The notes below the pieces were generated by a model, which did not search any database, had not been told where the DNA came from, and saw only the letters and a program-made list of their open reading frames with translations. From Alphaproteobacteria bacterium (GTDB lineage Bacteria; Pseudomonadota; Alphaproteobacteria; UBA828): DNA of 64,000 bases. How positions within the stretch are numbered: position 1 is the stretch's first letter; every line of letters begins with the position of its first letter. Of this stretch, positions 1-64,000 are shown in pieces. The stretch lies in contig OZ243972.1 in assembly GCA_965214705.1 (NCBI GenBank), positions 2,304,001 through 2,368,000 of the forward strand. Reading direction: 5' to 3'. The position numbers and the translations under genes were made by a program.

Positions 1-627
1 GTGCTCAACGACATCGGCGTCGGCGCCATGGGCAAGCCCTACCAGCAGCCCCATCCACCGGTGATGATCCCGGCGATGAGCCGGGGCTCCGGCAGCATTC
101 GTCTTGCCGCCCAACGGGATTGGCTGTTCATCTCCGCCAACTTCGTCCCCGACGACGTGCTCAAGGGCCATTGGCGCGACTATCTCGATGAGCGCAAGAA
201 GCTCGGGCTCGCACCCAACCCCTCCAAGTGGAAGGCAGGCCGCACCCTACTGATCACCGAGACCGACGAGGAAGCGCGCCAGTATCTCAGGCGCGAGGAC
301 AACGCGTTCTATTGGTATTTCAAGTACATCATCGGTGTCACCAGCCACGGCGGCTTCGTCCACATGCTGAAGTCGGACCCCGACATGCCGGACGAGGAGG
401 TGACGCCCGAGTACTGCATCGACACCATCGTCACCGCCGGCAGTCCCAAGACCGTGGCCAAGAAGATCGCGGAGTTCCGGGACGAGACCGGCCCCTTCGA
501 GACCCTGATCATCTCGCATCACGACTGGGTGCATAAGGACCTGTGGCGGCGCCACATGGAGCTCACCGCGACCGAGCTCATGCCGCGGCTCCGCGCCGAG
601 ATCGGCTGGCAGGCGGCGGCGGAGTAG
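1..627 (+). CDS. LLM-class (luciferase-like) flavin-dependent monooxygenase, 5'-truncated by the window edge
   Basis: KPYQQPHPPV motif, then C-terminal AGSPKTVAKKIAEF and MELTATELMPRLR segments typical of the luciferase-like family. Confidence 0.85.
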   Translation: MLNDIGVGAMGKPYQQPHPPVMIPAMSRGSGSIRLAAQRDWLFISANFVPDDVLKGHWRDYLDERKKLGLAPNPSKWKAGRTLLITETDEEARQYLRREDNAFYWYFKYIIGVTSHGGFVHMLKSDPDMPDEEVTPEYCIDTIVTAGSPKTVAKKIAEFRDETGPFETLIISHHDWVHKDLWRRHMELTATELMPRLRAEIGWQAAAE

Positions 628-653
628 GCACGCGCCGGGGCCTGCGGCTCAGG

Positions 654-2141
654 TTACTCGGTCACGATCTTTACAAGCTGACCCGGCTGCATCTGTTCAC
701 GGGGACCGAGGCCGTTCAAGACCCGGAACCGCTCGATGCGGAACTCATTGAATGGCATACGAGCCGCGAGCGATTGCACGGTATCGCCCGGCGCGACCTC
801 GACGACGCGCAGCCTGAGCGGGCGGAGGTTGGCGGCCTGCGCCACGCCGAGCCGCCTGAAGCTCGCGATCATCTGCCGGAAGGGAGCCGAGAACTCTCTG
901 GTCTGCCGCGGCGGCGTCACGAAGAAGAAGCGATAGACCCGCGTTGGCGTGGCGCGGATGGCGACCAGTCGGACGTCGCGCACGCCCGACCTGGTGCGGA
1001 CGCGCGTGCTCGCGGCCACCGCGTCCATGCCGTCGATGTGGGTTCTCTCGATTCTGGTCAGCGCCACCTTCGACGCCCAGACGCCTCGCAGATAGTGCCA
1101 GGTGCTGATCGAGGGATTTGCAAGCCTGGCCTCGTCGAAGCGCACCGTGGCGCCCGACGGGTGCGTGCCCACCACCGCCTCCGGTGCGTTGCGCAGGCGG
1201 AAACCGGGCGGCGCCGTGAACGCGATCCGCAAGATCGGATGGGCGAATGCCCGGCCGCGAACAAATCCGTCTTCAGGGGAATCGCCGTAGATCATGCCGT
1301 CGATGCGCCTAAGGTAGATGTCGCGGGCGCGCTCGCCGCCGAATTTGGCTTGCGCGGCAGCGGCAGCCTCTATTACCCGGTCGGCGGTACGCGGGTGGCT
1401 CGCGAAGAGGCCCCCCTGCGCTCTATCGCCGCGCTTTCCGGCCATCTTGCTTGCCAGCGTCGCCTCTGCCCCCATCGTCTCCAGGAAGCTCGACATGGCG
1501 GTGGCGTCGAAGCCGGCGCGGCTCAAATAGCGCACGCCCAGCGTGTCCGCCTCAAGCTCTTGGGAGCGCGAATAGCCTTGCACATAGGCGCCGGCCGCGA
1601 GGTTCGCGAAATCCGAGACGCTCCGGTTGTCGATGACCGCGCCGAGGATTGCCGCTCCCAAGCCAGCGATGAGACCGTGGCTGTACCGCTCGGCGCTGTG
1701 GCGGGCGGTCACGTGGCCGATCTCGTGGGCGATCACGCCCGCAAACTCCGCCTCGTCGTTGGCGAGCGCCATAAGGCCTCGCGTGACGTGGACGTAGCCG
1801 CCGGGCAGGGCAAAGGCGTTGACCTCCGGGCTGTCGAGGACGACGAAGGTGAAGGGCGGCTCGGGCTGTTCCGAAGTCTGTTGGAGCAGCCCGCCGAGGC
1901 TTGTGACGTAGCGCTGGAGCGCCGGGTCGTCGTAGAGGCCGCCGAACGCCTTCACCAACTTGGGGTGCTCCTGGGCACCGACCAGCCGCTCCTCCTCGGG
2001 CGAGAGGAAGGCCGTGAATTGCTCGTCGCCGGTCGCCGGATTGACGCTGCATCCGCCGAGCACAAGCGGCGCGACTGTGGCCAGCGCGAGGCCCAGCGCC
2101 AGAGCCACGGGCGCTGCCACCGCGCGGCGGAAGCGCTTCAT
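654..2141 (-). CDS. M48 family zinc metalloprotease lipoprotein with C-terminal LysM-like domain
   Basis: Lipobox-like LGGC, NAFALPGG, HEIGH zinc motif, YSRSQELEAD, SHP; C-terminal VAPGDTVQSLA. Confidence 0.9.
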   Translation of the reverse strand: MKRFRRAVAAPVALALGLALATVAPLVLGGCSVNPATGDEQFTAFLSPEEERLVGAQEHPKLVKAFGGLYDDPALQRYVTSLGGLLQQTSEQPEPPFTFVVLDSPEVNAFALPGGYVHVTRGLMALANDEAEFAGVIAHEIGHVTARHSAERYSHGLIAGLGAAILGAVIDNRSVSDFANLAAGAYVQGYSRSQELEADTLGVRYLSRAGFDATAMSSFLETMGAEATLASKMAGKRGDRAQGGLFASHPRTADRVIEAAAAAQAKFGGERARDIYLRRIDGMIYGDSPEDGFVRGRAFAHPILRIAFTAPPGFRLRNAPEAVVGTHPSGATVRFDEARLANPSISTWHYLRGVWASKVALTRIERTHIDGMDAVAASTRVRTRSGVRDVRLVAIRATPTRVYRFFFVTPPRQTREFSAPFRQMIASFRRLGVAQAANLRPLRLRVVEVAPGDTVQSLAARMPFNEFRIERFRVLNGLGPREQMQPGQLVKIVTE

Positions 2142-2935
2142 TCGAGCACCTCAATCTGCTCGGGATGAGTGGCCTCGATCATGGGGCCGTTGAACGAGTC
2201 GACCCAGCCGCGCACGCGCACCATACGCCCCTCGTAATCCTCGATGACGATGCCCGCAGCCTCGAAGCGCCGACGGTCGCGCGGCCCAATGGAGACAGTG
2301 AAGTCCTCACGCCAGTCGTCGCCGAAGTTGAGGTAGCCGCGCCCCCGCACCACCGCCGCCGCCCGAACCCGCCCCTCGACTAGTTGGAAGCTATGGAGCC
2401 CGCCGTCGGCCTCATCTGCAGTGCGCACCCGATAGCGAGGCTGCGACCAGATGCCGAGACGCGCGGCGCGCGCGCGATGTTCGATGGCGAGCATCTCGGG
2501 AATCGCTGCGCGGTCGTCGACGACGCTGTGGACCCGCACGAGGCCGGCGGCGAGTAACGCACCTTGAATCCAGGTTCCGTCGTCGCTCCGCGCCAGATGG
2601 CCGCGCAGGCGGCCGTGGCGGTCTCGCGGGGTGTCGCCCACTGCCAGACCGACCCGGCGATCGTGAACCAGAGCAGCGAGCGCTTGGCGCGCTTCTGTCG
2701 CGAGGATGCCGGCCTCGGACGCGGTTTCGCCACGCGCGGGCCGCGGCACGTCGATGCCGGCGAGCCTGACCGTCTCTCCGTCATCGAGCAGGACCGTGCT
2801 GCCGTCGATGACCTCGACCACTCGTGCTTCCGCGTCGGGCGTCAGGCCCGCCGGCAGCGGTACCGTCGTTCCACTGGCAACGCCCAAACCTGGCACGGTG
2901 AGAACGAGGAGAAAGACCGCGGCGAATCGGGCCAT
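2138..2935 (-). CDS. Thermonuclease (SNase) family protein
   Basis: VIDGSTV..VRLAGIDVP, DRHGRLRG, ARAARLGIWS; signal peptide after ATG at 2935; 4-nt overlap with the M48 gene. Confidence 0.85.
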   Translation of the reverse strand: MARFAAVFLLVLTVPGLGVASGTTVPLPAGLTPDAEARVVEVIDGSTVLLDDGETVRLAGIDVPRPARGETASEAGILATEARQALAALVHDRRVGLAVGDTPRDRHGRLRGHLARSDDGTWIQGALLAAGLVRVHSVVDDRAAIPEMLAIEHRARAARLGIWSQPRYRVRTADEADGGLHSFQLVEGRVRAAAVVRGRGYLNFGDDWREDFTVSIGPRDRRRFEAAGIVIEDYEGRMVRVRGWVDSFNGPMIEATHPEQIEVLE

Positions 2936-3057
2936 GGGGCGGGAGTATAGCGCTCGCCTTCGCGCGAACGCGCGGCTTCTCAAGCAGGCGGCAAGACCGT
3001 AATGTCGGCTCGGGCGCGCTTTGTGGCGCACACGGCCCAGCGCGGGGAGGGCGCAGC

Positions 3058-4755
3058 ATGGACATGGTGACGATGAACATCATCGATTCCTCGATGGTGT
3101 CGATCTGCCGGGAAATGGGAATCACTCTGATGAAGACGTCCTATTCGACGATCTTCAACGAGGGCCTCGATTTCACCTGCGCCATCGCAGACACCGACGG
3201 CGAGATGGTCTCGGTCGCCGAGTTCTGCCCCGCACAGATCGGCGGGATGCCGCTCTTGATCAAGACCTGTGCCGAGGAAATCCCGATCGACCAGATCGAG
3301 GAAGGCGACGTCATCATCCACAACGACCCCTACCGGGGTGGCCTGCACGTGCCCGAGCACACGCTGTTCAAGCCGGTCTTCGCCGACGGCAAGCTCCTGG
3401 CGTTCGTCGTCGCCATCGGCCACATCGCCGAGGTCGGCGGCATGGTGCCGGGCGGCTTCGCCGGCGAAGCGACGGAGATTTTCCACGAAGGCGTGCGCGT
3501 GCCCCCGGTGAAGATCATGAAGCGCGGGCAAGATGTCGATTCCGTGTGGAAGCTGATTCTCGCGAACGTCCGGACGCCTCGTTACAATTACGGCGACCTG
3601 CGCGCCATGATCGGTGCGCTGGACCTCGGCGAGGCGCGTCTCAAGGAGATGGTGGCGAAGTACGGTCGCGACCTCTGGAACGAGACTTGCAGCGACTTGA
3701 TGGACTATTCCGAGCGCCGCATGCGCGCCGAGATTTCGCAGTTCCCCGACGGCCGCTACCATTTCGAGGACACCGTCGAGAACGACGGGATCGAGGACAA
3801 GCCCTACCAGCTCAAGGTCGATGTCTTCGTCCAAGGAGACGAGCTGGTCGCCGACTTCTCCGGCACCGACGACCAGGCCAAGGGGCCGATCAACGCCACC
3901 CTCGGCGTCACCTGGTCGGCGACCTACAACGCGCTCTTCCACATGACCGACCCGTCGATCCCCAAGAATTCGGGGTGCTTCCGGCCGATCAAGATCGTGG
4001 CCCGACCCGGCACCGTCGCCAACGTCGACTACCCGGCGCCCGAAGTCGCGGGCAACACGGAGACACATCCGAGACTCGCGTTGATCGTGATTGGCGCGCT
4101 CGCCCAAGGTGCACCCGAGCGTGCTATGGCGGCAGAGAGCGGCACTGGCGGCAATTTCGTCTTCGGCGGCCACCACCCCGACTATGACGAGTATTTCGCC
4201 TGCTACGACCTGATCTCCGGCGGCTGGGGCGGGCGCGACTACGCGGACGGCAACGACTGCGTGATCGCCATCAACGGCAACTGCCGCTTCAACCCGGTCG
4301 AGGTGTTCGAGACCCGCTTCCCGTTCCAGGTCGAGGACTTCGCGATGACGCCGGATTCCGGCGGCCCCGGCCGCCACCGCGGCGGGCTCGGCTACCGCAA
4401 GACGCTGCGCACGCTGTCGGCGGAGATCACCGCGAGCCAGTGCACCGACCGGCACCGGATCAAGACGTGGGGCCTGTTCGGCGGCAAAGAGGGTGCGGTC
4501 GGCGCGACCCTGGTCCGGCCCGAGGGCGCGAACGACTGGCGCCCGGTGACCGAAACCCACGGTAAGGCGTCGTCGTCCAAGTACGCCAATATCCGCCTGC
4601 GTCCGGGCGATCGCGTGCGGCTCATCGTTCCCGGCGGCGGCGGCTACGGCGAGCCTAGTGAGCGCGCGTCCGAGGCGGTGGAAGAAGACCTCGCGGAGGG
4701 CTACGTCACGCCGGAGGCCGCGCGCCGCGACTACGGCTACGTCGCCGACGCCTGA
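3058..4755 (+). CDS. Hydantoinase B / oxoprolinase family protein
   Basis: HNDPYRGGLHVPE, GHIAEVGGMVPGG, DSGGPGRHRGG, PGGGGYG motifs. Confidence 0.9.
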   Translation: MDMVTMNIIDSSMVSICREMGITLMKTSYSTIFNEGLDFTCAIADTDGEMVSVAEFCPAQIGGMPLLIKTCAEEIPIDQIEEGDVIIHNDPYRGGLHVPEHTLFKPVFADGKLLAFVVAIGHIAEVGGMVPGGFAGEATEIFHEGVRVPPVKIMKRGQDVDSVWKLILANVRTPRYNYGDLRAMIGALDLGEARLKEMVAKYGRDLWNETCSDLMDYSERRMRAEISQFPDGRYHFEDTVENDGIEDKPYQLKVDVFVQGDELVADFSGTDDQAKGPINATLGVTWSATYNALFHMTDPSIPKNSGCFRPIKIVARPGTVANVDYPAPEVAGNTETHPRLALIVIGALAQGAPERAMAAESGTGGNFVFGGHHPDYDEYFACYDLISGGWGGRDYADGNDCVIAINGNCRFNPVEVFETRFPFQVEDFAMTPDSGGPGRHRGGLGYRKTLRTLSAEITASQCTDRHRIKTWGLFGGKEGAVGATLVRPEGANDWRPVTETHGKASSSKYANIRLRPGDRVRLIVPGGGGYGEPSERASEAVEEDLAEGYVTPEAARRDYGYVADA

Positions 4756-4780
4756 GCCGCAGAACGCCGCCCGGCCGGCG

Positions 4781-5634
4781 TCACGGCGCGGGCAGGGCGT
4801 CGTCGAAGAAGCGCAGAATCTGCTCGTCGATTTCCGCGAGGAAGGCTCGCCGGTCGAAGTCCGGCGGATCGCGCCCCGCGGCGCCCACTTGATCGGCCAA
4901 CGCAGCCGGAAACGGCGTGATGAAGGCGAAGTGGTGTGCCTCCGGATGGGTGACCAAGGTCGCATGATCCCCCATCAGGGCTGCGATGTGCTCCGCGTGC
5001 CAAGGTTCGCGCAGCACGCTGTCAGCTTCCAGGCGATGTATTTGAGCCGGCACTGCGACGCCTGAGAAAGCCCCGTCCCCGAAGAGCGCACCAACGGGTG
5101 CGACGGCCACGACGGCAGCAACCCGCCGGTCTGCAAGGTCGGGCATCGGTAGCTCGTTCTGCCCTCCGGGCCGGCCGTAGCTGCAAAACTCCGCATCTTC
5201 GTCGCGATGACGGGTGCAGTGATGCGCCAGCACGGCCATGTCCGCCCGGCCGCCGATCAGGGCAAGCACGCTGTAGCCGCCGGCCGAGTGCCCGACGGCC
5301 CCAATGCGCGCCGGATCGATGCGGGGGCCGAACGCGGCGTCGCCAAGGAGCCGGCCCAGCACCGCGCTTAGCTGGCGCGGCCGTCGTCGCCAATTCTCCG
5401 CTGTGCCGCTGTATCGGCCGTCACGCCAGCTGTCCCCGGCGTGTTCCGGCGCCGCCACGATGTAACCGCCCTCGGCCAAACGAATCGCCGTGTCGCGGTG
5501 ATTCAGGCGGCCGCCGCCGGTCCCGTGCGACAGCAGGACGAGACCGTACCACCCGTCACCGAGCGGTGCCCCTCGGCTCTCGCGCCCGAAGCCGCGATCA
5601 CGACCGCGAGGGCGACCATAGCTAGTAATCTCAT
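4781..5634 (-). pseudogene. Secreted alpha/beta hydrolase (dienelactone-hydrolase-like), signal peptide out of frame with the catalytic domain
   Basis: [22 protein letters not shown] from ATG 5634 is in a different frame from LVLLSHGTGG...GHSAGG...HHFAF; junction near 5570. Confidence 0.65.
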
Positions 5635-5763
5635 AGTGCCCATCGTGCCACGAAGCTCCACGCCCGGCGTAGGGACCCAACTTGCATTCGCCATGCCCAT
5701 TCCGTGTTCCGCAGCGGCGGGCGCTTGCGCAGCGGGTTTTTTCCGCGACAATCGAGAGCGCGC

Positions 5764-7404
5764 ATGAGCCGGGAATCGATGGAGTTCGACGTTGTGATCG
5801 TGGGGGCCGGTCCCGCTGGGCTTGCCACTGCGATACGCCTGCGCCAACTTGCCGAGGAGACCGGCCGCGAGATCAGCGTGACCGTGCTCGAGAAGGGCTC
5901 CGAGGTGGGCGCCCACATCCTCTCCGGCGCCGTCTTCGAGCCGCGTGCGCTGGACGAGCTGATCCCGGACTGGAAGGAGAAGGGCGCGCCGCTCAACACG
6001 CCAGCGCGCGCGGACGAGTTCCGCTACCTCACCAGGAAGGGCGGCATCAGGATGCCGGGCGCGCTGCTGCCCCCGCAAATGCGCAACCACGGCAACTACA
6101 TCATCAGCCTCGGCAATCTCTGCCGCTGGCTCGGCCAGCAGGCGGAGGAGCTCGGCGTCGAGGTTTACCCCGGCTTCGCCGCCGCCGAGGTGCTCTACCA
6201 CGAGGACGGCCGGGTCAAGGGCGTCGCCACCGGCGACATGGGCATCGCCAAGGACGGCAGCCAGAAGGCGAGCTACGAGCCCGGCGTCGAGCTGCACGCG
6301 AAATACACGCTGTTCGCCGAAGGGGCGCGCGGCTCGCTCACCAAGCAAGTAGTGGAGCGGTTCGATCTGCGCAAGCGCTCGGACCCGCAGACCTACGGCA
6401 TCGGCCTCAAGGAGGTCTGGGAGATCGAGCCCGGCAAGCATCGGCCGGGCCTGATACAGCACAGTTTCGGCTGGCCGCTGGATAGCCGCACCTACGGCGG
6501 CTCCTTCCTCTATCACTTCGACGAGAACCTGGTCTCGATCGGCTTCGTCGTGGCACTCGACTACGAGAATCCGCACCTCTCGCCCTTCGACGAGTTCCAG
6601 CGCTTCAAGACCCATCCGGTGATCCGACCCGTGCTCGAAGGAGGCCAGCGGCTGGCCTACGGCGCGCGCGCGATCAACGAGGGCGGATACCAGTCGATTC
6701 CCGAAACGGTCTTTCCCGGTGGTGCGTTGATCGGCTGTGCCGCGGGCTTCCTCAACGTGCCCAAGATCAAGGGCAGCCATAACGCGATGAAGAGCGGCGC
6801 GCTGGCGGCGGAAGCTGCATTCGCCGCGCTGGGTGAGGCCGAAGACGGCACCAGGCCGCTCGACGCCTATCCGGCGGCGCTGCGCCGCTCCTGGGTGATG
6901 AAGGAGCTCAAGCAGGTCAGGAACTGCCGCCCGGCGTTTCGATGGGGCCTCGCCGCCGGCACCGTCATCAGCTTCATGGAGCTTTGGACCGGCGGCGTGC
7001 TGCCCTGGACGCTCCGCCACGGCCAAGACCACAAGAGCCTGAAGAAGGCCGCCGATGCGCCCAAGATCGCCTATCCGAAGCCGGACGGCGTCGTGTCCTT
7101 CGACAAGCCGAGCTCGGTCTATCTCTCGAACACCAATCACGAGGAGGACCAGCCCGCGCATCTGACGCTCAAGGACGACGGTGTGCCGATAGGGGTGAAT
7201 CTCGCGCTCTACGACGCGCCGGAGCAGCGCTATTGCCCGGCCGGCGTCTACGAGATCGTGGAGGACGACGCCGGCCCACCACGCCTGCAGATCAACGCGC
7301 AGAACTGCGTGCACTGCAAGACCTGCGACATCAAGGACCCCACGCAGAACATCGTATGGGTGGTGCCCGAGGGCGGGGGCGGCCCCAACTATGCCAACAT
7401 GTAG
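5764..7404 (+). CDS. Electron transfer flavoprotein-ubiquinone oxidoreductase
   Basis: [21 protein letters not shown] motif, [15 protein letters not shown]-terminal CPAGVYE...[12 protein letters not shown] Fe-S motif. Confidence 0.97.
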
Positions 7405-9196
7405 GGCAGGGAAGGACGCCTCCCCACATGGGGAAGACCTGCGCAAGTGGTGCCGCCGCGCAATCGCTTTGTTGAGTGGGGCCGTGGCCGCCGGTCTGAT
7501 CGGCGGGTCAAGCATCACCGGTCTCACGGCGGCCGATCCGCCGTCTCCTCCCATGCCGCCGGAGCCCGCGGCCAGCGCTTACCGGGAGGAGGCCTCGCCG
7601 CTCGGCAACTATCTTGTCGGCCGTTACGCTCATGCCCGCGGTGACTATGCTGCGGCAGCCCAGCACCTTCAGCGCGTGCTGATCGAGGATCCGGACAATC
7701 CCTCTCTCCTGCGCCGCTCCGTATCCCTGCTGGTCGCCGACGGACGGGTGGAAGAGGCAGCCACGCTGGCCGAGCGCCTCCTCGATATCGAGGCAAGCGG
7801 ACGTCTGGCGCAATTCGTTCTCGCGCTGCGGGATGCGCGCAACAGCGACTACGAAGAGGCGCTGGAACGAATCGGCGAGATTGAGCGGAAGAGTGTCTAT
7901 GCCCTGCTGGTACCGCTCGCCGAGGCGTGGATGCACACCGGAGCCGGCTCGGACGCGGCGTCGCTGGCGGCGTTGGCACCGCTCGGGGATCGCGATTCAT
8001 ACAAGTCCTTCTTCAACCTCCATGCCGGCCTGATAAATGATCTCGCCGGGCGCGAGGCGGAGGCCGAGGCACTGCTGCGGAAAGAGATCGCGACCTCCAG
8101 CGGCTCGCACCGCCCGGTGGTGGCGCTCGGCAGCGTACTGATGCGGGCCGGGCGCGTCGTCGAGGCCCGTGCGATCTACGAAGAGTACCGTGACCAGAAC
8201 CCCGGCATCATCTGGGTCGAACGCGTGTTGGCGGCGGTCGAAGCCGGCGAGGCGGTACCGCCCCTCGTCTCGGATGCGCGCGAGGGGCTGGCGGAGGCTC
8301 TGCTGGGCGCGGCGGCCTCGGTGCCGCAGCGGGACAACGGCGAAGCCGCGCTGATTTACGCGCGCCTTGCGCTCTTCCTCCGCGACGATCTGGACTCGGC
8401 CCGTTTCCTGATCGGCGAAATTCTCGAAGACGCCGAGCGGCTGGAGGCTGCGGTGGATGCTTACCGGTCCATTCCGGACGGGTCGGACTTCTCCTGGGCG
8501 GCACAACTCCGCGCTGCGAGCGGTCTCGCGGATCTCGACCGTCTGGATGAGGCGGTCACGACGCTGAGGCGCATGGCGGATGAGCAGCCCGAGCGCACCG
8601 ACGCCGTCTCCGTCCTCGGCGACGTGTTCAGGAGGGATGAGCAATACGCGGAGGCCGCCTCAGCCTACGACATCGCGGTCGGGCGGATCGAGACGGTCGA
8701 ATATCGCCACTGGCGCCTGTTCTACGTGCGCGGCATCGCGTTCGAGCGCCTGGGCGAGTGGCCCAAGGCTGAGGCCGACTTCAAACGCGCGCTCGAGCTG
8801 GAGCCCGATCAACCGCTGGTGCTCAATTACCTCGGCTATTCCTGGGTGGAGCAGCTCCACAATCTCGACGAAGCCAAGTCGATGATCGAGAAAGCCGTCG
8901 AGCTCCGGCCGGACGACGGCTATATCGTCGACAGCCTCGGTTGGGTGGCCTACAGGCTGGGCGACTTCGAGGAGGCGGTCCACCAGCTTGAGCGGGCGGT
9001 GGAGCTGGTGGCGGGCGATCCGATCATCAACGATCACCTGGGCGACGCCTATTGGCAGGTGGGCCGGGTCAACGAAGCCCGATTCCAATGGCGCCGCGTG
9101 CTCACCCTCAAGCCGGAGGACGACCTGGCCGCCCAAGTCACGCGCAAGATCGCGGACGGTCTCTCGGCTGCGGCGGAGGCGGACGACGCCCATTAG
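7391..9196 (+). CDS. Tetratricopeptide-repeat protein (start uncertain)
   Basis: Multiple TPRs ([28 protein letters not shown]); usual position between ETF-QO and ispE. Confidence 0.88.
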
Positions 9197-9206
9197 TGAG
9201 CCGGCT

Positions 9207-10103
9207 GTGATCCGGGTGGAGGCGCCGGCCAAGCTCAACCTCTACCTCCACGTGACCGGACGGCACGCCGACGGCTATCACGAGCTGGACAGCCTCGTCA
9301 CCTTCACCGCGCTCGCCGATACGCTAGAGATTGCGTCGGCCGATGCCCTCTCCCTTATCGCGAGCGGGCCGTTCGCCGAAGCCTTGGGCACGGGCGACAA
9401 CCTGGCGACGCGGGCGGCGGTGGCGCTGGCGGAGAGGCTCGGTCGACCCGCCGACGTGCGAATCACGTTACAGAAGCGCATCCCCGTCGCGGCGGGCCTC
9501 GGCGGCGGCTCGGCGGACGCGGCCGCGGTGCTGCGCGGCCTCGCCCAGCTGTGGGGTCTCGGTGCCGCGCACGCGAGCGATCTTCAGGATGTCGCGCTCG
9601 GCCTCGGCGCCGATGTGCCGGTCTGCCTCCACGCGCGGGCTGCCTACATGACCGGCATAGGCGAGGTGTTGAGCGCGCCGCCGCCGCTGCCGCCCTGCGC
9701 GGCGCTCCTGGTCAATCCCGGCGTTCCGGTGCCCACCGGGGCGATCTTCGCCGCAAGGCAGGGGCCGTTCTCGGTCGCTCAGCGCTTTCAAGAGAGCCCA
9801 ACCGACGCGGCGGCGCTGGCTCGGCTTCTCCGCACCCGCCGCAACGACCTTGAGCGGCCCGCACTCGCTCACGCGCCGGAGGTCGGACATGTTCTGGCCC
9901 GGCTCGGTGCGGCGCCCGGCTGCCTGCTCGCCCGCATGTCCGGCTCGGGCGGCACCTGCTTTGGCCTGTTCGCGGATGAGGCGGAGGCTACCCACGCCGC
10001 CCGCGCCATCGCCCGCGATCATCCCGGCTGGTGGGTACAGGCGACGCATCTGGTTCACGAGGGCGAGACGGCCGGCGTATCGGACGCACTTGGCGGAGCG
10101 TGA
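9207..10103 (+). CDS. ispE: 4-diphosphocytidyl-2-C-methyl-D-erythritol kinase
   Basis: APAKLNLYLHV, GYHELDSL, PVAAGLGGGSADAA, RMSGSG; start taken at GTG 9207. Confidence 0.95.
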   Translation: MIRVEAPAKLNLYLHVTGRHADGYHELDSLVTFTALADTLEIASADALSLIASGPFAEALGTGDNLATRAAVALAERLGRPADVRITLQKRIPVAAGLGGGSADAAAVLRGLAQLWGLGAAHASDLQDVALGLGADVPVCLHARAAYMTGIGEVLSAPPPLPPCAALLVNPGVPVPTGAIFAARQGPFSVAQRFQESPTDAAALARLLRTRRNDLERPALAHAPEVGHVLARLGAAPGCLLARMSGSGGTCFGLFADEAEATHAARAIARDHPGWWVQATHLVHEGETAGVSDALGGA

Positions 10104-10112
10104 CAGGGACGC

Positions 10113-10565
10113 TCAAGGCGGCAGGCGCACCGTCTCCAGCCAGTGGGCCTTCACGACCTCGGCCACCGAGACCATGTCGTCGAAGGCCGACGGCTTGACC
10201 ATGTAGGCGTTGGCGCCGAGCGCGTAGCTCGCCGCGATGTCCCGCTCCTCGTCCGAGGTCGTCAGCACCACCACGGGGATGCGGCAGAGCTCCCGCTCGT
10301 CGCGCAGTTGTTCCAGCACCTCGGTGCCGTTGAGCTTCGGCATGTTGAGGTCGAGCAGAATCAGGCTCGGCCTGGGCGCGGCTTCCGGATCGGCGTAGTC
10401 GCCGCGGCGTTTGAGATAGTCCAGCAGCTCGGCACCGTCATGGACGACATAGAGCGGGCAGGTGATGTCCGCCCGACGCAGGGCCTTTTCGGTAAGAAGG
10501 CAATCGGCCGGGTCGTCGTCTGCCATGAGGAGGACGGTGCGCTCGCTTGTGTCGGCTCTCACCAT
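10113..10565 (-). CDS. Single-domain response regulator (Rcp1-like)
   Basis: MADDD, LILLDLNMP, VVLTTS, YMVKP receiver motifs. Confidence 0.92.
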   Translation of the reverse strand: MVRADTSERTVLLMADDDPADCLLTEKALRRADITCPLYVVHDGAELLDYLKRRGDYADPEAAPRPSLILLDLNMPKLNGTEVLEQLRDERELCRIPVVVLTTSDEERDIAASYALGANAYMVKPSAFDDMVSVAEVVKAHWLETVRLPP

Positions 10566-10581
10566 CCTCCCCTCCCGGCGT

Positions 10582-11505
10582 CTACGCGGCGCCGGCTGTG
10601 CCGGCCGGCCCCTCGGCTTTGGTCACGAGACGCAGCGCAAGCGACGGAAAGGCCGCGACGGCGCCGGCGAAGGCGATGAAATCGATCGGCGTCTCGATGA
10701 AGACCGGCTCCGCCGGCCCCGCCCAGGGCAGGTCGGCGCGGTCGTCCCTGGAGCCGCCCAGCAGGATCACCGGCAGGTCGCGGAGCGCCGGGGTGGCGGC
10801 GATCTCGGCGAGCGCATGGCGCCCTTCTGTCTGTTGCAGGCCGGGGTCGAGAATGACGAGATCCGGCCGTGGCGCGGGCGTGCCGTCGCCGTGGACATGC
10901 CGCCCCTGCAAATGGTCCAGCAGCGCGGCGCCGTTGGTTACGTAGGTGAGGGCGTTGCCCAGGCCCGCAGCCTGCAGCGTCTTGGTCGCCTGCAGGCAAT
11001 CCTCCGGGTCGTCGTCCGCCATGACGATGACCGCGGGCCGCACCGCGTCGCCAGAGCCGGACGGAACCGCGAGTTCATAGCTGCAGCTTTTCAGCCGTAG
11101 CACGGCGTCGTGCAGCTTGGCGAAGGTCACCGGCTTCACCAGATAGGCATACGCGCCGAGATTGTAGCTGTCGGAGATGTCCAAGCTGGCCTCGGAGGCT
11201 GTGAGGATGACGATCGGTATCTTTCTCAGGGCCGGCCTGAGGTTGATCTCCCAGAGCGAGTCGAGCCCCGCCATGTTGGGCATGTTGAGATCGAGCAGGA
11301 TCAGGTCGGGGCGGGGCGAGGAGCCGGGATCGGAGAACTTGCCGCTCCGCCCGAGGTAGTCGAGCAGTTCCTGGCCGTCCTGCACGAAGCGCAACTCGTT
11401 GCCGAGCCGCGCCTTCTGCAACGTCTTCTTGGTCAGCAGGCAGTCCTCGGGGTCGTCATCCGCCATCAGGATCAGGACTGGTTTGGTATTCGGCGCGGTG
11501 GTCAT
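10582..11505 (-). CDS. Tandem two-receiver-domain response regulator
   Basis: Two MADDDPEDCL...PRPDL receiver repeats; the second is degenerate. Confidence 0.85.
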   Translation of the reverse strand: MTTAPNTKPVLILMADDDPEDCLLTKKTLQKARLGNELRFVQDGQELLDYLGRSGKFSDPGSSPRPDLILLDLNMPNMAGLDSLWEINLRPALRKIPIVILTASEASLDISDSYNLGAYAYLVKPVTFAKLHDAVLRLKSCSYELAVPSGSGDAVRPAVIVMADDDPEDCLQATKTLQAAGLGNALTYVTNGAALLDHLQGRHVHGDGTPAPRPDLVILDPGLQQTEGRHALAEIAATPALRDLPVILLGGSRDDRADLPWAGPAEPVFIETPIDFIAFAGAVAAFPSLALRLVTKAEGPAGTAGAA

Positions 11506-11512
11506 CGTGCGC

Positions 11513-13132
11513 TTACCGGGGCTGCCGGCGGGGCAGGGTCACCGTGAAGGTGGCGCCCTCGCCCGGCGTGCCGGTTGCGGTGATCTGGCCGTGATGGCGC
11601 AAGACGATCTTCTCGCAGATCGCAAGGCCGATACCGGCGCCCTCGTACTGGTGGCGCGCGTGCAACCGTTTGAAGGGCTGGAACAGCTTGCTGCCCTGGG
11701 ACGGTTCGAAGCCGATGCCGTTGTCCGACACGACGACGGTGTGCGCGGGTCCTGGAATCGCGGCGAGAGGCTCCGCCTCGGCCGCCATCCGCACCGTGAC
11801 TCGCGGCGCGACGCCCGGCTTGCGGAACTTGAGCGCATTGCCGATGAGGTTGCGGAAGAGTTGATCCATCTGGGTGCGGTCCGCCTCGATCGTCGGCGCC
11901 TCGGCAACGTCCACTTGGCCGTCGGACTCCTCGAGCGACACAGAGAGATCCGAGAGTACGGTGTCGAATACCTCGCTCAAGGACAAGTCCTCGAAGGGCT
12001 GCGCCGCCGTGGTGACCCGGGAGAGAGCCAGAATATCGCTGACCAGAGTCTGCATCCGGGCCGCCGCGTCGGTCATGAAGTCGATGTATTGGCGCCCTTC
12101 CTCGTCCACGCTCTCCCGCTTCTCCTCCGCTAGCAGGGCGCCGAAGGCCCTGATCTTGCGCAGCGGCTCCTGCAGGTCGTGGGAGGCGACGTAGGCAAAC
12201 TGCTCGAGCTCCTCGTTGGAGCGGGCGAGGTCGCGCGCGTGGCGCTCCAGCGCTTCCTTGGCCTGCTTCTGCTCGGTGATGTCGCGCACGATCCCCATGA
12301 TTCGCACCGGCGTGCCCGCTTCGTCACGCACGAGGATGGAGCGAACGGCGATGGGAAAGACCGACCCGTTCTTGCGGATGTACTCCTTCTCGTATTCGTC
12401 GGTGTAGCCGCGCGACATGAGCTGCTTGTCGACGATCTCGGCCTCCATCGCCGCCCAGCGGGTCGGTGTGAGCTGCTGATAGGTCACGCCGATGAGTTCG
12501 GCGAGCTCATAGCCCAGCATGTCGAGGTAGGCGTCGTTCGCCTCTTCGACGGGGCCGTCGAGGCCGACGAAGACCACGCCGTCGTGGCTCAGGTCGAAGA
12601 GGCTGCGGTAGCGCTTTTCGGATGCTCTGAGCGCCTCCTCCTTCTCCTTCAGCTCCGTGATGTCGCGGACGATGCCCATGAAGCGGACTGGCCGGCCGTC
12701 CAGGTCCCGCACCAGGATGGTGCGCAGGCTGATCGGCGCGATGGAGCCATCCTTGCGCACGTATTCCTTCTCGTACTCGTCCGAGAAGCCGCGCCGCATC
12801 ACCTGCGTCTCGATGATCTCCGCCTCGCCGGCGCGCCACTTCTCGGGCGTGAGGTCCTGATAGGTGTGCGTGGAGATCTCGTCCCGGTCGTAGCCGACGA
12901 GATCGAGATAGGCCTGGTTCATCTCCTCGATGTGGCCTTCGAGATCGACGAACACGATCCCGTCCCGGCTCATCTCGAAGAGGGAGCGGAACCGGCCCCG
13001 CGACGTGCGGCCTGCGTCGCGGTCGCGCCGGGCCTCGGCAAGCGCCTGCTCCAGCGCCGCGATCCGCTGCCGCAGCGCCTCGTCATCGGCAGTCGCGGGG
13101 GCGCGCTCCAGCGGCCTTGCCTCAGCCGTCAT
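11513..13132 (-). CDS. Cytoplasmic PAS-PAS sensor histidine kinase
   Basis: Two similar PAS/PAC repeats; H-box FAYVASHDLQEPLR, NLIGNALKF, DNGIG, GAGIGL; no obvious TM segment. Confidence 0.93.
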   Translation of the reverse strand: MTAEARPLERAPATADDEALRQRIAALEQALAEARRDRDAGRTSRGRFRSLFEMSRDGIVFVDLEGHIEEMNQAYLDLVGYDRDEISTHTYQDLTPEKWRAGEAEIIETQVMRRGFSDEYEKEYVRKDGSIAPISLRTILVRDLDGRPVRFMGIVRDITELKEKEEALRASEKRYRSLFDLSHDGVVFVGLDGPVEEANDAYLDMLGYELAELIGVTYQQLTPTRWAAMEAEIVDKQLMSRGYTDEYEKEYIRKNGSVFPIAVRSILVRDEAGTPVRIMGIVRDITEQKQAKEALERHARDLARSNEELEQFAYVASHDLQEPLRKIRAFGALLAEEKRESVDEEGRQYIDFMTDAAARMQTLVSDILALSRVTTAAQPFEDLSLSEVFDTVLSDLSVSLEESDGQVDVAEAPTIEADRTQMDQLFRNLIGNALKFRKPGVAPRVTVRMAAEAEPLAAIPGPAHTVVVSDNGIGFEPSQGSKLFQPFKRLHARHQYEGAGIGLAICEKIVLRHHGQITATGTPGEGATFTVTLPRRQPR

Positions 13133-14177
13133 CGATCAGGTCCTCGGCGTAGGCGAAGAGTGCAGGCATGCCGCCGGTGTGGACGAAGACCACCGTCTCG
13201 TCCGCGCCGACCGCGCCGCGCTTCACGTGATCGATGAGCCCTGCCATGGCTTTGCCGGAATAGACGGGGTCGAGGAAGATGCCCTCGGTCTCGGCCACCA
13301 GCCCGATGGCGGCGCGCGCCTCCGGCGAGAGCACGCCGTAGTCCTCGCCGATATGGTCCTCGTCGGTGACGAAGTCGGCGGGGTCGATCGCGAGATTGAG
13401 ATCGAGCGCACGCGCCGTCGCCGTGGCGACCCGCGCGATGTCGAGTTCCCTCGGCTCTTCCCAGCGGATGGGGCTGATCGCCGCTACACGGGCCCTGCGG
13501 CCCAGCGCGCGCAAGCCCGTGACGAGGCCCGCCGGGGTGTTGTTGGCGCCGCAGATGAAGACCTGGGTGGGGTCGATCCCCGCCTCTTCGAACTGGGCAT
13601 CCAGCTCGATCGCCGTGCCGACGTAGCCGAGCGCCGCCAACACCTGCTGGTCGAGGGCGAAGGGCGCGATCACGAAGGGTTTTCGGCCGGCCGCTTCGAG
13701 GGCGCGGGCCTTCTCGTCGAGCAGCGGCTGGATCTTCTCCATGCTATCGATGTCGACCACGGTCACGTCCGCGCCCATCAGGCGGTCGAGTAGCAGATTG
13801 CCCTGTACCCTCGGCCCCTTGACCCCGTGGATCAGCACCAGCGAAACCGCGAGACCGTGCTTGCACGCCGCTGCCGTGATCTGCCGGCACCAGTTGGACT
13901 GCGTGTAGGCGCCCGCGACCACCGTATCGGCGCCCGATTTCAGGATCTCGGCGAAGGTGAACTCCAGATGGCGCGTCTTGTTGCCGCCGAACGCCAGCCC
14001 GGTGAGGTCGTCCCGCTTGATGTAGAGAGCGCGCACGCCGATCGCCTCGGCAAGGCGGGGGCAGGGGTCGAGCGGTGTCGGCAGATGTGCGAGCCGGATG
14101 CGCGGATGCTGAGCAAGACGGGCGGCGAGATCGTCTCTCGTCACCGTTGCCTCCGCACGTGCCTCCGCCACCGCCAT
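13122..14177 (-). CDS. D-cysteine desulfhydrase / ACC deaminase family PLP enzyme
   Basis: LAHLPTPL, IKRDDLTGLAFGGNKTR, EGIFLDPVYSGKA, HTGG. Confidence 0.9.
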   Translation of the reverse strand: MAVAEARAEATVTRDDLAARLAQHPRIRLAHLPTPLDPCPRLAEAIGVRALYIKRDDLTGLAFGGNKTRHLEFTFAEILKSGADTVVAGAYTQSNWCRQITAAACKHGLAVSLVLIHGVKGPRVQGNLLLDRLMGADVTVVDIDSMEKIQPLLDEKARALEAAGRKPFVIAPFALDQQVLAALGYVGTAIELDAQFEEAGIDPTQVFICGANNTPAGLVTGLRALGRRARVAAISPIRWEEPRELDIARVATATARALDLNLAIDPADFVTDEDHIGEDYGVLSPEARAAIGLVAETEGIFLDPVYSGKAMAGLIDHVKRGAVGADETVVFVHTGGMPALFAYAEDLIDDG

Positions 14178-14282
14178 GCCACTCCTCCGCCGGCCTATTG
14201 AGCATCCTATCGCCGGCGGGAAGCGCCCGGCAACCGAGGGCGGCGAATGCGCTTGCTGACTGGTGCTGGTAAGGGCTTTGGG

Positions 14283-16160
14283 CTACGCAGGCCCCGCGCG
14301 TTCCAGCGCTTCCGCCGCCGCGAGCCAATCGCCCTCGGCCGCCGCCTCGGCCCGCTTCGCCTGCGCCAGCTCCTTGCCCAGGGCGGCGATCCGCGCGGCA
14401 TCGTTCGCCTGGGCGGCCGAGGCGAGAGCCGCCTGCAGCGATCGTTGCGCCTCCTGCGCTTGGGCGATCCGTTGCTCCGCTGCGGCCACGGCATCCTTGA
14501 GCGGCTTTTGCCTGGCCCGGACCGCCGCCGCGGCCTGCCGCGCGGCCTTGCGTGCGGGTGGCGGGCGACTCTCGCGGCCGTTGCCGTCCGCCCGCTTCCC
14601 GTCGCCGCCGAGGATCTCGGCACGGTAGTCGGCGAGGTCGCCATCGTAGGCGCGCACCGTGCCGTCCTGCACCAGCCACAGCCGGTCGGCCACGAGCTGG
14701 ACCAGGTGCATGTCGTGGGTGATCAGTACGACCGCGCCGTCGTAGGCCTCCAGCGCTTCGACCAGCGCGTGCCGGCTCTGGATGTCGAGATGGTTGGTCG
14801 GCTCGTCCAGCACCAGCAGCTGCGGCGCCCGGTGCGAGATCAGCGCGAGATTGAGCCGCGCCTTCTCCCCGCCCGAGAGCGCGGCGACCGCCACGTCCGC
14901 CTTCTCCCCGCCGAAGCCGAAAGCGCCGAGGCGGGCACGGACCCGTTCCGGCTCAGCGTCGGGCATGAGCCGCGCAAGGTGGCCGAACGCCGTGCCCTCG
15001 GGCTCCAGCGTGTCGATCTGGTGCTGCGCGAAGTAGCCGACCGCGAGGCTCGGTGCCCGCGTCATCGTGCCCCGCTCAGGCTGCAGCATGTCGGCCAGCA
15101 GCTTGGCGAAGGTGGATTTGCCGTTGCCGTTCGCGCCGAGCAGCGCCACCCGCTCGTCCGGGTCGATGCGCTGGCTGACCCCGCGCAGCACGGGGCGGCC
15201 CGGCTCGTAGCCGACGGCGACGCCCGCCAGGCTCATCAGCGGCGGCGCCAGCGCTGTGGGCTCGGGGAAGGTCAGGTCCGGCGTCCGCTCGTCGATCACC
15301 ATCGGCACGTCGGCGAGCTTCGCGAGTGCCTTGAGCCGGCTCTGCGCCTGCCGCGCCTTGCTCGCCTTGTAGCGAAAGCGGTCGACGAAGCCCTGAAGGT
15401 GGCGCCGCTTGGCGTCGATACGGGCCTGCTGGGCGCGCGCCGTGGCGAGAGACTCGGCATAAGTCTTCGCGAAGCGCGTGTAGTTGCCGGGGTAGTGGGT
15501 CAGGCCCCCGCCCGCCATGTGGAGGATGCCCTCCGGCACGGCATCGAGCAGGGTGCGGTCGTGGCTCACCACGACCAGCGCCCGCGGGTAGCGCTTCAGG
15601 TGAGCCTCCAGCCACGCGGCCGCCTCGAGATCGAGGTGGTTGGTCGGCTCGTCCAGCAGCAGCAGGTCGGGCTCGACGAAGAGCGCGGCGGCGAGCGCGA
15701 CCCGCATGCGCCAGCCGCCGGAGAGGTCGGCGAGCGGCACCTGCTGCATCGCCTCGTCGATGCCGAGGCCGGCGAGCAGGCGCGCAGCCCGCGCCGGGGC
15801 CGCGTGCGCGCCGATTTCCGCGAGCCGGGCCTCGATTTCGGCGCGGCGGGCTCCCTCGGCGCCCTCCGCCTCGGCGATCAGGGCCACGCGTTCCTCGTGC
15901 GCCGCGAGCACGGCGGCGCGCGGTGTCTCCGGGCCGCCCGGCACCTCCTGGTCGACCAGCCGCACGGCAAGCCCGCGCGTGCGGAGGATCGTGCCCTCGT
16001 CGGGCTCGAGGCGGCCCGCGACGAGGCGCAGCAGGGTCGTCTTGCCACAGCCGTTGCGCCCCACCAGCCCGAGCCTCTGGCGGGCGCCGATCTGCGCGGT
16101 CACGCCCTCGAAGAGGAGGCGTCCCTCGACCCGGTAGGCGATGTTCTGCAGGGTCAGCAT
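14283..16160 (-). CDS. ABC-F family ATP-binding protein
   Basis: Two ABC cassettes (GRNGCGKTT / LSGGW / DEPTNHLD and GANGNGKST / LSGGE), no TM domain. Confidence 0.93.
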   Translation of the reverse strand: MLTLQNIAYRVEGRLLFEGVTAQIGARQRLGLVGRNGCGKTTLLRLVAGRLEPDEGTILRTRGLAVRLVDQEVPGGPETPRAAVLAAHEERVALIAEAEGAEGARRAEIEARLAEIGAHAAPARAARLLAGLGIDEAMQQVPLADLSGGWRMRVALAAALFVEPDLLLLDEPTNHLDLEAAAWLEAHLKRYPRALVVVSHDRTLLDAVPEGILHMAGGGLTHYPGNYTRFAKTYAESLATARAQQARIDAKRRHLQGFVDRFRYKASKARQAQSRLKALAKLADVPMVIDERTPDLTFPEPTALAPPLMSLAGVAVGYEPGRPVLRGVSQRIDPDERVALLGANGNGKSTFAKLLADMLQPERGTMTRAPSLAVGYFAQHQIDTLEPEGTAFGHLARLMPDAEPERVRARLGAFGFGGEKADVAVAALSGGEKARLNLALISHRAPQLLVLDEPTNHLDIQSRHALVEALEAYDGAVVLITHDMHLVQLVADRLWLVQDGTVRAYDGDLADYRAEILGGDGKRADGNGRESRPPPARKAARQAAAAVRARQKPLKDAVAAAEQRIAQAQEAQRSLQAALASAAQANDAARIAALGKELAQAKRAEAAAEGDWLAAAEALERAGPA

Positions 16161-16269
16161 GGCTGGCCGGATATCTGCGCCGCCCGCGCCCGCGACGCAA
16201 GGCCGACGGACGGCTCGCTCATGGATGTGCGACAATGACCGACGAAACAGAGTTGAGGGAGAGCACTCC

Positions 16270-16602
16270 ATGCTGATCGTCGCCGTCGTTTTCGAGTTCG
16301 TGCCTGGCGGGTTCGACCGCATCAAGGCCGCGGTCGTCGATGCCATCGAGAACTCGCGCAAGGAGCCCGGCGCCCAGATCTACGACTGGGCCATCGATGT
16401 CACCGCGCCCAACCGTGCCATCATCTTCGAGGTCTGGGACGATCAGGCGGCGCTCGATGCGCACTTCACTCATCCCTACATGGACACACTGGTCGCGGCG
16501 CTGACCGCAGCCAACATCCGCGGCGACATCACCCATTACTCGGCGGAGATATACGACGTGAGCGGCAAGCGCGACATGGGGTTCCGGCTGCCGACCGAGT
16601 AG
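16270..16602 (+). CDS. Antibiotic-biosynthesis-monooxygenase (ABM) family protein
   Basis: SRKEPG..YD...IFEVWDDQAALDAHF pattern; AG-rich RBS upstream. Confidence 0.8.
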   Translation: MLIVAVVFEFVPGGFDRIKAAVVDAIENSRKEPGAQIYDWAIDVTAPNRAIIFEVWDDQAALDAHFTHPYMDTLVAALTAANIRGDITHYSAEIYDVSGKRDMGFRLPTE

Positions 16603-16623
16603 GCGCCCGGAGGGGAGACCGCC

Positions 16624-17037
16624 GTGAGCGCCGGCCCCATCGCGCCGCCCTTCGACGAGGCCGCCGCCCGCGCCGTCGTCCAGGCGTTCGAGGACGCCTG
16701 GAACCGCAGGGTCGCCGACGAAATCCCGCTCACCTGCACGCCGGACACGCGCTGGCGCTATCGCGACGCCTTCGTCGAAGGGCGGGACAACATTGTGCCG
16801 TTCCTGCTGGCGCGCTGGCCCATCCAGCAGCACTACAGGCTTAGGAAGGAGCTCTGGAGCTTCACGGCGAACCGCATTTCGGTGCGCTTCGTCAGCGAGT
16901 GGCGCCACCGCGACAGCGGCCAGTGGTACCGGACCTTCGGCAACGAGCACTGGGAGTTCGCGCCCGACGGGCTGCAGAGCGTGCTCGATCTCTCCGCCAA
17001 CGACCTCCCGATCGACGAGGCCGAGCGAACGCTCTGA
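16624..17037 (+). CDS. SnoaL/NTF2-like (DUF1348-type) protein
   Basis: EDAWN, YRLRKELW, RISVRFVSEW, QWYRTFGNEHWEF. Confidence 0.8.
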   Translation: MSAGPIAPPFDEAAARAVVQAFEDAWNRRVADEIPLTCTPDTRWRYRDAFVEGRDNIVPFLLARWPIQQHYRLRKELWSFTANRISVRFVSEWRHRDSGQWYRTFGNEHWEFAPDGLQSVLDLSANDLPIDEAERTL

Positions 17038-18756
17038 CTACCAGCCGAGCGCTCTGCTCATGCGCCGGGGGTCCGCGGCGCCTTCGATCTCGCCCGTCTC
17101 AAGGTCCTTGCGCACCGCGCAGACGCCGCCTGTCCAGTGCGACCAGTCGTCCAGCAGCTCGATCTCGTGCCCGCGCGCGGCGAGCCGGTCGCTGGTGGCT
17201 TCGTCGATGCGCCCTTCCAGGGTGACGCGGCCGGGATGCGCGGCGTGGGGCGCGAAGGAATCGGGATGGCTGTGGGTGACCAGGCGCGGGGCCTCCACCG
17301 CGTCCTGCAGCTCCATGCCAAAGGCCAGGTGATTCAGGAGCGTTTGCAGGTTGGCCTGGATTTGCGTATCGCCGCCGGGGGTCCCGAAGGGCATGATCCA
17401 GCGGCCGGGCGAGAGCGCGAAGCAGGGGTTGGGCGTGAGGCGCGGCCGTTTGCCCGGCGCGATGCAGGAGGGATGGCCCGGCACCGCCCACGACTGCGCG
17501 CCGCGCGAGGACACCGCGAGCCCGGTTCCCGGCACCACCGGCGTATCCCAGCTCGTGTCAGACGGTGTCGAGCAGAGCGCGTTCCCCTCGCCGTCGATGA
17601 CGCAGACGATCGACGTATCGGGCGAGGGCCCGATTGGCGCGCTGCATGCGCCGACCGGTGCAACGTATGGCTCGTAGCCGGGAATCCGGCCGGGGCGCGG
17701 CATGCTCGGCGCCGCCTTGCCGGGATCGATCGCCTTGCTCCGCTCGGCCGCGTAGGCGGAGCCGATGAGCGCATCGAGGGGAACGTCCACGAAGTCCGGA
17801 TCGCCCAGATAGCACTCCCTGTCGGCGAACGTCAGCTTCAGGGTCTCGGCAATCGTATGGAGATACGTGTCCGAGCCATATTTCTGCCTCCCCACGCCCG
17901 CCGCCTCGGCGATGGAGAGCGCTTCGAGCAGGAACGGCCCCTGGCACCAGGCGCCACAGGTGTGGACCTCGACCTCCTCGCCATTGAAGCGGAATCGGCG
18001 GGAGACCGTAGGCACGATTTGGCAGCGGAAAGCCTCCAGGTCTTCCGCCGCGAGCAACCCGTCGTGCTCCTGCTGGTGCGCGAGGATCTCGCGCGCGATA
18101 TCGCCCCGGTAGAACGCGCGCCGCACCGCCGCGAGGCCGGCCATGCGATCATCGCCGGCCGCGCGCTCCTCATCGCAGAGGAACTGCAGCGTGCGGCCGA
18201 GATCGGCCTGGACCAGCCGGTCGCCCGGCGCCGGCACCTCGCCGCCGGGCATCCAGATCGCGACGTTCTCCGGCCAGTGGCGGTACTCGTCGGCGTGCTT
18301 CTGCACATAGTCGAGCATGACCGGGTGGCGCGGGAAGCCCTCGGCGGCGTAGCGCAACGCGCGCGCCGCCACGTCGCGGAAGGTCATCCTGCCCCAGCGC
18401 TCCAGCGCCTGGATGCAGGCATCGGGGGCGGCCGGCACCACGGTGCGCCGCACGCCGAGCGGGATCGCGCCGCCGTGGCGTGCGATGAAGGCGTCGGGGT
18501 CGAGTGCCTGCGGCCAGCCGCCGACGCCTGCGATGGTGACGATCCCGCCGGTCTCGGCGAGACGGACGATCATCGGTGCGACCCCCGCCACGCTCACCTG
18601 GTCGCTGTAGACCACGCCGAGGGTCAGGATCGCGGCGACGCCCGCGTCGATGGCGTTGCCGCCGTTCTCTAGCGCCTCGAACGCGGCCAGCGTCGCGAGC
18701 TCGTGGCCCGTGCTGACGACGAAGTGATGACCGCGGGCGACGGGGACGACGGACAT
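17038..18756 (-). CDS. Gamma-glutamyltransferase family protein
   Basis: GGNAIDAGVA, FADRECYLGDP, DTS nucleophile region, PGKRPR, GTPGG, GAADPRR. Confidence 0.9.
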   Translation of the reverse strand: MSVVPVARGHHFVVSTGHELATLAAFEALENGGNAIDAGVAAILTLGVVYSDQVSVAGVAPMIVRLAETGGIVTIAGVGGWPQALDPDAFIARHGGAIPLGVRRTVVPAAPDACIQALERWGRMTFRDVAARALRYAAEGFPRHPVMLDYVQKHADEYRHWPENVAIWMPGGEVPAPGDRLVQADLGRTLQFLCDEERAAGDDRMAGLAAVRRAFYRGDIAREILAHQQEHDGLLAAEDLEAFRCQIVPTVSRRFRFNGEEVEVHTCGAWCQGPFLLEALSIAEAAGVGRQKYGSDTYLHTIAETLKLTFADRECYLGDPDFVDVPLDALIGSAYAAERSKAIDPGKAAPSMPRPGRIPGYEPYVAPVGACSAPIGPSPDTSIVCVIDGEGNALCSTPSDTSWDTPVVPGTGLAVSSRGAQSWAVPGHPSCIAPGKRPRLTPNPCFALSPGRWIMPFGTPGGDTQIQANLQTLLNHLAFGMELQDAVEAPRLVTHSHPDSFAPHAAHPGRVTLEGRIDEATSDRLAARGHEIELLDDWSHWTGGVCAVRKDLETGEIEGAADPRRMSRALGW

Positions 18757-18860
18757 GGCAACCTGCGAGTGCATTGGGTTGGGCTGGCGCGGCCGAGTAT
18801 AGACTGTAATGGTGCGGCGGCGCTTCGCCAGCCAACCAACCTCACGGAGGCCGGGACTCA

Positions 18861-19625
18861 ATGCAACCAGTGTGTCTCGTCATCGGTGCCGGCGCAGGCA
18901 TCGGCAGCCATGTGGGAAGCCGCTTCGCCGGCGAGGGTTACCACGCGGTGCTCTGCCGGCGGACCGACGAAGAGGGTCTGAACCGCGCGGTCGCAGCCAT
19001 CGAGGTCGAGGGCGGGGCCGCCTCCGGCTTCCTGCTGAATGCCGTAGCCCCCGGTACCATCGAGGAGCGGATCGCCGCGGTCGAAGCCGATATCGGCCCC
19101 ATCGAAGTGGCGGTCTACAACCTGGGCGCGCAGGTCGGCGACCGCGCGCTGGCGGAAACCAGCCACAAGGTCTTCGAGCTGGGCTGGCGGCTGGGGACCT
19201 TCGGCCTGTTTCGGTTGGCGTCCGCCGTCTGTCCGCTGATGGAGCAGCGCGGCAGCGGCACCATCCTCGCCACCTCGTCGACCGCAGCGATGCGCGGCAA
19301 CAAGGGCCAGCATTCGCACGCGTCCGCCATGGGCGGGCGGCGCATGCTCTGCCAGAGCCTCAATGCGGAGTTCGGCCCCAAGGGCATTCACGTCGCGCAC
19401 ATCATCATCGACGGCATGGTCGATGCGCCCGATACCCTGGGCAGGATGCTCGGCGCAGACGCGTTCCAGAAGCTCCGGGAGGAGCAGGGGCTGGAGCACG
19501 ACGGCCTGCTGCTGCCCGCCGAGATCGCCGACACATACTTCCAGCTTGCCCAGCAGCACCGCTCCGCGTGGACCCACGAGATCGATCTGCGGCCGTTCTC
19601 CGACACGCCGTGGTGGAACCGCTGA
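18861..19625 (+). CDS. Short-chain dehydrogenase/reductase
   Basis: GAGAGIG Rossmann motif, YNLGAQ, GIHVAHIIIDG, WTHEIDLRP. Confidence 0.88.
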   Translation: MQPVCLVIGAGAGIGSHVGSRFAGEGYHAVLCRRTDEEGLNRAVAAIEVEGGAASGFLLNAVAPGTIEERIAAVEADIGPIEVAVYNLGAQVGDRALAETSHKVFELGWRLGTFGLFRLASAVCPLMEQRGSGTILATSSTAAMRGNKGQHSHASAMGGRRMLCQSLNAEFGPKGIHVAHIIIDGMVDAPDTLGRMLGADAFQKLREEQGLEHDGLLLPAEIADTYFQLAQQHRSAWTHEIDLRPFSDTPWWNR

Positions 19626-19804
19626 CCTGGCCCGCAGGCGCTCCGTCCGGAGACACATTTCTTTACAATTCTTTACCGCGCAGATGTCGCTTATTGGTTG
19701 ATCGAAAACTCCGGTCGCCGGACGATAGGGTTGGCGACTCGCCTAATATTCTCGATGGATGAGGTTGCCAGCGCTTGAGACAAGCCGACACTTGAGAGCG
19801 GAGA

Positions 19805-20377
19805 ATGACGATGAAACGAAGCTGGAGACACGGCATGGTCGGCGGGATCGCGTTCGCGGCTGCCATCGCGCTCGCCTCCACCATGGCGTCGACGTCTGCC
19901 CGGGCCGACCACACACATGTGTGGGATGCCGCGCTGATGGGCGCTGTCATCGGCGGCTTGATCGGCTTGGCGATGGACCAAGAGCCCGGCCACGTGACCA
20001 CGGTCGGCACCAGCACGGTGTCGGGTGGCCTGTACTTCGGTCACCACGTGGGTCATCGTCAGCATTCATGGGTGTATCAGCGCCCGATGCATCATCAGCG
20101 CTGGTGGCACGACCGCCGGAGCCATCGGCAGCCCTGGTACGTGCATCCCCGGCGACACCGTCATGGCCACCACCACCACGGCTATCACCGCGGATGGAAG
20201 CGGCCTCACGTGCACCCCCCGGTCCTGGTGCAGCCGAGACCGCGCGATCGGAACCGCCACCACCACCGCTCCGTGTACGGCCACAACACGCATCGGGATT
20301 GTCGCGTCCTCGAACACGGTGCACGGCCGGTCGTTGCCTGCCGGGGCAGGGGCGGCCACTGGCACATTCTTCGCTGA
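19805..20377 (+). CDS. Secreted His/Arg-rich hypothetical protein with glycine-zipper segment
   Basis: RBS GGAG; signal peptide ending ARA; GAVIGGLIG; long His-rich tract; terminal C-x-C pair. Confidence 0.6.
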   Translation: MTMKRSWRHGMVGGIAFAAAIALASTMASTSARADHTHVWDAALMGAVIGGLIGLAMDQEPGHVTTVGTSTVSGGLYFGHHVGHRQHSWVYQRPMHHQRWWHDRRSHRQPWYVHPRRHRHGHHHHGYHRGWKRPHVHPPVLVQPRPRDRNRHHHRSVYGHNTHRDCRVLEHGARPVVACRGRGGHWHILR

Positions 20378-20418
20378 GGAATTCCGTCCCACATCGCGCC
20401 GGCCACTAACGCTCGCCA

Positions 20419-20529
20419 CCGAACGACCTGGCGGCTGAGCAGGCGCTTCTCGGCGCGCTTCTCGTCAACGACGAAGCCATCTATCTGGTTGCCGATTTCC
20501 TGGAGCCGAAACACGTCTCCCTGCCGGTG
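20419..20529 (+). pseudogene. dnaB: Fragment of replicative helicase DnaB N-terminus
   Basis: Translates as PNDLAAEQALLGALLVNDEAIYLVADFLEPKHVSLPV, matching the DnaB N-terminal consensus (P..AEQALLGA.LV.N.A...V.DFL.PEHF); no start and no continuation. Confidence 0.7.
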
Positions 20530-20601
20530 ACGGTTCAGCCGACGGGCACGATGTTGCGCTGGCCCTCGAGGAAGCCGCCTGTGGCGAGCTCCTGGATGAG
20601 G

Positions 20602-20700
20602 AACGAGTTCGAGGCTTGTGGCTGACGCCGCATGCAGGCGGCGCTCAGGCATCGCGGCTGGATCGTGAACCACGGGAAGATTCAGCGCCTGATGCGCGGC
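20602..20700 (+). mobile_element. IS3-family transposase OrfB remnant
   Basis: NEFEACG*RRMQAALRHRGWIVNHGKIQRLMR matches the IS3 HTH_21 motif YG.RR...L...G..VNHK.V.RLMR; contains an in-frame TGA. Confidence 0.7.
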
Positions 20701-20800
20701 TTGACGCCAACTCTTCGGTGCTCTTACCCTGACTTGGACTAAAGCGCTTAGCCTTGATGTGGGCCAAGAAAGAACCACAAACGCCCCAGGGAGAGGAGAC

Positions 20801-22191
20801 ATGGCTGACAAATCAGACGAGGTTCTCAAACGGACGCTAGAGGAGACCCGGCGCTACAGGATCACCCGGCGCCACTTGATGCAGGGAGCGGTGGCGTCTG
20901 CGGCGGCACTCGCCGCGACCTGGAAACCGAGAGAAGTACGCGCCGACGTTTCCGGTTCGGTGAACGTCTACACATCGTCGGGCCTGCGTTGGGAGGGCTC
21001 CATGCGGGCGGCCCTTCCGCTGTTCGAGCAGGTCTATCCCAACATCGACGTCAACTTCGTCGCCGAGCCCATCGGCGAAACGTTCCCGAAGATCAACGTG
21101 ATGATGGAGTCGCAGATCGACACCTTCAACGTGATCTACACCGACTACGGCCAATGGCCGAGCATGTACGTAAAAGAGGCGCTTACCCCGCTTCAGCCGT
21201 TCGCCGATCAGGATCCGGCATGGTTCGAAGACTACCTGAACGACGTGCCGCGGGAGATCTCCAAGCTGTATCGCGTGCCGCCCGAGCAGGACGGCGAACT
21301 CTATGGCCTGACACCTGATGGCAATGCCCTTCTGGCGACGTATCGCAAGGACGTTCTCGACAAGCATGGAATCTCGTATCCAGAGACATTCGAAGAGTGG
21401 ATCGAGGCCGCCAAGGAGGTCCATGACCCCGACAACGAGGTGTACGCCTACTGCGCTTCGCTCAGCGCGGTGCCTGGTTCGGATTCAACTTCTGGGCAGC
21501 CTTGGCAGCCCATGGCGGCTCGTGGTTCGACCGGATGGAAAAGGGGTATTGGAACCCGACGTTCAACACCGAAGCCGGGTATCTCGCCCTCAAGGCGATG
21601 AAGGAGCTGCAGGCCTACGCGCACCCGGTCACCAGCAACGCGACCGAGGACGAAGTGAACCGGGCGTTCGCGAACGGCAGCGCCCTCCTCGGTCCGAACA
21701 CCTGGGGTACCGCGGTCCTGAACAAACCAGAGTACAGCAAATTCCCGGAGGAGTTCCACTGGGATGTTCCGCCGCGCGGCAGCAATCCGGAAGGTGTCCA
21801 CAAGGCTCTGACTGGCGGGCTCGGCCAGTTCATCCCGCCGTGGAGCGCCGACCACCAGGCGGCGTGGGAGTGGGTCAAATGGATCAACTCCGGCGACATG
21901 ACCGATCCGCGCATCGGCCAGGCCATGGTGGAAGCGGGCGGTCAGCCATCGCGCGTATCGCTTCTCAGCAAGTACGCCGATCAGCGGAACTTCTTCAAGG
22001 GATTGGCGAAGGCGATCCAGGTTGCAACGCCCTATCTCATGCTGGTGCCGGAAGCCATCCCGCTGGTCTCGGCATTCGGTGAGGAGGGTGCCGACTACGT
22101 CAACGATCAAAAGGATATCGAAGACGCCTTGGAGGCGATGGACAGGCGGTGCCGTCGCATCATGGAGGATTCGGGCTACTACGACGACTGA
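20801..22191 (+). pseudogene. Tat-exported sugar-type ABC substrate-binding protein, frameshifted
   Basis: ITRRHLMQ Tat motif, YRKDVLDK..YPETFEEW; a single-base frameshift near 21462 joins it to QRGAWFGFNFW...AWEWVKW; strong RBS. Confidence 0.8.
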
Positions 22192-22219
22192 CACCAGGAC
22201 GCCAGCACGAGAGTTATTG

Positions 22220-22251
22220 GCCCGGCCGTTCCTTGCGGCCGGGCTTTTCTT
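22220..22251 (+). terminator. Rho-independent terminator
   Basis: gcccggccg-ttccttg-cggccgggc stem-loop followed by ttttctt, just after the SBP stop. Confidence 0.8.
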
Positions 22252-22457
22252 GGGCCCGCATTTCGCGGATAACTTCCGGGTTTGGACCTTCTGAACTGAG
22301 CCTCTAATTCGGTATCACTGGTTAGGTTAGATGCAGCCGCGCCGGTACATAGTCCAGCCGCCGTTGACAATCCAAGCGATGAAATCGAGGCTGAGGCTCT
22401 GGTGACCGCTCGCGGGGCGGTCCGCGAAGCGTTCGGGACGGCTTAGGAGGCGGACCA

Positions 22458-24068
22458 ATGCCACCGACCAACATCGACGCCATCATCGTCGGCGCCGGCT
22501 TCTCGGGTATTTACATGCTGAAGCGCTGCCGCGAGTTGGGACTTTCCGCTCAGGTGATCGAGGCGGGCGGCGGCGCCGGCGGCACCTGGTACTGGAACCG
22601 CTATCCCGGTGCGCGCTGCGACGTGGAGAGCATGACCTATTCCTACTCGTTCTCCGACGAGCTCCAGCAAGAATGGACGTGGACCGAGCGCTACGCGAGA
22701 CAGCCGGAGATCCTGCGCTACATAGAGCACGTGCTGGACAGGTTCGACCTCAGACGAGACATACAGTTGGAGACCCGTGTCACGAGCGCGGCGTTCGACG
22801 ATGCCACGAACCGATGGATCGTCGATACGGACCGCGGTGAGCGCCTCTCCGCCAGGTTCTGCATCATGGCGACAGGCTGTATGTCGACCCCGCACATCCC
22901 CGATTACGAGGGCTTGGAACGCTTCGAAGGCGATTGGTATCACACCGGCCTCTGGCCGCATGAGCAGATCGACTTCACGGGCAAGCGCGTCGCCGTGATT
23001 GGGACGGGCTCGTCCGGTGTCCAGTCGATACCGGTGATTGCCGCGCAGGCGGCTCACCTCACCGTCTTCCAGCGTACACCGAACTTCAGCATTCCGGCGT
23101 GGAATGGCCCGCTCAGCCACGACGACGTGCAGATGTGGAAGTCGCGCTATCCCGAGCTGCGACAGCGCGCCCGCGGCACGCGCGTCGGCGATATCTTCGA
23201 GATCTCCGAAACCTCGGCGCTTGAAGTTTCGCCGGAAGTACGCGAGGGGACGTTCGAGCGGCGGTGGCGGGAGGGCTCCTTCAATTTCCTGCAGTCCTTC
23301 AACGACCTCATCACCAATAAAGCCTCGAACGATTTTGCCGTAGAGTTCGTGCACGACAAGATCCGCGAGCGGGTCGACGACCCCGAGGTCGCGGAGCTGC
23401 TGTGTCCAACGGATCACCCGCTCGGCACAAAGCGGATGTGCGTCGATACTGACTATTACGAGACCTTCAACCGCGCCAATGTCAGCCTGGTGGACGTGAA
23501 GGCTACGCCAATCGAAGAGATTACACCGAGCGGCCTCAAGGCCGGCGGCAAAGAATACGAGCTCGACGCTATCGTGTTCGCCACGGGCTTCGACGCCATG
23601 ACCGGTGCGCTCTTCAACATCGACATTCGGGGCCGGGACGGCATTCGGCTCAAGCATAAATGGTCGAATGGCCCGAGGTCCTATCTGGGGCTCGCGGTCG
23701 CGGGCTTCCCCAACCTCTTCACGGTCACGGGCCCCGGCAGCCCCTCGGTGCTCAGCAACATGATGAACTCGCTCGAGCAACACATCGAATGGATCGCCGA
23801 CTGCATCGACTACCTGGGGGAGCACGCACTCGACAGCATCGAGGCGTCCGTGGAGGCCGAAGACGAGTGGATGCACCACGTCAATGACGCGGCCGACAAG
23901 ACGCTCTTCTTTCAGTCCAACACCTGGTATGTCGGCGCGAACATTCCGGGCAAGCCGCGGGTCATTTATCCCTATGTCGGCGGCGTCGGCGTTTACCGCG
24001 GCATTTGCGATGAAATCGCGGCCAAGGGCTATGAGGGCTTCACCCTTGGTGGGCCTCAGGACGGCTGA
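22458..24068 (+). CDS. Type I Baeyer-Villiger monooxygenase
   Basis: GAGFSG, GGTWYWNRYPGARCD, fingerprint FEGDWYHTGLWP, GTGSSG. Confidence 0.95.
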   Translation: MPPTNIDAIIVGAGFSGIYMLKRCRELGLSAQVIEAGGGAGGTWYWNRYPGARCDVESMTYSYSFSDELQQEWTWTERYARQPEILRYIEHVLDRFDLRRDIQLETRVTSAAFDDATNRWIVDTDRGERLSARFCIMATGCMSTPHIPDYEGLERFEGDWYHTGLWPHEQIDFTGKRVAVIGTGSSGVQSIPVIAAQAAHLTVFQRTPNFSIPAWNGPLSHDDVQMWKSRYPELRQRARGTRVGDIFEISETSALEVSPEVREGTFERRWREGSFNFLQSFNDLITNKASNDFAVEFVHDKIRERVDDPEVAELLCPTDHPLGTKRMCVDTDYYETFNRANVSLVDVKATPIEEITPSGLKAGGKEYELDAIVFATGFDAMTGALFNIDIRGRDGIRLKHKWSNGPRSYLGLAVAGFPNLFTVTGPGSPSVLSNMMNSLEQHIEWIADCIDYLGEHALDSIEASVEAEDEWMHHVNDAADKTLFFQSNTWYVGANIPGKPRVIYPYVGGVGVYRGICDEIAAKGYEGFTLGGPQDG

Positions 24069-24474
24069 TCGCGACAAGAATGCCTATTGCTGAGGGCCCC
24101 CGGAAGTTGCGGTAGGAATGCGCATTGCTGCGCACTCCCCGACGCCGGAACGTTCACCGGCTACCAGCCACAGAGGTTACCGTCACGACGTGATCGACCT
24201 GATCCCGAAGTGGAATTCGCGCAACTCCCAATAGATGCCCAATCCGGCGTCAAGGCCAGGAAGCCAAAGAGAGAAGGCTCTAAGATGCTGAGTTAGAGAC
24301 ATTTTTAGTTGCGCGGGTGCTCAACCCCCGAGACCAGAACTTGTTCGAATTCCCGGTCTGAACCGCAGCAAGCTGCTCGGATTGCCCAAGAATTCTCAAT
24401 GTGCGCAGTCGACGCTCGGGGGTGAATGGCTTTGTCCGATCGTCTGGCGGGAAAACCCGCTTGCTACCCGCGGC

Positions 24475-25533
24475 TCATGCCGGCCCACCCGAGGTTTGGG
24501 ACACGTCCGGTGGTGGGCAGGTAGAGCCGCGCACCTTGATTTCACCCTGCAACCGGACCGAGGGGATTGGCGTGCCGTCTGTGAGAAAGTCGCAGATCAC
24601 CTGCGCGCTCTCCTGGCCCATCGCGGCGATGGGCAAGCTTATGCAGGTCAAGCGCGGATAGCTGTGCTCGGACCAGGAGATGTGATCGAAGCCCATGACC
24701 GACATGTCTTGAGGCAGCAGGAGCCCGCTGCGCTGAAGCTCGAACATCGCTCCGAGCGCGACGAGATCGGTGACGCAGAGCAGCGCCGTGGGCCGCCGGT
24801 CCCACGCCAGAGCCTGTTTCGCGGCAACGACGCCACCCCCGACGCTCAGCTCCGTCTCAATAATTCGCAGCGAACGCGCGCCCTCGACGGATTCCGCGCC
24901 GCGAATCCTGAAACGGGCTCGATCGTTCTGCGCCGTGGGCCCGGAGACCAGGGCGACATCCCTGTGGCCGAGGTCGAGCAGATGCCGCATGGCCTGGCGC
25001 CCGAGTTCGACGTTGTCGTAGCCGATGGTCGGCATCGAGGCGGAGGCCTCGTAGATCGAGGTTGCGACCACGGGCGCTCCGAACCGCTTGGCCAGGCCGG
25101 TGAGCTCGGGTTCGTGATCCAGCCCGGTTACGATCAGCGCCCTCGCGCCCATTTCGAGCAACGATCGGGCACGCTCGAGTTCCACGCGGCGGTCCATGCC
25201 CGTCGTGGCGATGAGCAGGCGATAGCCGTTGGCGTCCAGCCCGGCCTCCAGCGCCTCCAGGAACGCCGCGAAGATCGCGTGATTGATGGTGGGAATCACC
25301 GCGCCAACCGTGTTGGTGCCGCCTGCGTTGAGCGCGCGAGCGAGCGGGTCGGGCGCGAAATCGAGCTTGGCGAAGACTCGCAGCACGTCCTCGCGGGTTT
25401 CCGGCGAAACGGATGGCGAGTTGTTCAGGACCCGCGATGCGGTGGCGACCGAGACCCCAGCCTCGCGCGCAACATCCCGCAAAGTGATCCTTCGCGAGGA
25501 CTGTTTGCTCCGCAGTGATCTGCGTTCGGGCAT
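24475..25533 (-). CDS. LacI-family transcriptional regulator
   Basis: ITLRDVAREAGVSVATASRVLN HTH; PQDMSVMGFD; LTCI. Confidence 0.93.
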   Translation of the reverse strand: MPERRSLRSKQSSRRITLRDVAREAGVSVATASRVLNNSPSVSPETREDVLRVFAKLDFAPDPLARALNAGGTNTVGAVIPTINHAIFAAFLEALEAGLDANGYRLLIATTGMDRRVELERARSLLEMGARALIVTGLDHEPELTGLAKRFGAPVVATSIYEASASMPTIGYDNVELGRQAMRHLLDLGHRDVALVSGPTAQNDRARFRIRGAESVEGARSLRIIETELSVGGGVVAAKQALAWDRRPTALLCVTDLVALGAMFELQRSGLLLPQDMSVMGFDHISWSEHSYPRLTCISLPIAAMGQESAQVICDFLTDGTPIPSVRLQGEIKVRGSTCPPPDVSQTSGGPA

Positions 25534-25849
25534 TCCGAGTTCCCGTGCAAATTATGCTGCGGGCGCTGTTCGCCCCTTTGGCAAGGGGTCCAGCCAAGCA
25601 CCACCCGGCCGCGTGTGCGACAAGCCAAGCGGCACCTGCTGCCACCGCGACGGTTGGCGTAGCGCCGAGCCCGGCTGAGCCGTGCGTGCACCCGCAGTAT
25701 ATCCCAAAGTCTCCAAACTCTGTCGTCCGGCGATAAACCGGTCAGGCATGAGGGCACAGCATGGGACCTCGATGCCGGCCAGTATTCCTTGCCCCGCGGC
25801 GGCGTACTGCAGCGTCCGAGCGCGCTTAGAATCTCAAATCGGCCTTCCC

Positions 25850-25915
25850 TGTAACCGGTCACATGCGCTATGGTTGGCTCACGTAACCGGTTACAGGTCA
25901 TAAAACCGGATTCCA
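25850..25915. promoter_or_regulatory. Candidate LacI operators upstream of tauA
   Basis: TGTAACCGGTCACA (25850-25863), perfect palindrome GTAACCGGTTAC (25883-25894) and weaker TAAAACCGGATTCCA (25901-25915); central CG typical of LacI sites. Confidence 0.7.
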
Positions 25916-26063
25916 AGGGTCAATGGGGAGGATGTCCACGTGCGCTCCGCCGCGAGACCATCATTTGAGAGCGAAATGTCACCATGATTGCACGATCGGA
26001 TACTCACGAGCCCATTGCCGAGACTGGACTCTCAACTACCGCAAATCGAAAGGAGTGCTCGAC

Positions 26064-27038
26064 ATGAAACGCACCGGCTTCATGGCAGTCGTCGCGGCAG
26101 GTGTGGCGATGCTGTTCGCATCGTCCGCGTCTGCCCTCGACAAGATCACGGTCGCCTACTTCCTCGAGTGGCCGACCGCGAACCAGGTTGCGCAGCTCGA
26201 GAAGACCTATGACGAGGCGATGGGCGTCGAAGTCGAGTGGCGCGCCTTCGGCAACGGCAACGAGATGAGCCAGGCGATGGTCTCTGGCGACGTGCAAATC
26301 GCCTATTCCCAGGGGCTGGTTCCGTGGGTGGTCGCGGTCACCAACGGGTTGCCTCTCAAGCTCGTCGGCGTGGCGGTGAGCTATGCGGAGGCCGACAACT
26401 GCGTCGTCCATGCCGACACCGGCATCACGCAGGCGAATGCGAGCGAGCTTGAGGGCAAACAGATTGCGACTCCGATCGGCAACGTGACCCACTACAAGCT
26501 CTTGCGCACGCTGGATCACCTGGGAGTGGACGCCTCGAAGGTCAACATGGTGCAGATGAACGGCGCCGACGCGTCGGTCGCGCTCGCGCGCGGAGACGTT
26601 GCCGCGGCCTGCGCCTTCGGCGGCCCGCTCCAGCGGATGAAGGAGTACGGCGACGAGCTGATGACTCCGGCAGAGCAGGAGGCCATCGGCATTCGCGTCT
26701 TCGACGTCGTCTCGGTGACCGAGAGCTTCGCCAACGACCATCCCGACCTGCTGCGGAAGTTCATGGAGGTCACCGATCAGGCGAATGCGGCCTACAACGC
26801 TGATTCGGCGCCGTTCATGGAGACCATCTCCCAGGCAGCCGGCATGGACCTCGCGGCGACGGAAAACATGCTCGGCATGTTCTCGTTCCCGTCGGCGGCG
26901 GACCAGAAGTCGGAAGCCTGGATGGGCGGCACCGTGCAGTCGTTCACCAAGGAAGTGGCGGATTTCTTCGTCCAACAGGGCCAGCTTGACAGCGCTCTCG
27001 ACAGCTACGCCTTCGCGATCGACGACAGCTTCCTCTAA
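26064..27038 (+). CDS. tauA: Taurine/sulfonate ABC transporter substrate-binding protein
   Basis: Signal peptide; ITVAYFLEWPT, YSQG, AEADNCVV; AAGGAG RBS; operon with xsc. Confidence 0.85.
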   Translation: MKRTGFMAVVAAGVAMLFASSASALDKITVAYFLEWPTANQVAQLEKTYDEAMGVEVEWRAFGNGNEMSQAMVSGDVQIAYSQGLVPWVVAVTNGLPLKLVGVAVSYAEADNCVVHADTGITQANASELEGKQIATPIGNVTHYKLLRTLDHLGVDASKVNMVQMNGADASVALARGDVAAACAFGGPLQRMKEYGDELMTPAEQEAIGIRVFDVVSVTESFANDHPDLLRKFMEVTDQANAAYNADSAPFMETISQAAGMDLAATENMLGMFSFPSAADQKSEAWMGGTVQSFTKEVADFFVQQGQLDSALDSYAFAIDDSFL

Positions 27039-27085
27039 GCGCGACCGAGCGCGACTGCGGCTGGCAGGCCGCAGGTGCACGACTC

Positions 27086-27120
27086 CTCCCTGCCTCCCCA
27101 AGCATTCGGGAGGCAGGGAG
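27086..27120 (+). promoter_or_regulatory. Intergenic stem-loop between tauA and tauB (possible mRNA stabiliser)
   Basis: 13-bp perfect stem ctccctgcctccc / gggaggcagggag with no U-tract. Confidence 0.55.
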
Positions 27121-27243
27121 GGCATTTCGCTGCCGATAGCCGGTCCTCGCGCAAAGCGGGGGTCGGTGCCGTGTGCTCGTGGCGCGGGAAGCCTGCGGCT
27201 GTTACGGTCCAAGCCCTTTGGGACCCGCGAAAAAGGGAGCGTG

Positions 27244-28047
27244 ATGGACGGGCTGGTCATCGACAACGTCTCGATGGTCTTCACCTTGCCCAATGGCGGT
27301 AAGGTCCACGCCCTCCAGGACGTCTCGTTGCACCTGAAGCCCGGCGAGCTGATGGCCGTGCTTGGTCCCTCGGGCTGTGGCAAGACCACGCTGCTCAACA
27401 TTGTCGGCGGCTTTCTGGCGCCGACCGCAGGCCAGGCGCTGCTCAACGGCCATCAGGTGACCGGCCCGCACAAGGAACGCGGCGTGGTGTTCCAGCAGGG
27501 TGCGCTGTTCGAGTGGATGACAGTCGCCCAGAACGTGAGCTTTGGCCCGCGCATGTGCGGCGTGCCCCGCGCCGAGATCAAGCAGATCGTACGCCGCCTG
27601 CTCGACACCGTGGCGCTGAAGGGCTTCGCCGACAAGCCGGTCTATCAGCTCTCCGGCGGCATGCAGCAGCGCGTGGCGCTGGCGCGGTGCCTCGCGAACG
27701 ACCCGGACGTGATCCTGATGGACGAGCCGCTGGGCGCGCTGGACGCGCTCACCCGCGAGAAGATGCAGGGTCTCGTGCTCAAGCTGTGGAAGGAGACCGG
27801 CAAGACCATCATCCTGATCACCCACTCGGTCGAGGAAGCGCTCTTCCTCGGTGAGCGCCTGGTGGTGATGGCGCCGCGCCCCGGCCGGATACATAAGGAA
27901 TACACGCTACCCTTCGCCGAGCAGGGGGTCGAAGGGGACGCGCGCGCGATCAAGGCCCAGCCCGACTTCATCACTGCCCGCGAAGAGATCCTCTCCATGA
28001 TTTGGGAGATGGAGGAGGAGATCATGGGCGGCGCCGACGCACGCTGA
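27244..28047 (+). CDS. tauB: Taurine ABC transporter ATP-binding subunit
   Basis: GPSGCGKTT, LSGGMQQRV, MDEPLGALDALTRE, MAPRPGRI. Confidence 0.88.
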   Translation: MDGLVIDNVSMVFTLPNGGKVHALQDVSLHLKPGELMAVLGPSGCGKTTLLNIVGGFLAPTAGQALLNGHQVTGPHKERGVVFQQGALFEWMTVAQNVSFGPRMCGVPRAEIKQIVRRLLDTVALKGFADKPVYQLSGGMQQRVALARCLANDPDVILMDEPLGALDALTREKMQGLVLKLWKETGKTIILITHSVEEALFLGERLVVMAPRPGRIHKEYTLPFAEQGVEGDARAIKAQPDFITAREEILSMIWEMEEEIMGGADAR

Positions 28048-28057
28048 CGAGAAGAGC

Positions 28058-28975
28058 ATGGCGGCGCGCAATCAAAACAAGCAACCCTCGCGCTGGGGCA
28101 TGTGGCTCGGCATCGCGGACACCTCGTTCACCCGGCAGAAGACGATCAAGTTCGGCGATGCGTCGGCGGTGAACTCCGGCCGCCTGTGGTCGGTGCTCAC
28201 CCTGATCCTGCTGATCCTGGCCTGGTGGATCGCGACTATCAGCGGGTTCATCGATCCCCTCTTTTGGCCGCCGCTCGAGGGCAGTCTCTACCCGTGGGAC
28301 AACCCCAATCGGGCTCGGCCCGGCGTCGTCGACCGCTTCGTCAGCCTCTTCGTCGACGGCTACCGCAACATCTCGCTCTGGGAGCACGTCGGGACCTCGG
28401 TCAAGCGCGTGCTGCTCGGCGTCATCATCGGCGCGCTGGTGGGGATCCCGCTCGGCTTTGCCATGGGCCTGAACTCGGTGGCGCGCGGGCTGTTCGATCC
28501 GATCGTCGAGTTCATCCGTCCGATTCCGCCGCTCGCGCTGATTCCGCTGGTCATCCTGTGGCTGGGGATCGACGAGGTCGCCAAGATCTTCCTGCTCTTC
28601 CTGGCTGCGCTCTTCATCATGCTGATCGCGGCCCGCGCCGGCGTGAGCTCCGTGCAAATATCCAAGGTCCACGCGGCCTATTCGCTCGGCGCCTCCAAGT
28701 TCCAGGTGCTGCGCCACGTCATCCTGCCGAACGCCTTGCCGGAGATCTTCACCGGCCTCCGGACCTCCATGGGCGTCTGCTGGGGAACACTGGTCGCGGC
28801 CGAGCTGGTGGCGGCGGATCAGGGGGTCGGCTCGATGATGATGATCGCGAAGAACTTCCTCCAGACCGACGTGGTGGTGATCGGCATCATCATCATCGGA
28901 GCGATCGGGTTCGCCATCGAGATGTTCATGCGCCTGCTCGAGCGATGGCTGATCCCCTGGAAGGGGAAGGGTTGA
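28058..28975 (+). CDS. tauC: Taurine ABC transporter permease
   Basis: RPIPPLA, HAAYSLGAS, LVAAELVAA, PWKGK end. Confidence 0.88.
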   Translation: MAARNQNKQPSRWGMWLGIADTSFTRQKTIKFGDASAVNSGRLWSVLTLILLILAWWIATISGFIDPLFWPPLEGSLYPWDNPNRARPGVVDRFVSLFVDGYRNISLWEHVGTSVKRVLLGVIIGALVGIPLGFAMGLNSVARGLFDPIVEFIRPIPPLALIPLVILWLGIDEVAKIFLLFLAALFIMLIAARAGVSSVQISKVHAAYSLGASKFQVLRHVILPNALPEIFTGLRTSMGVCWGTLVAAELVAADQGVGSMMMIAKNFLQTDVVVIGIIIIGAIGFAIEMFMRLLERWLIPWKGKG

Positions 28976-29042
28976 TGACCCGGAACTCGTCCCACTTTGT
29001 GCGGCCGCAGCGTGGCAATGAAAGGAACAGGAACGTAACGCC

Positions 29043-30809
29043 ATGAGAATGACGACTGAAGAGGCCTTCGTGAAGGTCCTGCAACGGCACGGAATCGAGC
29101 ACGTATTCGGCATCATCGGTTCTGCCTTCATGCCGATATCGGACCTCTTCCCCAAGGCCGGGATCACCTTCTGGGACGTGGCCCACGAGAGCAACGCGGG
29201 CTTCATGTGCGACGGCTACACCCGCGCCACCGGCAAGATCGCCATGTGTATCGGCCAGAACGGCCCCGGCATCACCAATCTCGTGACTCCGGTGAAGACC
29301 GCGTACTGGAACCACACACCGCTGCTGCTGGTGACGCCCCAGGCGGCCAACAAGACCATCGGCCAGGGCGGTTTCCAGGAAGTGCCGCAGATGGCGCTGT
29401 TCGAGGAAATGGTCTGCTATCAGGAGGAGGTGCGCGATGCCTCCCGCATGGCCGAGGTCCTCAACCGGGTGATCGAGAACGCGGTCCGTCAGTCGGCGCC
29501 GGCCCAGATCAACGTGCCGCGCGATCTCTGGACCCAGGAGGTCGATATCGAGCTGCCGCCGGTCGTTCACTTGGAGCGCGCCTCGGGTGGCGAGGACTCG
29601 GTCGCTGAAGCGGCGCGGCTGCTCTCGGAGGCGCGATTCCCGGTCATTCTCTCCGGCGGCGGCGTGGTGATCGGGGGCGCGATCGATGAGTGCCGGGCGC
29701 TGGCCGAGCGCCTCGACGCGCCGGTCTGCTCCGGCTACCAGCACAACGACAGCTTCCCCGGCTCGCACCCGCTGGCCGTGGGACCGCTGGGCTACAACGG
29801 CTCCAAGGCGGCGATGGAGCTGATCGCGCAGGCCGACGTGGTGCTGGCGCTCGGCACCCGGCTCAACCCGTTCTCGACGCTGCCGGGCTACGGCATCGAC
29901 TACTGGCCCAAGGACGCAGTGGTGATACAGGTGGAGCTGAACCCGGATCGCATCGGGCTGACCAAGAAGGTCACGGTCGGGATCTGTGGCGATGCCAGGA
30001 AGGTGGCGCGGCAGCTGCGCGAGCAGCTCGCGGCCGGCGCCGGCGACGTGGGCCGAGAGGAGCGCCGGGCAACGATCCACAGCACCCGCTCCGCTTGGCT
30101 CCAGACGCTCGCCAGCATGGACCACGAGGACGACGATCCCGGAACCACCTGGAACGTAGACGCGCGAACGCGCGAGCCGGACCGGATGTCGGCGCGGATG
30201 GCGTGGCGCGCGATCCAGGACGGCCTGCCCAAGGACGCCATCATCTCGTCCGACATCGGCAACAACTGCGCCATCGGCAACGCCTATCCCACCTTCGAGG
30301 AGGGTCGCAAATACCTGGCGCCGGGGCTGTTCGGCCCGTGCGGCTACGGCTTCCCGGCGATTCTCGGGGCCAAGATCGGCTGCCCCGATGTGCCGGTCGT
30401 GGGCTTCGCCGGCGACGGCGCCTTCGGTATCTCCATGAACGAGATGACGTCGATGGGGCGCGAGGGTTGGCCCGCTATCACCATGGTGGTCTTCCGCAAC
30501 TACCAATGGGGCGCGGAGAAGCGGAACTCGATCCTCTGGTACGACAACAACTTCGTCGGCACTGAGCTGAATCCTGACCTGAGCTACGCCAAAGTCGCGG
30601 ACGCCTGCGGGCTGAAGGGCGTCGCGGTGATCACCATGGGGGAGCTGACGACGGCGCTGCGTGAGTCGTGCGCGGCGCAGGCGGACGGCATTACCACCTT
30701 CATCGAGGTCATTCTCAATCAGGAGCTGGGCGAGCCCTTCCGCCGCGATGCGATGAAGAAGCCCAACGTGGTGGCGGGCATCGACGGCGCCGACATGCGC
30801 CCCCAATAG
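29043..30809 (+). CDS. xsc: Sulfoacetaldehyde acetyltransferase (ThDP-dependent)
   Basis: [52 protein letters not shown]. Confidence 0.96.
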
Positions 30810-31780
30810 TGGACATCGTCGAGCGCCTCATCGCGCAAGCGAAACAGCGTCGGCGTACCGTCGTCCTGCCGGAGGGCGACGACCCGCGGATCCTTCAGGC
30901 GGCGCGGCGGCTGCACGACGAGGGCATCGCTCGTCCCGTCCTGATCGGCGCGCCTGGAGCGTTGGAGGAGGCCGCCGCAGCGGCCGGTGTTTCGCTCGAC
31001 GCCATCGAGAGCGTGGCGCCGGGAGAGAGCGGCACGCTCGACGCCTACGCGACGCTCTACCTCGAAGGCCGGCCGAAGGCGAACGAGCGGGTGGCGAAGC
31101 GCCTGCTCACCAGGCCCTTGTTCTACGGAGCGATGGCGGTGAAGGCGGGCGATGCCGATGCGCTGGTGGCCGGCGCCAGTCAGCCCACGGCGTGGGTCAT
31201 CGAGGCCGGGCTGATGTCGGTGGGGCTTGCGGACGGCATCGCGACACCGTCGAGCTTCTTCATCATGGTGCCCAGGGACGGGGAGCCGCTGGTCTTCGCC
31301 GACTGCGCCGTCAACGTCGAGCCGGACGCGGACGCGCTCGCGGATATCGCCATCGCCTCGGCCAAGAGCGCCGAGAGCTTGCTCGGGGCGCCCGCGCGGG
31401 TGGCCATGCTGTCCTTCTCCACCCACGGCAGCGCCAAGCACGATAAGGTCGAGAAGGTGCGCCGCGCCGTGAAGATCGTGCAGGCACGGGCACCGGAGGT
31501 CGCGATCGACGGCGAGTTGCAGGCGGACGCCGCGCTCGTGCCGCGAGTAGCTGCACTTAAGGTCAAGAACCCGAGCGACGTGGCGGGGCGGGCCAATGTC
31601 CTGGTGTTCCCCGACCTGGATGCCGGCAATATCGGCTACAAGCTGTGCGAGCACGCTGGCGGCATGCGTGCGATCGGCCCGTTCCTGCAAGGCTTCGCAC
31701 GGCCGCTCTGCGATCTCTCGCGGGGCGCGACGGTGGATGACATCGTGGCCGCCGCAGCCATTACCGCTGCGATGGCCTGA
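30809..31780 (+). CDS. pta: Phosphate acetyltransferase
   Basis: [50 protein letters not shown]; GTG overlaps the xsc stop. Confidence 0.93.
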
Positions 31781-31784
31781 CCGC

Positions 31785-32927
31785 TTATCCCCGCTCCTCG
31801 ATCGGCACGTAGTCGCGCGCCTCGGGCCCGGTATAGAGCAGGCGCGGGCGGATCAGGATGTTGTTCTCCAGCTGCTCCATCGCCTGCACGGTCCAGCCCG
31901 GAATGCGCCCGATGGCGAAGATCGGCACGAAGAGATCCTCCGGGATCCCGTGCAGGTAGTAGACGACACCGGCATAGAAATCGACGTTCACGTTGACGCC
32001 GTGCCGGGCGTAGGGGCTCATCGCCTCGACCAGCGCTTCGAGGATCGCGTGCCAGTGCGGCTCCCCCATCTCCTCGGAGAGCCGCCTGACGCCTTCCCGC
32101 ATGTGCCGGGCCCGCGGGTCCTCGGCCCGGTAGACGCGGTGGCCGAAGCCCATGATGGGCTCGCGCGCCTTGCGCTTCGCCTTGACGTAGCCCGCCGCCT
32201 TGGCCGGATCGCCGATCTCCTTGGCCATGCGCATCACGTTCTCGGCCGCGCCGCCGTGGGCTGGGCCGGAGAGCGCAGCCACCGCCGCGGTGATGCCGGC
32301 ATGCAGGTTCGCATCGGTGCTGACCACGACCCGCGCGGTGAACGAGGACGCGTTGGAGCCGTGCTCGGCGTGCAGCACCATGTCCGTGTCCATCAGCGCG
32401 CAGGCGTCCTCGCTTGGCGCTTCCCCCTTGAGCATGTAGAGGAAGTTCGCGGCATGGCCGAGGTCCGCGCTCGCCGGCACAGGCTCGCGGCCCTGGCGAA
32501 TGTGGTGGTGCGCGGTCACGATCATCGGCACCTGCGAGGTGAGCTGTATGCCCTTGCGCCGGGTCGCCTCGAGCGAGTTGTCGCCGGTCTCGGGATCGAA
32601 CGCGGCGAGCGCTGAGACCGCGGTCCGCAGCACGTCCATGGGATGCGAATCCTTCACCGCGCGGATGATGTCGTGGACCGCGCCGGGCAGGGTGCGCGCC
32701 TGCTTCAGCGCGGCGTCGAAGGCGTCGAGCTCGGATCGCGCCGGCAGTTCGCCGTACAGCAACAGGTAGGCGGTCTCCTCGAAGGACGAGCGTGCGGCGA
32801 GATCGTGGATGGAGTAGCCGCGATAGCGCAGCTCGCCGGCGCGGCCGTCGATCAGCGTTGTCGGCGAGCGGTCGAAGCACAGATCCTTTAGGCCGCGATG
32901 GACCTCGGGCTGGTTCGCGTCCGTCAT
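31785..32927 (-). CDS. Citrate synthase / methylcitrate synthase family (short type)
   Basis: [32 protein letters not shown] catalytic motifs; 380 aa. Confidence 0.9.
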   Translation of the reverse strand: MTDANQPEVHRGLKDLCFDRSPTTLIDGRAGELRYRGYSIHDLAARSSFEETAYLLLYGELPARSELDAFDAALKQARTLPGAVHDIIRAVKDSHPMDVLRTAVSALAAFDPETGDNSLEATRRKGIQLTSQVPMIVTAHHHIRQGREPVPASADLGHAANFLYMLKGEAPSEDACALMDTDMVLHAEHGSNASSFTARVVVSTDANLHAGITAAVAALSGPAHGGAAENVMRMAKEIGDPAKAAGYVKAKRKAREPIMGFGHRVYRAEDPRARHMREGVRRLSEEMGEPHWHAILEALVEAMSPYARHGVNVNVDFYAGVVYYLHGIPEDLFVPIFAIGRIPGWTVQAMEQLENNILIRPRLLYTGPEARDYVPIEERG

Positions 32928-32996
32928 GACTTTCTCGCCTTCCGCCAGTTGGGAAATCGAATCGTAGCCGACGGGGCCGGCCAGGCAATCGCCTGC

Positions 32997-33866
32997 TCAG
33001 CCGAGCCTTGTCTGAAGCGCGCGTCCGATCCCCGACGGCGTATCGAGCACCTCGACGCCTGCCGCTTCGAGCGCCGAGCGCTTTGAGGCGTAGGTGCCCT
33101 TGTCGCCCATCACGATGGCGCCGGCGTGTCCCATCTTCTTGCCAGGCGGCGACGCGACGCCCGCGATGAAGGCCACGACAGGCTTGCCCATGTCCCGCGC
33201 GTACTCCGCCGCGTCCTCCTCCATCGTCCCGCCGATCTCGCCGATCACCACGACCGCGTCGGTGCGCTCGTCGGCATCGAGCTCCTGCAGCGCGTCGCGG
33301 GTGGTGGTTCCGACGATCGGGTCGCCACCGATGCCGATGAAGGCAGACTGCCCGAATCCCGCCTGCGCCAGGTTGAGGCAGATCAGGGTGCCGAGGCTGC
33401 CGCTACGGGAGATCACGCCCACGCGGCCGGGCCGGAAGACGTCGGCCTCGAACGCCGGCATGAAACCGACGAAGCACTCGCCCGGCGTGACCAGCCCGGC
33501 GGTGTTGGGGCCGACGACGGCAGCCGCATTCGCCCGCGCCATCGCCAGCAGCTCCATCACGTCCTGCACCGGCACGTGCTCGGTAAGAACGACCAAGCGC
33601 GCGCATCCGGCCTCGATCGCATCCTGCGCCGCCGCCTTCACGCCGAGCGGCGGGATGAACAGAACCGAGACGTCGAAGCCCGTCTCGCACATGGCGTCGC
33701 TGGCGCTCGCATAGACCGGCACGCCGCAATGCCGGGTGCCGGCCTTCTTCGGGTTGACCCCGGCCACGATGCGGGTGCCGTAGGCCTGCATGCGCTCGGT
33801 CCAGTAGGTGCCCTGCTTTCCGGTGATCCCCTGAACGAGCACGCGGTCTGCGCCTCGTGCGATCAT
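32997..33866 (-). CDS. Succinyl-CoA-synthetase-like ADP-forming CoA ligase, alpha subunit (probable sulfoacetate-CoA ligase)
   Basis: [26 protein letters not shown] phospho-His; substrate inferred from context. Confidence 0.85.
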
Positions 33867-35008
33867 TGTGTGGCCCTCGCGCCGCGGGCTGCACCGATCG
33901 CGGCGACGATCGCCAGGTCCATCGTCTCGAAGGGGGTCACGCCGAGCCGTTCGCGGAGCATGGTCTGCGCCTCGGCCGAGCCAGTGCCCCGCACGCTGAA
34001 GAAGACCGGAACGGTCGGCTTGAGCGCTTCCCAGGCGTGGAGCAGCCCGCCGGTCATCACGTCGGTGCGCGCGAACGCACCGCAGAAGTTCACCAGGAGA
34101 CACTTGACCTTGGGGTTGTCGAGCACGAGCTCCAAGGCCGGCCTGGCCTTGGTGTACGCCGCGCCGCCGATTTCCAGGAAGTTCGCCGGCCTCCCGCCGT
34201 GGTGCGTGATGACGTCCATGGTGGTCATGGTGAGCCCGGCACCGTTGGCGAGCACGCCGATGTCGCCGTCGAGCTCGATGTACCGCAACCCGAGGGCTTG
34301 CCCGCGCGCCTCCAGCGGCGTGAGCGGGTCCGGGCTTCCTCGGCTCGCGAGCTCCTGCTGGCGCTGGATGCCAGAATCGTCGAGGGTGAACTTGCAGTCG
34401 AGCGCAACCAGCCGCCCGTCCGCGAGCCGGGCCAGAGGATTCACCTCGAGCAACTCGGCGTCGTTCTCGCGGTAGGCGCGATAGAGCGCGGCTAGGGTCT
34501 CGGCGAGTGGTTCCTCGTCGCTGCCGAGGCCAAGGCCACCCAACATCGCGCGCGCAGCGTCGAGGTCGAAACCTCGCAGGATGTCGACGGGCGCCTGCCG
34601 CAGACGATCCGGCTGCGACGCTGCGATCTCCTCAACGTCCATACCGCCGTCGGACGAGACCATCACCAGCGGCCCCTCCGAGGCCGCGTCGTTGAGGACC
34701 GCTGCGTAGTACTCGGCTGCGATCTGCACCCGCTCCTCGATGAGCACCGAAGCCACCCGATGCCCCGCGATCTCCATGTCGAGGATCGCGCTCGCGGCGT
34801 CATGGGCGGCCTGGGGATCGTCCGCCGTGCGGATGCCGCCAGCCCTGCCGCGCTTGCCCGCCGGCACCTGGGCCTTGACCACCACTGGCACCCCGAGTGC
34901 TGCCGCCGCGGCCTCGGCCTCGCTCGCGCTCCGGGCTAGGCGGCCGCGGGGGATCGCGATCCCCGCCGCCTGCAGCAGCGGCTTCGCCGCATGCTCCTCG
35001 AAGTTCAC
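33863..35008 (-). CDS. Succinyl-CoA-synthetase-like ADP-forming CoA ligase, beta subunit (probable sulfoacetate-CoA ligase)
   Basis: VVKAQV..GKRGRAGG ATP-grasp, EVNPL, NGAGLTMTTMD, PANFLEIGG. Confidence 0.85.
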   Translation of the reverse strand: MNFEEHAAKPLLQAAGIAIPRGRLARSASEAEAAAAALGVPVVVKAQVPAGKRGRAGGIRTADDPQAAHDAASAILDMEIAGHRVASVLIEERVQIAAEYYAAVLNDAASEGPLVMVSSDGGMDVEEIAASQPDRLRQAPVDILRGFDLDAARAMLGGLGLGSDEEPLAETLAALYRAYRENDAELLEVNPLARLADGRLVALDCKFTLDDSGIQRQQELASRGSPDPLTPLEARGQALGLRYIELDGDIGVLANGAGLTMTTMDVITHHGGRPANFLEIGGAAYTKARPALELVLDNPKVKCLLVNFCGAFARTDVMTGGLLHAWEALKPTVPVFFSVRGTGSAEAQTMLRERLGVTPFETMDLAIVAAIGAARGARATQ

Positions 35009-35042
35009 GATGTTCGGTTCCGTATGGCGCCGGCGGTTACGC

Positions 35043-36464
35043 TTACTTGCCGTGCTTCTCCCAGTAGGCGCCGAACAGCGCCTCCTCGCTGGGTCTGTCT
35101 TCGGGGATCGGCATCGCGAGATGGGTGATGTTGAGGAAATGCCGGTAGTTGAGGTTCTCGCTGATGCTGTTGCCTTGCCAGGTGCCGCAGCCCATGGAGA
35201 GCGTGAAGTTGAGCCCGCTGTCGAAGCCCCCGCCGTTGCCGAAGGTGTGCGCCATGTTCACCAGCACGCGGGCGGTATCGAGCTCCTCGGCGAGCCGGCG
35301 TGCGTGCGCCATCTCCTGCGTATGGATGCCGACGGAGTGGCCGCGCCCCTTGACCGCCATGATCGCGCGGACCTTATCCACGGCATCGTCGAAGCTCTCC
35401 GCGCGATAGACGGTGAGCACGAGGGCGAGCTTCTCGTCGGAGAACGGATACTCGGGACCGATCCCGGTCTCCTCGACCATGAAGAACTTCGCGCCACCCA
35501 CCTTGTCATCGAGGCCGCATTCTGTCGCAAGAACTTCGAAGTCCTTCGCGATCACACTGCGGTTGAGCGTTCCGTCCGCCCAGAGAGTGCGCTGGATCGC
35601 CTCTTTCTCCGCCGCGCTCGCCAGGTGGCCACCGGCGCGTTCCAGCGCGGCCACCGTGTCGTCGTAGACGTCGTCCAGGATGATGACCGCGTTCTCCGAC
35701 GAGCATGACGTCGCGTTGTCGAAGCACTTCGACGCGGCAATCTTCGCCGCCGCTGTGTCGAGGTCCGCGCTGGAATCGATGATGACCGGGACGTTCCCTG
35801 CGCCAACCCCGATGGCGGGCGTGCCGCTACGGTAGGCGGCGCGCACATTGCTCTGCGAGCCGGTGACGACCACGAGGTCGCAGGCCGACATCAGCGCGTT
35901 TGTGATCGCCTTGTCCACTGGAGGCGGCAGCACCTGAACGAGATCCGCCGGCGCGCCAATCTTCTCCAGCTCTGCCCGCATCAGCGCAACTGCGCGTGTG
36001 GTCGTCGGGAGGCCCGCCGGCGACGGCGCAATGACGATCGCGTTGCGGCCCTTGATCGCCATCATCGCCTTGTTCACCGGTGTCGCCGCGGGGTTGGTGG
36101 AGGGCGTCACCGCGCCGACCACGCCGACCGGCTTCGCGTACTTCACCAGTCCGAGTTCCGGCTGCTCCTCGATGATGCCGACGCTCTTCACCCGCATGAG
36201 GTCGCGCAGCGTGCCGAAAGTCTTGCGCTGGTTCTTGACCACCTTGTCTGCCGCGTTGCCGAGGCCGGTGTCTTTGACCGCCATCGCAGCGAGGGCCTCG
36301 GCGTTTTCCGGCTTGTAGAGCGACCACGCCAGCGCGGTCACCGCCTCGTCCACCCGCGCCTGATCCGAGGCCGCGAAGGCCTCCATGGCCGCGCGCCCGC
36401 GACGGACCAGGGTATCGACGATCGCGACCGGGTCGCGTCCGAAGATTTCGGCAGGCTGGCTCAT
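35043..36464 (-). CDS. sauS: Acylating aldehyde dehydrogenase, probable sulfoacetaldehyde dehydrogenase (acylating)
   Basis: TPSTNPAATP, GVGAGN, FDNATSCSSEN, GNGGGFDSGLNFTLSMGCGTW; next to xsc and a CoA ligase. Confidence 0.8.
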   Translation of the reverse strand: MSQPAEIFGRDPVAIVDTLVRRGRAAMEAFAASDQARVDEAVTALAWSLYKPENAEALAAMAVKDTGLGNAADKVVKNQRKTFGTLRDLMRVKSVGIIEEQPELGLVKYAKPVGVVGAVTPSTNPAATPVNKAMMAIKGRNAIVIAPSPAGLPTTTRAVALMRAELEKIGAPADLVQVLPPPVDKAITNALMSACDLVVVTGSQSNVRAAYRSGTPAIGVGAGNVPVIIDSSADLDTAAAKIAASKCFDNATSCSSENAVIILDDVYDDTVAALERAGGHLASAAEKEAIQRTLWADGTLNRSVIAKDFEVLATECGLDDKVGGAKFFMVEETGIGPEYPFSDEKLALVLTVYRAESFDDAVDKVRAIMAVKGRGHSVGIHTQEMAHARRLAEELDTARVLVNMAHTFGNGGGFDSGLNFTLSMGCGTWQGNSISENLNYRHFLNITHLAMPIPEDRPSEEALFGAYWEKHGK

Positions 36465-36927
36465 CGTCGGTGTCGCTCCTCGAGTTTCTGAATATCGCGC
36501 CGAAGGCAGAACTTGGTGCAGGTTCCGGCTTTGAATCAAGCATCTTACGTGCAGAGCGGCAGTCGTGCAGCAGGGTACGCCCAAGCCGAACGAGGACAGA
36601 GCCGCTGACGTGACGGTCGCCGATGTCGATGGTGAGGCTGGAATCGGGAACACAATCGCCGAATAGTGCCCAAAAGGGAGAATTGGGGGTGACTAAAGTG
36701 GCAAATCGGACCCCTGAAATAGGCGAAAAGGCTTATCCCTCTGGCTCCGGTTCCCCAACATGTTGTACCGGCCACCTCGGCGGCGGTATCCGACACGGTC
36801 GCAGTTCCTTCCGTGTCTCAATGGGTTGCCCGTAAAGTGCCCAGCGATCCGGCACCCCACATATGGAGAAGCCGGATGTAAGGGGATAAGCCTTTAGGCG
36901 AATAATCCCGTAAGTCCCGTGAAGGAT

Positions 36928-37004
36928 TGGCGCGCTCGGGAGGATTCGAACCCCCGACCCCCAGATTCGTAGTCTGGTGCTCTATCCAGCTGAGCTACGA
37001 GCGC
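36928..37004 (-). tRNA. tRNA-Arg(ACG)
   Basis: GCGCTCGTAGCTCAGCTGGATAGAGCACCAGACTACGAATCTGG...GGTTCGAATCC...GCGCCA, 77 nt with encoded CCA. Confidence 0.97.
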
Positions 37005-37207
37005 GCGGAGGGCGCGGCGCCCGGCGCCGGCCACGCGGCGGACCCTATCCAAATCGCCCCACGGTCGCAAGAGTGCCGCAACGACAGCGGGTCGCGCGGC
37101 CAATGTCCGCGCAGAAGAACGCTGCAGAACGCTGAAGACGGGTACTGTCGCGGTCGGCTCCGGATTGCGTATCCTGCCTGCGGTCCCGTCCCGAAAAGGA
37201 GTAGCCC

Positions 37208-37837
37208 ATGCGCAAGCCCGCTTCCATGAAGGCTCTCGAAAAGCTCGGCCGGGTTCGGCTGTCCGAGCACTTCTTCATGCGCGAGATGCTCCATAGCGAG
37301 ATCGCGAACTTCCACGGTATTCCCAACATTCCGGACGATCCGGACCTCGCGGTTGCGGCCGGGACCCGGCTCTGCGAGGAGCTGCTCGAGCCCCTGCACG
37401 CGACCTTCGGCCACGTCTCGATTCGCTCCGCCTTCCGCTCGGTCGAGGTCAACACCTACGGCCACGAGCGGTCGGACAGGGGCTACAATTGCGGCGAGAC
37501 AACCTGGAATTATGCGAGACACGTCTGGGATCGCCGCGATGCCGAGGGCCACATGGGAGCGACCGCCTGCATCGTCATCCCCTGGTTCGTGCCGCGCTAC
37601 GAAGCGGGCACGCCCTGGCAGGCCCTCGCCTGGTGGATACACGACAGCCTGCCGTACTCGGACATGGCGTTCTTCCCCACCTACGCCGCCTTCAACCTGC
37701 GCTGGTGCGAGCAGCCCAACCGGCGCATCGAGAGCTTTGCGGCGCCCAAGGGCTGCCTCACCAAGCCCGGCATGACGAACCACGCCGGCGACCACGCCTC
37801 GGAATACCCCGGCTTCCCGGCGCTCAAGCGCCACTGA
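37208..37837 (+). CDS. Conserved hypothetical protein, peptidase M15-like
   Basis: RLSEHFFMREMLHSE, LCEELLEPL..FG..IRSAFRS..VN; AAGGAG RBS. Confidence 0.6.
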   Translation: MRKPASMKALEKLGRVRLSEHFFMREMLHSEIANFHGIPNIPDDPDLAVAAGTRLCEELLEPLHATFGHVSIRSAFRSVEVNTYGHERSDRGYNCGETTWNYARHVWDRRDAEGHMGATACIVIPWFVPRYEAGTPWQALAWWIHDSLPYSDMAFFPTYAAFNLRWCEQPNRRIESFAAPKGCLTKPGMTNHAGDHASEYPGFPALKRH

Positions 37838-37853
37838 CGCTTCGCGCCTTTTG

Positions 37854-37960
37854 TCGCTCACGGCAGCCGGCCTCCGACCGGCGCCTCCGCGAGGGCGCCG
37901 CAGGAGCGGCGGGCCGCGGTCGCGGCCTGTCGCGCGCCCGTCAAAGACAGCCGCGCTTTA
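37854..37960. repeat. Partial copy of the intergenic repeat at 44637-47197
   Basis: 107 nt colinear with 47091-47197 (tcgctcacggcagccggcct...gggccgcggtcgcggcctgtcgcgcgcccgtcaaagac...cgcgct(t/c)ta). Confidence 0.85.
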
Positions 37961-39130
37961 GAGCAGCGGGTTGTCGGTCTCCAGGCCGAGCGATAAGCGG
38001 CCGTAGGTGATCGCGTTGGGGTCCCAGGTCTGGGTGATGTGGGCGGAGCCCGCGTGGATGTCACGGAAGGCACGGGAGAGGGGATTGCGGTCGTAGACGC
38101 CGCCGCCGCCGCTCGCCGCGGTGATCATGTCCACCGCCTGGCAGCAGAGCTTGGCGGCGTAGGCGCCCTCGGCCCGGTAGCGGGCGCGGGCCTCGGCGTC
38201 CGGCAGCGCGCCGCCTTCGGCGATCGCCGTCGCCTCGGCACAGTTGCCGAGATAGATGCGCCGCGCAGCCGCTACGGCTGCGCGGGCTTCGGCGATCTTG
38301 ACATGGATGGTGCCGAGTTCGGCGAGCCGCTGGCCAGAATAGTGCGCGGCGCGGGTGCGCGTCGCCTCGACGTAGCCCTCCACCGCCGCTTCCGCGATAC
38401 CCAGCACCGCCGCGCCCACCCAGGTAAAGAACATCGCGAAGAGCGGCAGCCGATAGACCGTCCCGGTGTTCACCGCGTTGCCGGGTGCGGCGCCGTGGCG
38501 CGTCGCCGCCGCGTCGATGGTGCGGTATTCGGGCACGAACAGGTCCTCGACTGCGGCATCATTGCTGCCGGTGCCGCGCAGGCCCGACGCGTGCCAGGTG
38601 TCGAGCACGGTGTACTCGCCCTTCGGCACCAAGAAGATGCGGAACTCCTGTGGCTCCTTGTCCACCACCATGGCGCCGAAGAAGTTGGCGCAGGCGTGGT
38701 CGATGCCGCTGCCGAAGGGCCAGCGCCCGTTGAGCCGGTAGCCGCCGACATCCTGCGTCGCCTTGCCGCAGGGGAAGATCAGGTTGCCGGTGAGCAGCGC
38801 GTCCTTGTCCGCGTCCCAGATCTCGTCCTGCGCGCGCTCGGGCCAGAGCGCGAGCTTGAAGGTGCAGCTCGCGAGGTTGCAGTAGACCCAGCCGGTGGAC
38901 GCGCAGCCGCGCGAGAGCAGCGCCACGATCTCCATCATCGTGCCGTAGTCCACCTCGGCCCCGCCGAGCCGCGCCGGCAGCGTCGCCCGGATCAGGCCGC
39001 TGTCCACGAGGTCGGCGATGGACGCGTCGGGGATGCGCCGGAGGGACTCCGCCTCTGGCACCCGCTCGCGCAGCACGGGGATCAGCGCTTCCGCGCGGGC
39101 GAGCAGCGTCTCCCGGTCGGGCGCCGCCAT
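37958..39130 (-). CDS. Acyl-CoA-dehydrogenase-fold flavin-dependent hydroxylase (HsaA/HpaH-like)
   Basis: GYRLNGRWPFGSGIDH, DTWHASGLRGTGSN, RAFRDIHAG. Confidence 0.85.
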   Translation of the reverse strand: MAAPDRETLLARAEALIPVLRERVPEAESLRRIPDASIADLVDSGLIRATLPARLGGAEVDYGTMMEIVALLSRGCASTGWVYCNLASCTFKLALWPERAQDEIWDADKDALLTGNLIFPCGKATQDVGGYRLNGRWPFGSGIDHACANFFGAMVVDKEPQEFRIFLVPKGEYTVLDTWHASGLRGTGSNDAAVEDLFVPEYRTIDAAATRHGAAPGNAVNTGTVYRLPLFAMFFTWVGAAVLGIAEAAVEGYVEATRTRAAHYSGQRLAELGTIHVKIAEARAAVAAARRIYLGNCAEATAIAEGGALPDAEARARYRAEGAYAAKLCCQAVDMITAASGGGGVYDRNPLSRAFRDIHAGSAHITQTWDPNAITYGRLSLGLETDNPLL

Positions 39131-39145
39131 CGCGGTTCTGCTGGG

Positions 39146-40420
39146 CTACTCGGCCGCAGCCTGCTGCACAACCCTCTGCCGCGCCTGGGGCGGCTTGTGG
39201 TAGGCGCCGTCCTTCATGACCATCAGGATGTTCGCCTCGTCCTGGAGGAGCGTGAGATCGGCGAGCGGATTGCCGTCGATCAGCAGCAGGTCGGCGAGAT
39301 AGCCGGGCTTGACGCGGCCCAGCTCGTCCGGCGCAGCGAAGGCCTGGGCGCCGTAATGGGTCGCGGCGCGCATGATCTCGTAGGGCTTCATGCCGAGATA
39401 GTTGGTAAAGTGCTCGAAGTCCCGCGCCATCTGGCCGTGGGGCGTCCAGGGGAAGCCGTAGTCGCCGAAGGGCAGCACCTTGATGCCGCGCGCGTGCATC
39501 TTCTTCAGCGTCTGGGCCCCGATCTCTAGCTCGCGGACGAAGCCCCATGACTCGGCCTCTTCCGGCGAGATGCCGAACTCGCCGGCTTCGTAGGCGGTCG
39601 CGTGAGTGAAGCCGATGGCCGGCACCACCCAGTGCTTGTCCTTGTGCTCCTCCAGCAGGTCGAGCGATTCCTCGTCCGCATAGGTCGCGTGATAGATCAG
39701 CTCGATCCCGTACTTGATACAGAGCCGGATCGATTCCGGGTTGCGCGCATGGGCGGCGAGGCGGCGGCCCCGCTGGTGCGCGACCCGCGCGCCAGCGGCG
39801 ATCTCGTCCTCGTCCATCGCGCTCTGGGTGGCATCGCAGGCGCCGGGGATCAGATGATCACCCGACGGCATGAGCTTGATGATGTCCACCCCTTCGCGGA
39901 CCAGCATCCGGCAGGCTTGGCGGATCTCCTCCGGCCCGTCGGCGAAGAGCGAAAGGTCGTTCTTGTAGTAGTGCAGCATGCGCTGGTCACCGAGGCCGCC
40001 GGTGACGGTGATCTCCGGCGAGCACGCGCGGTAGCGCGGGCCGGGGATGCGGCCTGCGTCGATCTCGTTCCGGATCACGATGTCGAGGCGGGTCTTTGCC
40101 GCGCCCGCGCCGACCGCCGCCGTCACGCCGTGGTCGATGATCGTCCTGGCGTTGTGCATGGTGATGAGCGTGTGCTCCTCGGGCGGGATCTCGGACATCG
40201 ATTCCGGCCCGGTGTAGCTCATGTGGCAGTGGGCGTTGACGAGGCCCGGCATCAGCGTCGCGCCGTCGCCGTCCACCACCGCAGCGCCCCGCCGCGACAG
40301 CTTCTGGCCGTTTCTGGCGACCTTCTCGATGCGGTTGCCCTGGATCGACACCTCGCCCCGATAGGGCCTCTTGCCGGTGCCGTCGTAGATGCTGATGTTG
40401 GTGAAGACGGTGCGCGCCAT
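39146..40420 (-). CDS. Metal-dependent amidohydrolase (prolidase-like)
   Basis: MPGLVNAHCH, DIIKL, LAAHA, YHAT, FGDYG, LADLLLIDGNPL. Confidence 0.88.
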   Translation of the reverse strand: MARTVFTNISIYDGTGKRPYRGEVSIQGNRIEKVARNGQKLSRRGAAVVDGDGATLMPGLVNAHCHMSYTGPESMSEIPPEEHTLITMHNARTIIDHGVTAAVGAGAAKTRLDIVIRNEIDAGRIPGPRYRACSPEITVTGGLGDQRMLHYYKNDLSLFADGPEEIRQACRMLVREGVDIIKLMPSGDHLIPGACDATQSAMDEDEIAAGARVAHQRGRRLAAHARNPESIRLCIKYGIELIYHATYADEESLDLLEEHKDKHWVVPAIGFTHATAYEAGEFGISPEEAESWGFVRELEIGAQTLKKMHARGIKVLPFGDYGFPWTPHGQMARDFEHFTNYLGMKPYEIMRAATHYGAQAFAAPDELGRVKPGYLADLLLIDGNPLADLTLLQDEANILMVMKDGAYHKPPQARQRVVQQAAAE

Positions 40421-40825
40421 GTCCCGTTCCTCCCTGAGAGCCACGCTCGCGGAATCCATTATGCTCGCGCGAAGGCCCACGCTCGTCAATGCACGCGAGG
40501 CGCCGTTAGTGGTCTGGTATGAAGTTCGCGTCACTTGACAGACCTGCTCCAGTACCGCTTGCTCGTGGGCCTCAGCCCGCGATGGGGGTACTCAGCCTTC
40601 AGGATAGGGTATAGGCCGGCTTCAAAGCGCAATTCCTAACCGACCGCGGGACTCAGCCATCCCAGAGTGGGGTTGACAAACTAGGTTGACAGTCAACACT
40701 TGACGCGTGACGCCGCCACTGTAGGCAATGAGGCCGCGTCACTGAGAATGAAAGGGAGCAGACACCATGAGCGGCAACACACCGAGGGAGGGCCAACGGC
40801 TGATCAAGCCCGCGCGACGCTAGCC

Positions 40826-41051
40826 GTGTCCAAAGGCCCCAGAGCCGAGAAGCGCCCGGCTGACATGGTCGAGTGCGGTGTACACATCATCAGGACAGCA
40901 GCCGGCCAAATCTCGGATACTACCTACGCACAACCCGGCCAGGTGCGAGCTAGCCAAGCTGGTATTCGCGCGCGCGGCGTCGCTGACGCCGGATGGAAGC
41001 AGCGCGATTGCGCACAAGCCTGCCGCCGCTAGGTGGGAGAGCAGCCAATGA
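40826..41051 (+). pseudogene. Frameshifted small basic protein (KGP..KRPAD...ARA.SLTP...AAARW type)
   Basis: GTG-SKGPRAEKRPADMV..., then after a frameshift near 40968 ARAASLTPDGSSAIAHKPAAARWESSQ*; TGA overlaps the next ATG. Confidence 0.55.
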
Positions 41052-41368
41052 GTGACACCGACGAGATCAAACCACCTATGAATCTGACCGATCCAGGCAA
41101 GATTGCTGATGCCGCCGAGAAAATCTACGAGGAACGTTACCGGAAGGAGTTTGAAGAGACACACTCAGGACAGTTCGTCGTCATAGACGTAAAGAGTGGA
41201 GAGGCGTACCAAGGAGAGTTCGCGGAAGACGCGCTAAAGGTAGCTAGAGAACGCTCGCCACACGGAGTGTTCCACTTGATTAGGGTCGGTTCCCCGGGAG
41301 CTTTCAGGGTGAGTTACGTTGGCCAACGCACAGCCTCTTGGAATTGGACACTTCGATCAACGGGGTAA
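41048..41368 (+). CDS. Small hypothetical protein, DUF5678-like
   Basis: EETHSGQFVVIDVKSGEAY.G...AL..AR...P...FHLIRVG pattern; codon usage more AT-rich than flanks. Confidence 0.6.
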   Translation: MSDTDEIKPPMNLTDPGKIADAAEKIYEERYRKEFEETHSGQFVVIDVKSGEAYQGEFAEDALKVARERSPHGVFHLIRVGSPGAFRVSYVGQRTASWNWTLRSTG

Positions 41369-41780
41369 CGCATGCCTGAAGCTCCACTTGTGTGGAGTGC
41401 GGCACGATCCCCCCGGCGTGGAGTTCGAAGCCATAATCGATACGGGATTCACTGGCTTCATCCAGCTTCCGCTTTCGCACGCCATGTCTTTGTCCCTTCC
41501 TCTGGAGGGCACAAACGTCGTGACGCTCGCTGACGAGTCGAAGCTCGTCATGCTTACAGCAATGGTGGAAGCCACTCTTTTGGGAAGAACGGAATCCGGC
41601 GTGGCTCTCTTGTCCACATCGTCAGACTCGATTTTGGTCGGGATGGACTTCCTTAGAAGATTTCGCAGGGCGCTAGTTGTCTCGAAAGCGGTGGGTGTGG
41701 TCCTGATGGATGAGGAACCGTTTGAGGAAGCTCAGAAAAGGCTAGCTGAGAAACTAAGGCAAAACGAGACCGATACTTAA
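41319..41780 (+). CDS. Clan AA (retropepsin-like) aspartic protease
   Basis: AIIDTGFTG catalytic motif, VTLAD, ILVGMDFL; overlaps the upstream gene. Confidence 0.8.
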   Translation: MANAQPLGIGHFDQRGNACLKLHLCGVRHDPPGVEFEAIIDTGFTGFIQLPLSHAMSLSLPLEGTNVVTLADESKLVMLTAMVEATLLGRTESGVALLSTSSDSILVGMDFLRRFRRALVVSKAVGVVLMDEEPFEEAQKRLAEKLRQNETDT

Positions 41781-41827
41781 CAACAAGCGATATCGCCATG
41801 ACCCCGCGAGCGGAAGGAGGCCGCGCC

Positions 41828-42247
41828 ATGGCTCCGACACGCAGGGATGTGCTGCTGCTCAGCGCTTCCGCCACGGCGGCTGCGCTGATTCCTGCCGGTA
41901 CGGCCCAGGCCTCCAACGGCGTCTGGCAGGCCATCGACGAATTCACCGGAAGCGCGCTGCGCCTGGAAGGCGGTATGCTGCTCGATGCGCCGGAGATCTT
42001 CGACAACGGCGGCGCCGTGCCGATTCGGGTCGTGGCCGAGGGCGCGCGACGCATCGCGCTCTTCAATGATGGAAACCCGAATCCCGGCGTCGCGGTCTTC
42101 AACTTCGGCAGGCTCGTGCGGCCCGAAGCCACGATCCGCATCCGGCTCGCGCAGAGCCAGACCGTGTATGCAGTGGCGGAGATGGGGGACGGCACCTACC
42201 GCGAGGCCTCCCAGAAGATCGCGGTCACCGTCGGCGGCTGCGGCTGA
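41828..42247 (+). CDS. soxY: Sulfur carrier SoxY
   Basis: Tat signal TRRDVL, APEI.DNG..VP, RIRLAQSQ, C-terminal VTVGGCG. Confidence 0.92.
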   Translation: MAPTRRDVLLLSASATAAALIPAGTAQASNGVWQAIDEFTGSALRLEGGMLLDAPEIFDNGGAVPIRVVAEGARRIALFNDGNPNPGVAVFNFGRLVRPEATIRIRLAQSQTVYAVAEMGDGTYREASQKIAVTVGGCG

Positions 42248-42257
42248 GGAGGGGGCG

Positions 42258-42584
42258 ATGGCGCAACCCAGGCCGCGCGTGAAGCTGCCTAGGTCAATCG
42301 AGGCAGGCGTCCCCTTCACGGTCAAGACCCGGATCACCCATCCGATGCATACCGGAGAGCGCCACGACAGCGACGGCGTGCTCGTGCCCCGCCGGATCAT
42401 CAACCGCTTCGTGGTCAGCTACAACGGCGAGGTGGCGATCACCGTCGATCTGGAGCCGGCGGTCTCGGCCGACCCTTACGTTCAATTCCAGTTGGCCGTC
42501 CCGGACTCGGGCCTTCTGGAATTCCAGTGGTTCGATGATGACGGCTCCGTCTACAGCCTCAGCAAACAGGTTGAGGTCGACTAG
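42258..42584 (+). CDS. soxZ: Sulfur carrier partner SoxZ
   Basis: KTRITHPMHTG.R, PRRIINRF, PAVSADPY. Confidence 0.92.
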   Translation: MAQPRPRVKLPRSIEAGVPFTVKTRITHPMHTGERHDSDGVLVPRRIINRFVVSYNGEVAITVDLEPAVSADPYVQFQLAVPDSGLLEFQWFDDDGSVYSLSKQVEVD

Positions 42585-42591
42585 GGCCACG

Positions 42592-43326
42592 ATGGGACAC
42601 CGGGCCGCCGGATTCGCGGCATGGGCCGCCTCCGGGATGCTCGCCGTGACTCTTCTGCTCTTGCTCCCCGCCGCCGGCGCATGGAGCGCCGATGCCGAAC
42701 GCGGCAAGGCTCTCTTCGGCCAATGCAAGCGCTGCCACCAGGTCGGCAGCGGCGCGGCGCATCGCATCGGCCCGCACCTCAACGATGTCTTCGGCCGCAC
42801 GGCCGGTTCGTTCGCGAACTTCCGCTATTCCGACGCGATGAAGGCGGCCGGGTCTGGCGGCTTGGTCTGGAGCGAGGCGACGCTCGACGCCTTCCTCGCC
42901 GATCCGCACACGTTCGTGCCGCACTCGCGCATGAGCTTCGACGGCATGGAGGGGGCCGAGGACAGAGCAGACCTCGTGGCGTGGTTGCGTGGCTTTTCGG
43001 GAGATCACTCCAATTCGTCACCGGCGGAGCCCACCGCCACGCCCGAGGAATACGGCCTCGATCCGCAGATCCTCGCCATCGAGGGTGACCCCGAGTACGG
43101 CGCCTATCTCGCGGGCGAATGCACTACCTGCCACCGGACGGACGGTACCGACGAGGGCATCCCCTCGATAACCGGATGGCCGCTCGATGACTTCGTGATA
43201 GCCTTGCACGCGTACAAGGGCGGAAAGAGGGTGCATCCCGTCATGCAGATGGTGGCCGGGCGCCTGTCGGACGAAGAGATCGCCGCCCTCGCTGCGCATT
43301 TCCGCAAGGCGGACGACGATCCGTGA
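42592..43326 (+). CDS. soxE: Diheme c-type cytochrome, SoxE-like
   Basis: CKRCH (c2-like domain) and GDPEYGAYLAGECTTCH; lies directly upstream of soxF. Confidence 0.8.
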   Translation: MGHRAAGFAAWAASGMLAVTLLLLLPAAGAWSADAERGKALFGQCKRCHQVGSGAAHRIGPHLNDVFGRTAGSFANFRYSDAMKAAGSGGLVWSEATLDAFLADPHTFVPHSRMSFDGMEGAEDRADLVAWLRGFSGDHSNSSPAEPTATPEEYGLDPQILAIEGDPEYGAYLAGECTTCHRTDGTDEGIPSITGWPLDDFVIALHAYKGGKRVHPVMQMVAGRLSDEEIAALAAHFRKADDDP

Positions 43327-43343
43327 GCCAGGGGAGACACGTC

Positions 43344-44639
43344 ATGAGCAAACCGAACGGAAAGAGCGGTCTGAGCCGCCGCGGATTCCTTGCATCCGCG
43401 GCTGCGGCGACAACGGCGGTATCGGCGCTGTCGGCGCCCACGGTGCTCGCACAGGGGCGCCCGCGCGTCGTGGTCGTGGGCGGCGGTGCGGGCGGCGCGA
43501 CGGCGGCACGCTACATCGCCAAGGATTCGGATGGCGCCATCGACGTGACGCTCGTGGAGCCGAGCCGCGCCTACTACAGCTGCTTCTTCTCGAACCTCTA
43601 TATCGGCGGCTTCCGCGAATACGCGTCGATCGGTCACAGCTACGGGGACCTCGCCGCGAACCACGGAATCAACGTGGTGCACGACTGGGCGGTCTCCGTC
43701 GACCGCGATGCGCGCAGCGTGGGGCTCGCCGGCGGCGGCAGCCTCGCCTACGACCGCCTCATCCTCTCGCCGGGCATCGACTTCCGCGACGGCTCCGTTC
43801 CCGGCTGGGACCTGTCGCAGCAGAACCGCATGCCGCACGCCTACAAGGCGGGCTCGCAGACCCAACTTCTCAAGGCGCAGATCGAGGCCATGCCGGAAGG
43901 CGGCACCTATTGTATGGTCGCGCCGCCCAACCCGTTCCGTTGCCCGCCGGGCCCGTACGAGCGCATCTCGATGGTGGCTCACGTGCTGAAGCAGTCGAAC
44001 CCGACGGCCAAGATACTGATCGTCGACCCCAAGGCGAAGTTCTCCAAGCAGGGGCTGTTCGAGGAAGGCTGGCAGCGCCATTACCCCGGCATGGTCGAGC
44101 GCGTCGGCCCCGATTTCGGCGGCGACAAGGTCGAGGTACGGCCCGAGGCCATGGAGGTGGTGATCGACGGCGAGGCGACCAAGGTGGACGTCTGCAACGT
44201 CATCCCCGCGCAGCAGGCCGGGCGCATCGCCGCAGTCGCGGGCATCACCAACGAGGCCGGCTGGGCGCCGATCGTGCCGCACACCATGCAGAGCCGGGCG
44301 GACGAGAACATCCACGTCCTCGGCGATGCCTCGCAGCAGGGCGACATGCCGAAGTCGGGCTTCTCGGCCAACAGCCAGGCCAAGGCCTGCGCCATGGCGG
44401 TGCGGGGCGCGCTCACCGGCTCCTCGACGTTCCCGCCGCGCTACTCCAACACCTGCTGGTCGCTCATCGGCACCGACGACGGCGTCAAGGTCGGCGCCTC
44501 CTATGAGGCGACCGACGAGAAGATCGCCAAGACCGACGGCTTCATTTCCAAGACCGGGGAGAGCGCGGAGCTGCGCAAGGCGACCTACGAGGAATCGCTC
44601 GGCTGGTACGCCGCCATCACCGGCGACATGTTCAGCTAG
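43344..44639 (+). CDS. soxF: Flavocytochrome c sulfide dehydrogenase flavoprotein (SoxF/FccB)
   Basis: Tat SRRGFL, GGGAGG, SCFFSN, RCPPGPYER, PKSGFSANSQ, NTCWS. Confidence 0.92.
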   Translation: MSKPNGKSGLSRRGFLASAAAATTAVSALSAPTVLAQGRPRVVVVGGGAGGATAARYIAKDSDGAIDVTLVEPSRAYYSCFFSNLYIGGFREYASIGHSYGDLAANHGINVVHDWAVSVDRDARSVGLAGGGSLAYDRLILSPGIDFRDGSVPGWDLSQQNRMPHAYKAGSQTQLLKAQIEAMPEGGTYCMVAPPNPFRCPPGPYERISMVAHVLKQSNPTAKILIVDPKAKFSKQGLFEEGWQRHYPGMVERVGPDFGGDKVEVRPEAMEVVIDGEATKVDVCNVIPAQQAGRIAAVAGITNEAGWAPIVPHTMQSRADENIHVLGDASQQGDMPKSGFSANSQAKACAMAVRGALTGSSTFPPRYSNTCWSLIGTDDGVKVGASYEATDEKIAKTDGFISKTGESAELRKATYEESLGWYAAITGDMFS

Positions 44640-45641
44640 AGTGCGTCCGTCTTTGACGAACGCACTCTAGGGAAAGTCTGAACAACCCCATCTTGGCGGC
44701 TTCGAGGGGGAGAGGGGGCTTGGATTTGAAGCTCGACGATATTGCCGGCAGGCCGGGGGCTGCTTTTGTCGCGGGATACGGAGCGAACGGGCGATATCCG
44801 CGTCGATCCGCCGCATTCCCCGTCGTCCCGCCGGCGGCGGGCGGACTGCTCCCCTGTCATTGCGTCGCGTAGCGGCCGGCGATCAGCAGGTTCGAGAACC
44901 CCAGCAGCAACGCGATGCGCTGCCTGTTCTTCGCCACGCCCCGGTAGCGCACCTTGGCGTAGCCGAAGTGCCGCTTCACGTACAGGAACGGATGCTCCAC
45001 CTTCGCCCGCACCGACGCCTTGCGCTTCTCGGCCGCCGCTTCGGCGCCACCCCCGGCCAGCAGCCGGCGCCGCCCCGGCTTCATCGCCACACGCCACTCG
45101 ACACCGCCATCCCGGTGCTCGGGACGCTTCTCCACCCCCTGGTAGCCCGCGTCGCCCCACGCCGTCGTCTCAGCGCCATGCAGCAGCGCTCCCGCCTGCG
45201 TCACGTCGCTTGCGTTGGCCGCCGTCGTCACCACGCTGTGTGCCAGACCCGACCCGGCGTCCACCCCGATGTGCGCCTTCATCCCGAAATACCACTGCTT
45301 GCCCTTCCTCGTCTGACGCATCTCAGGGTCCCGTGCGCGGCGCCGGTTCTTCGTCGACGACGGCGCCTCGATGATGCTCGCGTCGACGATCGTCCCCGTG
45401 CGCAGCCGATGGCCACGCGACGCAAGGTGCGCATTGATCTCCTCGAACAGACCCTCGCCCAGGCCGTGCTTCTCCAGAAGATGCCGGAAGTTCAGGATGG
45501 TGGTCTCGTCGGGCAGCGCCTCCGTCAGGCGCAGCCCCACGAAACGCCTCACCGACTCCACCTCGTAGAGCAGGTCCTCCATCCCCGGGTCGCTCAGGTT
45601 GTAGAACAGCTGCACGCAGTGAACGCGCAGCATCACCCTAA

Positions 45642-46843
45642 GGAAAGTCTGAACAACCCCATCTTGGCGGCTTCGAGGGGGAGAGGGGGCTTGGATTTGA
45701 AGCTCGACGATATTGCCGGCAGGCCGGGGGCTGCTTTTGTCGCGGGATACGGAGCGAACGGGCGATATCCGCGTCGATCCGCCGCATTCCCCGTCGTCCC
45801 GCCGGCGGCGGGCGGACTGCTCCCCTGTCATTGCGTCGCGTAGCGGCCGGCGATCAGCAGGTTCGAGAACCCCAGCAGCAACGCGATGCGCTGCCTGTTC
45901 TTCGCCACGCCCCGGTAGCGCACCTTGGCGTAGCCGAAGTGCCGCTTCACGTACAGGAACGGATGCTCCACCTTCGCCCGCACCGACGCCTTGCGCGTCT
46001 CGGCCGCCGCTTCGGCGCCACCCCCGGCCAGCAGCCGGCGCCGCCCCGGCTTCATCGCCACACGCCACTCGACACCGCCATCCCGGTGCTCGGGACGCTT
46101 CTCCACCCCCTGGTAGCCCGCGTCGCCCCACGCCGTCGTCTCAGCGCCATGCAGCAGCGCTCCCGCCTGCGTCACGTCGCTTGCGTTGGCCGCCGTCGTC
46201 ACCACGCTGTGTGCCAGACCCGACCCGGCGTCCACCCCGATGTGCGCCTTCATCCCGAAATACCACTGCTTGCCCTTCCTCGTCTGACGCATCTCAGGGT
46301 CCCGTGCGCGGCGCCGGTTCTTCGTCGACGACGGCGCCTCGATGATGCTCGCGTCAACGATCGTCCCCGTGCGCAGCCAATGGCCGCGCGACGCCAGGTG
46401 CGCATTGATCTCCTCGAACAGACCCTCGCCCAGGCCGTGCTTCTCCAGAAGATGCCGGAAGTTCAGGATGGTGGTCTCGTCAGGCAACGCCTCCGCCAGC
46501 CGCAGCCCCACGAAACGCCGCACCGACTCCACCTCGTAGAGCAGGTCCTCCATCCCCGGATCGCTCAGGTTGTAGAACAGCTGCACGCAGTGAACGCGCA
46601 GCATCACCGCAAGCGGGTACGGGCGCCGACCGCGCCCCGCCTTCGGATAGAACGGCTCGATCCGCCGTTCCAGCCGCTCCCAGGGAACCAGCTTGTCCAT
46701 CTTCTCCAGGAACAGCTCGCGCCGCGTCCGGCGCTTCTTCAAGTCGTGCTCCAGTTCCGAAAAGCTCGCCTGTGCCATGACCCGATCATCCAATCTGCGA
46801 CTCCTACGAAAATCATGGCACACCCGACTTGATCAGACCTTCC
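45642..46843 (-). mobile_element. Inner intact IS5-family element (1202 bp)
   Basis: Same termini as the outer copy; CTAA target duplication at 45638-45641 and 46844-46847. Confidence 0.95.
45828..46778 (-). CDS. IS5-family transposase
   Basis: PDETTILNFRHLLE, IVDASII, WYFGMKAHIGVD, GDAGYQG, RAKVEHPF, KVRYRG. Confidence 0.96.
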   Translation of the reverse strand: MAQASFSELEHDLKKRRTRRELFLEKMDKLVPWERLERRIEPFYPKAGRGRRPYPLAVMLRVHCVQLFYNLSDPGMEDLLYEVESVRRFVGLRLAEALPDETTILNFRHLLEKHGLGEGLFEEINAHLASRGHWLRTGTIVDASIIEAPSSTKNRRRARDPEMRQTRKGKQWYFGMKAHIGVDAGSGLAHSVVTTAANASDVTQAGALLHGAETTAWGDAGYQGVEKRPEHRDGGVEWRVAMKPGRRRLLAGGGAEAAAETRKASVRAKVEHPFLYVKRHFGYAKVRYRGVAKNRQRIALLLGFSNLLIAGRYATQ

Positions 46844-47194
46844 CTAAGCGGGTAAGGGCGCCGACCGCGCCCCGCCTTCGGATAGAACGGCTCGATCCGC
46901 CGTTCCAGCCGCTCCCAGGGAACCAGCTTGTCCATCTTCTCCAGGAACAGCTCGCGCCGCGTCCGGCGCTTCTTCAAGTCGTGCTCCAGTTCCGAAAAGC
47001 TCGCCTGTGCCATGACCCGATCATCCAATCTGCGACTCCTACGAAAATCATGGCACACCCGACTTGATCAGACCTTCCCTAGCAATTTTTTCGCTCACGG
47101 CAGCCGGCCTGCGGCCGGCGCCTGCGCGGGCGCGCCGCATTCGCGGTGGGCCGCGGTCGCGGCCTGTCGCGCGCCCGTCAAAGACGGACGCGCT

Positions 47195-48220
47195 CTATCG
47201 CGCGGTGAGAAGCATCCCTGTAGCTCGCGCCGAGGCCGCCATGGCGGCGAGCGCGAGCAGCGCGGCGAGGCTCGCGGTCGAGACGCCGGAAAGCCCGGCG
47301 CCCACCGTGCAACCGCCTGCCAGCACGCCGCCCACGCCCATCATCACGGCGCCGGCGAGGTAGCGCCCGGTCTGGCGCGGGCCTTCCAGGCTCTGCCAGC
47401 GGAACTCGCCGGCCGCCAGCGCCGCGGCCAGGCTGCCGAGCAGGACGCCCGCGGCGAGGCCGGTGCCGAAGCCCGCCGGTATCGACGTTGCCACCACGGC
47501 CCAGAACAACGTGTCCGCCATGGGCCCGGTGAAGCCCATCGACGCCACGGGGATCGGGTCGAAATCGTCCAGCAGCACGAACCCCGTGCCGATCCAGCCG
47601 AGCGGCACCAGCAACCCGATCGCGGCCGCCATCGCCAGGTGGGAGATCCGCGCACGGGAGAGGAGCGCGAAGAGAAACGCGGTGCCCGCGACGATCGCCG
47701 GCCAGACCTCGCCGCCGGGCCAGGCCGCGAGCTCCGTCGCCGCGCCGCCGGAGAGGGTCGCGTCCCCCACCGCCTCGCGGATCGGGGCCAGCGCGCCCTT
47801 CATCACCGCGTGGGCCGTGACGGCAAAGACGACTAAGACGAGCAAGGCGCGCAGATTGCCGGTGCCGACCAGCACCGTGAGGCGCGAGACGCAGCCGCCC
47901 GTCAGCACCATGCCGGCTCCGAAGAGCGCGCCGCCCAGCAGCGCTGACGCGACCGGCAGGTCGGCCGCGAGAAAGCGATGCGCCTCGAAGGAGATCAGAT
48001 CGAAAGCAACCGCCACGCGGGTGCCGGCGATCGCGGTCGCCAGCGCCATCACCCATGTGCCGAGTGCCGGCAGGCAGTCGCGCCACTCGCCGACCAGGCT
48101 GCGGCGCAGGCAGAACGCGCTGCGCTGCGCGAGCGCGCCATAGGCCAGGCCGAGCACCAGCCCAAGCAGCACGGAGGCCGTGATCGGCGTCAGCTCCTCG
48201 AACCCGAACTCCTCGAACAT
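47195..48220 (-). CDS. YeeE/YedE-family sulfur transport membrane protein (SoxT-like)
   Basis: FCLRR, LFGAGMVLTGGC, MGVGGVLAGGCTVG; highly hydrophobic. Confidence 0.88.
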   Translation of the reverse strand: MFEEFGFEELTPITASVLLGLVLGLAYGALAQRSAFCLRRSLVGEWRDCLPALGTWVMALATAIAGTRVAVAFDLISFEAHRFLAADLPVASALLGGALFGAGMVLTGGCVSRLTVLVGTGNLRALLVLVVFAVTAHAVMKGALAPIREAVGDATLSGGAATELAAWPGGEVWPAIVAGTAFLFALLSRARISHLAMAAAIGLLVPLGWIGTGFVLLDDFDPIPVASMGFTGPMADTLFWAVVATSIPAGFGTGLAAGVLLGSLAAALAAGEFRWQSLEGPRQTGRYLAGAVMMGVGGVLAGGCTVGAGLSGVSTASLAALLALAAMAASARATGMLLTAR

Positions 48221-48373
48221 GGGGAACCGCCTCCTCCCGGCGGCAGCGCCGCCGGGCGCACGATACCCGGAACGTCCTCGACCGGGGAGCGAAAGTCCGA
48301 CCGGGCTCTCGTCAAGGCCGTCCCTGCCGACGGTTGAGTTCGCGGCCTTTCTGGGCTATCTCCATGGGGCCGC

Positions 48374-48449
48374 GTCCCCATCGTCTAGTGGCCTAGGACA
48401 CCGGCCTCTCACGCCGGAAACGGGGGTTCGAGTCCCCCTGGGGACGCCA
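48374..48449 (+). tRNA. tRNA-Glu(CTC)
   Basis: GTCCCCATCGTCTAGTGGCCTAGGACACCGGCCTCTCACGCCGGAAACGGGGGTTCGAGTCCCCCTGGGGACGCCA, 76 nt. Confidence 0.97.
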
Positions 48450-48498
48450 TCCATTTTGCTTTTTCTTTACGTTTCAAAGGCCTAGAACCCCCTTTTGT

Positions 48499-48639
48499 CT
48501 AACCTTTCGGAAAGGTTGGACAAATTTGCTCCGGTTCCGCCCTCAGTTTCGCCATGCCCGAGCTCGTGAGCCGCGCCCGGTTTGCGGCCGCGACGTACAG
48601 GCTGGCCTTCCTCGCGCTCGCGTGCGCGAGAAACGACAT
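48499..48639 (-). pseudogene. Tyrosine integrase C-terminal remnant
   Basis: MSFLAHASARKASLYVAAANRARLTSSGMAKL... resembles box II (LGH........Y) plus the terminal helix; points toward the tRNA. Confidence 0.65.
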
Positions 48640-48663
48640 GCCTCCATGTGGGACGGAAAAGCT

Positions 48664-49386
48664 CTAGCCAAGCGTCAGCCCTTCGACGATGCCGATCCGG
48701 TAAGCAACCCAGGCGCCGAGACCGATGGTGCCAAGCCCGACGGCGGCGCTCAGCGTGTTGTGCGCCCAGGAGAGGCTGCGCGCCATCCGCTGCAGCGGAA
48801 TCGCGATGACGACCGAGAGTGCGGCCATGCCGATCATCGAGCCGATGCCGAAGAGCGCGAGGTAGGCGAGTGCCCAGAAAAGCGAGTCGATCTGCCCCGC
48901 CGTCAGCAGGATCAGCGCCGCAGACCCCGCGAGCCCATGCATCAGTCCGACCGCGAGTGCACGCACGGGCAGTCCCCGCGCGTGCACATGGTCATGGCGC
49001 GATGCGGCGTGATCGGCCTCGCCTGCGTGGCTGTGAGCATGGAAGTGCGTCGTGCCGTCGCCGTGGCGGTGGATGTGGAAGTGAACGCGCGCGGCGATCA
49101 TGCGCCGCAGCAGGTCAGCCCCCAGCAGCACCAACATGATGCCGACGGCAAACTCAAAGATGTGCGCGATGCGTTCGAGCATGACGCCATCGAGCGAGAG
49201 CACAACGGTGCCCGCAGCGAAGAGCGTCAGCGTGTGCCCCAGCCCCCAGGCCGCACCGAGGCGAAGGGCGCCACCTAGATTCCGGCTGCGCGCCGTCAGC
49301 GCGGCGACGGCGGCGACATGGTCAGCTTCCAGCGCATGACGCATGCCGACCAAGAGGCCGAGAACGAGAACGCCACCCACGGGCAA
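48664..49386 (-). CDS. UreH / NicO-type nickel-cobalt transporter
   Basis: GMRHALEADHVAAV, WGLGHT, His-rich loop HFHIHRH..HFHAHSH, GLMHGLAGSAA. Confidence 0.85.
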   Translation of the reverse strand: MPVGGVLVLGLLVGMRHALEADHVAAVAALTARSRNLGGALRLGAAWGLGHTLTLFAAGTVVLSLDGVMLERIAHIFEFAVGIMLVLLGADLLRRMIAARVHFHIHRHGDGTTHFHAHSHAGEADHAASRHDHVHARGLPVRALAVGLMHGLAGSAALILLTAGQIDSLFWALAYLALFGIGSMIGMAALSVVIAIPLQRMARSLSWAHNTLSAAVGLGTIGLGAWVAYRIGIVEGLTLG

Positions 49387-49530
49387 CCTCCGTCAACGCG
49401 TCGCTAGCGGCCCTGACCTGGCCCCGTCGACTGGTACGGGTCGAATGTTAGTGCGGTTGGTCAAACTAAGATGTTGAAATATATGAGTAAAGTAAGGTCT
49501 CCTGGGGACGCCAGTCTATCAGGCGTACCG

Positions 49531-50865
49531 CTACGGCCGATCCCTCAACGGGACGAAGCCGCGTTGCGCCGGGCCGGTGTAGAGCTGGCGCGGTCGGCCG
49601 ATCTTCTGCTCGGGATCCGCGATCATCTCGTTCCATTGGGCGACCCAGCCCACGGTGCGCGCTAGCGCGAAGATCACGGTGAAGAGGTGGGTCGGGATGC
49701 CGAGCGCCTGCAGGATCAGGCCCGAGTAGAAGTCGACGTTGGGGTAAAGCTTGCGGTCGACGAAGTACTCGTCCTCCAGGGCGATCCGCTCCAGCTCCAT
49801 GGCGATCCTGAGCAGCTCGTCGCTGATGCCGAGATCGTCGAGCACCTCGTGGCAGGTCTCCCGCATGACCGTGGCACGCGGGTCGTAGTTCTTGTAGACC
49901 CGGTGGCCGAAGCCCATGAGCCGGAACGGGTCGTCCTTGTCCTTCGCTCGCTTGATGAATTCCGAGATGTTCTCGACCGTGCCGATCTCCTCCAGCATCT
50001 GGAGCACCGCCTCGTTGGCGCCGCCGTGGGCAGGCCCCCAGAGCGTCGCGATGCCGGCCGCGATGCAGGCGTAGGGGTTGGCGCCGGAGGAGCCGGCGAG
50101 GCGCACCGTCGATGTCGAGGCGTTCTGCTCGTGGTCCGCGTGGAGGATCAGGATGCGGTCCATGGCGCGCGCGTGGATCGGGTTGATCTGATAGTCCTCG
50201 CACGGCACCGCGAACATCATGTGCAGGAAATTCTCCGCGTACGTGAGGTCGTTGCGCGGATACACGAACGGCTGGCCGATATTGTACTTGTACGCCATCG
50301 CCGCAAACGTCGGCATCTTCGCGATCATCCGGTGCGAGGCGATGATGCGCTGCTTCGGATCGTCGATGTCGGTGGTGTCGTGGTAGAAGGCGGCAAGCGC
50401 GCCCACCACGCCGATCATCACCGCCATCGGGTGAGAATCGCGCCGGAACCCCCGATAGAGGTAGTTGATCTGCTCGTGCACCATCGTGTGCTTGGTGATG
50501 GTGTTGACGAAGTGGTCCTTCTCCGCCGCGTTCGGCAGCTCACCGTGGAGCAGTAGGTAGGAGACTTCGAGGAAGTCGCTGTATGCGGCCAGCTCGTCGA
50601 TAGGGTAGCCGCGGTGCAGCAGCACGCCCTGCTCGCCGTCGATATAGGTGATATTCGACTTGCACGAGCCGGTCGCGGTATAGCCGGGATCGTAGGAGAA
50701 CTTGCCCGTCCCCGCGTAGAGCGAGCGGATATCGATCACCGGCGGGCCCATCGTCCCCTCGAGGACAGGCAACTCGACCGTGCTCCCGGTCTCCCGATCG
50801 GTGAGCACGGCGCTGGGCGCCTCGTTGCCCTGCCCGGCGAGCCTCGTTTGGTGTGCCTGAGACAC
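49531..50865 (-). CDS. gltA: Citrate synthase (type II, housekeeping)
   Basis: [49 protein letters not shown]; GTG start with AAGGAG RBS. Confidence 0.96.
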
Positions 50866-50969
50866 CCCATCTCCCTCCTTGTTGCCCCGTGCCGGCGGCC
50901 GGCCAGGGGCCTGGATCATAGGGCCAGAGCCCGAATTATACAATTTGCGCCCGGTTGGCCGGGTCCCGC

Positions 50970-53120
50970 TCAGTGGCGCGCGCGCTCCCGCTCGACGCTG
51001 CTCACCGACGTCACCGCCCGCAGGGCAGCCACGATGTTGCCGAGGTGTCTCGCGTCCTTGACCTCGATATCGACCAGCATCTCGAAGAAATCGAGCGAGC
51101 GATTGGTGATCTTGAGGTTGCTGATGTTGCCATTGTTCTTGGCGATGGCCGTGGTCAGCTTGCTGAGGCTGCCGGTCTCGTTGGCGACCACTAGGTTGAG
51201 GCGGCCGACGTGGACGCCCTTCTCGTCCGCGTCCGCCTCCCAGGCAAGGTCGAGCCAGCGTTCGGGCGTGTCGCTGAAGCTCTCCAGCGTGTCGCAGTCG
51301 ATGGTGTGGATCGTCACGCCCTTGCCGGTGGTGACGATGCCGACGATGCGCTCGCCGGGCAGCGGATTGCAGCATTCGGCGAGGTGCACGGCCATGCCCG
51401 GAATCAGCCCGCGCACGGGAATGCCACTGTCGCCGGCCTTGGTTCCGCGCCGGCCGCGCGCGACCGAGAGCGCACGGCGGGCGATGCCTTGGAGCCTGCG
51501 GGCGGGGAAGAGCGCGTCCTCCACCTCGCCGCTGGTGAGGTCACCGCGACCGAGAGCCGCCAACAGGTCGCCCACAGAACGCTGCTTGAGCTGCGAGAGC
51601 GCGTCCTCCAGCAGCTTCTCGGAATAGTCCGCGCCGGCCTCTCGACAGAGTTTCTCGGCGACGGCCCGGCCGAGGGTGATGAACTGCTCCCGCTCCTTGA
51701 GCCGGGTGAAGCGGCGGATGCAGGTTCGCGCCTTGCCAGTCACGACAAAGCTTTCCCAGTCGGGCTGCGGTTGTGGCACGCTGGAGCGCAGAATCTCCAC
51801 CTGATCGCCGTTCTCCAACTGGGTCCAGAGCGGCACCATGCGCCCGTTGACCTTGGCGCCGACCGTGGTGTCGCCCACATCGGTGTGCACCGCGTAGGCA
51901 AAATCGACCGGCGTCGCTCCACGCGGGAGCGTGATCAGCGCTCCCCGGGGCGAGAAGCAGAACACCTCGTCCCGAAACATCTCGAGCTTGGCGTGCTCAA
52001 GCAGCTCCTCCGGCCCCGAGGCCTTGTCGAGGATCTCGAGCAGGGGGCGAAGCCAGCGCTGTTGACGGTCGTCGTGAACGTCCCCCGCTTGCTTGAACAG
52101 CCAATGGGCGGCGACGCCGTACTCGGCCTCCTCGTGCATGTCGCGGGTGCGGATCTGGATCTCGATGCGCCGCTGCTCGGGACCGAGCACCGCGGTGTGG
52201 AGCGAGCGGTAGCCGTTGGGCTTGGGCGTCGAGATGTAGTCCTTGAAGCGGCCCGGCACCATCGGATAGGCGCGATGCACGATGCCGAGCGCCCGGTAGC
52301 AATCCTCCTCGTCTTCGGTGACGACGCGAAAGCCCACGATGTCGGTGAGCTGCTCGAAGGCGAGCTTCTTGCGCTGCATCTTTTGCCAGATGGAGTAGGG
52401 CCGCTTCTCACGGCCCGTGACGGTCGCCCGCAGTCGCTTGCTTCGGAGCGTCTCGGTGAGGGATTCGGTGACCCGCTCCACCATGCCGCCGGCCTGGTCG
52501 CGGAGCGCCTTGAGCCGTGTCTCCATGGTGTGGAAGCCGTCGGAGTTGAGCTCCTTGAAGGCGAGATCTTCCAGCTCCGCCTTGAAGGCCTGGAGCCCGA
52601 TCCGTTCCGCGAGCGGCGCGTAGATCTCCATGGTCTCCCTGGCGATCCGCTGCCGCTTCTTGTCGCTTGGCACATAGTGCAGCGTGCGCATGTTGTGGAG
52701 GCGATCGGCGAGCTTGACCAGGAGAACGCGGATGTCCTCCGAGAGCGCGAGCAGGAACTTGCGCAAGTTCTCGGCCTGATGCGCCTGGTCCGACTGTAGA
52801 TCCAGCCGGCTCAGCTTGGTCACGCCGTCGACGAGCCGGGCGGTCTCCTCGCCGAAGAGGTCGCTGATTTCCTCGATGGTGGCGACCGTGTCCTCCACGG
52901 TGTCGTGGAGCAGGGCGGTCGCGATCGATGTGCTGTCCAGCTTGAGCTGCGTCAGGATGCCGGCGACCTCGATCGGATGGGCGAAATAGGGGTCGCCGCT
53001 GGCGCGGGTCTGCGTCCCGTGCGCCTTCATGGAAAAGACGTAGGCGCGATTCAGCAGAGCTTCGTCCGCGGAGGGCTCGTAGCTCTTGACGCGTTCGACG
53101 AGTTCGTATTGCCGGATCAC
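50970..53120 (-). CDS. spoT: Bifunctional (p)ppGpp synthetase/hydrolase (RelA/SpoT homolog)
   Basis: [44 protein letters not shown] and ACT domains. Confidence 0.96.
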
Positions 53121-53205
53121 GTCCGCTGACGCGCCAGGCCGGCGCCGGCGGAAATCCTCAGTGAGGGCGGCGACCCTGCCGCGCCCGATGCGCCGCCGGC
53201 CGGCG

Positions 53206-53607
53206 CTACTCCTCCAGTTCCGCCGCCGTTTCTGCCTCGACCGCCGGCTCTTCTGCCGGCTCGTCCTCGCCGTCGGGCGCTCCGGCCTCCTCCTCGACGG
53301 GCGCGGACTGGCCGGTTACGCCGGCCCAGGCAGCCTCGGCCGCCAGCACCGCCATGGCATCCTCGTCCGGCTCGTCGATCTCGGTGTCTACCTCGCGCCC
53401 GTGCTCCAGCTCGTGGCGGAGCGTCTCGAGATCGATCGTCTCGTCGGCGATTTCGCGGAGCGCGATGACGGCGTTCTTGTCGTTGTCCTTCTCGACCGTG
53501 AGCTCCGCGCCGGAACGGATGTCGCGGGCGCGCTGCGCGGCGAGCAGCACCAGCTCGAACCGGTTCGGCACCAGGCCAACGCAGTCTTCGACCGTCACGC
53601 GTGCCAT
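53206..53607 (-). CDS. rpoZ: RNA polymerase omega subunit
   Basis: MARVTVEDC...[14 protein letters not shown]...[13 protein letters not shown]. Confidence 0.96.
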
Positions 53608-53712
53608 AGGTCGCACTCCTCATGTGAGCCGAACCTGCTCCGGCTCGGCGGCGCGTCACCGTATCCGCAGGGCCTGCCGGATGCAAGCATCACCGCCATT
53701 TGTGGCGCGCGG

Positions 53713-54423
53713 TCACGTGGCGAGCAAGCGAAACAAGCGTTCGGCGTCCGCAGCGTCCCGGGCGACGCGGGCGCAGCGGGCGGCGAGCTCCGCGTCATCG
53801 CCCCAGCGCTCGAGTTGGTAGCGCTCATCGACCAGAGACGCATCGGCGGCGGCCTCAGCATCGAGCCGGCCCTCGCGCATGGCGAGCGCAATCACCAGTG
53901 AGCCGAAGCTCCGGGTCACAAGGCTGAGCCCGGCGAGGGTGAAGTCGTCCTCGCCCGCCACTGCGTTGCGCAGGGCTTCGAGCGCCTCCGGCGCCTGGGC
54001 AATTGGGGTGATCGCACTCGTCACCGCAAGGCGGGCGCCGTAACGCGCGACCGACCACGTCACCAAGGGCTCCCAAGCGGCGGCCTGGCGGCGGGCGAGC
54101 GCTGGCGGCGCGTCGGTCCGATAGCAGACCAGATCGGTCTCGGCGTAGGCCGCGATCTCGGCCACGATGTCGGCCCGCCGCTCCGGCACCAGGTCGAGCG
54201 CGGTGCAGACGAGGCGGGTGAGCGGCATGGTCTCGCGGTCGATGGTCTCACCCTGCGCCGCCCATTCCCCGGCGACGGCAGTCGCGAGCGCTGCGCCCGA
54301 TACCGCGAGCGGCCGGCCGGCCGGGGTGCGCACGGGCTTGCCGTCGAGCGCGATGCCGTGCCCGCCGTCGGCCTCCACTGCCTCCGCCGTCTTGTAGAAG
54401 CGCTTCGGCTTGGCGGCGTTCAC
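53713..54423 (-). CDS. ATP12 family chaperone
   Basis: KRFYK, LDGKPVRTP, EWAAQ, TDLVCYR, YQLERWGDD. Confidence 0.9.
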   Translation of the reverse strand: MNAAKPKRFYKTAEAVEADGGHGIALDGKPVRTPAGRPLAVSGAALATAVAGEWAAQGETIDRETMPLTRLVCTALDLVPERRADIVAEIAAYAETDLVCYRTDAPPALARRQAAAWEPLVTWSVARYGARLAVTSAITPIAQAPEALEALRNAVAGEDDFTLAGLSLVTRSFGSLVIALAMREGRLDAEAAADASLVDERYQLERWGDDAELAARCARVARDAADAERLFRLLAT

Positions 54424-55412
54424 GGCGCGTCCTCGAAGGGCGCGAAGTCGTCGCCGGCGGGCGCCGGATCGAAGCCGAGAAAGCGCCACGCGGCGGCCAT
54501 GTGCGGCGGCAGTGGCGCGGTGAGGACCAGCGGCACCCCACGCTTGCGCGGCAGTTCGAGCGCGCGGGCGTGGAGGTGCAGGCGCGGCTCGAACCCGGCC
54601 GGGAACGCCGCCTCGCCGCCGTACTTGCCGTCGCCCACGACGGGATGGCCGAAGACCGAGGCGGTGTGCGCCCGTAGCTGGTGGGTGCGGCCCGTGCGCG
54701 GCATGAGCGCGAGCCAGGAGAGGCGGCGGCCGGCCGCCTCGATTAGCGCGTAGTCCGTGATCGCGCGCTGACCGCCTTCGGCGGTCGCGACCACCCGCTC
54801 GCCATCGCCCACCTGACGCTTGGCGAGCGGCGCGTCGATCCGCCCCTGCGCCGGCTTCGGCACGCCGACGACCAGCGCCCAGTAGAGCTTGCGCAGGCTG
54901 CGCGAGCGGAACAGCTTGGTCAGGTCGCGGGCCGCAGCGGCGTGGCGGGCGAGCAGCAGGACGCCGCTGGTGTCGCGGTCAAGCCGGTGGACCAGGCGGG
55001 GCGCCTCGGCCGCGTCGAAGCGGAGCGCGCCGAGCAGCCCGTCGAGGTGGCGGGCGACCCGGCTGCCGCCCTGCACCGGCAGGCCGGGCGGCTTGTTGAG
55101 CGCGATCATGTCGGCATCGCGGTAGATGACCGCCGCCCGCATCATGGCGGCGTCTTCGTCGGCCAGCGGCGGCGCGGAGCGGCGCGGCGCCCGGCCCTCG
55201 TCCCGATCGGGCAGGGGCGGCACGCGCACCCGGTCGCCGGGCGCAAGCCGTGTGCCGGCGCGGGCGCGCTTGCCATTGACGCGGATCTGGCCGGTGCGCA
55301 GCAGCTTCTCCAGCCGGCCGTGGCCGAGCGCGGGGTAGTGCCGCTTGAACCAGCGGTCGAGCCGCTGGTCGCCGTCCTCCGGCGCGATCTCCAGGGTGGC
55401 GATGCCGCCCAC
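54420..55412 (-). CDS. rluC: RluA-family pseudouridine synthase with S4 domain (RluC-like)
   Basis: RLDRWF, NKPPGLPVQGG, HRLDRDTSG, TGRTHQLR, LHLHA. Confidence 0.88.
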   Translation of the reverse strand: MGGIATLEIAPEDGDQRLDRWFKRHYPALGHGRLEKLLRTGQIRVNGKRARAGTRLAPGDRVRVPPLPDRDEGRAPRRSAPPLADEDAAMMRAAVIYRDADMIALNKPPGLPVQGGSRVARHLDGLLGALRFDAAEAPRLVHRLDRDTSGVLLLARHAAAARDLTKLFRSRSLRKLYWALVVGVPKPAQGRIDAPLAKRQVGDGERVVATAEGGQRAITDYALIEAAGRRLSWLALMPRTGRTHQLRAHTASVFGHPVVGDGKYGGEAAFPAGFEPRLHLHARALELPRKRGVPLVLTAPLPPHMAAAWRFLGFDPAPAGDDFAPFEDAP

Positions 55413-55414
55413 AG

Positions 55415-55804
55415 TCAGAGCACCGCGCGGATCAGGCGTAGCCCGCAGTAGAACCCGCCGACCGAAAGCACGACCGAGAGCACGATGTAGAGCAGCGCCC
55501 GGCCGACCTCGCCCCGCTCCAGCAACGCGATGCTGTCCGCCGAGAAGGCGGAGAAGGTGGTGAAGCCGCCGAGCAGGCCCACGAAGAGGAAGCGCTGCAC
55601 CACCTCGCCCGCGTCGAAGGCAACCGCGAGCCCGTGCACCAGCGCGCCCAGGATGAACGAGCCCACGACGTTCACCGTCAGCGTGCCGTAAGGGAAGCCC
55701 CCGCCGATCAGCGACGCGAGCCAGCGCTCGGCCGCGCCCATGACGTAGTAGCGCCCGACCGAGCCCAGTGCGCCGCCCAGCGCGATGGCGAGCGCGACCT
55801 TCAC
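55415..55804 (-). CDS. crcB: Fluoride channel Fluc/CrcB
   Basis: GGALGS..RY, FPYGTL.VN..GS, GLLGGFTTFSAF. Confidence 0.95.
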   Translation of the reverse strand: MKVALAIALGGALGSVGRYYVMGAAERWLASLIGGGFPYGTLTVNVVGSFILGALVHGLAVAFDAGEVVQRFLFVGLLGGFTTFSAFSADSIALLERGEVGRALLYIVLSVVLSVGGFYCGLRLIRAVL

Positions 55805-57123
55805 GCTTCGTCCTCCGGCCCGGCGTCGCCGCCTTCGCGCAGCTTCTGCCAGTAGGCGAGGCGCTTTCGCACCTCCCGCTCGAAGCCTCGCTCGCGCGGC
55901 GCGTAGAAGCTCTGCCGCGGTAGCCCCTCGGGAAAGTAGTCCTGGCCCGAGAAGCCTTCCTCGGTGTCGTGGTCGTAGACGTAGCCCTTGCTGTAGCCGA
56001 GATCCTTCATCAGCCGCGTCGGCGCGTTGAGGATGTGCTTGGGCGGCATCAGCGAGCCGGTCTCGCGCGCAACTTGCATCGCCCGCCCAAGCGCGCGGTA
56101 GCTCGCGTTCGATTTCGCGGCGGTGCCGAGATAGATCACGGTCTGGGCGATGGCGAGCTCGCCTTCTGGCGAGCCCAGCCGCTCGTATGCCTCCCAGCCG
56201 GCGAGCGCCTGCGGCAGCGCGTCCGGGTCGGCGAGCCCCACGTCCTCGACCGCGAAGCGCACCAGGCGCCGCGCGATGTAGCGCGGGTCCTCGCCGCCGG
56301 CGAGCATGCGCGCGAGCCAGTAGAGCGCCGCGTCCGTGTCCGAGCCGCGCAGCGACTTGTGCAGCGCCGAGATCAGGTTGTAGTGGCCCTCCTGCGACTT
56401 GTCGTAGAGGGGCGCGCGGCGCTGCACGGTCTCCATCAGCTGCGGCACGTCGAGCGGCGCGGTGGCGCCCGCCGCGAACAGCGCCTCGGCCATGTTGATG
56501 AGCGCGCGGCCGTCGCCGTCGGCCATGGCGCGCAGCATGGGACGGGCGTCGGGCTCGAGCGGGAGCGTGCGGCCCTCGGCCTCCTCGCAGCGGATGAGCA
56601 GCGTCTCCAGCGCGCTGTCGTCCAGCCGGTTGAGCACCAGCACCGCGCAGCGCGAGAGCAGGGCACCGTTGAGCTCGAACGAAGGGTTCTCGGTGGTGGC
56701 GCCGACGAGAACCACGGTTCCGTCCTCGACCACGGGCAGGAACGCGTCCTGCTGCGCCCGGTTGAAGCGATGAATCTCGTCGACGAAGAGCAGGGTGCCG
56801 GTGCCGCCGGCGCGGTGTTCGCGCGCATCGGCGAACACCTTGCGCAGCTCGGTGACGCCGGAGAAGACCGCGCTCAGCGGCGCGAACAGCATGTCCGTGT
56901 GATCGGCGAGCAAGCGCGCGATGGTGGTCTTGCCGCAGCCAGGCGGCCCCCAGAGGACGGTCGACGCCAGCGCGCCGCTCGCCACCATCCGCCCCAGCGG
57001 GCCGTCGGGGCGAAGCAGATGGTCCTGCCCCACCACCTCGTCGAGCGTGACCGGCCGCAGTCGGTCGGCCAGCGGCCTCGGCGCTGCGTCCTCGAACAGA
57101 CTCGGCGCATCCTGGGGTGTCAT
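55801..57123 (-). CDS. rarA: Replication-associated recombination protein A
   Basis: PLADRLRP, WGPPGCGKTT, DEIHRFN, ATTENPSF, ISALHKS.RGSD. Confidence 0.95.
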   Translation of the reverse strand: MTPQDAPSLFEDAAPRPLADRLRPVTLDEVVGQDHLLRPDGPLGRMVASGALASTVLWGPPGCGKTTIARLLADHTDMLFAPLSAVFSGVTELRKVFADAREHRAGGTGTLLFVDEIHRFNRAQQDAFLPVVEDGTVVLVGATTENPSFELNGALLSRCAVLVLNRLDDSALETLLIRCEEAEGRTLPLEPDARPMLRAMADGDGRALINMAEALFAAGATAPLDVPQLMETVQRRAPLYDKSQEGHYNLISALHKSLRGSDTDAALYWLARMLAGGEDPRYIARRLVRFAVEDVGLADPDALPQALAGWEAYERLGSPEGELAIAQTVIYLGTAAKSNASYRALGRAMQVARETGSLMPPKHILNAPTRLMKDLGYSKGYVYDHDTEEGFSGQDYFPEGLPRQSFYAPRERGFEREVRKRLAYWQKLREGGDAGPEDEA

Positions 57124-57181
57124 GGCGCGAGTCTACGCGCTCCGCCGGCGCGGCGCAGCCGACCTCAGTACCGGGAGGCGC

Positions 57182-57814
57182 TCAGTCCGGCGGCAGGTTG
57201 ACGGCGGCCACGCGCCAGGCCTGGCCCCTGGCGGGCCCGTCCACGTGGTCGATCCGGGTGATCGAGAGATTGTCGATGCTGAAGGCGAGCGCGCGCTCCG
57301 CATCGAGGCCGAGCGCGAGCGCCAAGGCGGCTCGGATCGAGCCGCCGTGGGCCACGGCCACGATGTCCCGGCCGGCGTGCTGCGTCGTACTGCGCTCGAC
57401 CGCGGCGGTGACGCGCTCGACAACCTGGACGAAGCTCTCGCCCTCCGGCGGCGTGATGTGCGCAGGCGCGACCCAGTACTTGTGGGCGAGGCCGCTGCCC
57501 CGCTCGGAGGCGACCTCGCTCCAGGTGAGGCCATGCCAGGCGCCGAAATCCTGCTCGTCCAGGTCCGCCTCGATGACCCGCTCCGGCACCGCGTGGCCGG
57601 CCTCGGCAATCGCATCGGCGGTCTGGTGGGTGCGCAGCAGGTTGCTGGTGAGCCACACGGCATCCTGCGGCAGCGCGCGGGCCAGCCCTTCGAAACGCGG
57701 CCGCTCGCTGGTGTTCGCGGGCACGTTGGTGCGGCCGTAGAGCCGGCCGCCGTGGTCGGTGACGGGTGCGTGGCGCACCCACCACCACCGGGTCACAGTT
57801 GTCGAGGTGGTCAT
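57182..57814 (-). CDS. Histidine phosphatase family protein (probable alpha-ribazole-phosphate phosphatase)
   Basis: VRHAP, EQDFGAW, PEGES, AHGG; coupled to cobS. Confidence 0.8.
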   Translation of the reverse strand: MTTSTTVTRWWWVRHAPVTDHGGRLYGRTNVPANTSERPRFEGLARALPQDAVWLTSNLLRTHQTADAIAEAGHAVPERVIEADLDEQDFGAWHGLTWSEVASERGSGLAHKYWVAPAHITPPEGESFVQVVERVTAAVERSTTQHAGRDIVAVAHGGSIRAALALALGLDAERALAFSIDNLSITRIDHVDGPARGQAWRVAAVNLPPD

Positions 57815-58617
57815 CGAACCGCCGCAAGCGTGAGTAGGAACAGGACTTCGGAGAACTGCTGGACGCCGCCCAGAACGTCCCCAGTGTGGCCGCCGACCTG
57901 TCGTTCCGCAAGCCAGGCGACTGCGGCGGTGCCGATTCCCGCGATGAGGAAGGCGACCAGCCCGCTCCAGGTCAGCAGGCCCACGGCGAGCACCGCCGCG
58001 AGCGCCAGCCCGGTCCACACGTGGGTCGACGGCGGGCGGCCGGCATCGGCGGCGAGGCCGTCGTCCCGTGCCGGGTCCAGCCAGAGCATCACCGCCGGCA
58101 TCGCCGCGCGCGAGACTCCGGCAGCGGCGACCATGGCGGCGATCACCAGGCCGGTCCCGCCAAGGTCGGCGATGGCGCCCACCTTGGCCGCCAGCACCAC
58201 CACCAGCACGATCACGCCGTAGGCGCCGATGCGGCTGTCCCGCATGATCGCGAGCTTGCGCTCCCGCGTGCTGCCGCCGCCGAAGCCGTCCGCCATGTCG
58301 GCGAGGCCGTCCTCGTGCAGCGCGCCGGTGATCAGCGCGCCGGCGCCCACGGCGAGCACCGCCGCCACAATGTCGGGCAGGCCGATTCCTGCGGCGATCG
58401 CATAGACGATCCCCGCGACGAGCCCGATCAGCGCGCCCACGATGGGGAAGGCGCGAACGGCGCGCCCGAGGGACGGTGCATCGCCCTCGGGCCGCGCCGC
58501 CCTCAGCGGCACCCGCGTGAGGAAGAGCATGGCGGCGCGAAGGTCGCTCCGCCAGAGCCGCACCGCGCGGTACGCCTTCTGTTGGAGGGGAGCCTCGTCG
58601 CCGTCGTCGTAACGCAT
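57811..58617 (-). CDS. cobS: Adenosylcobinamide-GDP ribazoletransferase
   Basis: FLTRVP, TGALHEDGLADMADG, IMRDSRIGAYG, GGHTGDVLG. Confidence 0.93.
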   Translation of the reverse strand: MRYDDGDEAPLQQKAYRAVRLWRSDLRAAMLFLTRVPLRAARPEGDAPSLGRAVRAFPIVGALIGLVAGIVYAIAAGIGLPDIVAAVLAVGAGALITGALHEDGLADMADGFGGGSTRERKLAIMRDSRIGAYGVIVLVVVLAAKVGAIADLGGTGLVIAAMVAAAGVSRAAMPAVMLWLDPARDDGLAADAGRPPSTHVWTGLALAAVLAVGLLTWSGLVAFLIAGIGTAAVAWLAERQVGGHTGDVLGGVQQFSEVLFLLTLAAVR

Positions 58618-58737
58618 CTGCCTCTTGCCCGGGCTGCCCCGGCCCGGCATCCTCCCCCGGCCTTATAGGCTAGCGCGCTGTTGCCGCCAAGAAACCCCAC
58701 GTTTTCCCCCTTGCGGCAACCGGCCTGCGGAACCGCC

Positions 58738-59766
58738 ATGCCCGATGACGTCCAGCTCGGTTCGTTGACCGCCTTCCGGGCGCGTGTGCGCGCCATGCCG
58801 GGGCCGGACGAGGCGGCGGCCGAGCGGGCACGGGCGCACGATGCGCAGCTCACCAAGCCGGCCGGCGCCCTCGGCCGGCTCGAAGCCCTCGCCCAATGGG
58901 CCGCCGCGTGGCAGGGGCGCCATCCGCCGCGCGCAGAGCGCATCCAGGTCGTCGTCTTCGCCGGCAATCACGGGGTCGCGGCGCGCGGAGTCTCGGCCTA
59001 TCCCCCGGCGGTCACGGCGCAGATGGTGGCCAACTTCGAGGCGGGCGGAGCCGCGATCAATCAGCTCTGCGACGTGCTGGGTGCAGAATTGACGGTGATG
59101 CCTCTCGACCTCGACCGGCCGACCGACGACATGACGCTAGCGCCGGCGCTCGGCGAGGCAGACTGCGTCGCGGCGTTGGAGGCGGGGATAGCCGCGGTCG
59201 ACGAGGGCGCCGACCTGCTTTGCCTCGGCGAGATGGGGATCGGCAATACCACTGCCGCAGCCGCGCTCGCGGCGGCGCTCTGCGGTGGGGACGGCGCCAC
59301 CTGGGTGGGGCCAGGGACCGGGGTCGATTCCGACGGGCTCGCGTGCAAGGCGGCCGTCGTTGATGCGGCGCTCGCGCGGCACGCCGAAGCACGCCGCGAT
59401 CCGCTGGCCGCGCTCGGCTGCGTCGGTGGGCGGGAGCTTGCGGCGATCGCGGGCGCGGTCGTCCAGGCGCGGCACGCCCGCGTGCCTGTGCTGCTCGACG
59501 GCTTCGCCTGCACCGCGGCGGCAGCGGTCATCGCGAAGCTGCGGGACGACGGTCTCGACCACGCACAGGTCGCCCACCGCTCCGCAGAGCCGGGACATCG
59601 GCATTTGCTGGAGTCTCTGGCGATTGAGCCGTTGCTCGATCTCGGCTTGCGGCTCGGCGAGGCCTCGGGCGCAGCGCTCGCCGCCGCTCTGGTGCGCATG
59701 GCGGTGGCCACGCACAACGGCATGGCGACCTTCGATTCAGCGGGAGTCAGCGGTCCGGCGGAATAA
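58738..59766 (+). CDS. cobT: Nicotinate-nucleotide-dimethylbenzimidazole phosphoribosyltransferase
   Basis: LTKPAGALGRLE, FAGNHGV, GEMGIGNTT, LRLGEASGA. Confidence 0.95.
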   Translation: MPDDVQLGSLTAFRARVRAMPGPDEAAAERARAHDAQLTKPAGALGRLEALAQWAAAWQGRHPPRAERIQVVVFAGNHGVAARGVSAYPPAVTAQMVANFEAGGAAINQLCDVLGAELTVMPLDLDRPTDDMTLAPALGEADCVAALEAGIAAVDEGADLLCLGEMGIGNTTAAAALAAALCGGDGATWVGPGTGVDSDGLACKAAVVDAALARHAEARRDPLAALGCVGGRELAAIAGAVVQARHARVPVLLDGFACTAAAAVIAKLRDDGLDHAQVAHRSAEPGHRHLLESLAIEPLLDLGLRLGEASGAALAAALVRMAVATHNGMATFDSAGVSGPAE

Positions 59767-59769
59767 TGG

Positions 59770-60600
59770 CTATTCGCCAATCTGATGTAGCAGGCCGCGT
59801 ATGCGGGCGCTGCGGAGGAAGGCGAGAAACGTGGCGATGCCGACCGCCATCCAGCCGATGTTGAGCGTGGTCGCCCGCATCATGTGATCGCCGCTGAAGG
59901 TGCCGTCCACCAGGAGCGCACGCATCCCCTCGAAGACATGGGCCGACGGGAGGATGGCGGCCACCGGCTCCAGCCAGTCCGGCAGGATCGAGAGCGGATA
60001 ATAGACGCAACTGAAAGGCGCCAGCGCGAAGATCAGGAACCAGGCCAGGCTCTCGGCGCCCAGGCCGTAGCGCAGCACCAGGCCGCAGACGAAGAAGCCC
60101 ACGGCCCAGCCCATCACGATCAGGTTCACGAAGAAGCCGATCAGCGCGAAACCGAGATCGAAGATCGAGAACGCGTAGAGCACGAAGGCGAGGCCCACCG
60201 CGCCGGTCATCCCGATCAGCGTGCGGATCAGGCTGATCAGCATGAGCGCGCAGATCAGCTCCCACGGCCGCAGCGGACTCACGAAGAGATGGCCCAGATT
60301 GCGCGCCCACATCTCCTCGATGAACACGAGGGAGAGGCCGATCTGGCCGCGGAACATCACGTCCCAGAGGATGACGCCTGCGAGCAGGACGCCTGCGGCC
60401 TGCGCGAACCACGTGCTGTTGGTGACGAGGAACATGGTGACGAGGCCCCAGATGATCATCTGTACCGTGGGCCAGTAGGTGAGCTCCAGCAGGCGCGGCC
60501 AGGAGCGCCGCAGCAGGTAGGTATGGCGCAGCACCATCGCACCGATCCGCTGTGCAGAACCGCTCCAGGGCAGGGCCCGTGCAGCACCGTCCCCCATCAT
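59770..60600 (-). CDS. ABC-2 type exporter permease
   Basis: Multi-TM; EEMWARNL..LFVSPL, YYPLSILPDWL, HVFEGMR. Confidence 0.85.
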   Translation of the reverse strand: MMGDGAARALPWSGSAQRIGAMVLRHTYLLRRSWPRLLELTYWPTVQMIIWGLVTMFLVTNSTWFAQAAGVLLAGVILWDVMFRGQIGLSLVFIEEMWARNLGHLFVSPLRPWELICALMLISLIRTLIGMTGAVGLAFVLYAFSIFDLGFALIGFFVNLIVMGWAVGFFVCGLVLRYGLGAESLAWFLIFALAPFSCVYYPLSILPDWLEPVAAILPSAHVFEGMRALLVDGTFSGDHMMRATTLNIGWMAVGIATFLAFLRSARIRGLLHQIGE

Positions 60601-61349
60601 TGCGCCGCCTCGTCGATGCCGGCGGTGCCGCGCACGATTTCGAGGAAGACCTCCTCCAGCGTGCTGCGGGCGTGGCGCTCGATCATGGCTTCGGGCGGGC
60701 CGCTCTCGACGATGCGACCACCTGCCATCACGAACACGTCGTCGCAGAGCCGCTCGACCTCGGCCATGTTGTGGGAGGCGAGCAGGATGGTGGCGCCGGT
60801 CTCGGCGCGATAGCGCTCGATCACGCCCCGCACCCAGTCGGCCGTGTCGGGGTCGAGCGAGGCGGAGGGCTCGTCAAGCAGCAGCAGCTCCGGATCGTTG
60901 AGCAGCGCCTTGGCGAGCGCGACGCGCGTGCGCTGCCCGGCCGAGAGCTTGCCCGTGGGCCGCTTGAGGAAGTCGCCGAGGTCGAGGGTCTCGGCCATCC
61001 GCTCGATCCGCTGCCGCACGCCGTCAAGGTTGTAGAGCCGGGCGTAGACGGTCAGGTTCTCGCGCACCGTGAGCCGGTGCGGCAGATCCGTGTAGGGCGA
61101 CGAAAAATTCATGCGCGGCAGCAGCGCGTAGCGGTTGGCCGCCAGGTCGTGGCCGAAGATGCGCACCGAGCCTGCGCTCGGCAGCAGCAGACCCAGAACC
61201 ATCGCCAGGGTGGTGGTCTTGCCGGCGCCGTTGGCGCCGAGCAGGGCGGCGGTCGCCCCGCGTCCGACCGCGAAGCTCACCGCATCGACGGCGGTCACCT
61301 TGCCGAAACGCTTGGTGAGGGCCTCGACCTCCAGGACGGGGCCGCTCAT
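60597..61349 (-). CDS. ABC exporter ATP-binding subunit
   Basis: GANGAGKTT, LSAGQ, LLDEPSASLDP, SHNM. Confidence 0.9.
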   Translation of the reverse strand: MSGPVLEVEALTKRFGKVTAVDAVSFAVGRGATAALLGANGAGKTTTLAMVLGLLLPSAGSVRIFGHDLAANRYALLPRMNFSSPYTDLPHRLTVRENLTVYARLYNLDGVRQRIERMAETLDLGDFLKRPTGKLSAGQRTRVALAKALLNDPELLLLDEPSASLDPDTADWVRGVIERYRAETGATILLASHNMAEVERLCDDVFVMAGGRIVESGPPEAMIERHARSTLEEVFLEIVRGTAGIDEAAQ

Positions 61350-61383
61350 CGCGGCCCCCGGTAACGTCCGGTCCGGGTCTCGC

Positions 61384-63636
61384 TCAGAACGGGGTCGGAT
61401 CGGCGAAGCGGCGCAAGACGTTCTCGGTCATGCGCGAGACGTTGTTGTCGTGGTCGTTGTGGGCGAGGCTGCCGCACCAGGAGATCGAGCTGGTGGAGAA
61501 CACCGCGCCGCCGTTCGGGGTCTCGTAGAACACGATGTCGGCACGCACCAGCGGGTCCTGGGTGCCATCGCAGTTGGGCCGGTTCACGTCGAGCTCTTCG
61601 CAGACCACGAGGTAGAGGTCGGTGTGGCCTTCCGAGCTCGCCAGCACATAGGTGTTGGGCGGCGTGCCCAGCAGCGGGTCGGCCCGGTCGAGCTCCAGCC
61701 CCGCCGCGCCGCCGCCGATCAGCCCGAAATCGCCGATCTTCTCGTCCTTGCCGATGCCCTCGCAGATCCAGGCGACCTCCTTCTTGAAGCTGTCGGGCTG
61801 GCGCACGTAGTAGGACGAGATGTCGAAGCCCTGCGCGCTGAAGCCGGTGCCGGCGATGACCTGCGGCGGCCGGCCGTTGCGCCGCCAGAGGCCGCCGTAC
61901 TCGCCGGTGAAGCTGTGATAGTACTCGCCGGGCCGCGCGATCCAGGTGCGGATGCCGTCCTCGGCGCGGCGCACCTCGATACAGCCCGGCACCTCGGTGT
62001 GGTAGGCGATGCGCCAGTACCAGCCGTTGGCGCCCATGTACATGAGCCGCCCGCCGCGCTGCTGGTAGGCGTACATCGCATCCCACATCGCCTTGGAGTG
62101 GTACTCGGGGTGCGAGCCGGTGAGCACCACCGTGTAGTCCTCGATCGCCGCCAGGCCCTCGTAGTGCAGGTCCTCGTCGGTGACGACGTCGTACTCGAAG
62201 CCCTTCGCCTCCAGCCACTCGGTGAGGTGGGTGTCGGCGTTGAACTGCCAGAGCGTGGATTCGGTGCCGCCGATCCATTCCAGCGCCTTCGGGCGGAAAT
62301 TCAGGACCGGCCTGAGCCGCGAGGAGTAGCAGATGCCGCTGCCGTCGATGTGGCTGTCGTAGAGCGAGGTGCCGTATTCCCGGTGCTCGCTGCGCTGCAG
62401 GTTCTTCTCGTTCAGCACCGTGAGCCGGCCGGCGAGAATTTGCGCCGCGCCCATGTTGGTGGACATGTTGGTGTTGGCGTAAGCCATGTAGCTCGCGGTG
62501 GGCAGCAGGAAGCAGATCTTCGCGGTGGGCGCGCCGCGCGGGGCGCGCACGGCGAAGGGGATGTACTCCTCGCCGCCGCCTTCGCCGCGCAGCCTCGCGG
62601 CATAGACGCCGCTCTTCAGCCGCTTCGGGCAGGTGAGCGAGAAATCGACCTCCCAGCGTGCGTCGTAGACGTCGTCCTCGTGGAAGTGAATCGCGCCGTA
62701 CTGCTCCGGCGCGTTCTGCCAGTTCATCTCGCTGCCGTCCCAACACCAGCCGGTGACGGCGCGGGTCGGCAGGTTGACGAGGCTGCCGTGCAGCGCGTTG
62801 GCGGAAAGATCGGTCGCCGTCGTCGTTTTGATGCCCTGGGAGAAGTCCCAGGTGCCGACGATGGAGGTGGCGAGCGCGCCGTCCACCGGGCGGGTCTTGG
62901 CAAGTTCCATCTCCGCCGGGGTCAGCACGCGGTTGGCGACGCGGGGGCTGTCGATGCGCCCGTTGTAGAAGCCGCCGCAGACCGTGCGGCCCTTGTCGAC
63001 ACGCCGGAAGTAGCCGCCCATGGTGAGCGGCGCGTCGTGCTTCCCCGGCCCGCTGAGCTCCGATTTCTTCTTCAGGACGCGGGCGTCGTTGACGTTGGGG
63101 TAGTCGTTGAGCGGCTGCTGCACCAGCCCGATCTGCTTGGTCTCGGCGTTGTAGGTGGCGGCGACGAAATACCACTGGTGCGGGATCAACGGCCGGTTGG
63201 TGGCCGTGACCTCAATATTGCCGTCGCCGTCGCCGAGGCAGAGCGCGAGCGAGCCGTCCTGCTTGGTGATGATGAGCGCGGCACCCGCCTTGTCGCGGTC
63301 GCGCCAGTTGGAGATCAGCGCCTGGGTGCCGCGATCGGGCGTCGTCGGCCAGATGAAGGCCTGGAAGGTGAAGCTCTCCAGCCCCTGGATCGCGGGATGG
63401 GACGGGACCTCCATGAAGGAGCCGTCGTAGCAGACCTGCTTGCGCCCCTTGTAGGTGCCGCTCGCGCTGGTTCTGACCACCTGCTCCTTGACGCCGGGGC
63501 CGTCGGGGTTCTCGTCGCCGCAGATGAGGCGAACGATGTCGCACTTGTAGGTGGGGGCTTCGGAACTCACCATGAAGTTGATGGTCTCTCCCGGCGTCAC
63601 GCTGACGCGGTCGGCATAGCCCGCGATTCTGGTCAT
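61384..63636 (-). CDS. N,N-dimethylformamidase large (beta) subunit family
   Basis: N-terminal GYADRVSV.PGE, LamG-like domain, AIHFHEDD, YMAYAN, SLYD.H, GSHPEY, GANGWYW. Confidence 0.9.
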   Translation of the reverse strand: MTRIAGYADRVSVTPGETINFMVSSEAPTYKCDIVRLICGDENPDGPGVKEQVVRTSASGTYKGRKQVCYDGSFMEVPSHPAIQGLESFTFQAFIWPTTPDRGTQALISNWRDRDKAGAALIITKQDGSLALCLGDGDGNIEVTATNRPLIPHQWYFVAATYNAETKQIGLVQQPLNDYPNVNDARVLKKKSELSGPGKHDAPLTMGGYFRRVDKGRTVCGGFYNGRIDSPRVANRVLTPAEMELAKTRPVDGALATSIVGTWDFSQGIKTTTATDLSANALHGSLVNLPTRAVTGWCWDGSEMNWQNAPEQYGAIHFHEDDVYDARWEVDFSLTCPKRLKSGVYAARLRGEGGGEEYIPFAVRAPRGAPTAKICFLLPTASYMAYANTNMSTNMGAAQILAGRLTVLNEKNLQRSEHREYGTSLYDSHIDGSGICYSSRLRPVLNFRPKALEWIGGTESTLWQFNADTHLTEWLEAKGFEYDVVTDEDLHYEGLAAIEDYTVVLTGSHPEYHSKAMWDAMYAYQQRGGRLMYMGANGWYWRIAYHTEVPGCIEVRRAEDGIRTWIARPGEYYHSFTGEYGGLWRRNGRPPQVIAGTGFSAQGFDISSYYVRQPDSFKKEVAWICEGIGKDEKIGDFGLIGGGAAGLELDRADPLLGTPPNTYVLASSEGHTDLYLVVCEELDVNRPNCDGTQDPLVRADIVFYETPNGGAVFSTSSISWCGSLAHNDHDNNVSRMTENVLRRFADPTPF

Positions 63637-63711
63637 GTGTAGCTCCCCCAGGGCCTGGCGGTAGATTGTCGGTGGTGCAGAGGGCCGCTCGCGCGGTGGC
63701 GATTGCGGCGG

Positions 63712-64000
63712 TTACTCAGGCAGCGCCTTGCCGGTGTGCTGCTTCCAGCGCAAGCGGAAGACGTAACGCTCGGCGTCGTCGATATTGTCGAAGGTCTTGT
63801 CGAGCAGCTTGACGGGCTTGCCGCGCACGCCCGAGAGCTGGGCCAGGCGCCATTCGCGGCCCGGCTTGGTGCAGACCAGGCAGTGCTTGCCCTTCACGTC
63901 GGCACCCCTCAGCGTGTTGAGCACCCGCTGCAGGTCGGGGCTGTGATGGCCAATCGGCTTGGCCATGAACTCGTCGACGACGTAAAGGTCCTTTTCCGTG
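63712..64000 (-). CDS. N,N-dimethylformamidase small (alpha) subunit-like protein, 5' end beyond the window
   Basis: EF.AKPIGHHSPDLQRVLN.LR...AERYVFRLRW; directly upstream of the beta subunit; frame open to the window edge. Confidence 0.75.
   Translation of the reverse strand, partial: TEKDLYVVDEFMAKPIGHHSPDLQRVLNTLRGADVKGKHCLVCTKPGREWRLAQLSGVRGKPVKLLDKTFDNIDDAERYVFRLRWKQHTGKALPE

Follow-up and report, generated by a model that had tools for sequence, protein, structure and literature searches.

A compact C2-sulfonate cassette with facing tauABC-xsc-pta and sauS-sauCD arms in an alphaproteobacterium

Gene content and layout of the locus

The locus lies within a 64,000-nucleotide stretch of alphaproteobacterial DNA, which was analysed as a whole and is referred to here as the window. 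On the plus strand, it carries genes for a TauABC-like ABC importer followed by xsc and pta; on the minus strand, it carries sauS, the two genes of a SucCD-type CoA ligase, and a gene encoding a small citrate synthase, in that order. An earlier note had described two convergent operons ending only a few bp apart, which is borne out by the stop codons of pta (31778-31780) and the citrate synthase gene (31785-31787), which are separated by 4 nt. The genes that it named (tauABC, xsc, pta, sauS, those of the CoA ligase and citrate synthase) are likewise all present where it had placed them, with strong profile matches. It should be noted that coordinate 24475, where the stretch described in that note starts, is the end of a gene it had left unnamed, encoding a LacI-family transcriptional regulator (24475..25533, minus strand; Pfam LacI HTH plus Peripla_BP_1/3) and oriented divergently from tauA.

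The tauA open reading frame is open from 25923, and an ATG preceded by a ribosome binding site and starting a signal peptide is located at 26064. The encoded periplasmic binding protein of the TauA/SsuA family (26064..27038) scores 154 bits on TIGR01729 (cut-off 304), and its closest solved structure is that of E. coli TauA (6SSY, E 7.5e-26). It is followed by genes for a TauB-like ABC ATPase (27244..28047; PF00005; 297 bits on NF008421, cut-off 357) and a TauC-like ABC permease (28058..28975; PF00528; 234 bits on NF007545, cut-off 342). All three subunits score under the equivalog cut-offs, and these models are based on E. coli. The sulfoacetaldehyde acetyltransferase Xsc (29043..30809) scores 1013 bits on NF005713 and 955.7 bits on TIGR03457 (cut-off 676.4), and its gene is present in a single copy in the genome, the next-best tblastn match being just 26% identical. 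The GTG start codon of pta (30809..31780) shares one nucleotide with the xsc stop codon; the phosphate acetyltransferase that it encodes scores 346.7 bits on PF01515, 348.8 bits on NF007233 (cut-off 310), and 307.3 bits on TIGR00651, slightly under the cut-off of 311.2.

The first gene of the minus-strand arm, sauS (35043..36464), is preceded by a conserved leader and promoter stretch (36465..36580) and yields one tblastn match in the genome, i.e., it is a single-copy gene. Its product, an acylating sulfoacetaldehyde dehydrogenase, scores 770.8 bits on the NF047625 SauS equivalog (cut-off 600), whereas the listed models of succinate-semialdehyde dehydrogenase give it just 46 bits (TIGR01780) and 62 bits (NF006916); among solved structures, it comes closest to 8CEI, an acylating succinate-semialdehyde dehydrogenase (301 bits). 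The beta subunit of the ligase (SauC-type; 33863..35008; ATP-grasp_2 plus Ligase_CoA) and the alpha subunit (SauD-type; 32997..33866; CoA_binding plus Ligase_CoA) are joined by an ATGA overlap, and a GHAGA loop, which we take to be the phosphohistidine carrier, is visible in the alpha-subunit translation. The earlier note had regarded this enzyme as a succinyl-CoA synthetase paralog, and this holds: separate housekeeping sucCD genes elsewhere in the genome score 558 bits (SucC) and 453 bits (SucD) on the respective equivalogs, and the ligase beta and alpha subunits are 38% and 44% identical, respectively, to the SucC and SucD that they encode. The ligase beta subunit remains under the cut-offs of the SucC model NF001913 (344 versus 370 bits) and of a malate-CoA ligase model (253 versus 604 bits), while the alpha subunit is at the cut-off of NF004230 (337 versus 336 bits) and under that of TIGR01019 (331 versus 353 bits). 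The solved structures closest to the beta subunit are succinyl-CoA synthetase beta subunits (3UFX, 278 bits), citryl-CoA synthetase 6HXQ being far weaker (124 bits). In a tree of 83 beta-subunit sequences, the 81 SauC-like ones separated from E. coli SucC and the genome's own SucC with a support of 100.

The sau arm ends with a gene for a small (type II) citrate synthase paralog (31785..32927) of 380 amino acids, which is full length and scores 442.5 bits on TIGR01800 (cut-off 421.3) and 403 bits on PF00285. Its best match among solved structures is the Thermus citrate synthase 1IOM (332 bits), and methylcitrate synthases score lower (3HWK, 275 bits; 3O8J, 247 bits). Models of citryl-CoA lyase cover only residues 157-367, with at most 120 bits. 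The housekeeping type I citrate synthase is encoded at 49531-50823 (TIGR01798, 770 bits).

Conservation of the cassette

Ten of the 80 related loci that were fetched share the block from 25.87 to 36.58 kb in collinear form, with a nucleotide identity of 86-93%, and the gene arrangement is therefore not a chance juxtaposition. All nine structural genes are found in 7 of these 80 loci, and the sauS-sauCD-citrate synthase-pta-xsc set in 9. The recurring cassette is about 11-12 kb long and its flanks are unrelated between loci; at the sauS side, blastn collinearity stops at 36466-36580 in 9 of the 10 relatives, extending further only in L015. A LacI ortholog (88-98% identity) is present in all five relatives searched and directly adjoins tauA in four of them. 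The cassette is compact and widely shared. Near-identical DNA is present in runs labelled as sponge and coral metagenomes. In one sponge metatranscriptome library, contigs cover 30 of 30 cassette bins at a likeness of at least 85%, a weak observation given that these are contigs of relatives and that DNA carry-over is possible.

The linkage of sauS to the ligase extends beyond the cassette: sauS is directly upstream of sauC in 59 of the 80 loci, and is present in 56 of the 69 whose sequence extends 1500 nt or more upstream of sauC. Xsc is found within 8 kb in 16 of the 80, and the sau arm faces xsc-pta in 9. Among eight annotated distant sauS-sauCD loci, TctC and TctA lie beside the triad in three (L034, L050, L077) and TctC only in L038, MFS carriers are present in three (L052, L077, L082), IclR regulators in two (L052, L077), Xsc in two (L077, L082), and a PTA_PTB-family protein in two (L052, L082). 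This setting of importer, regulator and Xsc corresponds to the sulfoacetate-degradation pattern described in PMC10413351.

Substrate entry, regulation and direction of flux

In E. coli TauA, the amine-binding positions are Glu106 and Asp205, as described in PMC6906117. In a 20-sequence alignment, all 18 alphaproteobacterial homologs as well as the window protein have Asp at both positions, and the window protein has an extra Glu at the position of Ser32. One homolog (L141), which adjoins genes for a MocR regulator, an aminotransferase and Xsc, has exactly the same full pocket signature. The loci of the 18 homologs include a class III aminotransferase in 7 cases and Xsc in 6, and SauS, SauC and SauD in none. 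The pocket therefore looks taurine-type, and, judging from these residues, the acidic amine-type pocket of the cassette's only transporter should repel a dianion. As for other routes of entry, three families of sulfoacetate carriers have been reported (TTT, DASS and MFS). The genome, rated 98.5% complete, yielded neither TctA (TTT) nor a member of the DASS/SauI family, and tblastn searches of the genome with TTT or two MFS proteins that flank sauSCD elsewhere gave no match.

The LacI-family regulator scores under the cut-off on every NCBIfam equivalog. Two 14-bp LacI-operator-like palindromes (25850-25863 and 25882-25895), each with one mismatch to TGTAACCGGTTACA, are located in the lacI-tauA intergenic region; they are the only two matches in the 64 kb when up to three mismatches are allowed (0.22 expected; 2 of 100 shuffles reach two). 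The regulator probably represses the tau arm via these two operators. No such palindrome was found upstream of sauS, and their presence solely before tauA counts against claiming co-regulation of both arms. The cassette contains no linked aminotransferase or taurine dehydrogenase. There are 24 class III aminotransferases in the genome, one of which resembles clusters automatically named taurine--pyruvate aminotransferase (a lead only), while another belongs to the AptA omega-aminotransferase equivalog and is 48% identical to the aminotransferase of one sauSCD locus. No sulfonate context was seen around either candidate.

The reading that we prefer, with slightly better than even confidence, is a convergent catabolism in which taurine and sulfoacetate both reach acetyl-CoA via sulfoacetaldehyde, making the locus a self-contained C2-sulfonate cassette of ~12 kb. 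In one arm, the TauABC-type transporter would import taurine or a close aminosulfonate, an aminotransferase encoded away from the cassette would turn taurine into sulfoacetaldehyde, Xsc would split the latter into acetyl phosphate and sulfite, and Pta would then give acetyl-CoA. In the other, the ADP-forming SauCD-type ligase would convert sulfoacetate into sulfoacetyl-CoA, which SauS would reduce to sulfoacetaldehyde, feeding the same Xsc and Pta. The small citrate synthase may join the resulting acetyl-CoA to oxaloacetate. A citrate synthase that lies in the sau operon and is closest to true citrate synthases is sensible only if the activity of the operon yields acetyl-CoA, and its terminal place in the sau arm weakly favours the catabolic direction. 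The earlier proposal that two arms meet at sulfoacetaldehyde is supported by the taurine-type transporter and by the sauS-sauC linkage; two-way operation in this organism, or a regulated switch between carbon and energy at the branch point that the note envisaged, finds no support at the locus.

Converting an aldehyde oxidatively into a thioester is a downhill reaction, so an expressed SauS-SauCD arm could run in reverse, the alternative raised in the earlier note. Imported taurine would then be transaminated, and part of the sulfoacetaldehyde would be converted via sulfoacetyl-CoA (SauS) to sulfoacetate with a gain of ATP (SauCD) and excreted, e.g., under oxygen shortage or where taurine is mainly a nitrogen source; the bacteria would thereby be net sulfoacetate producers. 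A taurine-type sole importer and the carrier searches agree with this, as does the near-identical DNA in sponge- and coral-labelled runs; where sponge holobionts obtain their sulfoacetate is stated to be unknown in 10.1101/2025.03.15.643485. The ADP-forming ligase is reversible, and an ATP-yielding oxidative use of homologous enzymes has been described (PMC12890257, PMC10413351). The genome also holds one TauE/SafE-family exporter gene; however, it lies at a distance of ~75 kb, with glnD, murJ and trpS around it, and the cassette itself contains no exporter gene. Moreover, the co-operonic citrate synthase would be pointless if carbon left the acetyl-CoA route, the distant sauSCD loci adjoin binding-protein-dependent importers, which indicates uptake, and oxidation of acetyl-CoA would be far more energy-yielding for an aerobe. 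We consider an oxidative sau arm possible but rather unlikely.

It is less probable still that the TauABC-like transporter imports sulfoacetate, alone or as one of two substrates, with the cassette being a one-substrate sulfoacetate pathway in which an ABC system replaces TTT or MFS carriers. It is the sole transporter of a cassette that moves as a unit between differing flanks, the other known carriers were not found in the genome, and its subunits score below the taurine equivalogs, but the acidic residues at both amine-binding positions, the Glu at the Ser32 position, and the identity of the signature to those of homologs beside aminotransferase, Xsc and MocR regulator genes, without sau genes, argue against it. 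We regard as very improbable that the sau arm is not sulfonate-specific, and consists of an acylating succinate-semialdehyde dehydrogenase, a second succinyl-CoA synthetase and a citrate synthase serving TCA/C4 metabolism, or of a pair resembling citryl-CoA synthetase and lyase. Such a role would fit the closest structures of SauS and the beta subunit, and the pairing of a SucCD-like ligase with a citrate-synthase-like gene is reminiscent of Hydrogenobacter, with its citryl-CoA synthetase and citryl-CoA lyase. Four gammaproteobacterial loci (L012, L016, L018, L046) link the ligase to the citrate synthase and have no sauS within 8 kb, but rearrangement is evident in these loci, which contain transposases and unrelated insertions. 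The large difference between the SauS and succinate-semialdehyde scores, the beta-subunit scores under the SucC and malate-CoA ligase cut-offs, the weak match to 6HXQ, the full-length citrate synthase with its partial citryl-CoA lyase matches, and the facing or nearby xsc genes all speak against it.

Comparison with known systems

In summary, the cassette probably serves the conversion of taurine and sulfoacetate to acetyl-CoA and sulfite with enzymes that are all of known kinds, only their packaging being unusual. The earlier note is partly supported: its gene identities stand, but its central inference, a reversible ADP-forming ligase in place of SauT, had already been published, as SauCD, usable both ways (Liu et al., J Biol Chem 2023, PMC10413351), and as SqwD/SqwKL (PMC12890257). 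The Bilophila wadsworthia sulfoacetate cluster, given as SauXYZ-SauS-SauCD-TauF-IseGH (PMC10413351), likewise combines an acylating SauS with a two-subunit SucCD-type ADP-forming ligase, with sulfoacetyl-CoA and sulfoacetaldehyde as intermediates. It cleaves the C-S bond with TauF and the glycyl-radical enzyme IseG instead of Xsc and Pta, whereas the present locus lacks a TTT (SauXYZ) or SauI transporter and has an added citrate synthase gene and LacI regulator. In the sulfo-TK variant described by Chu et al. (2023), the same two enzyme types, SqwD and SqwKL, convert sulfoacetaldehyde to sulfoacetate with ATP gain (PMC12890257); those genes are placed in sulfoquinovose clusters of strict anaerobes, whereas the cassette has no sulfoglycolysis genes. 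The likeness of the ligase to BwSauCD and SqwKL is drawn from published descriptions of these enzymes.

The organism looks aerobic, given that the window contains Sox genes and encodes a type I citrate synthase. In the aerobe Cupriavidus necator H16, sauRSTU follows the same route, from sulfoacetate via sulfoacetyl-CoA to sulfoacetaldehyde (SauS) and then Xsc and Pta (PMC10413351), and the window SauS passes the NCBIfam SauS equivalog; the C. necator ligase, however, is the AMP-forming SauT rather than an ADP-forming SucCD-type enzyme, and no MFS SauU or IclR SauR is present here. Sponge symbiont MAGs are reported to contain sauSCD and sauST clusters with TTT transporters (mSystems 2025, PMC12625764 / 10.1101/2025.03.15.643485), and they share with the cassette the occurrence of sauSCD in an aerobic host-associated proteobacterium that also has tauABC, xsc and pta. 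Those clusters carry SauXYZ, whereas the sau arm described here is without a transporter, ends in a citrate synthase gene, and lies tail-to-tail with tauABC-xsc-pta. The order tauABC-xsc-pta and the pocket signature are common to the canonical alphaproteobacterial taurine loci (tauR-tauABC-tpa/tauXY-xsc-pta), which differ in having a linked aminotransferase or dehydrogenase and a MocR-type TauR instead of a LacI-type regulator. What distinguishes the present locus is thus the combination of a taurine-type pocket, the lack of a detected known sulfoacetate carrier, a second citrate synthase, a LacI regulator, and the recurrence of the whole as a cassette between unrelated flanks.

Two convergent arms and a divergent LacI-type regulator

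The earlier note had read this region as a hub at which two sets of genes for C2 sulfonates meet at sulfoacetaldehyde. The ORF listing and the profile searches of the window bear out all of its gene identities, and the picture of two arms meeting at this intermediate is right. The forward arm consists of genes for a TauA/SsuA-family periplasmic binding protein (26064-27038, +; the ORF is open from 25923, and the start at 26064 is likely, with an AAGGAG ribosome-binding site and a signal peptide), a TauB-like ABC ATPase (27244-28047, +), a TauC-like permease (28058-28975, +), Xsc (29043-30809, +) and Pta (30809-31780, +), the last of which has a GTG start that shares one base with the xsc stop codon. 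The facing arm, with a tRNA-Arg upstream of it (36928-37004), runs from sauS (36464-35043, -) through the genes for a SucC-like beta subunit with a Pfam ATP-grasp domain (sauC; 35008-33863, -) and a SucD-like alpha subunit with a Pfam CoA-binding domain (sauD; 33866-32997, -), which share an ATGA overlap, to a gene for a small-type citrate synthase of 380 aa (32927-31785, -), whose stop codon lies 4 nt from that of pta. Xsc is predicted to be a sulfoacetaldehyde acetyltransferase, as it passes the equivalog cut-off of TIGR03457 (955.7 bits; cut-off 676.4), scores 1013 bits on NF005713 and contains the three TPP-enzyme domains (TPP_enzyme_N, _M and _C). SauS passes the cut-off of the NCBIfam equivalog NF047625 (770.8 bits; cut-off 600), which identifies it as a probable acylating sulfoacetaldehyde dehydrogenase.

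A regulator gene (25533-24475, -), at whose end the earlier note had let the region begin, is divergent from tauA. Its product has an N-terminal LacI HTH and a periplasmic-binding-protein-like effector domain (PF00356, PF00532, PF13377), which places it in the LacI family by domain content, and an ortholog lies beside tauA in four of the five relatives checked. Two operator-like palindromes (25850-25863 and 25882-25895) are the sole matches to this motif in the window (two seen versus 0.22 expected; 2 of 100 shuffles give two). No such palindrome precedes sauS, and no operator common to both promoters was found; a scan for sigma-70 promoters returned no sites. At the junction of pta and the citrate synthase gene no intrinsic terminator is predicted, and a GC-rich hairpin located where pta ends falls short of significance (z -1.6 and -1.4). 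We speculate that a tail-to-tail junction lacking a terminator would allow convergent read-through, and that expression of the two arms might therefore be mutually exclusive.

A dedicated SucCD-type ligase linked to sauS

The cassette ligase has the architecture of SucCD, with an ATP-grasp beta subunit and a CoA-binding alpha subunit that carries a GHAGA loop, which we take to be the phosphohistidine loop. Housekeeping sucCD genes are present separately, elsewhere in the genome, and their products are 38% (beta) and 44% (alpha) identical to the cassette ligase. The housekeeping subunits reach 558 bits (SucC) and 453 bits (SucD) on their equivalog models. The cassette beta subunit stays under the cut-off both on the SucC model (344 bits; cut-off 370) and on that for malate-CoA ligase (253 bits; cut-off 604); the alpha subunit is borderline on the SucD-type equivalog model (337 bits versus a cut-off of 336). 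A quick maximum-likelihood tree built from 83 beta subunits sets 81 SauC-like rows apart from the SucC of E. coli and that of the genome itself, with a support of 100 and long branches. The closest solved structure to the beta subunit is that of the Thermus succinyl-CoA synthetase (278 bits), citryl-CoA synthetase being far weaker (124 bits). The earlier note had specified that a grouping with housekeeping SucCD or malate-CoA ligase would count against its proposal. No such grouping is seen, because the tree splits the beta subunits with full support and the scores on the SucC and malate-CoA ligase models stay below their cut-offs. The ligase thus appears to be a dedicated paralog, distinct from both enzymes, although its alpha subunit is borderline. 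Its assignment to the SauCD/SqwKL type, that of the characterised Bilophila wadsworthia ligase BwSauCD (E5Y8P8/E5Y8P7), is a prediction that rests on the SucCD architecture, the paralogy and the adjacency of sauS. The best 120 protein matches to the ligase are all at least 80% identical to it and 116 of them are unnamed; the Atlas names it only generically, as succinate-CoA ligase.

The linkage to sauS was followed in 80 related loci fetched from a contig database of genomes, which contain sauC (80/80), sauD (79/80) and sauS (60/80), with sauS immediately upstream of sauC in 59 of the 80. Thirteen loci have room upstream and lack an intact sauS match: twelve are visibly rearranged loci of gammaproteobacterial MAGs, with transposases and unrelated inserts, and in the remaining one (L079) sauS is present as frameshifted pieces. 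Eight more distant sauS-sauCD loci were annotated for their neighbours. TctC and TctA lie beside the triad in three of them (L034, L050 and L077; TctB in two of these), and L038 has TctC only. MFS carriers occur in L052, L077 and L082, an IclR regulator in L052 and L077, Xsc in L077 and L082, and a PTA_PTB-family protein in L052 and L082. SauS from three distant loci scores 759-801 bits, above the equivalog cut-off. This neighbour pattern matches sulfoacetate degradation clusters described in the accessible text of PMC10413351.

Several of the related loci have peculiarities of their own. In two gammaproteobacterial MAGs (L011, 9100-13100; L013, 9100-11900) a gap of 2.8-4 kb lies between sauC and sauD, so that the normally ATGA-coupled pair is split; the insert in L011 contains an RNA ligase-like gene and an AAA/DUF4143 gene. 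One gammaproteobacterial chromosome carries two sauCD copies, one with sauS directly upstream (L036) and one without sauS, which has a citrate synthase gene about 3.5 kb downstream (L018). A locus labelled Leptospira interrogans (L075) has sauS-sauCD (57-68% identity) together with a TPP enzyme that shares 45% identity with Xsc; its row falls among Pseudomonadota in the beta-subunit tree, and its label or assembly is therefore questionable. In L038 (1-3556), from a betaproteobacterial MAG, sauS-sauCD and TctC adjoin glutamate-mutase-like genes (B12-binding, MutL, MutE).

Uptake and the direction of the sau arm

Our preferred reading, in which we place moderate confidence, is that the cassette funnels two C2 sulfonates via sulfoacetaldehyde to acetyl-CoA and citrate. 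Taurine would enter through the ABC system and be deaminated to sulfoacetaldehyde by an unlinked aminotransferase, sulfoacetate would be activated by the ADP-forming ligase and then reduced by SauS, and Xsc and Pta would be common to both routes.

The closest solved relative of the binding protein is E. coli TauA. All three subunits miss the E. coli equivalog cut-offs (TauA 154 bits, cut-off 304; TauB 297, cut-off 357; TauC 234, cut-off 342), and the importer is therefore not filed as a TauABC equivalog. In E. coli TauA the ethylamine group of taurine is bound by Glu106 and Asp205, according to the part of PMC6906117 available. When 20 sequences were aligned, both positions proved to be Asp in the window protein and in each of the 18 alphaproteobacterial homologs; at the position of Ser32 the window protein and 17 of these homologs have Glu, and the remaining one has Gln. 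Gln30 and Thr132 are replaced by Phe and Val. The same pocket signature is found in homologs at 60-70% identity, one of which is flanked by genes for a MocR regulator, an aminotransferase and Xsc. Among the 18 homolog loci a class III aminotransferase occurs in 7 and Xsc in 6, and SauS, SauC and SauD are absent from all of them. The importer is thus probably of the taurine type and would work like TauABC.

The genome encodes 24 class III aminotransferases. No NCBIfam model named taurine-pyruvate aminotransferase was matched among the 22 of these that were scanned; one resembles clusters auto-named taurine-pyruvate aminotransferase in the Atlas, which is a lead only, and another scores as an AptA omega-aminotransferase equivalog and shares 48% identity with the aminotransferase that adjoins a sauSCD locus. 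With regard to sulfoacetate, three carrier families have been reported (TTT, DASS and MFS). A whole-genome search gave no TctA and no DASS match, and a tblastn search of the genome gave no match to the TTT/MFS proteins that flank sauSCD elsewhere. There is one TauE-family gene, about 75 kb off, among housekeeping genes. A TRAP system directly upstream of sauS in the related locus L033 was considered as a sulfoacetate importer and set aside as a flank difference; its ortholog in the window's genome (86-89%) lies beside proline-racemase and Rieske genes. The neighbourhoods of both candidate aminotransferases, of the TauE gene and of one TRAP system contained no sulfonate context.

The citrate synthase provides the best internal argument for the direction of the arm. 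It passes the subfamily cut-off at full length (TIGR01800, 442.5 bits, cut-off 421.3; PF00285, 1-357 of 357), which suggests a small-type citrate synthase, with the proviso that TIGR01800 covers both citrate synthase and 2-methylcitrate synthase and does not separate them; its closest relatives are the Thermus and archaeal citrate synthases, methylcitrate synthases being further away. A housekeeping type I enzyme is encoded in the same window (49531-50823; 770 bits on TIGR01798). Citrate synthase matches occur in 16 of the 80 related loci, and in the beta-subunit tree 15 of these fall into a single clade of 27 rows.

The main rival to the catabolic reading is that the sau arm is oxidative, turning taurine-derived sulfoacetaldehyde into excreted sulfoacetate with a gain of ATP. 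We consider this unlikely, but it stays alive because of the uptake gap: a dianion is not expected to bind to the cassette's sole transporter, and the search for TTT, DASS and matching MFS carriers was negative. The catabolic direction is favoured since the sau arm ends in an extra citrate synthase gene, whose product is useful if the operon yields acetyl-CoA and useless if the arm drains sulfoacetaldehyde. A further-reaching form of the oxidative reading, which we think rather doubtful, makes the cassette a taurine-to-sulfoacetate converter that imports taurine only and whose arms could exclude each other by transcriptional interference at their terminator-less junction; as import would be restricted to taurine and none of these carriers was found, SauS and SauCD could act together to turn sulfoacetaldehyde into sulfoacetate, gaining ATP at the substrate level. 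Carriers of the cassette would then be the missing producers of sulfoacetate, the source of which in sponge holobionts is stated as unknown in the accessible part of 10.1101/2025.03.15.643485, and these carriers of a mobile cassette would make the sulfoacetate that other symbionts import through SauXYZ. That the ABC system itself imports sulfoacetate seems improbable, and it is very improbable that the sau arm is not specific for sulfonates, a reading against which the profile scores argue.

Conservation, apparent mobility and relation to known systems

The block at 25.87-36.58 kb is collinear in 10 loci at 86-93% nucleotide identity. The flanks beyond sauS differ in all eight relatives annotated, and synteny continues in L015 only. 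In MAGs labelled Gammaproteobacteria (L012, L016, L018 and L046) the genes for citrate synthase, SauD and SauC have 77-88% nucleotide identity to those of the window, and a MAG labelled Chloroflexota (L024) has the entire cassette at 87% identity; this suggests either recent horizontal transfer or errors in binning. The cassette thus appears to travel as a unit. Sequencing runs labelled as sponge and coral metagenomes contain almost identical DNA (run shares under 0.2 were left out), and the contigs of one sponge metatranscriptome cover 30 of 30 cassette bins at a likeness of at least 85%, which weakly hints that the copies of relatives are transcribed; it should be noted that run depth is derived from contigs and cannot rank genes or arms.

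The G+C content across 20-30 kb of the window is 0.62-0.65 versus 0.67-0.73 in the flanks, and a DDE transposase (IS; 45828-46823, -) lies between Sox genes and a tRNA-Glu (48374-48449); together with the tRNA-Arg at 36928-37004, these features fit an acquired region. The genome assembly (7.92 Mb, three contigs) is rated 98.5% complete and 8.7% contaminated, and its size is well above the 4.2-6.2 Mb of five cassette-carrying relatives. At 5-8 kb beyond sauS are genes for SoxY, a dihaem cytochrome c and the flavoprotein of flavocytochrome c sulfide dehydrogenase, followed by a YeeE/YedE-type sulfur transporter; this stretch (41798-44639, +, and 47195-48220, -) is syntenic in L015 only, and its products could handle sulfite or reduced sulfur released by Xsc. 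A 209-aa ORF (37208-37837, +) has a gene-like codon bias (GC3 0.89) and about 90% nucleotide identity in L015, and gave no Pfam or NCBIfam match. On the other side of the cassette, at 20759-22191 (+), two overlapping ORFs in different frames match the N-terminal part (positions 10-148) and the C-terminal part (170-302) of the profile for a single solute-binding protein, SBP_bac_1, which suggests a transporter gene that has been frameshifted or has become a pseudogene.

Marine animals and their bacteria exchange carbon, nitrogen and sulfur to a large extent in the form of C2 sulfonates, of which taurine is the most important. The earlier note had offered as its central idea that the reversible ligase lets the arm run either way, and all parts of this idea are already in print, as excerpts of PMC10413351 and PMC12890257 make clear. 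Liu et al. (2023) reported, in the text accessible, that purified B. wadsworthia SauCD forms sulfoacetyl-CoA in an ATP- and CoA-dependent manner, with residual activity of 20% on 3-sulfopropanoate and 7% on malonate, that SauS reduces the product to sulfoacetaldehyde, and that homologs in sulfo-TK clusters are hypothesised to run in reverse, forming ATP (PMC10413351); a 2026 review, likewise in excerpt, has SqwD and SqwKL running in this reverse, ATP-forming direction (PMC12890257). In the portions of the literature available, the ADP-forming SauCD route is treated mainly as a trait of anaerobic sulfite reducers. The accessible text of an mSystems study of 2025 describes a dominant sponge symbiont with tauABC, xsc and pta in which a sauSCD cluster is accompanied by a TTT transporter (PMC12625764); among the matches listed for the literature on sulfoacetate and taurine in sponge symbionts, it alone treats sau clusters, and its supplementary tables may list clusters of the present layout. 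A full-text literature search gave no paper naming sulfoacetaldehyde dehydrogenase, citrate synthase and sulfoacetaldehyde acetyltransferase together.

Compared with these systems, the cassette adds neither a new enzyme nor a new pathway. It unites the ADP-forming ligase, Xsc and Pta with an importer of the taurine type and a citrate synthase of its own in one compact unit that is common to several lineages at high nucleotide identity; it offers a correction for genes currently labelled just succinate- or acetate-CoA ligase, and it poses the testable question of whether its carriers consume or produce sulfoacetate. What sets it apart from the known sulfoacetate systems is that its sau arm is paired with a taurine importer and has no sulfoacetate carrier, that a citrate synthase gene shares the sau operon, that the regulator is of the LacI type and that the whole seems to be mobile.
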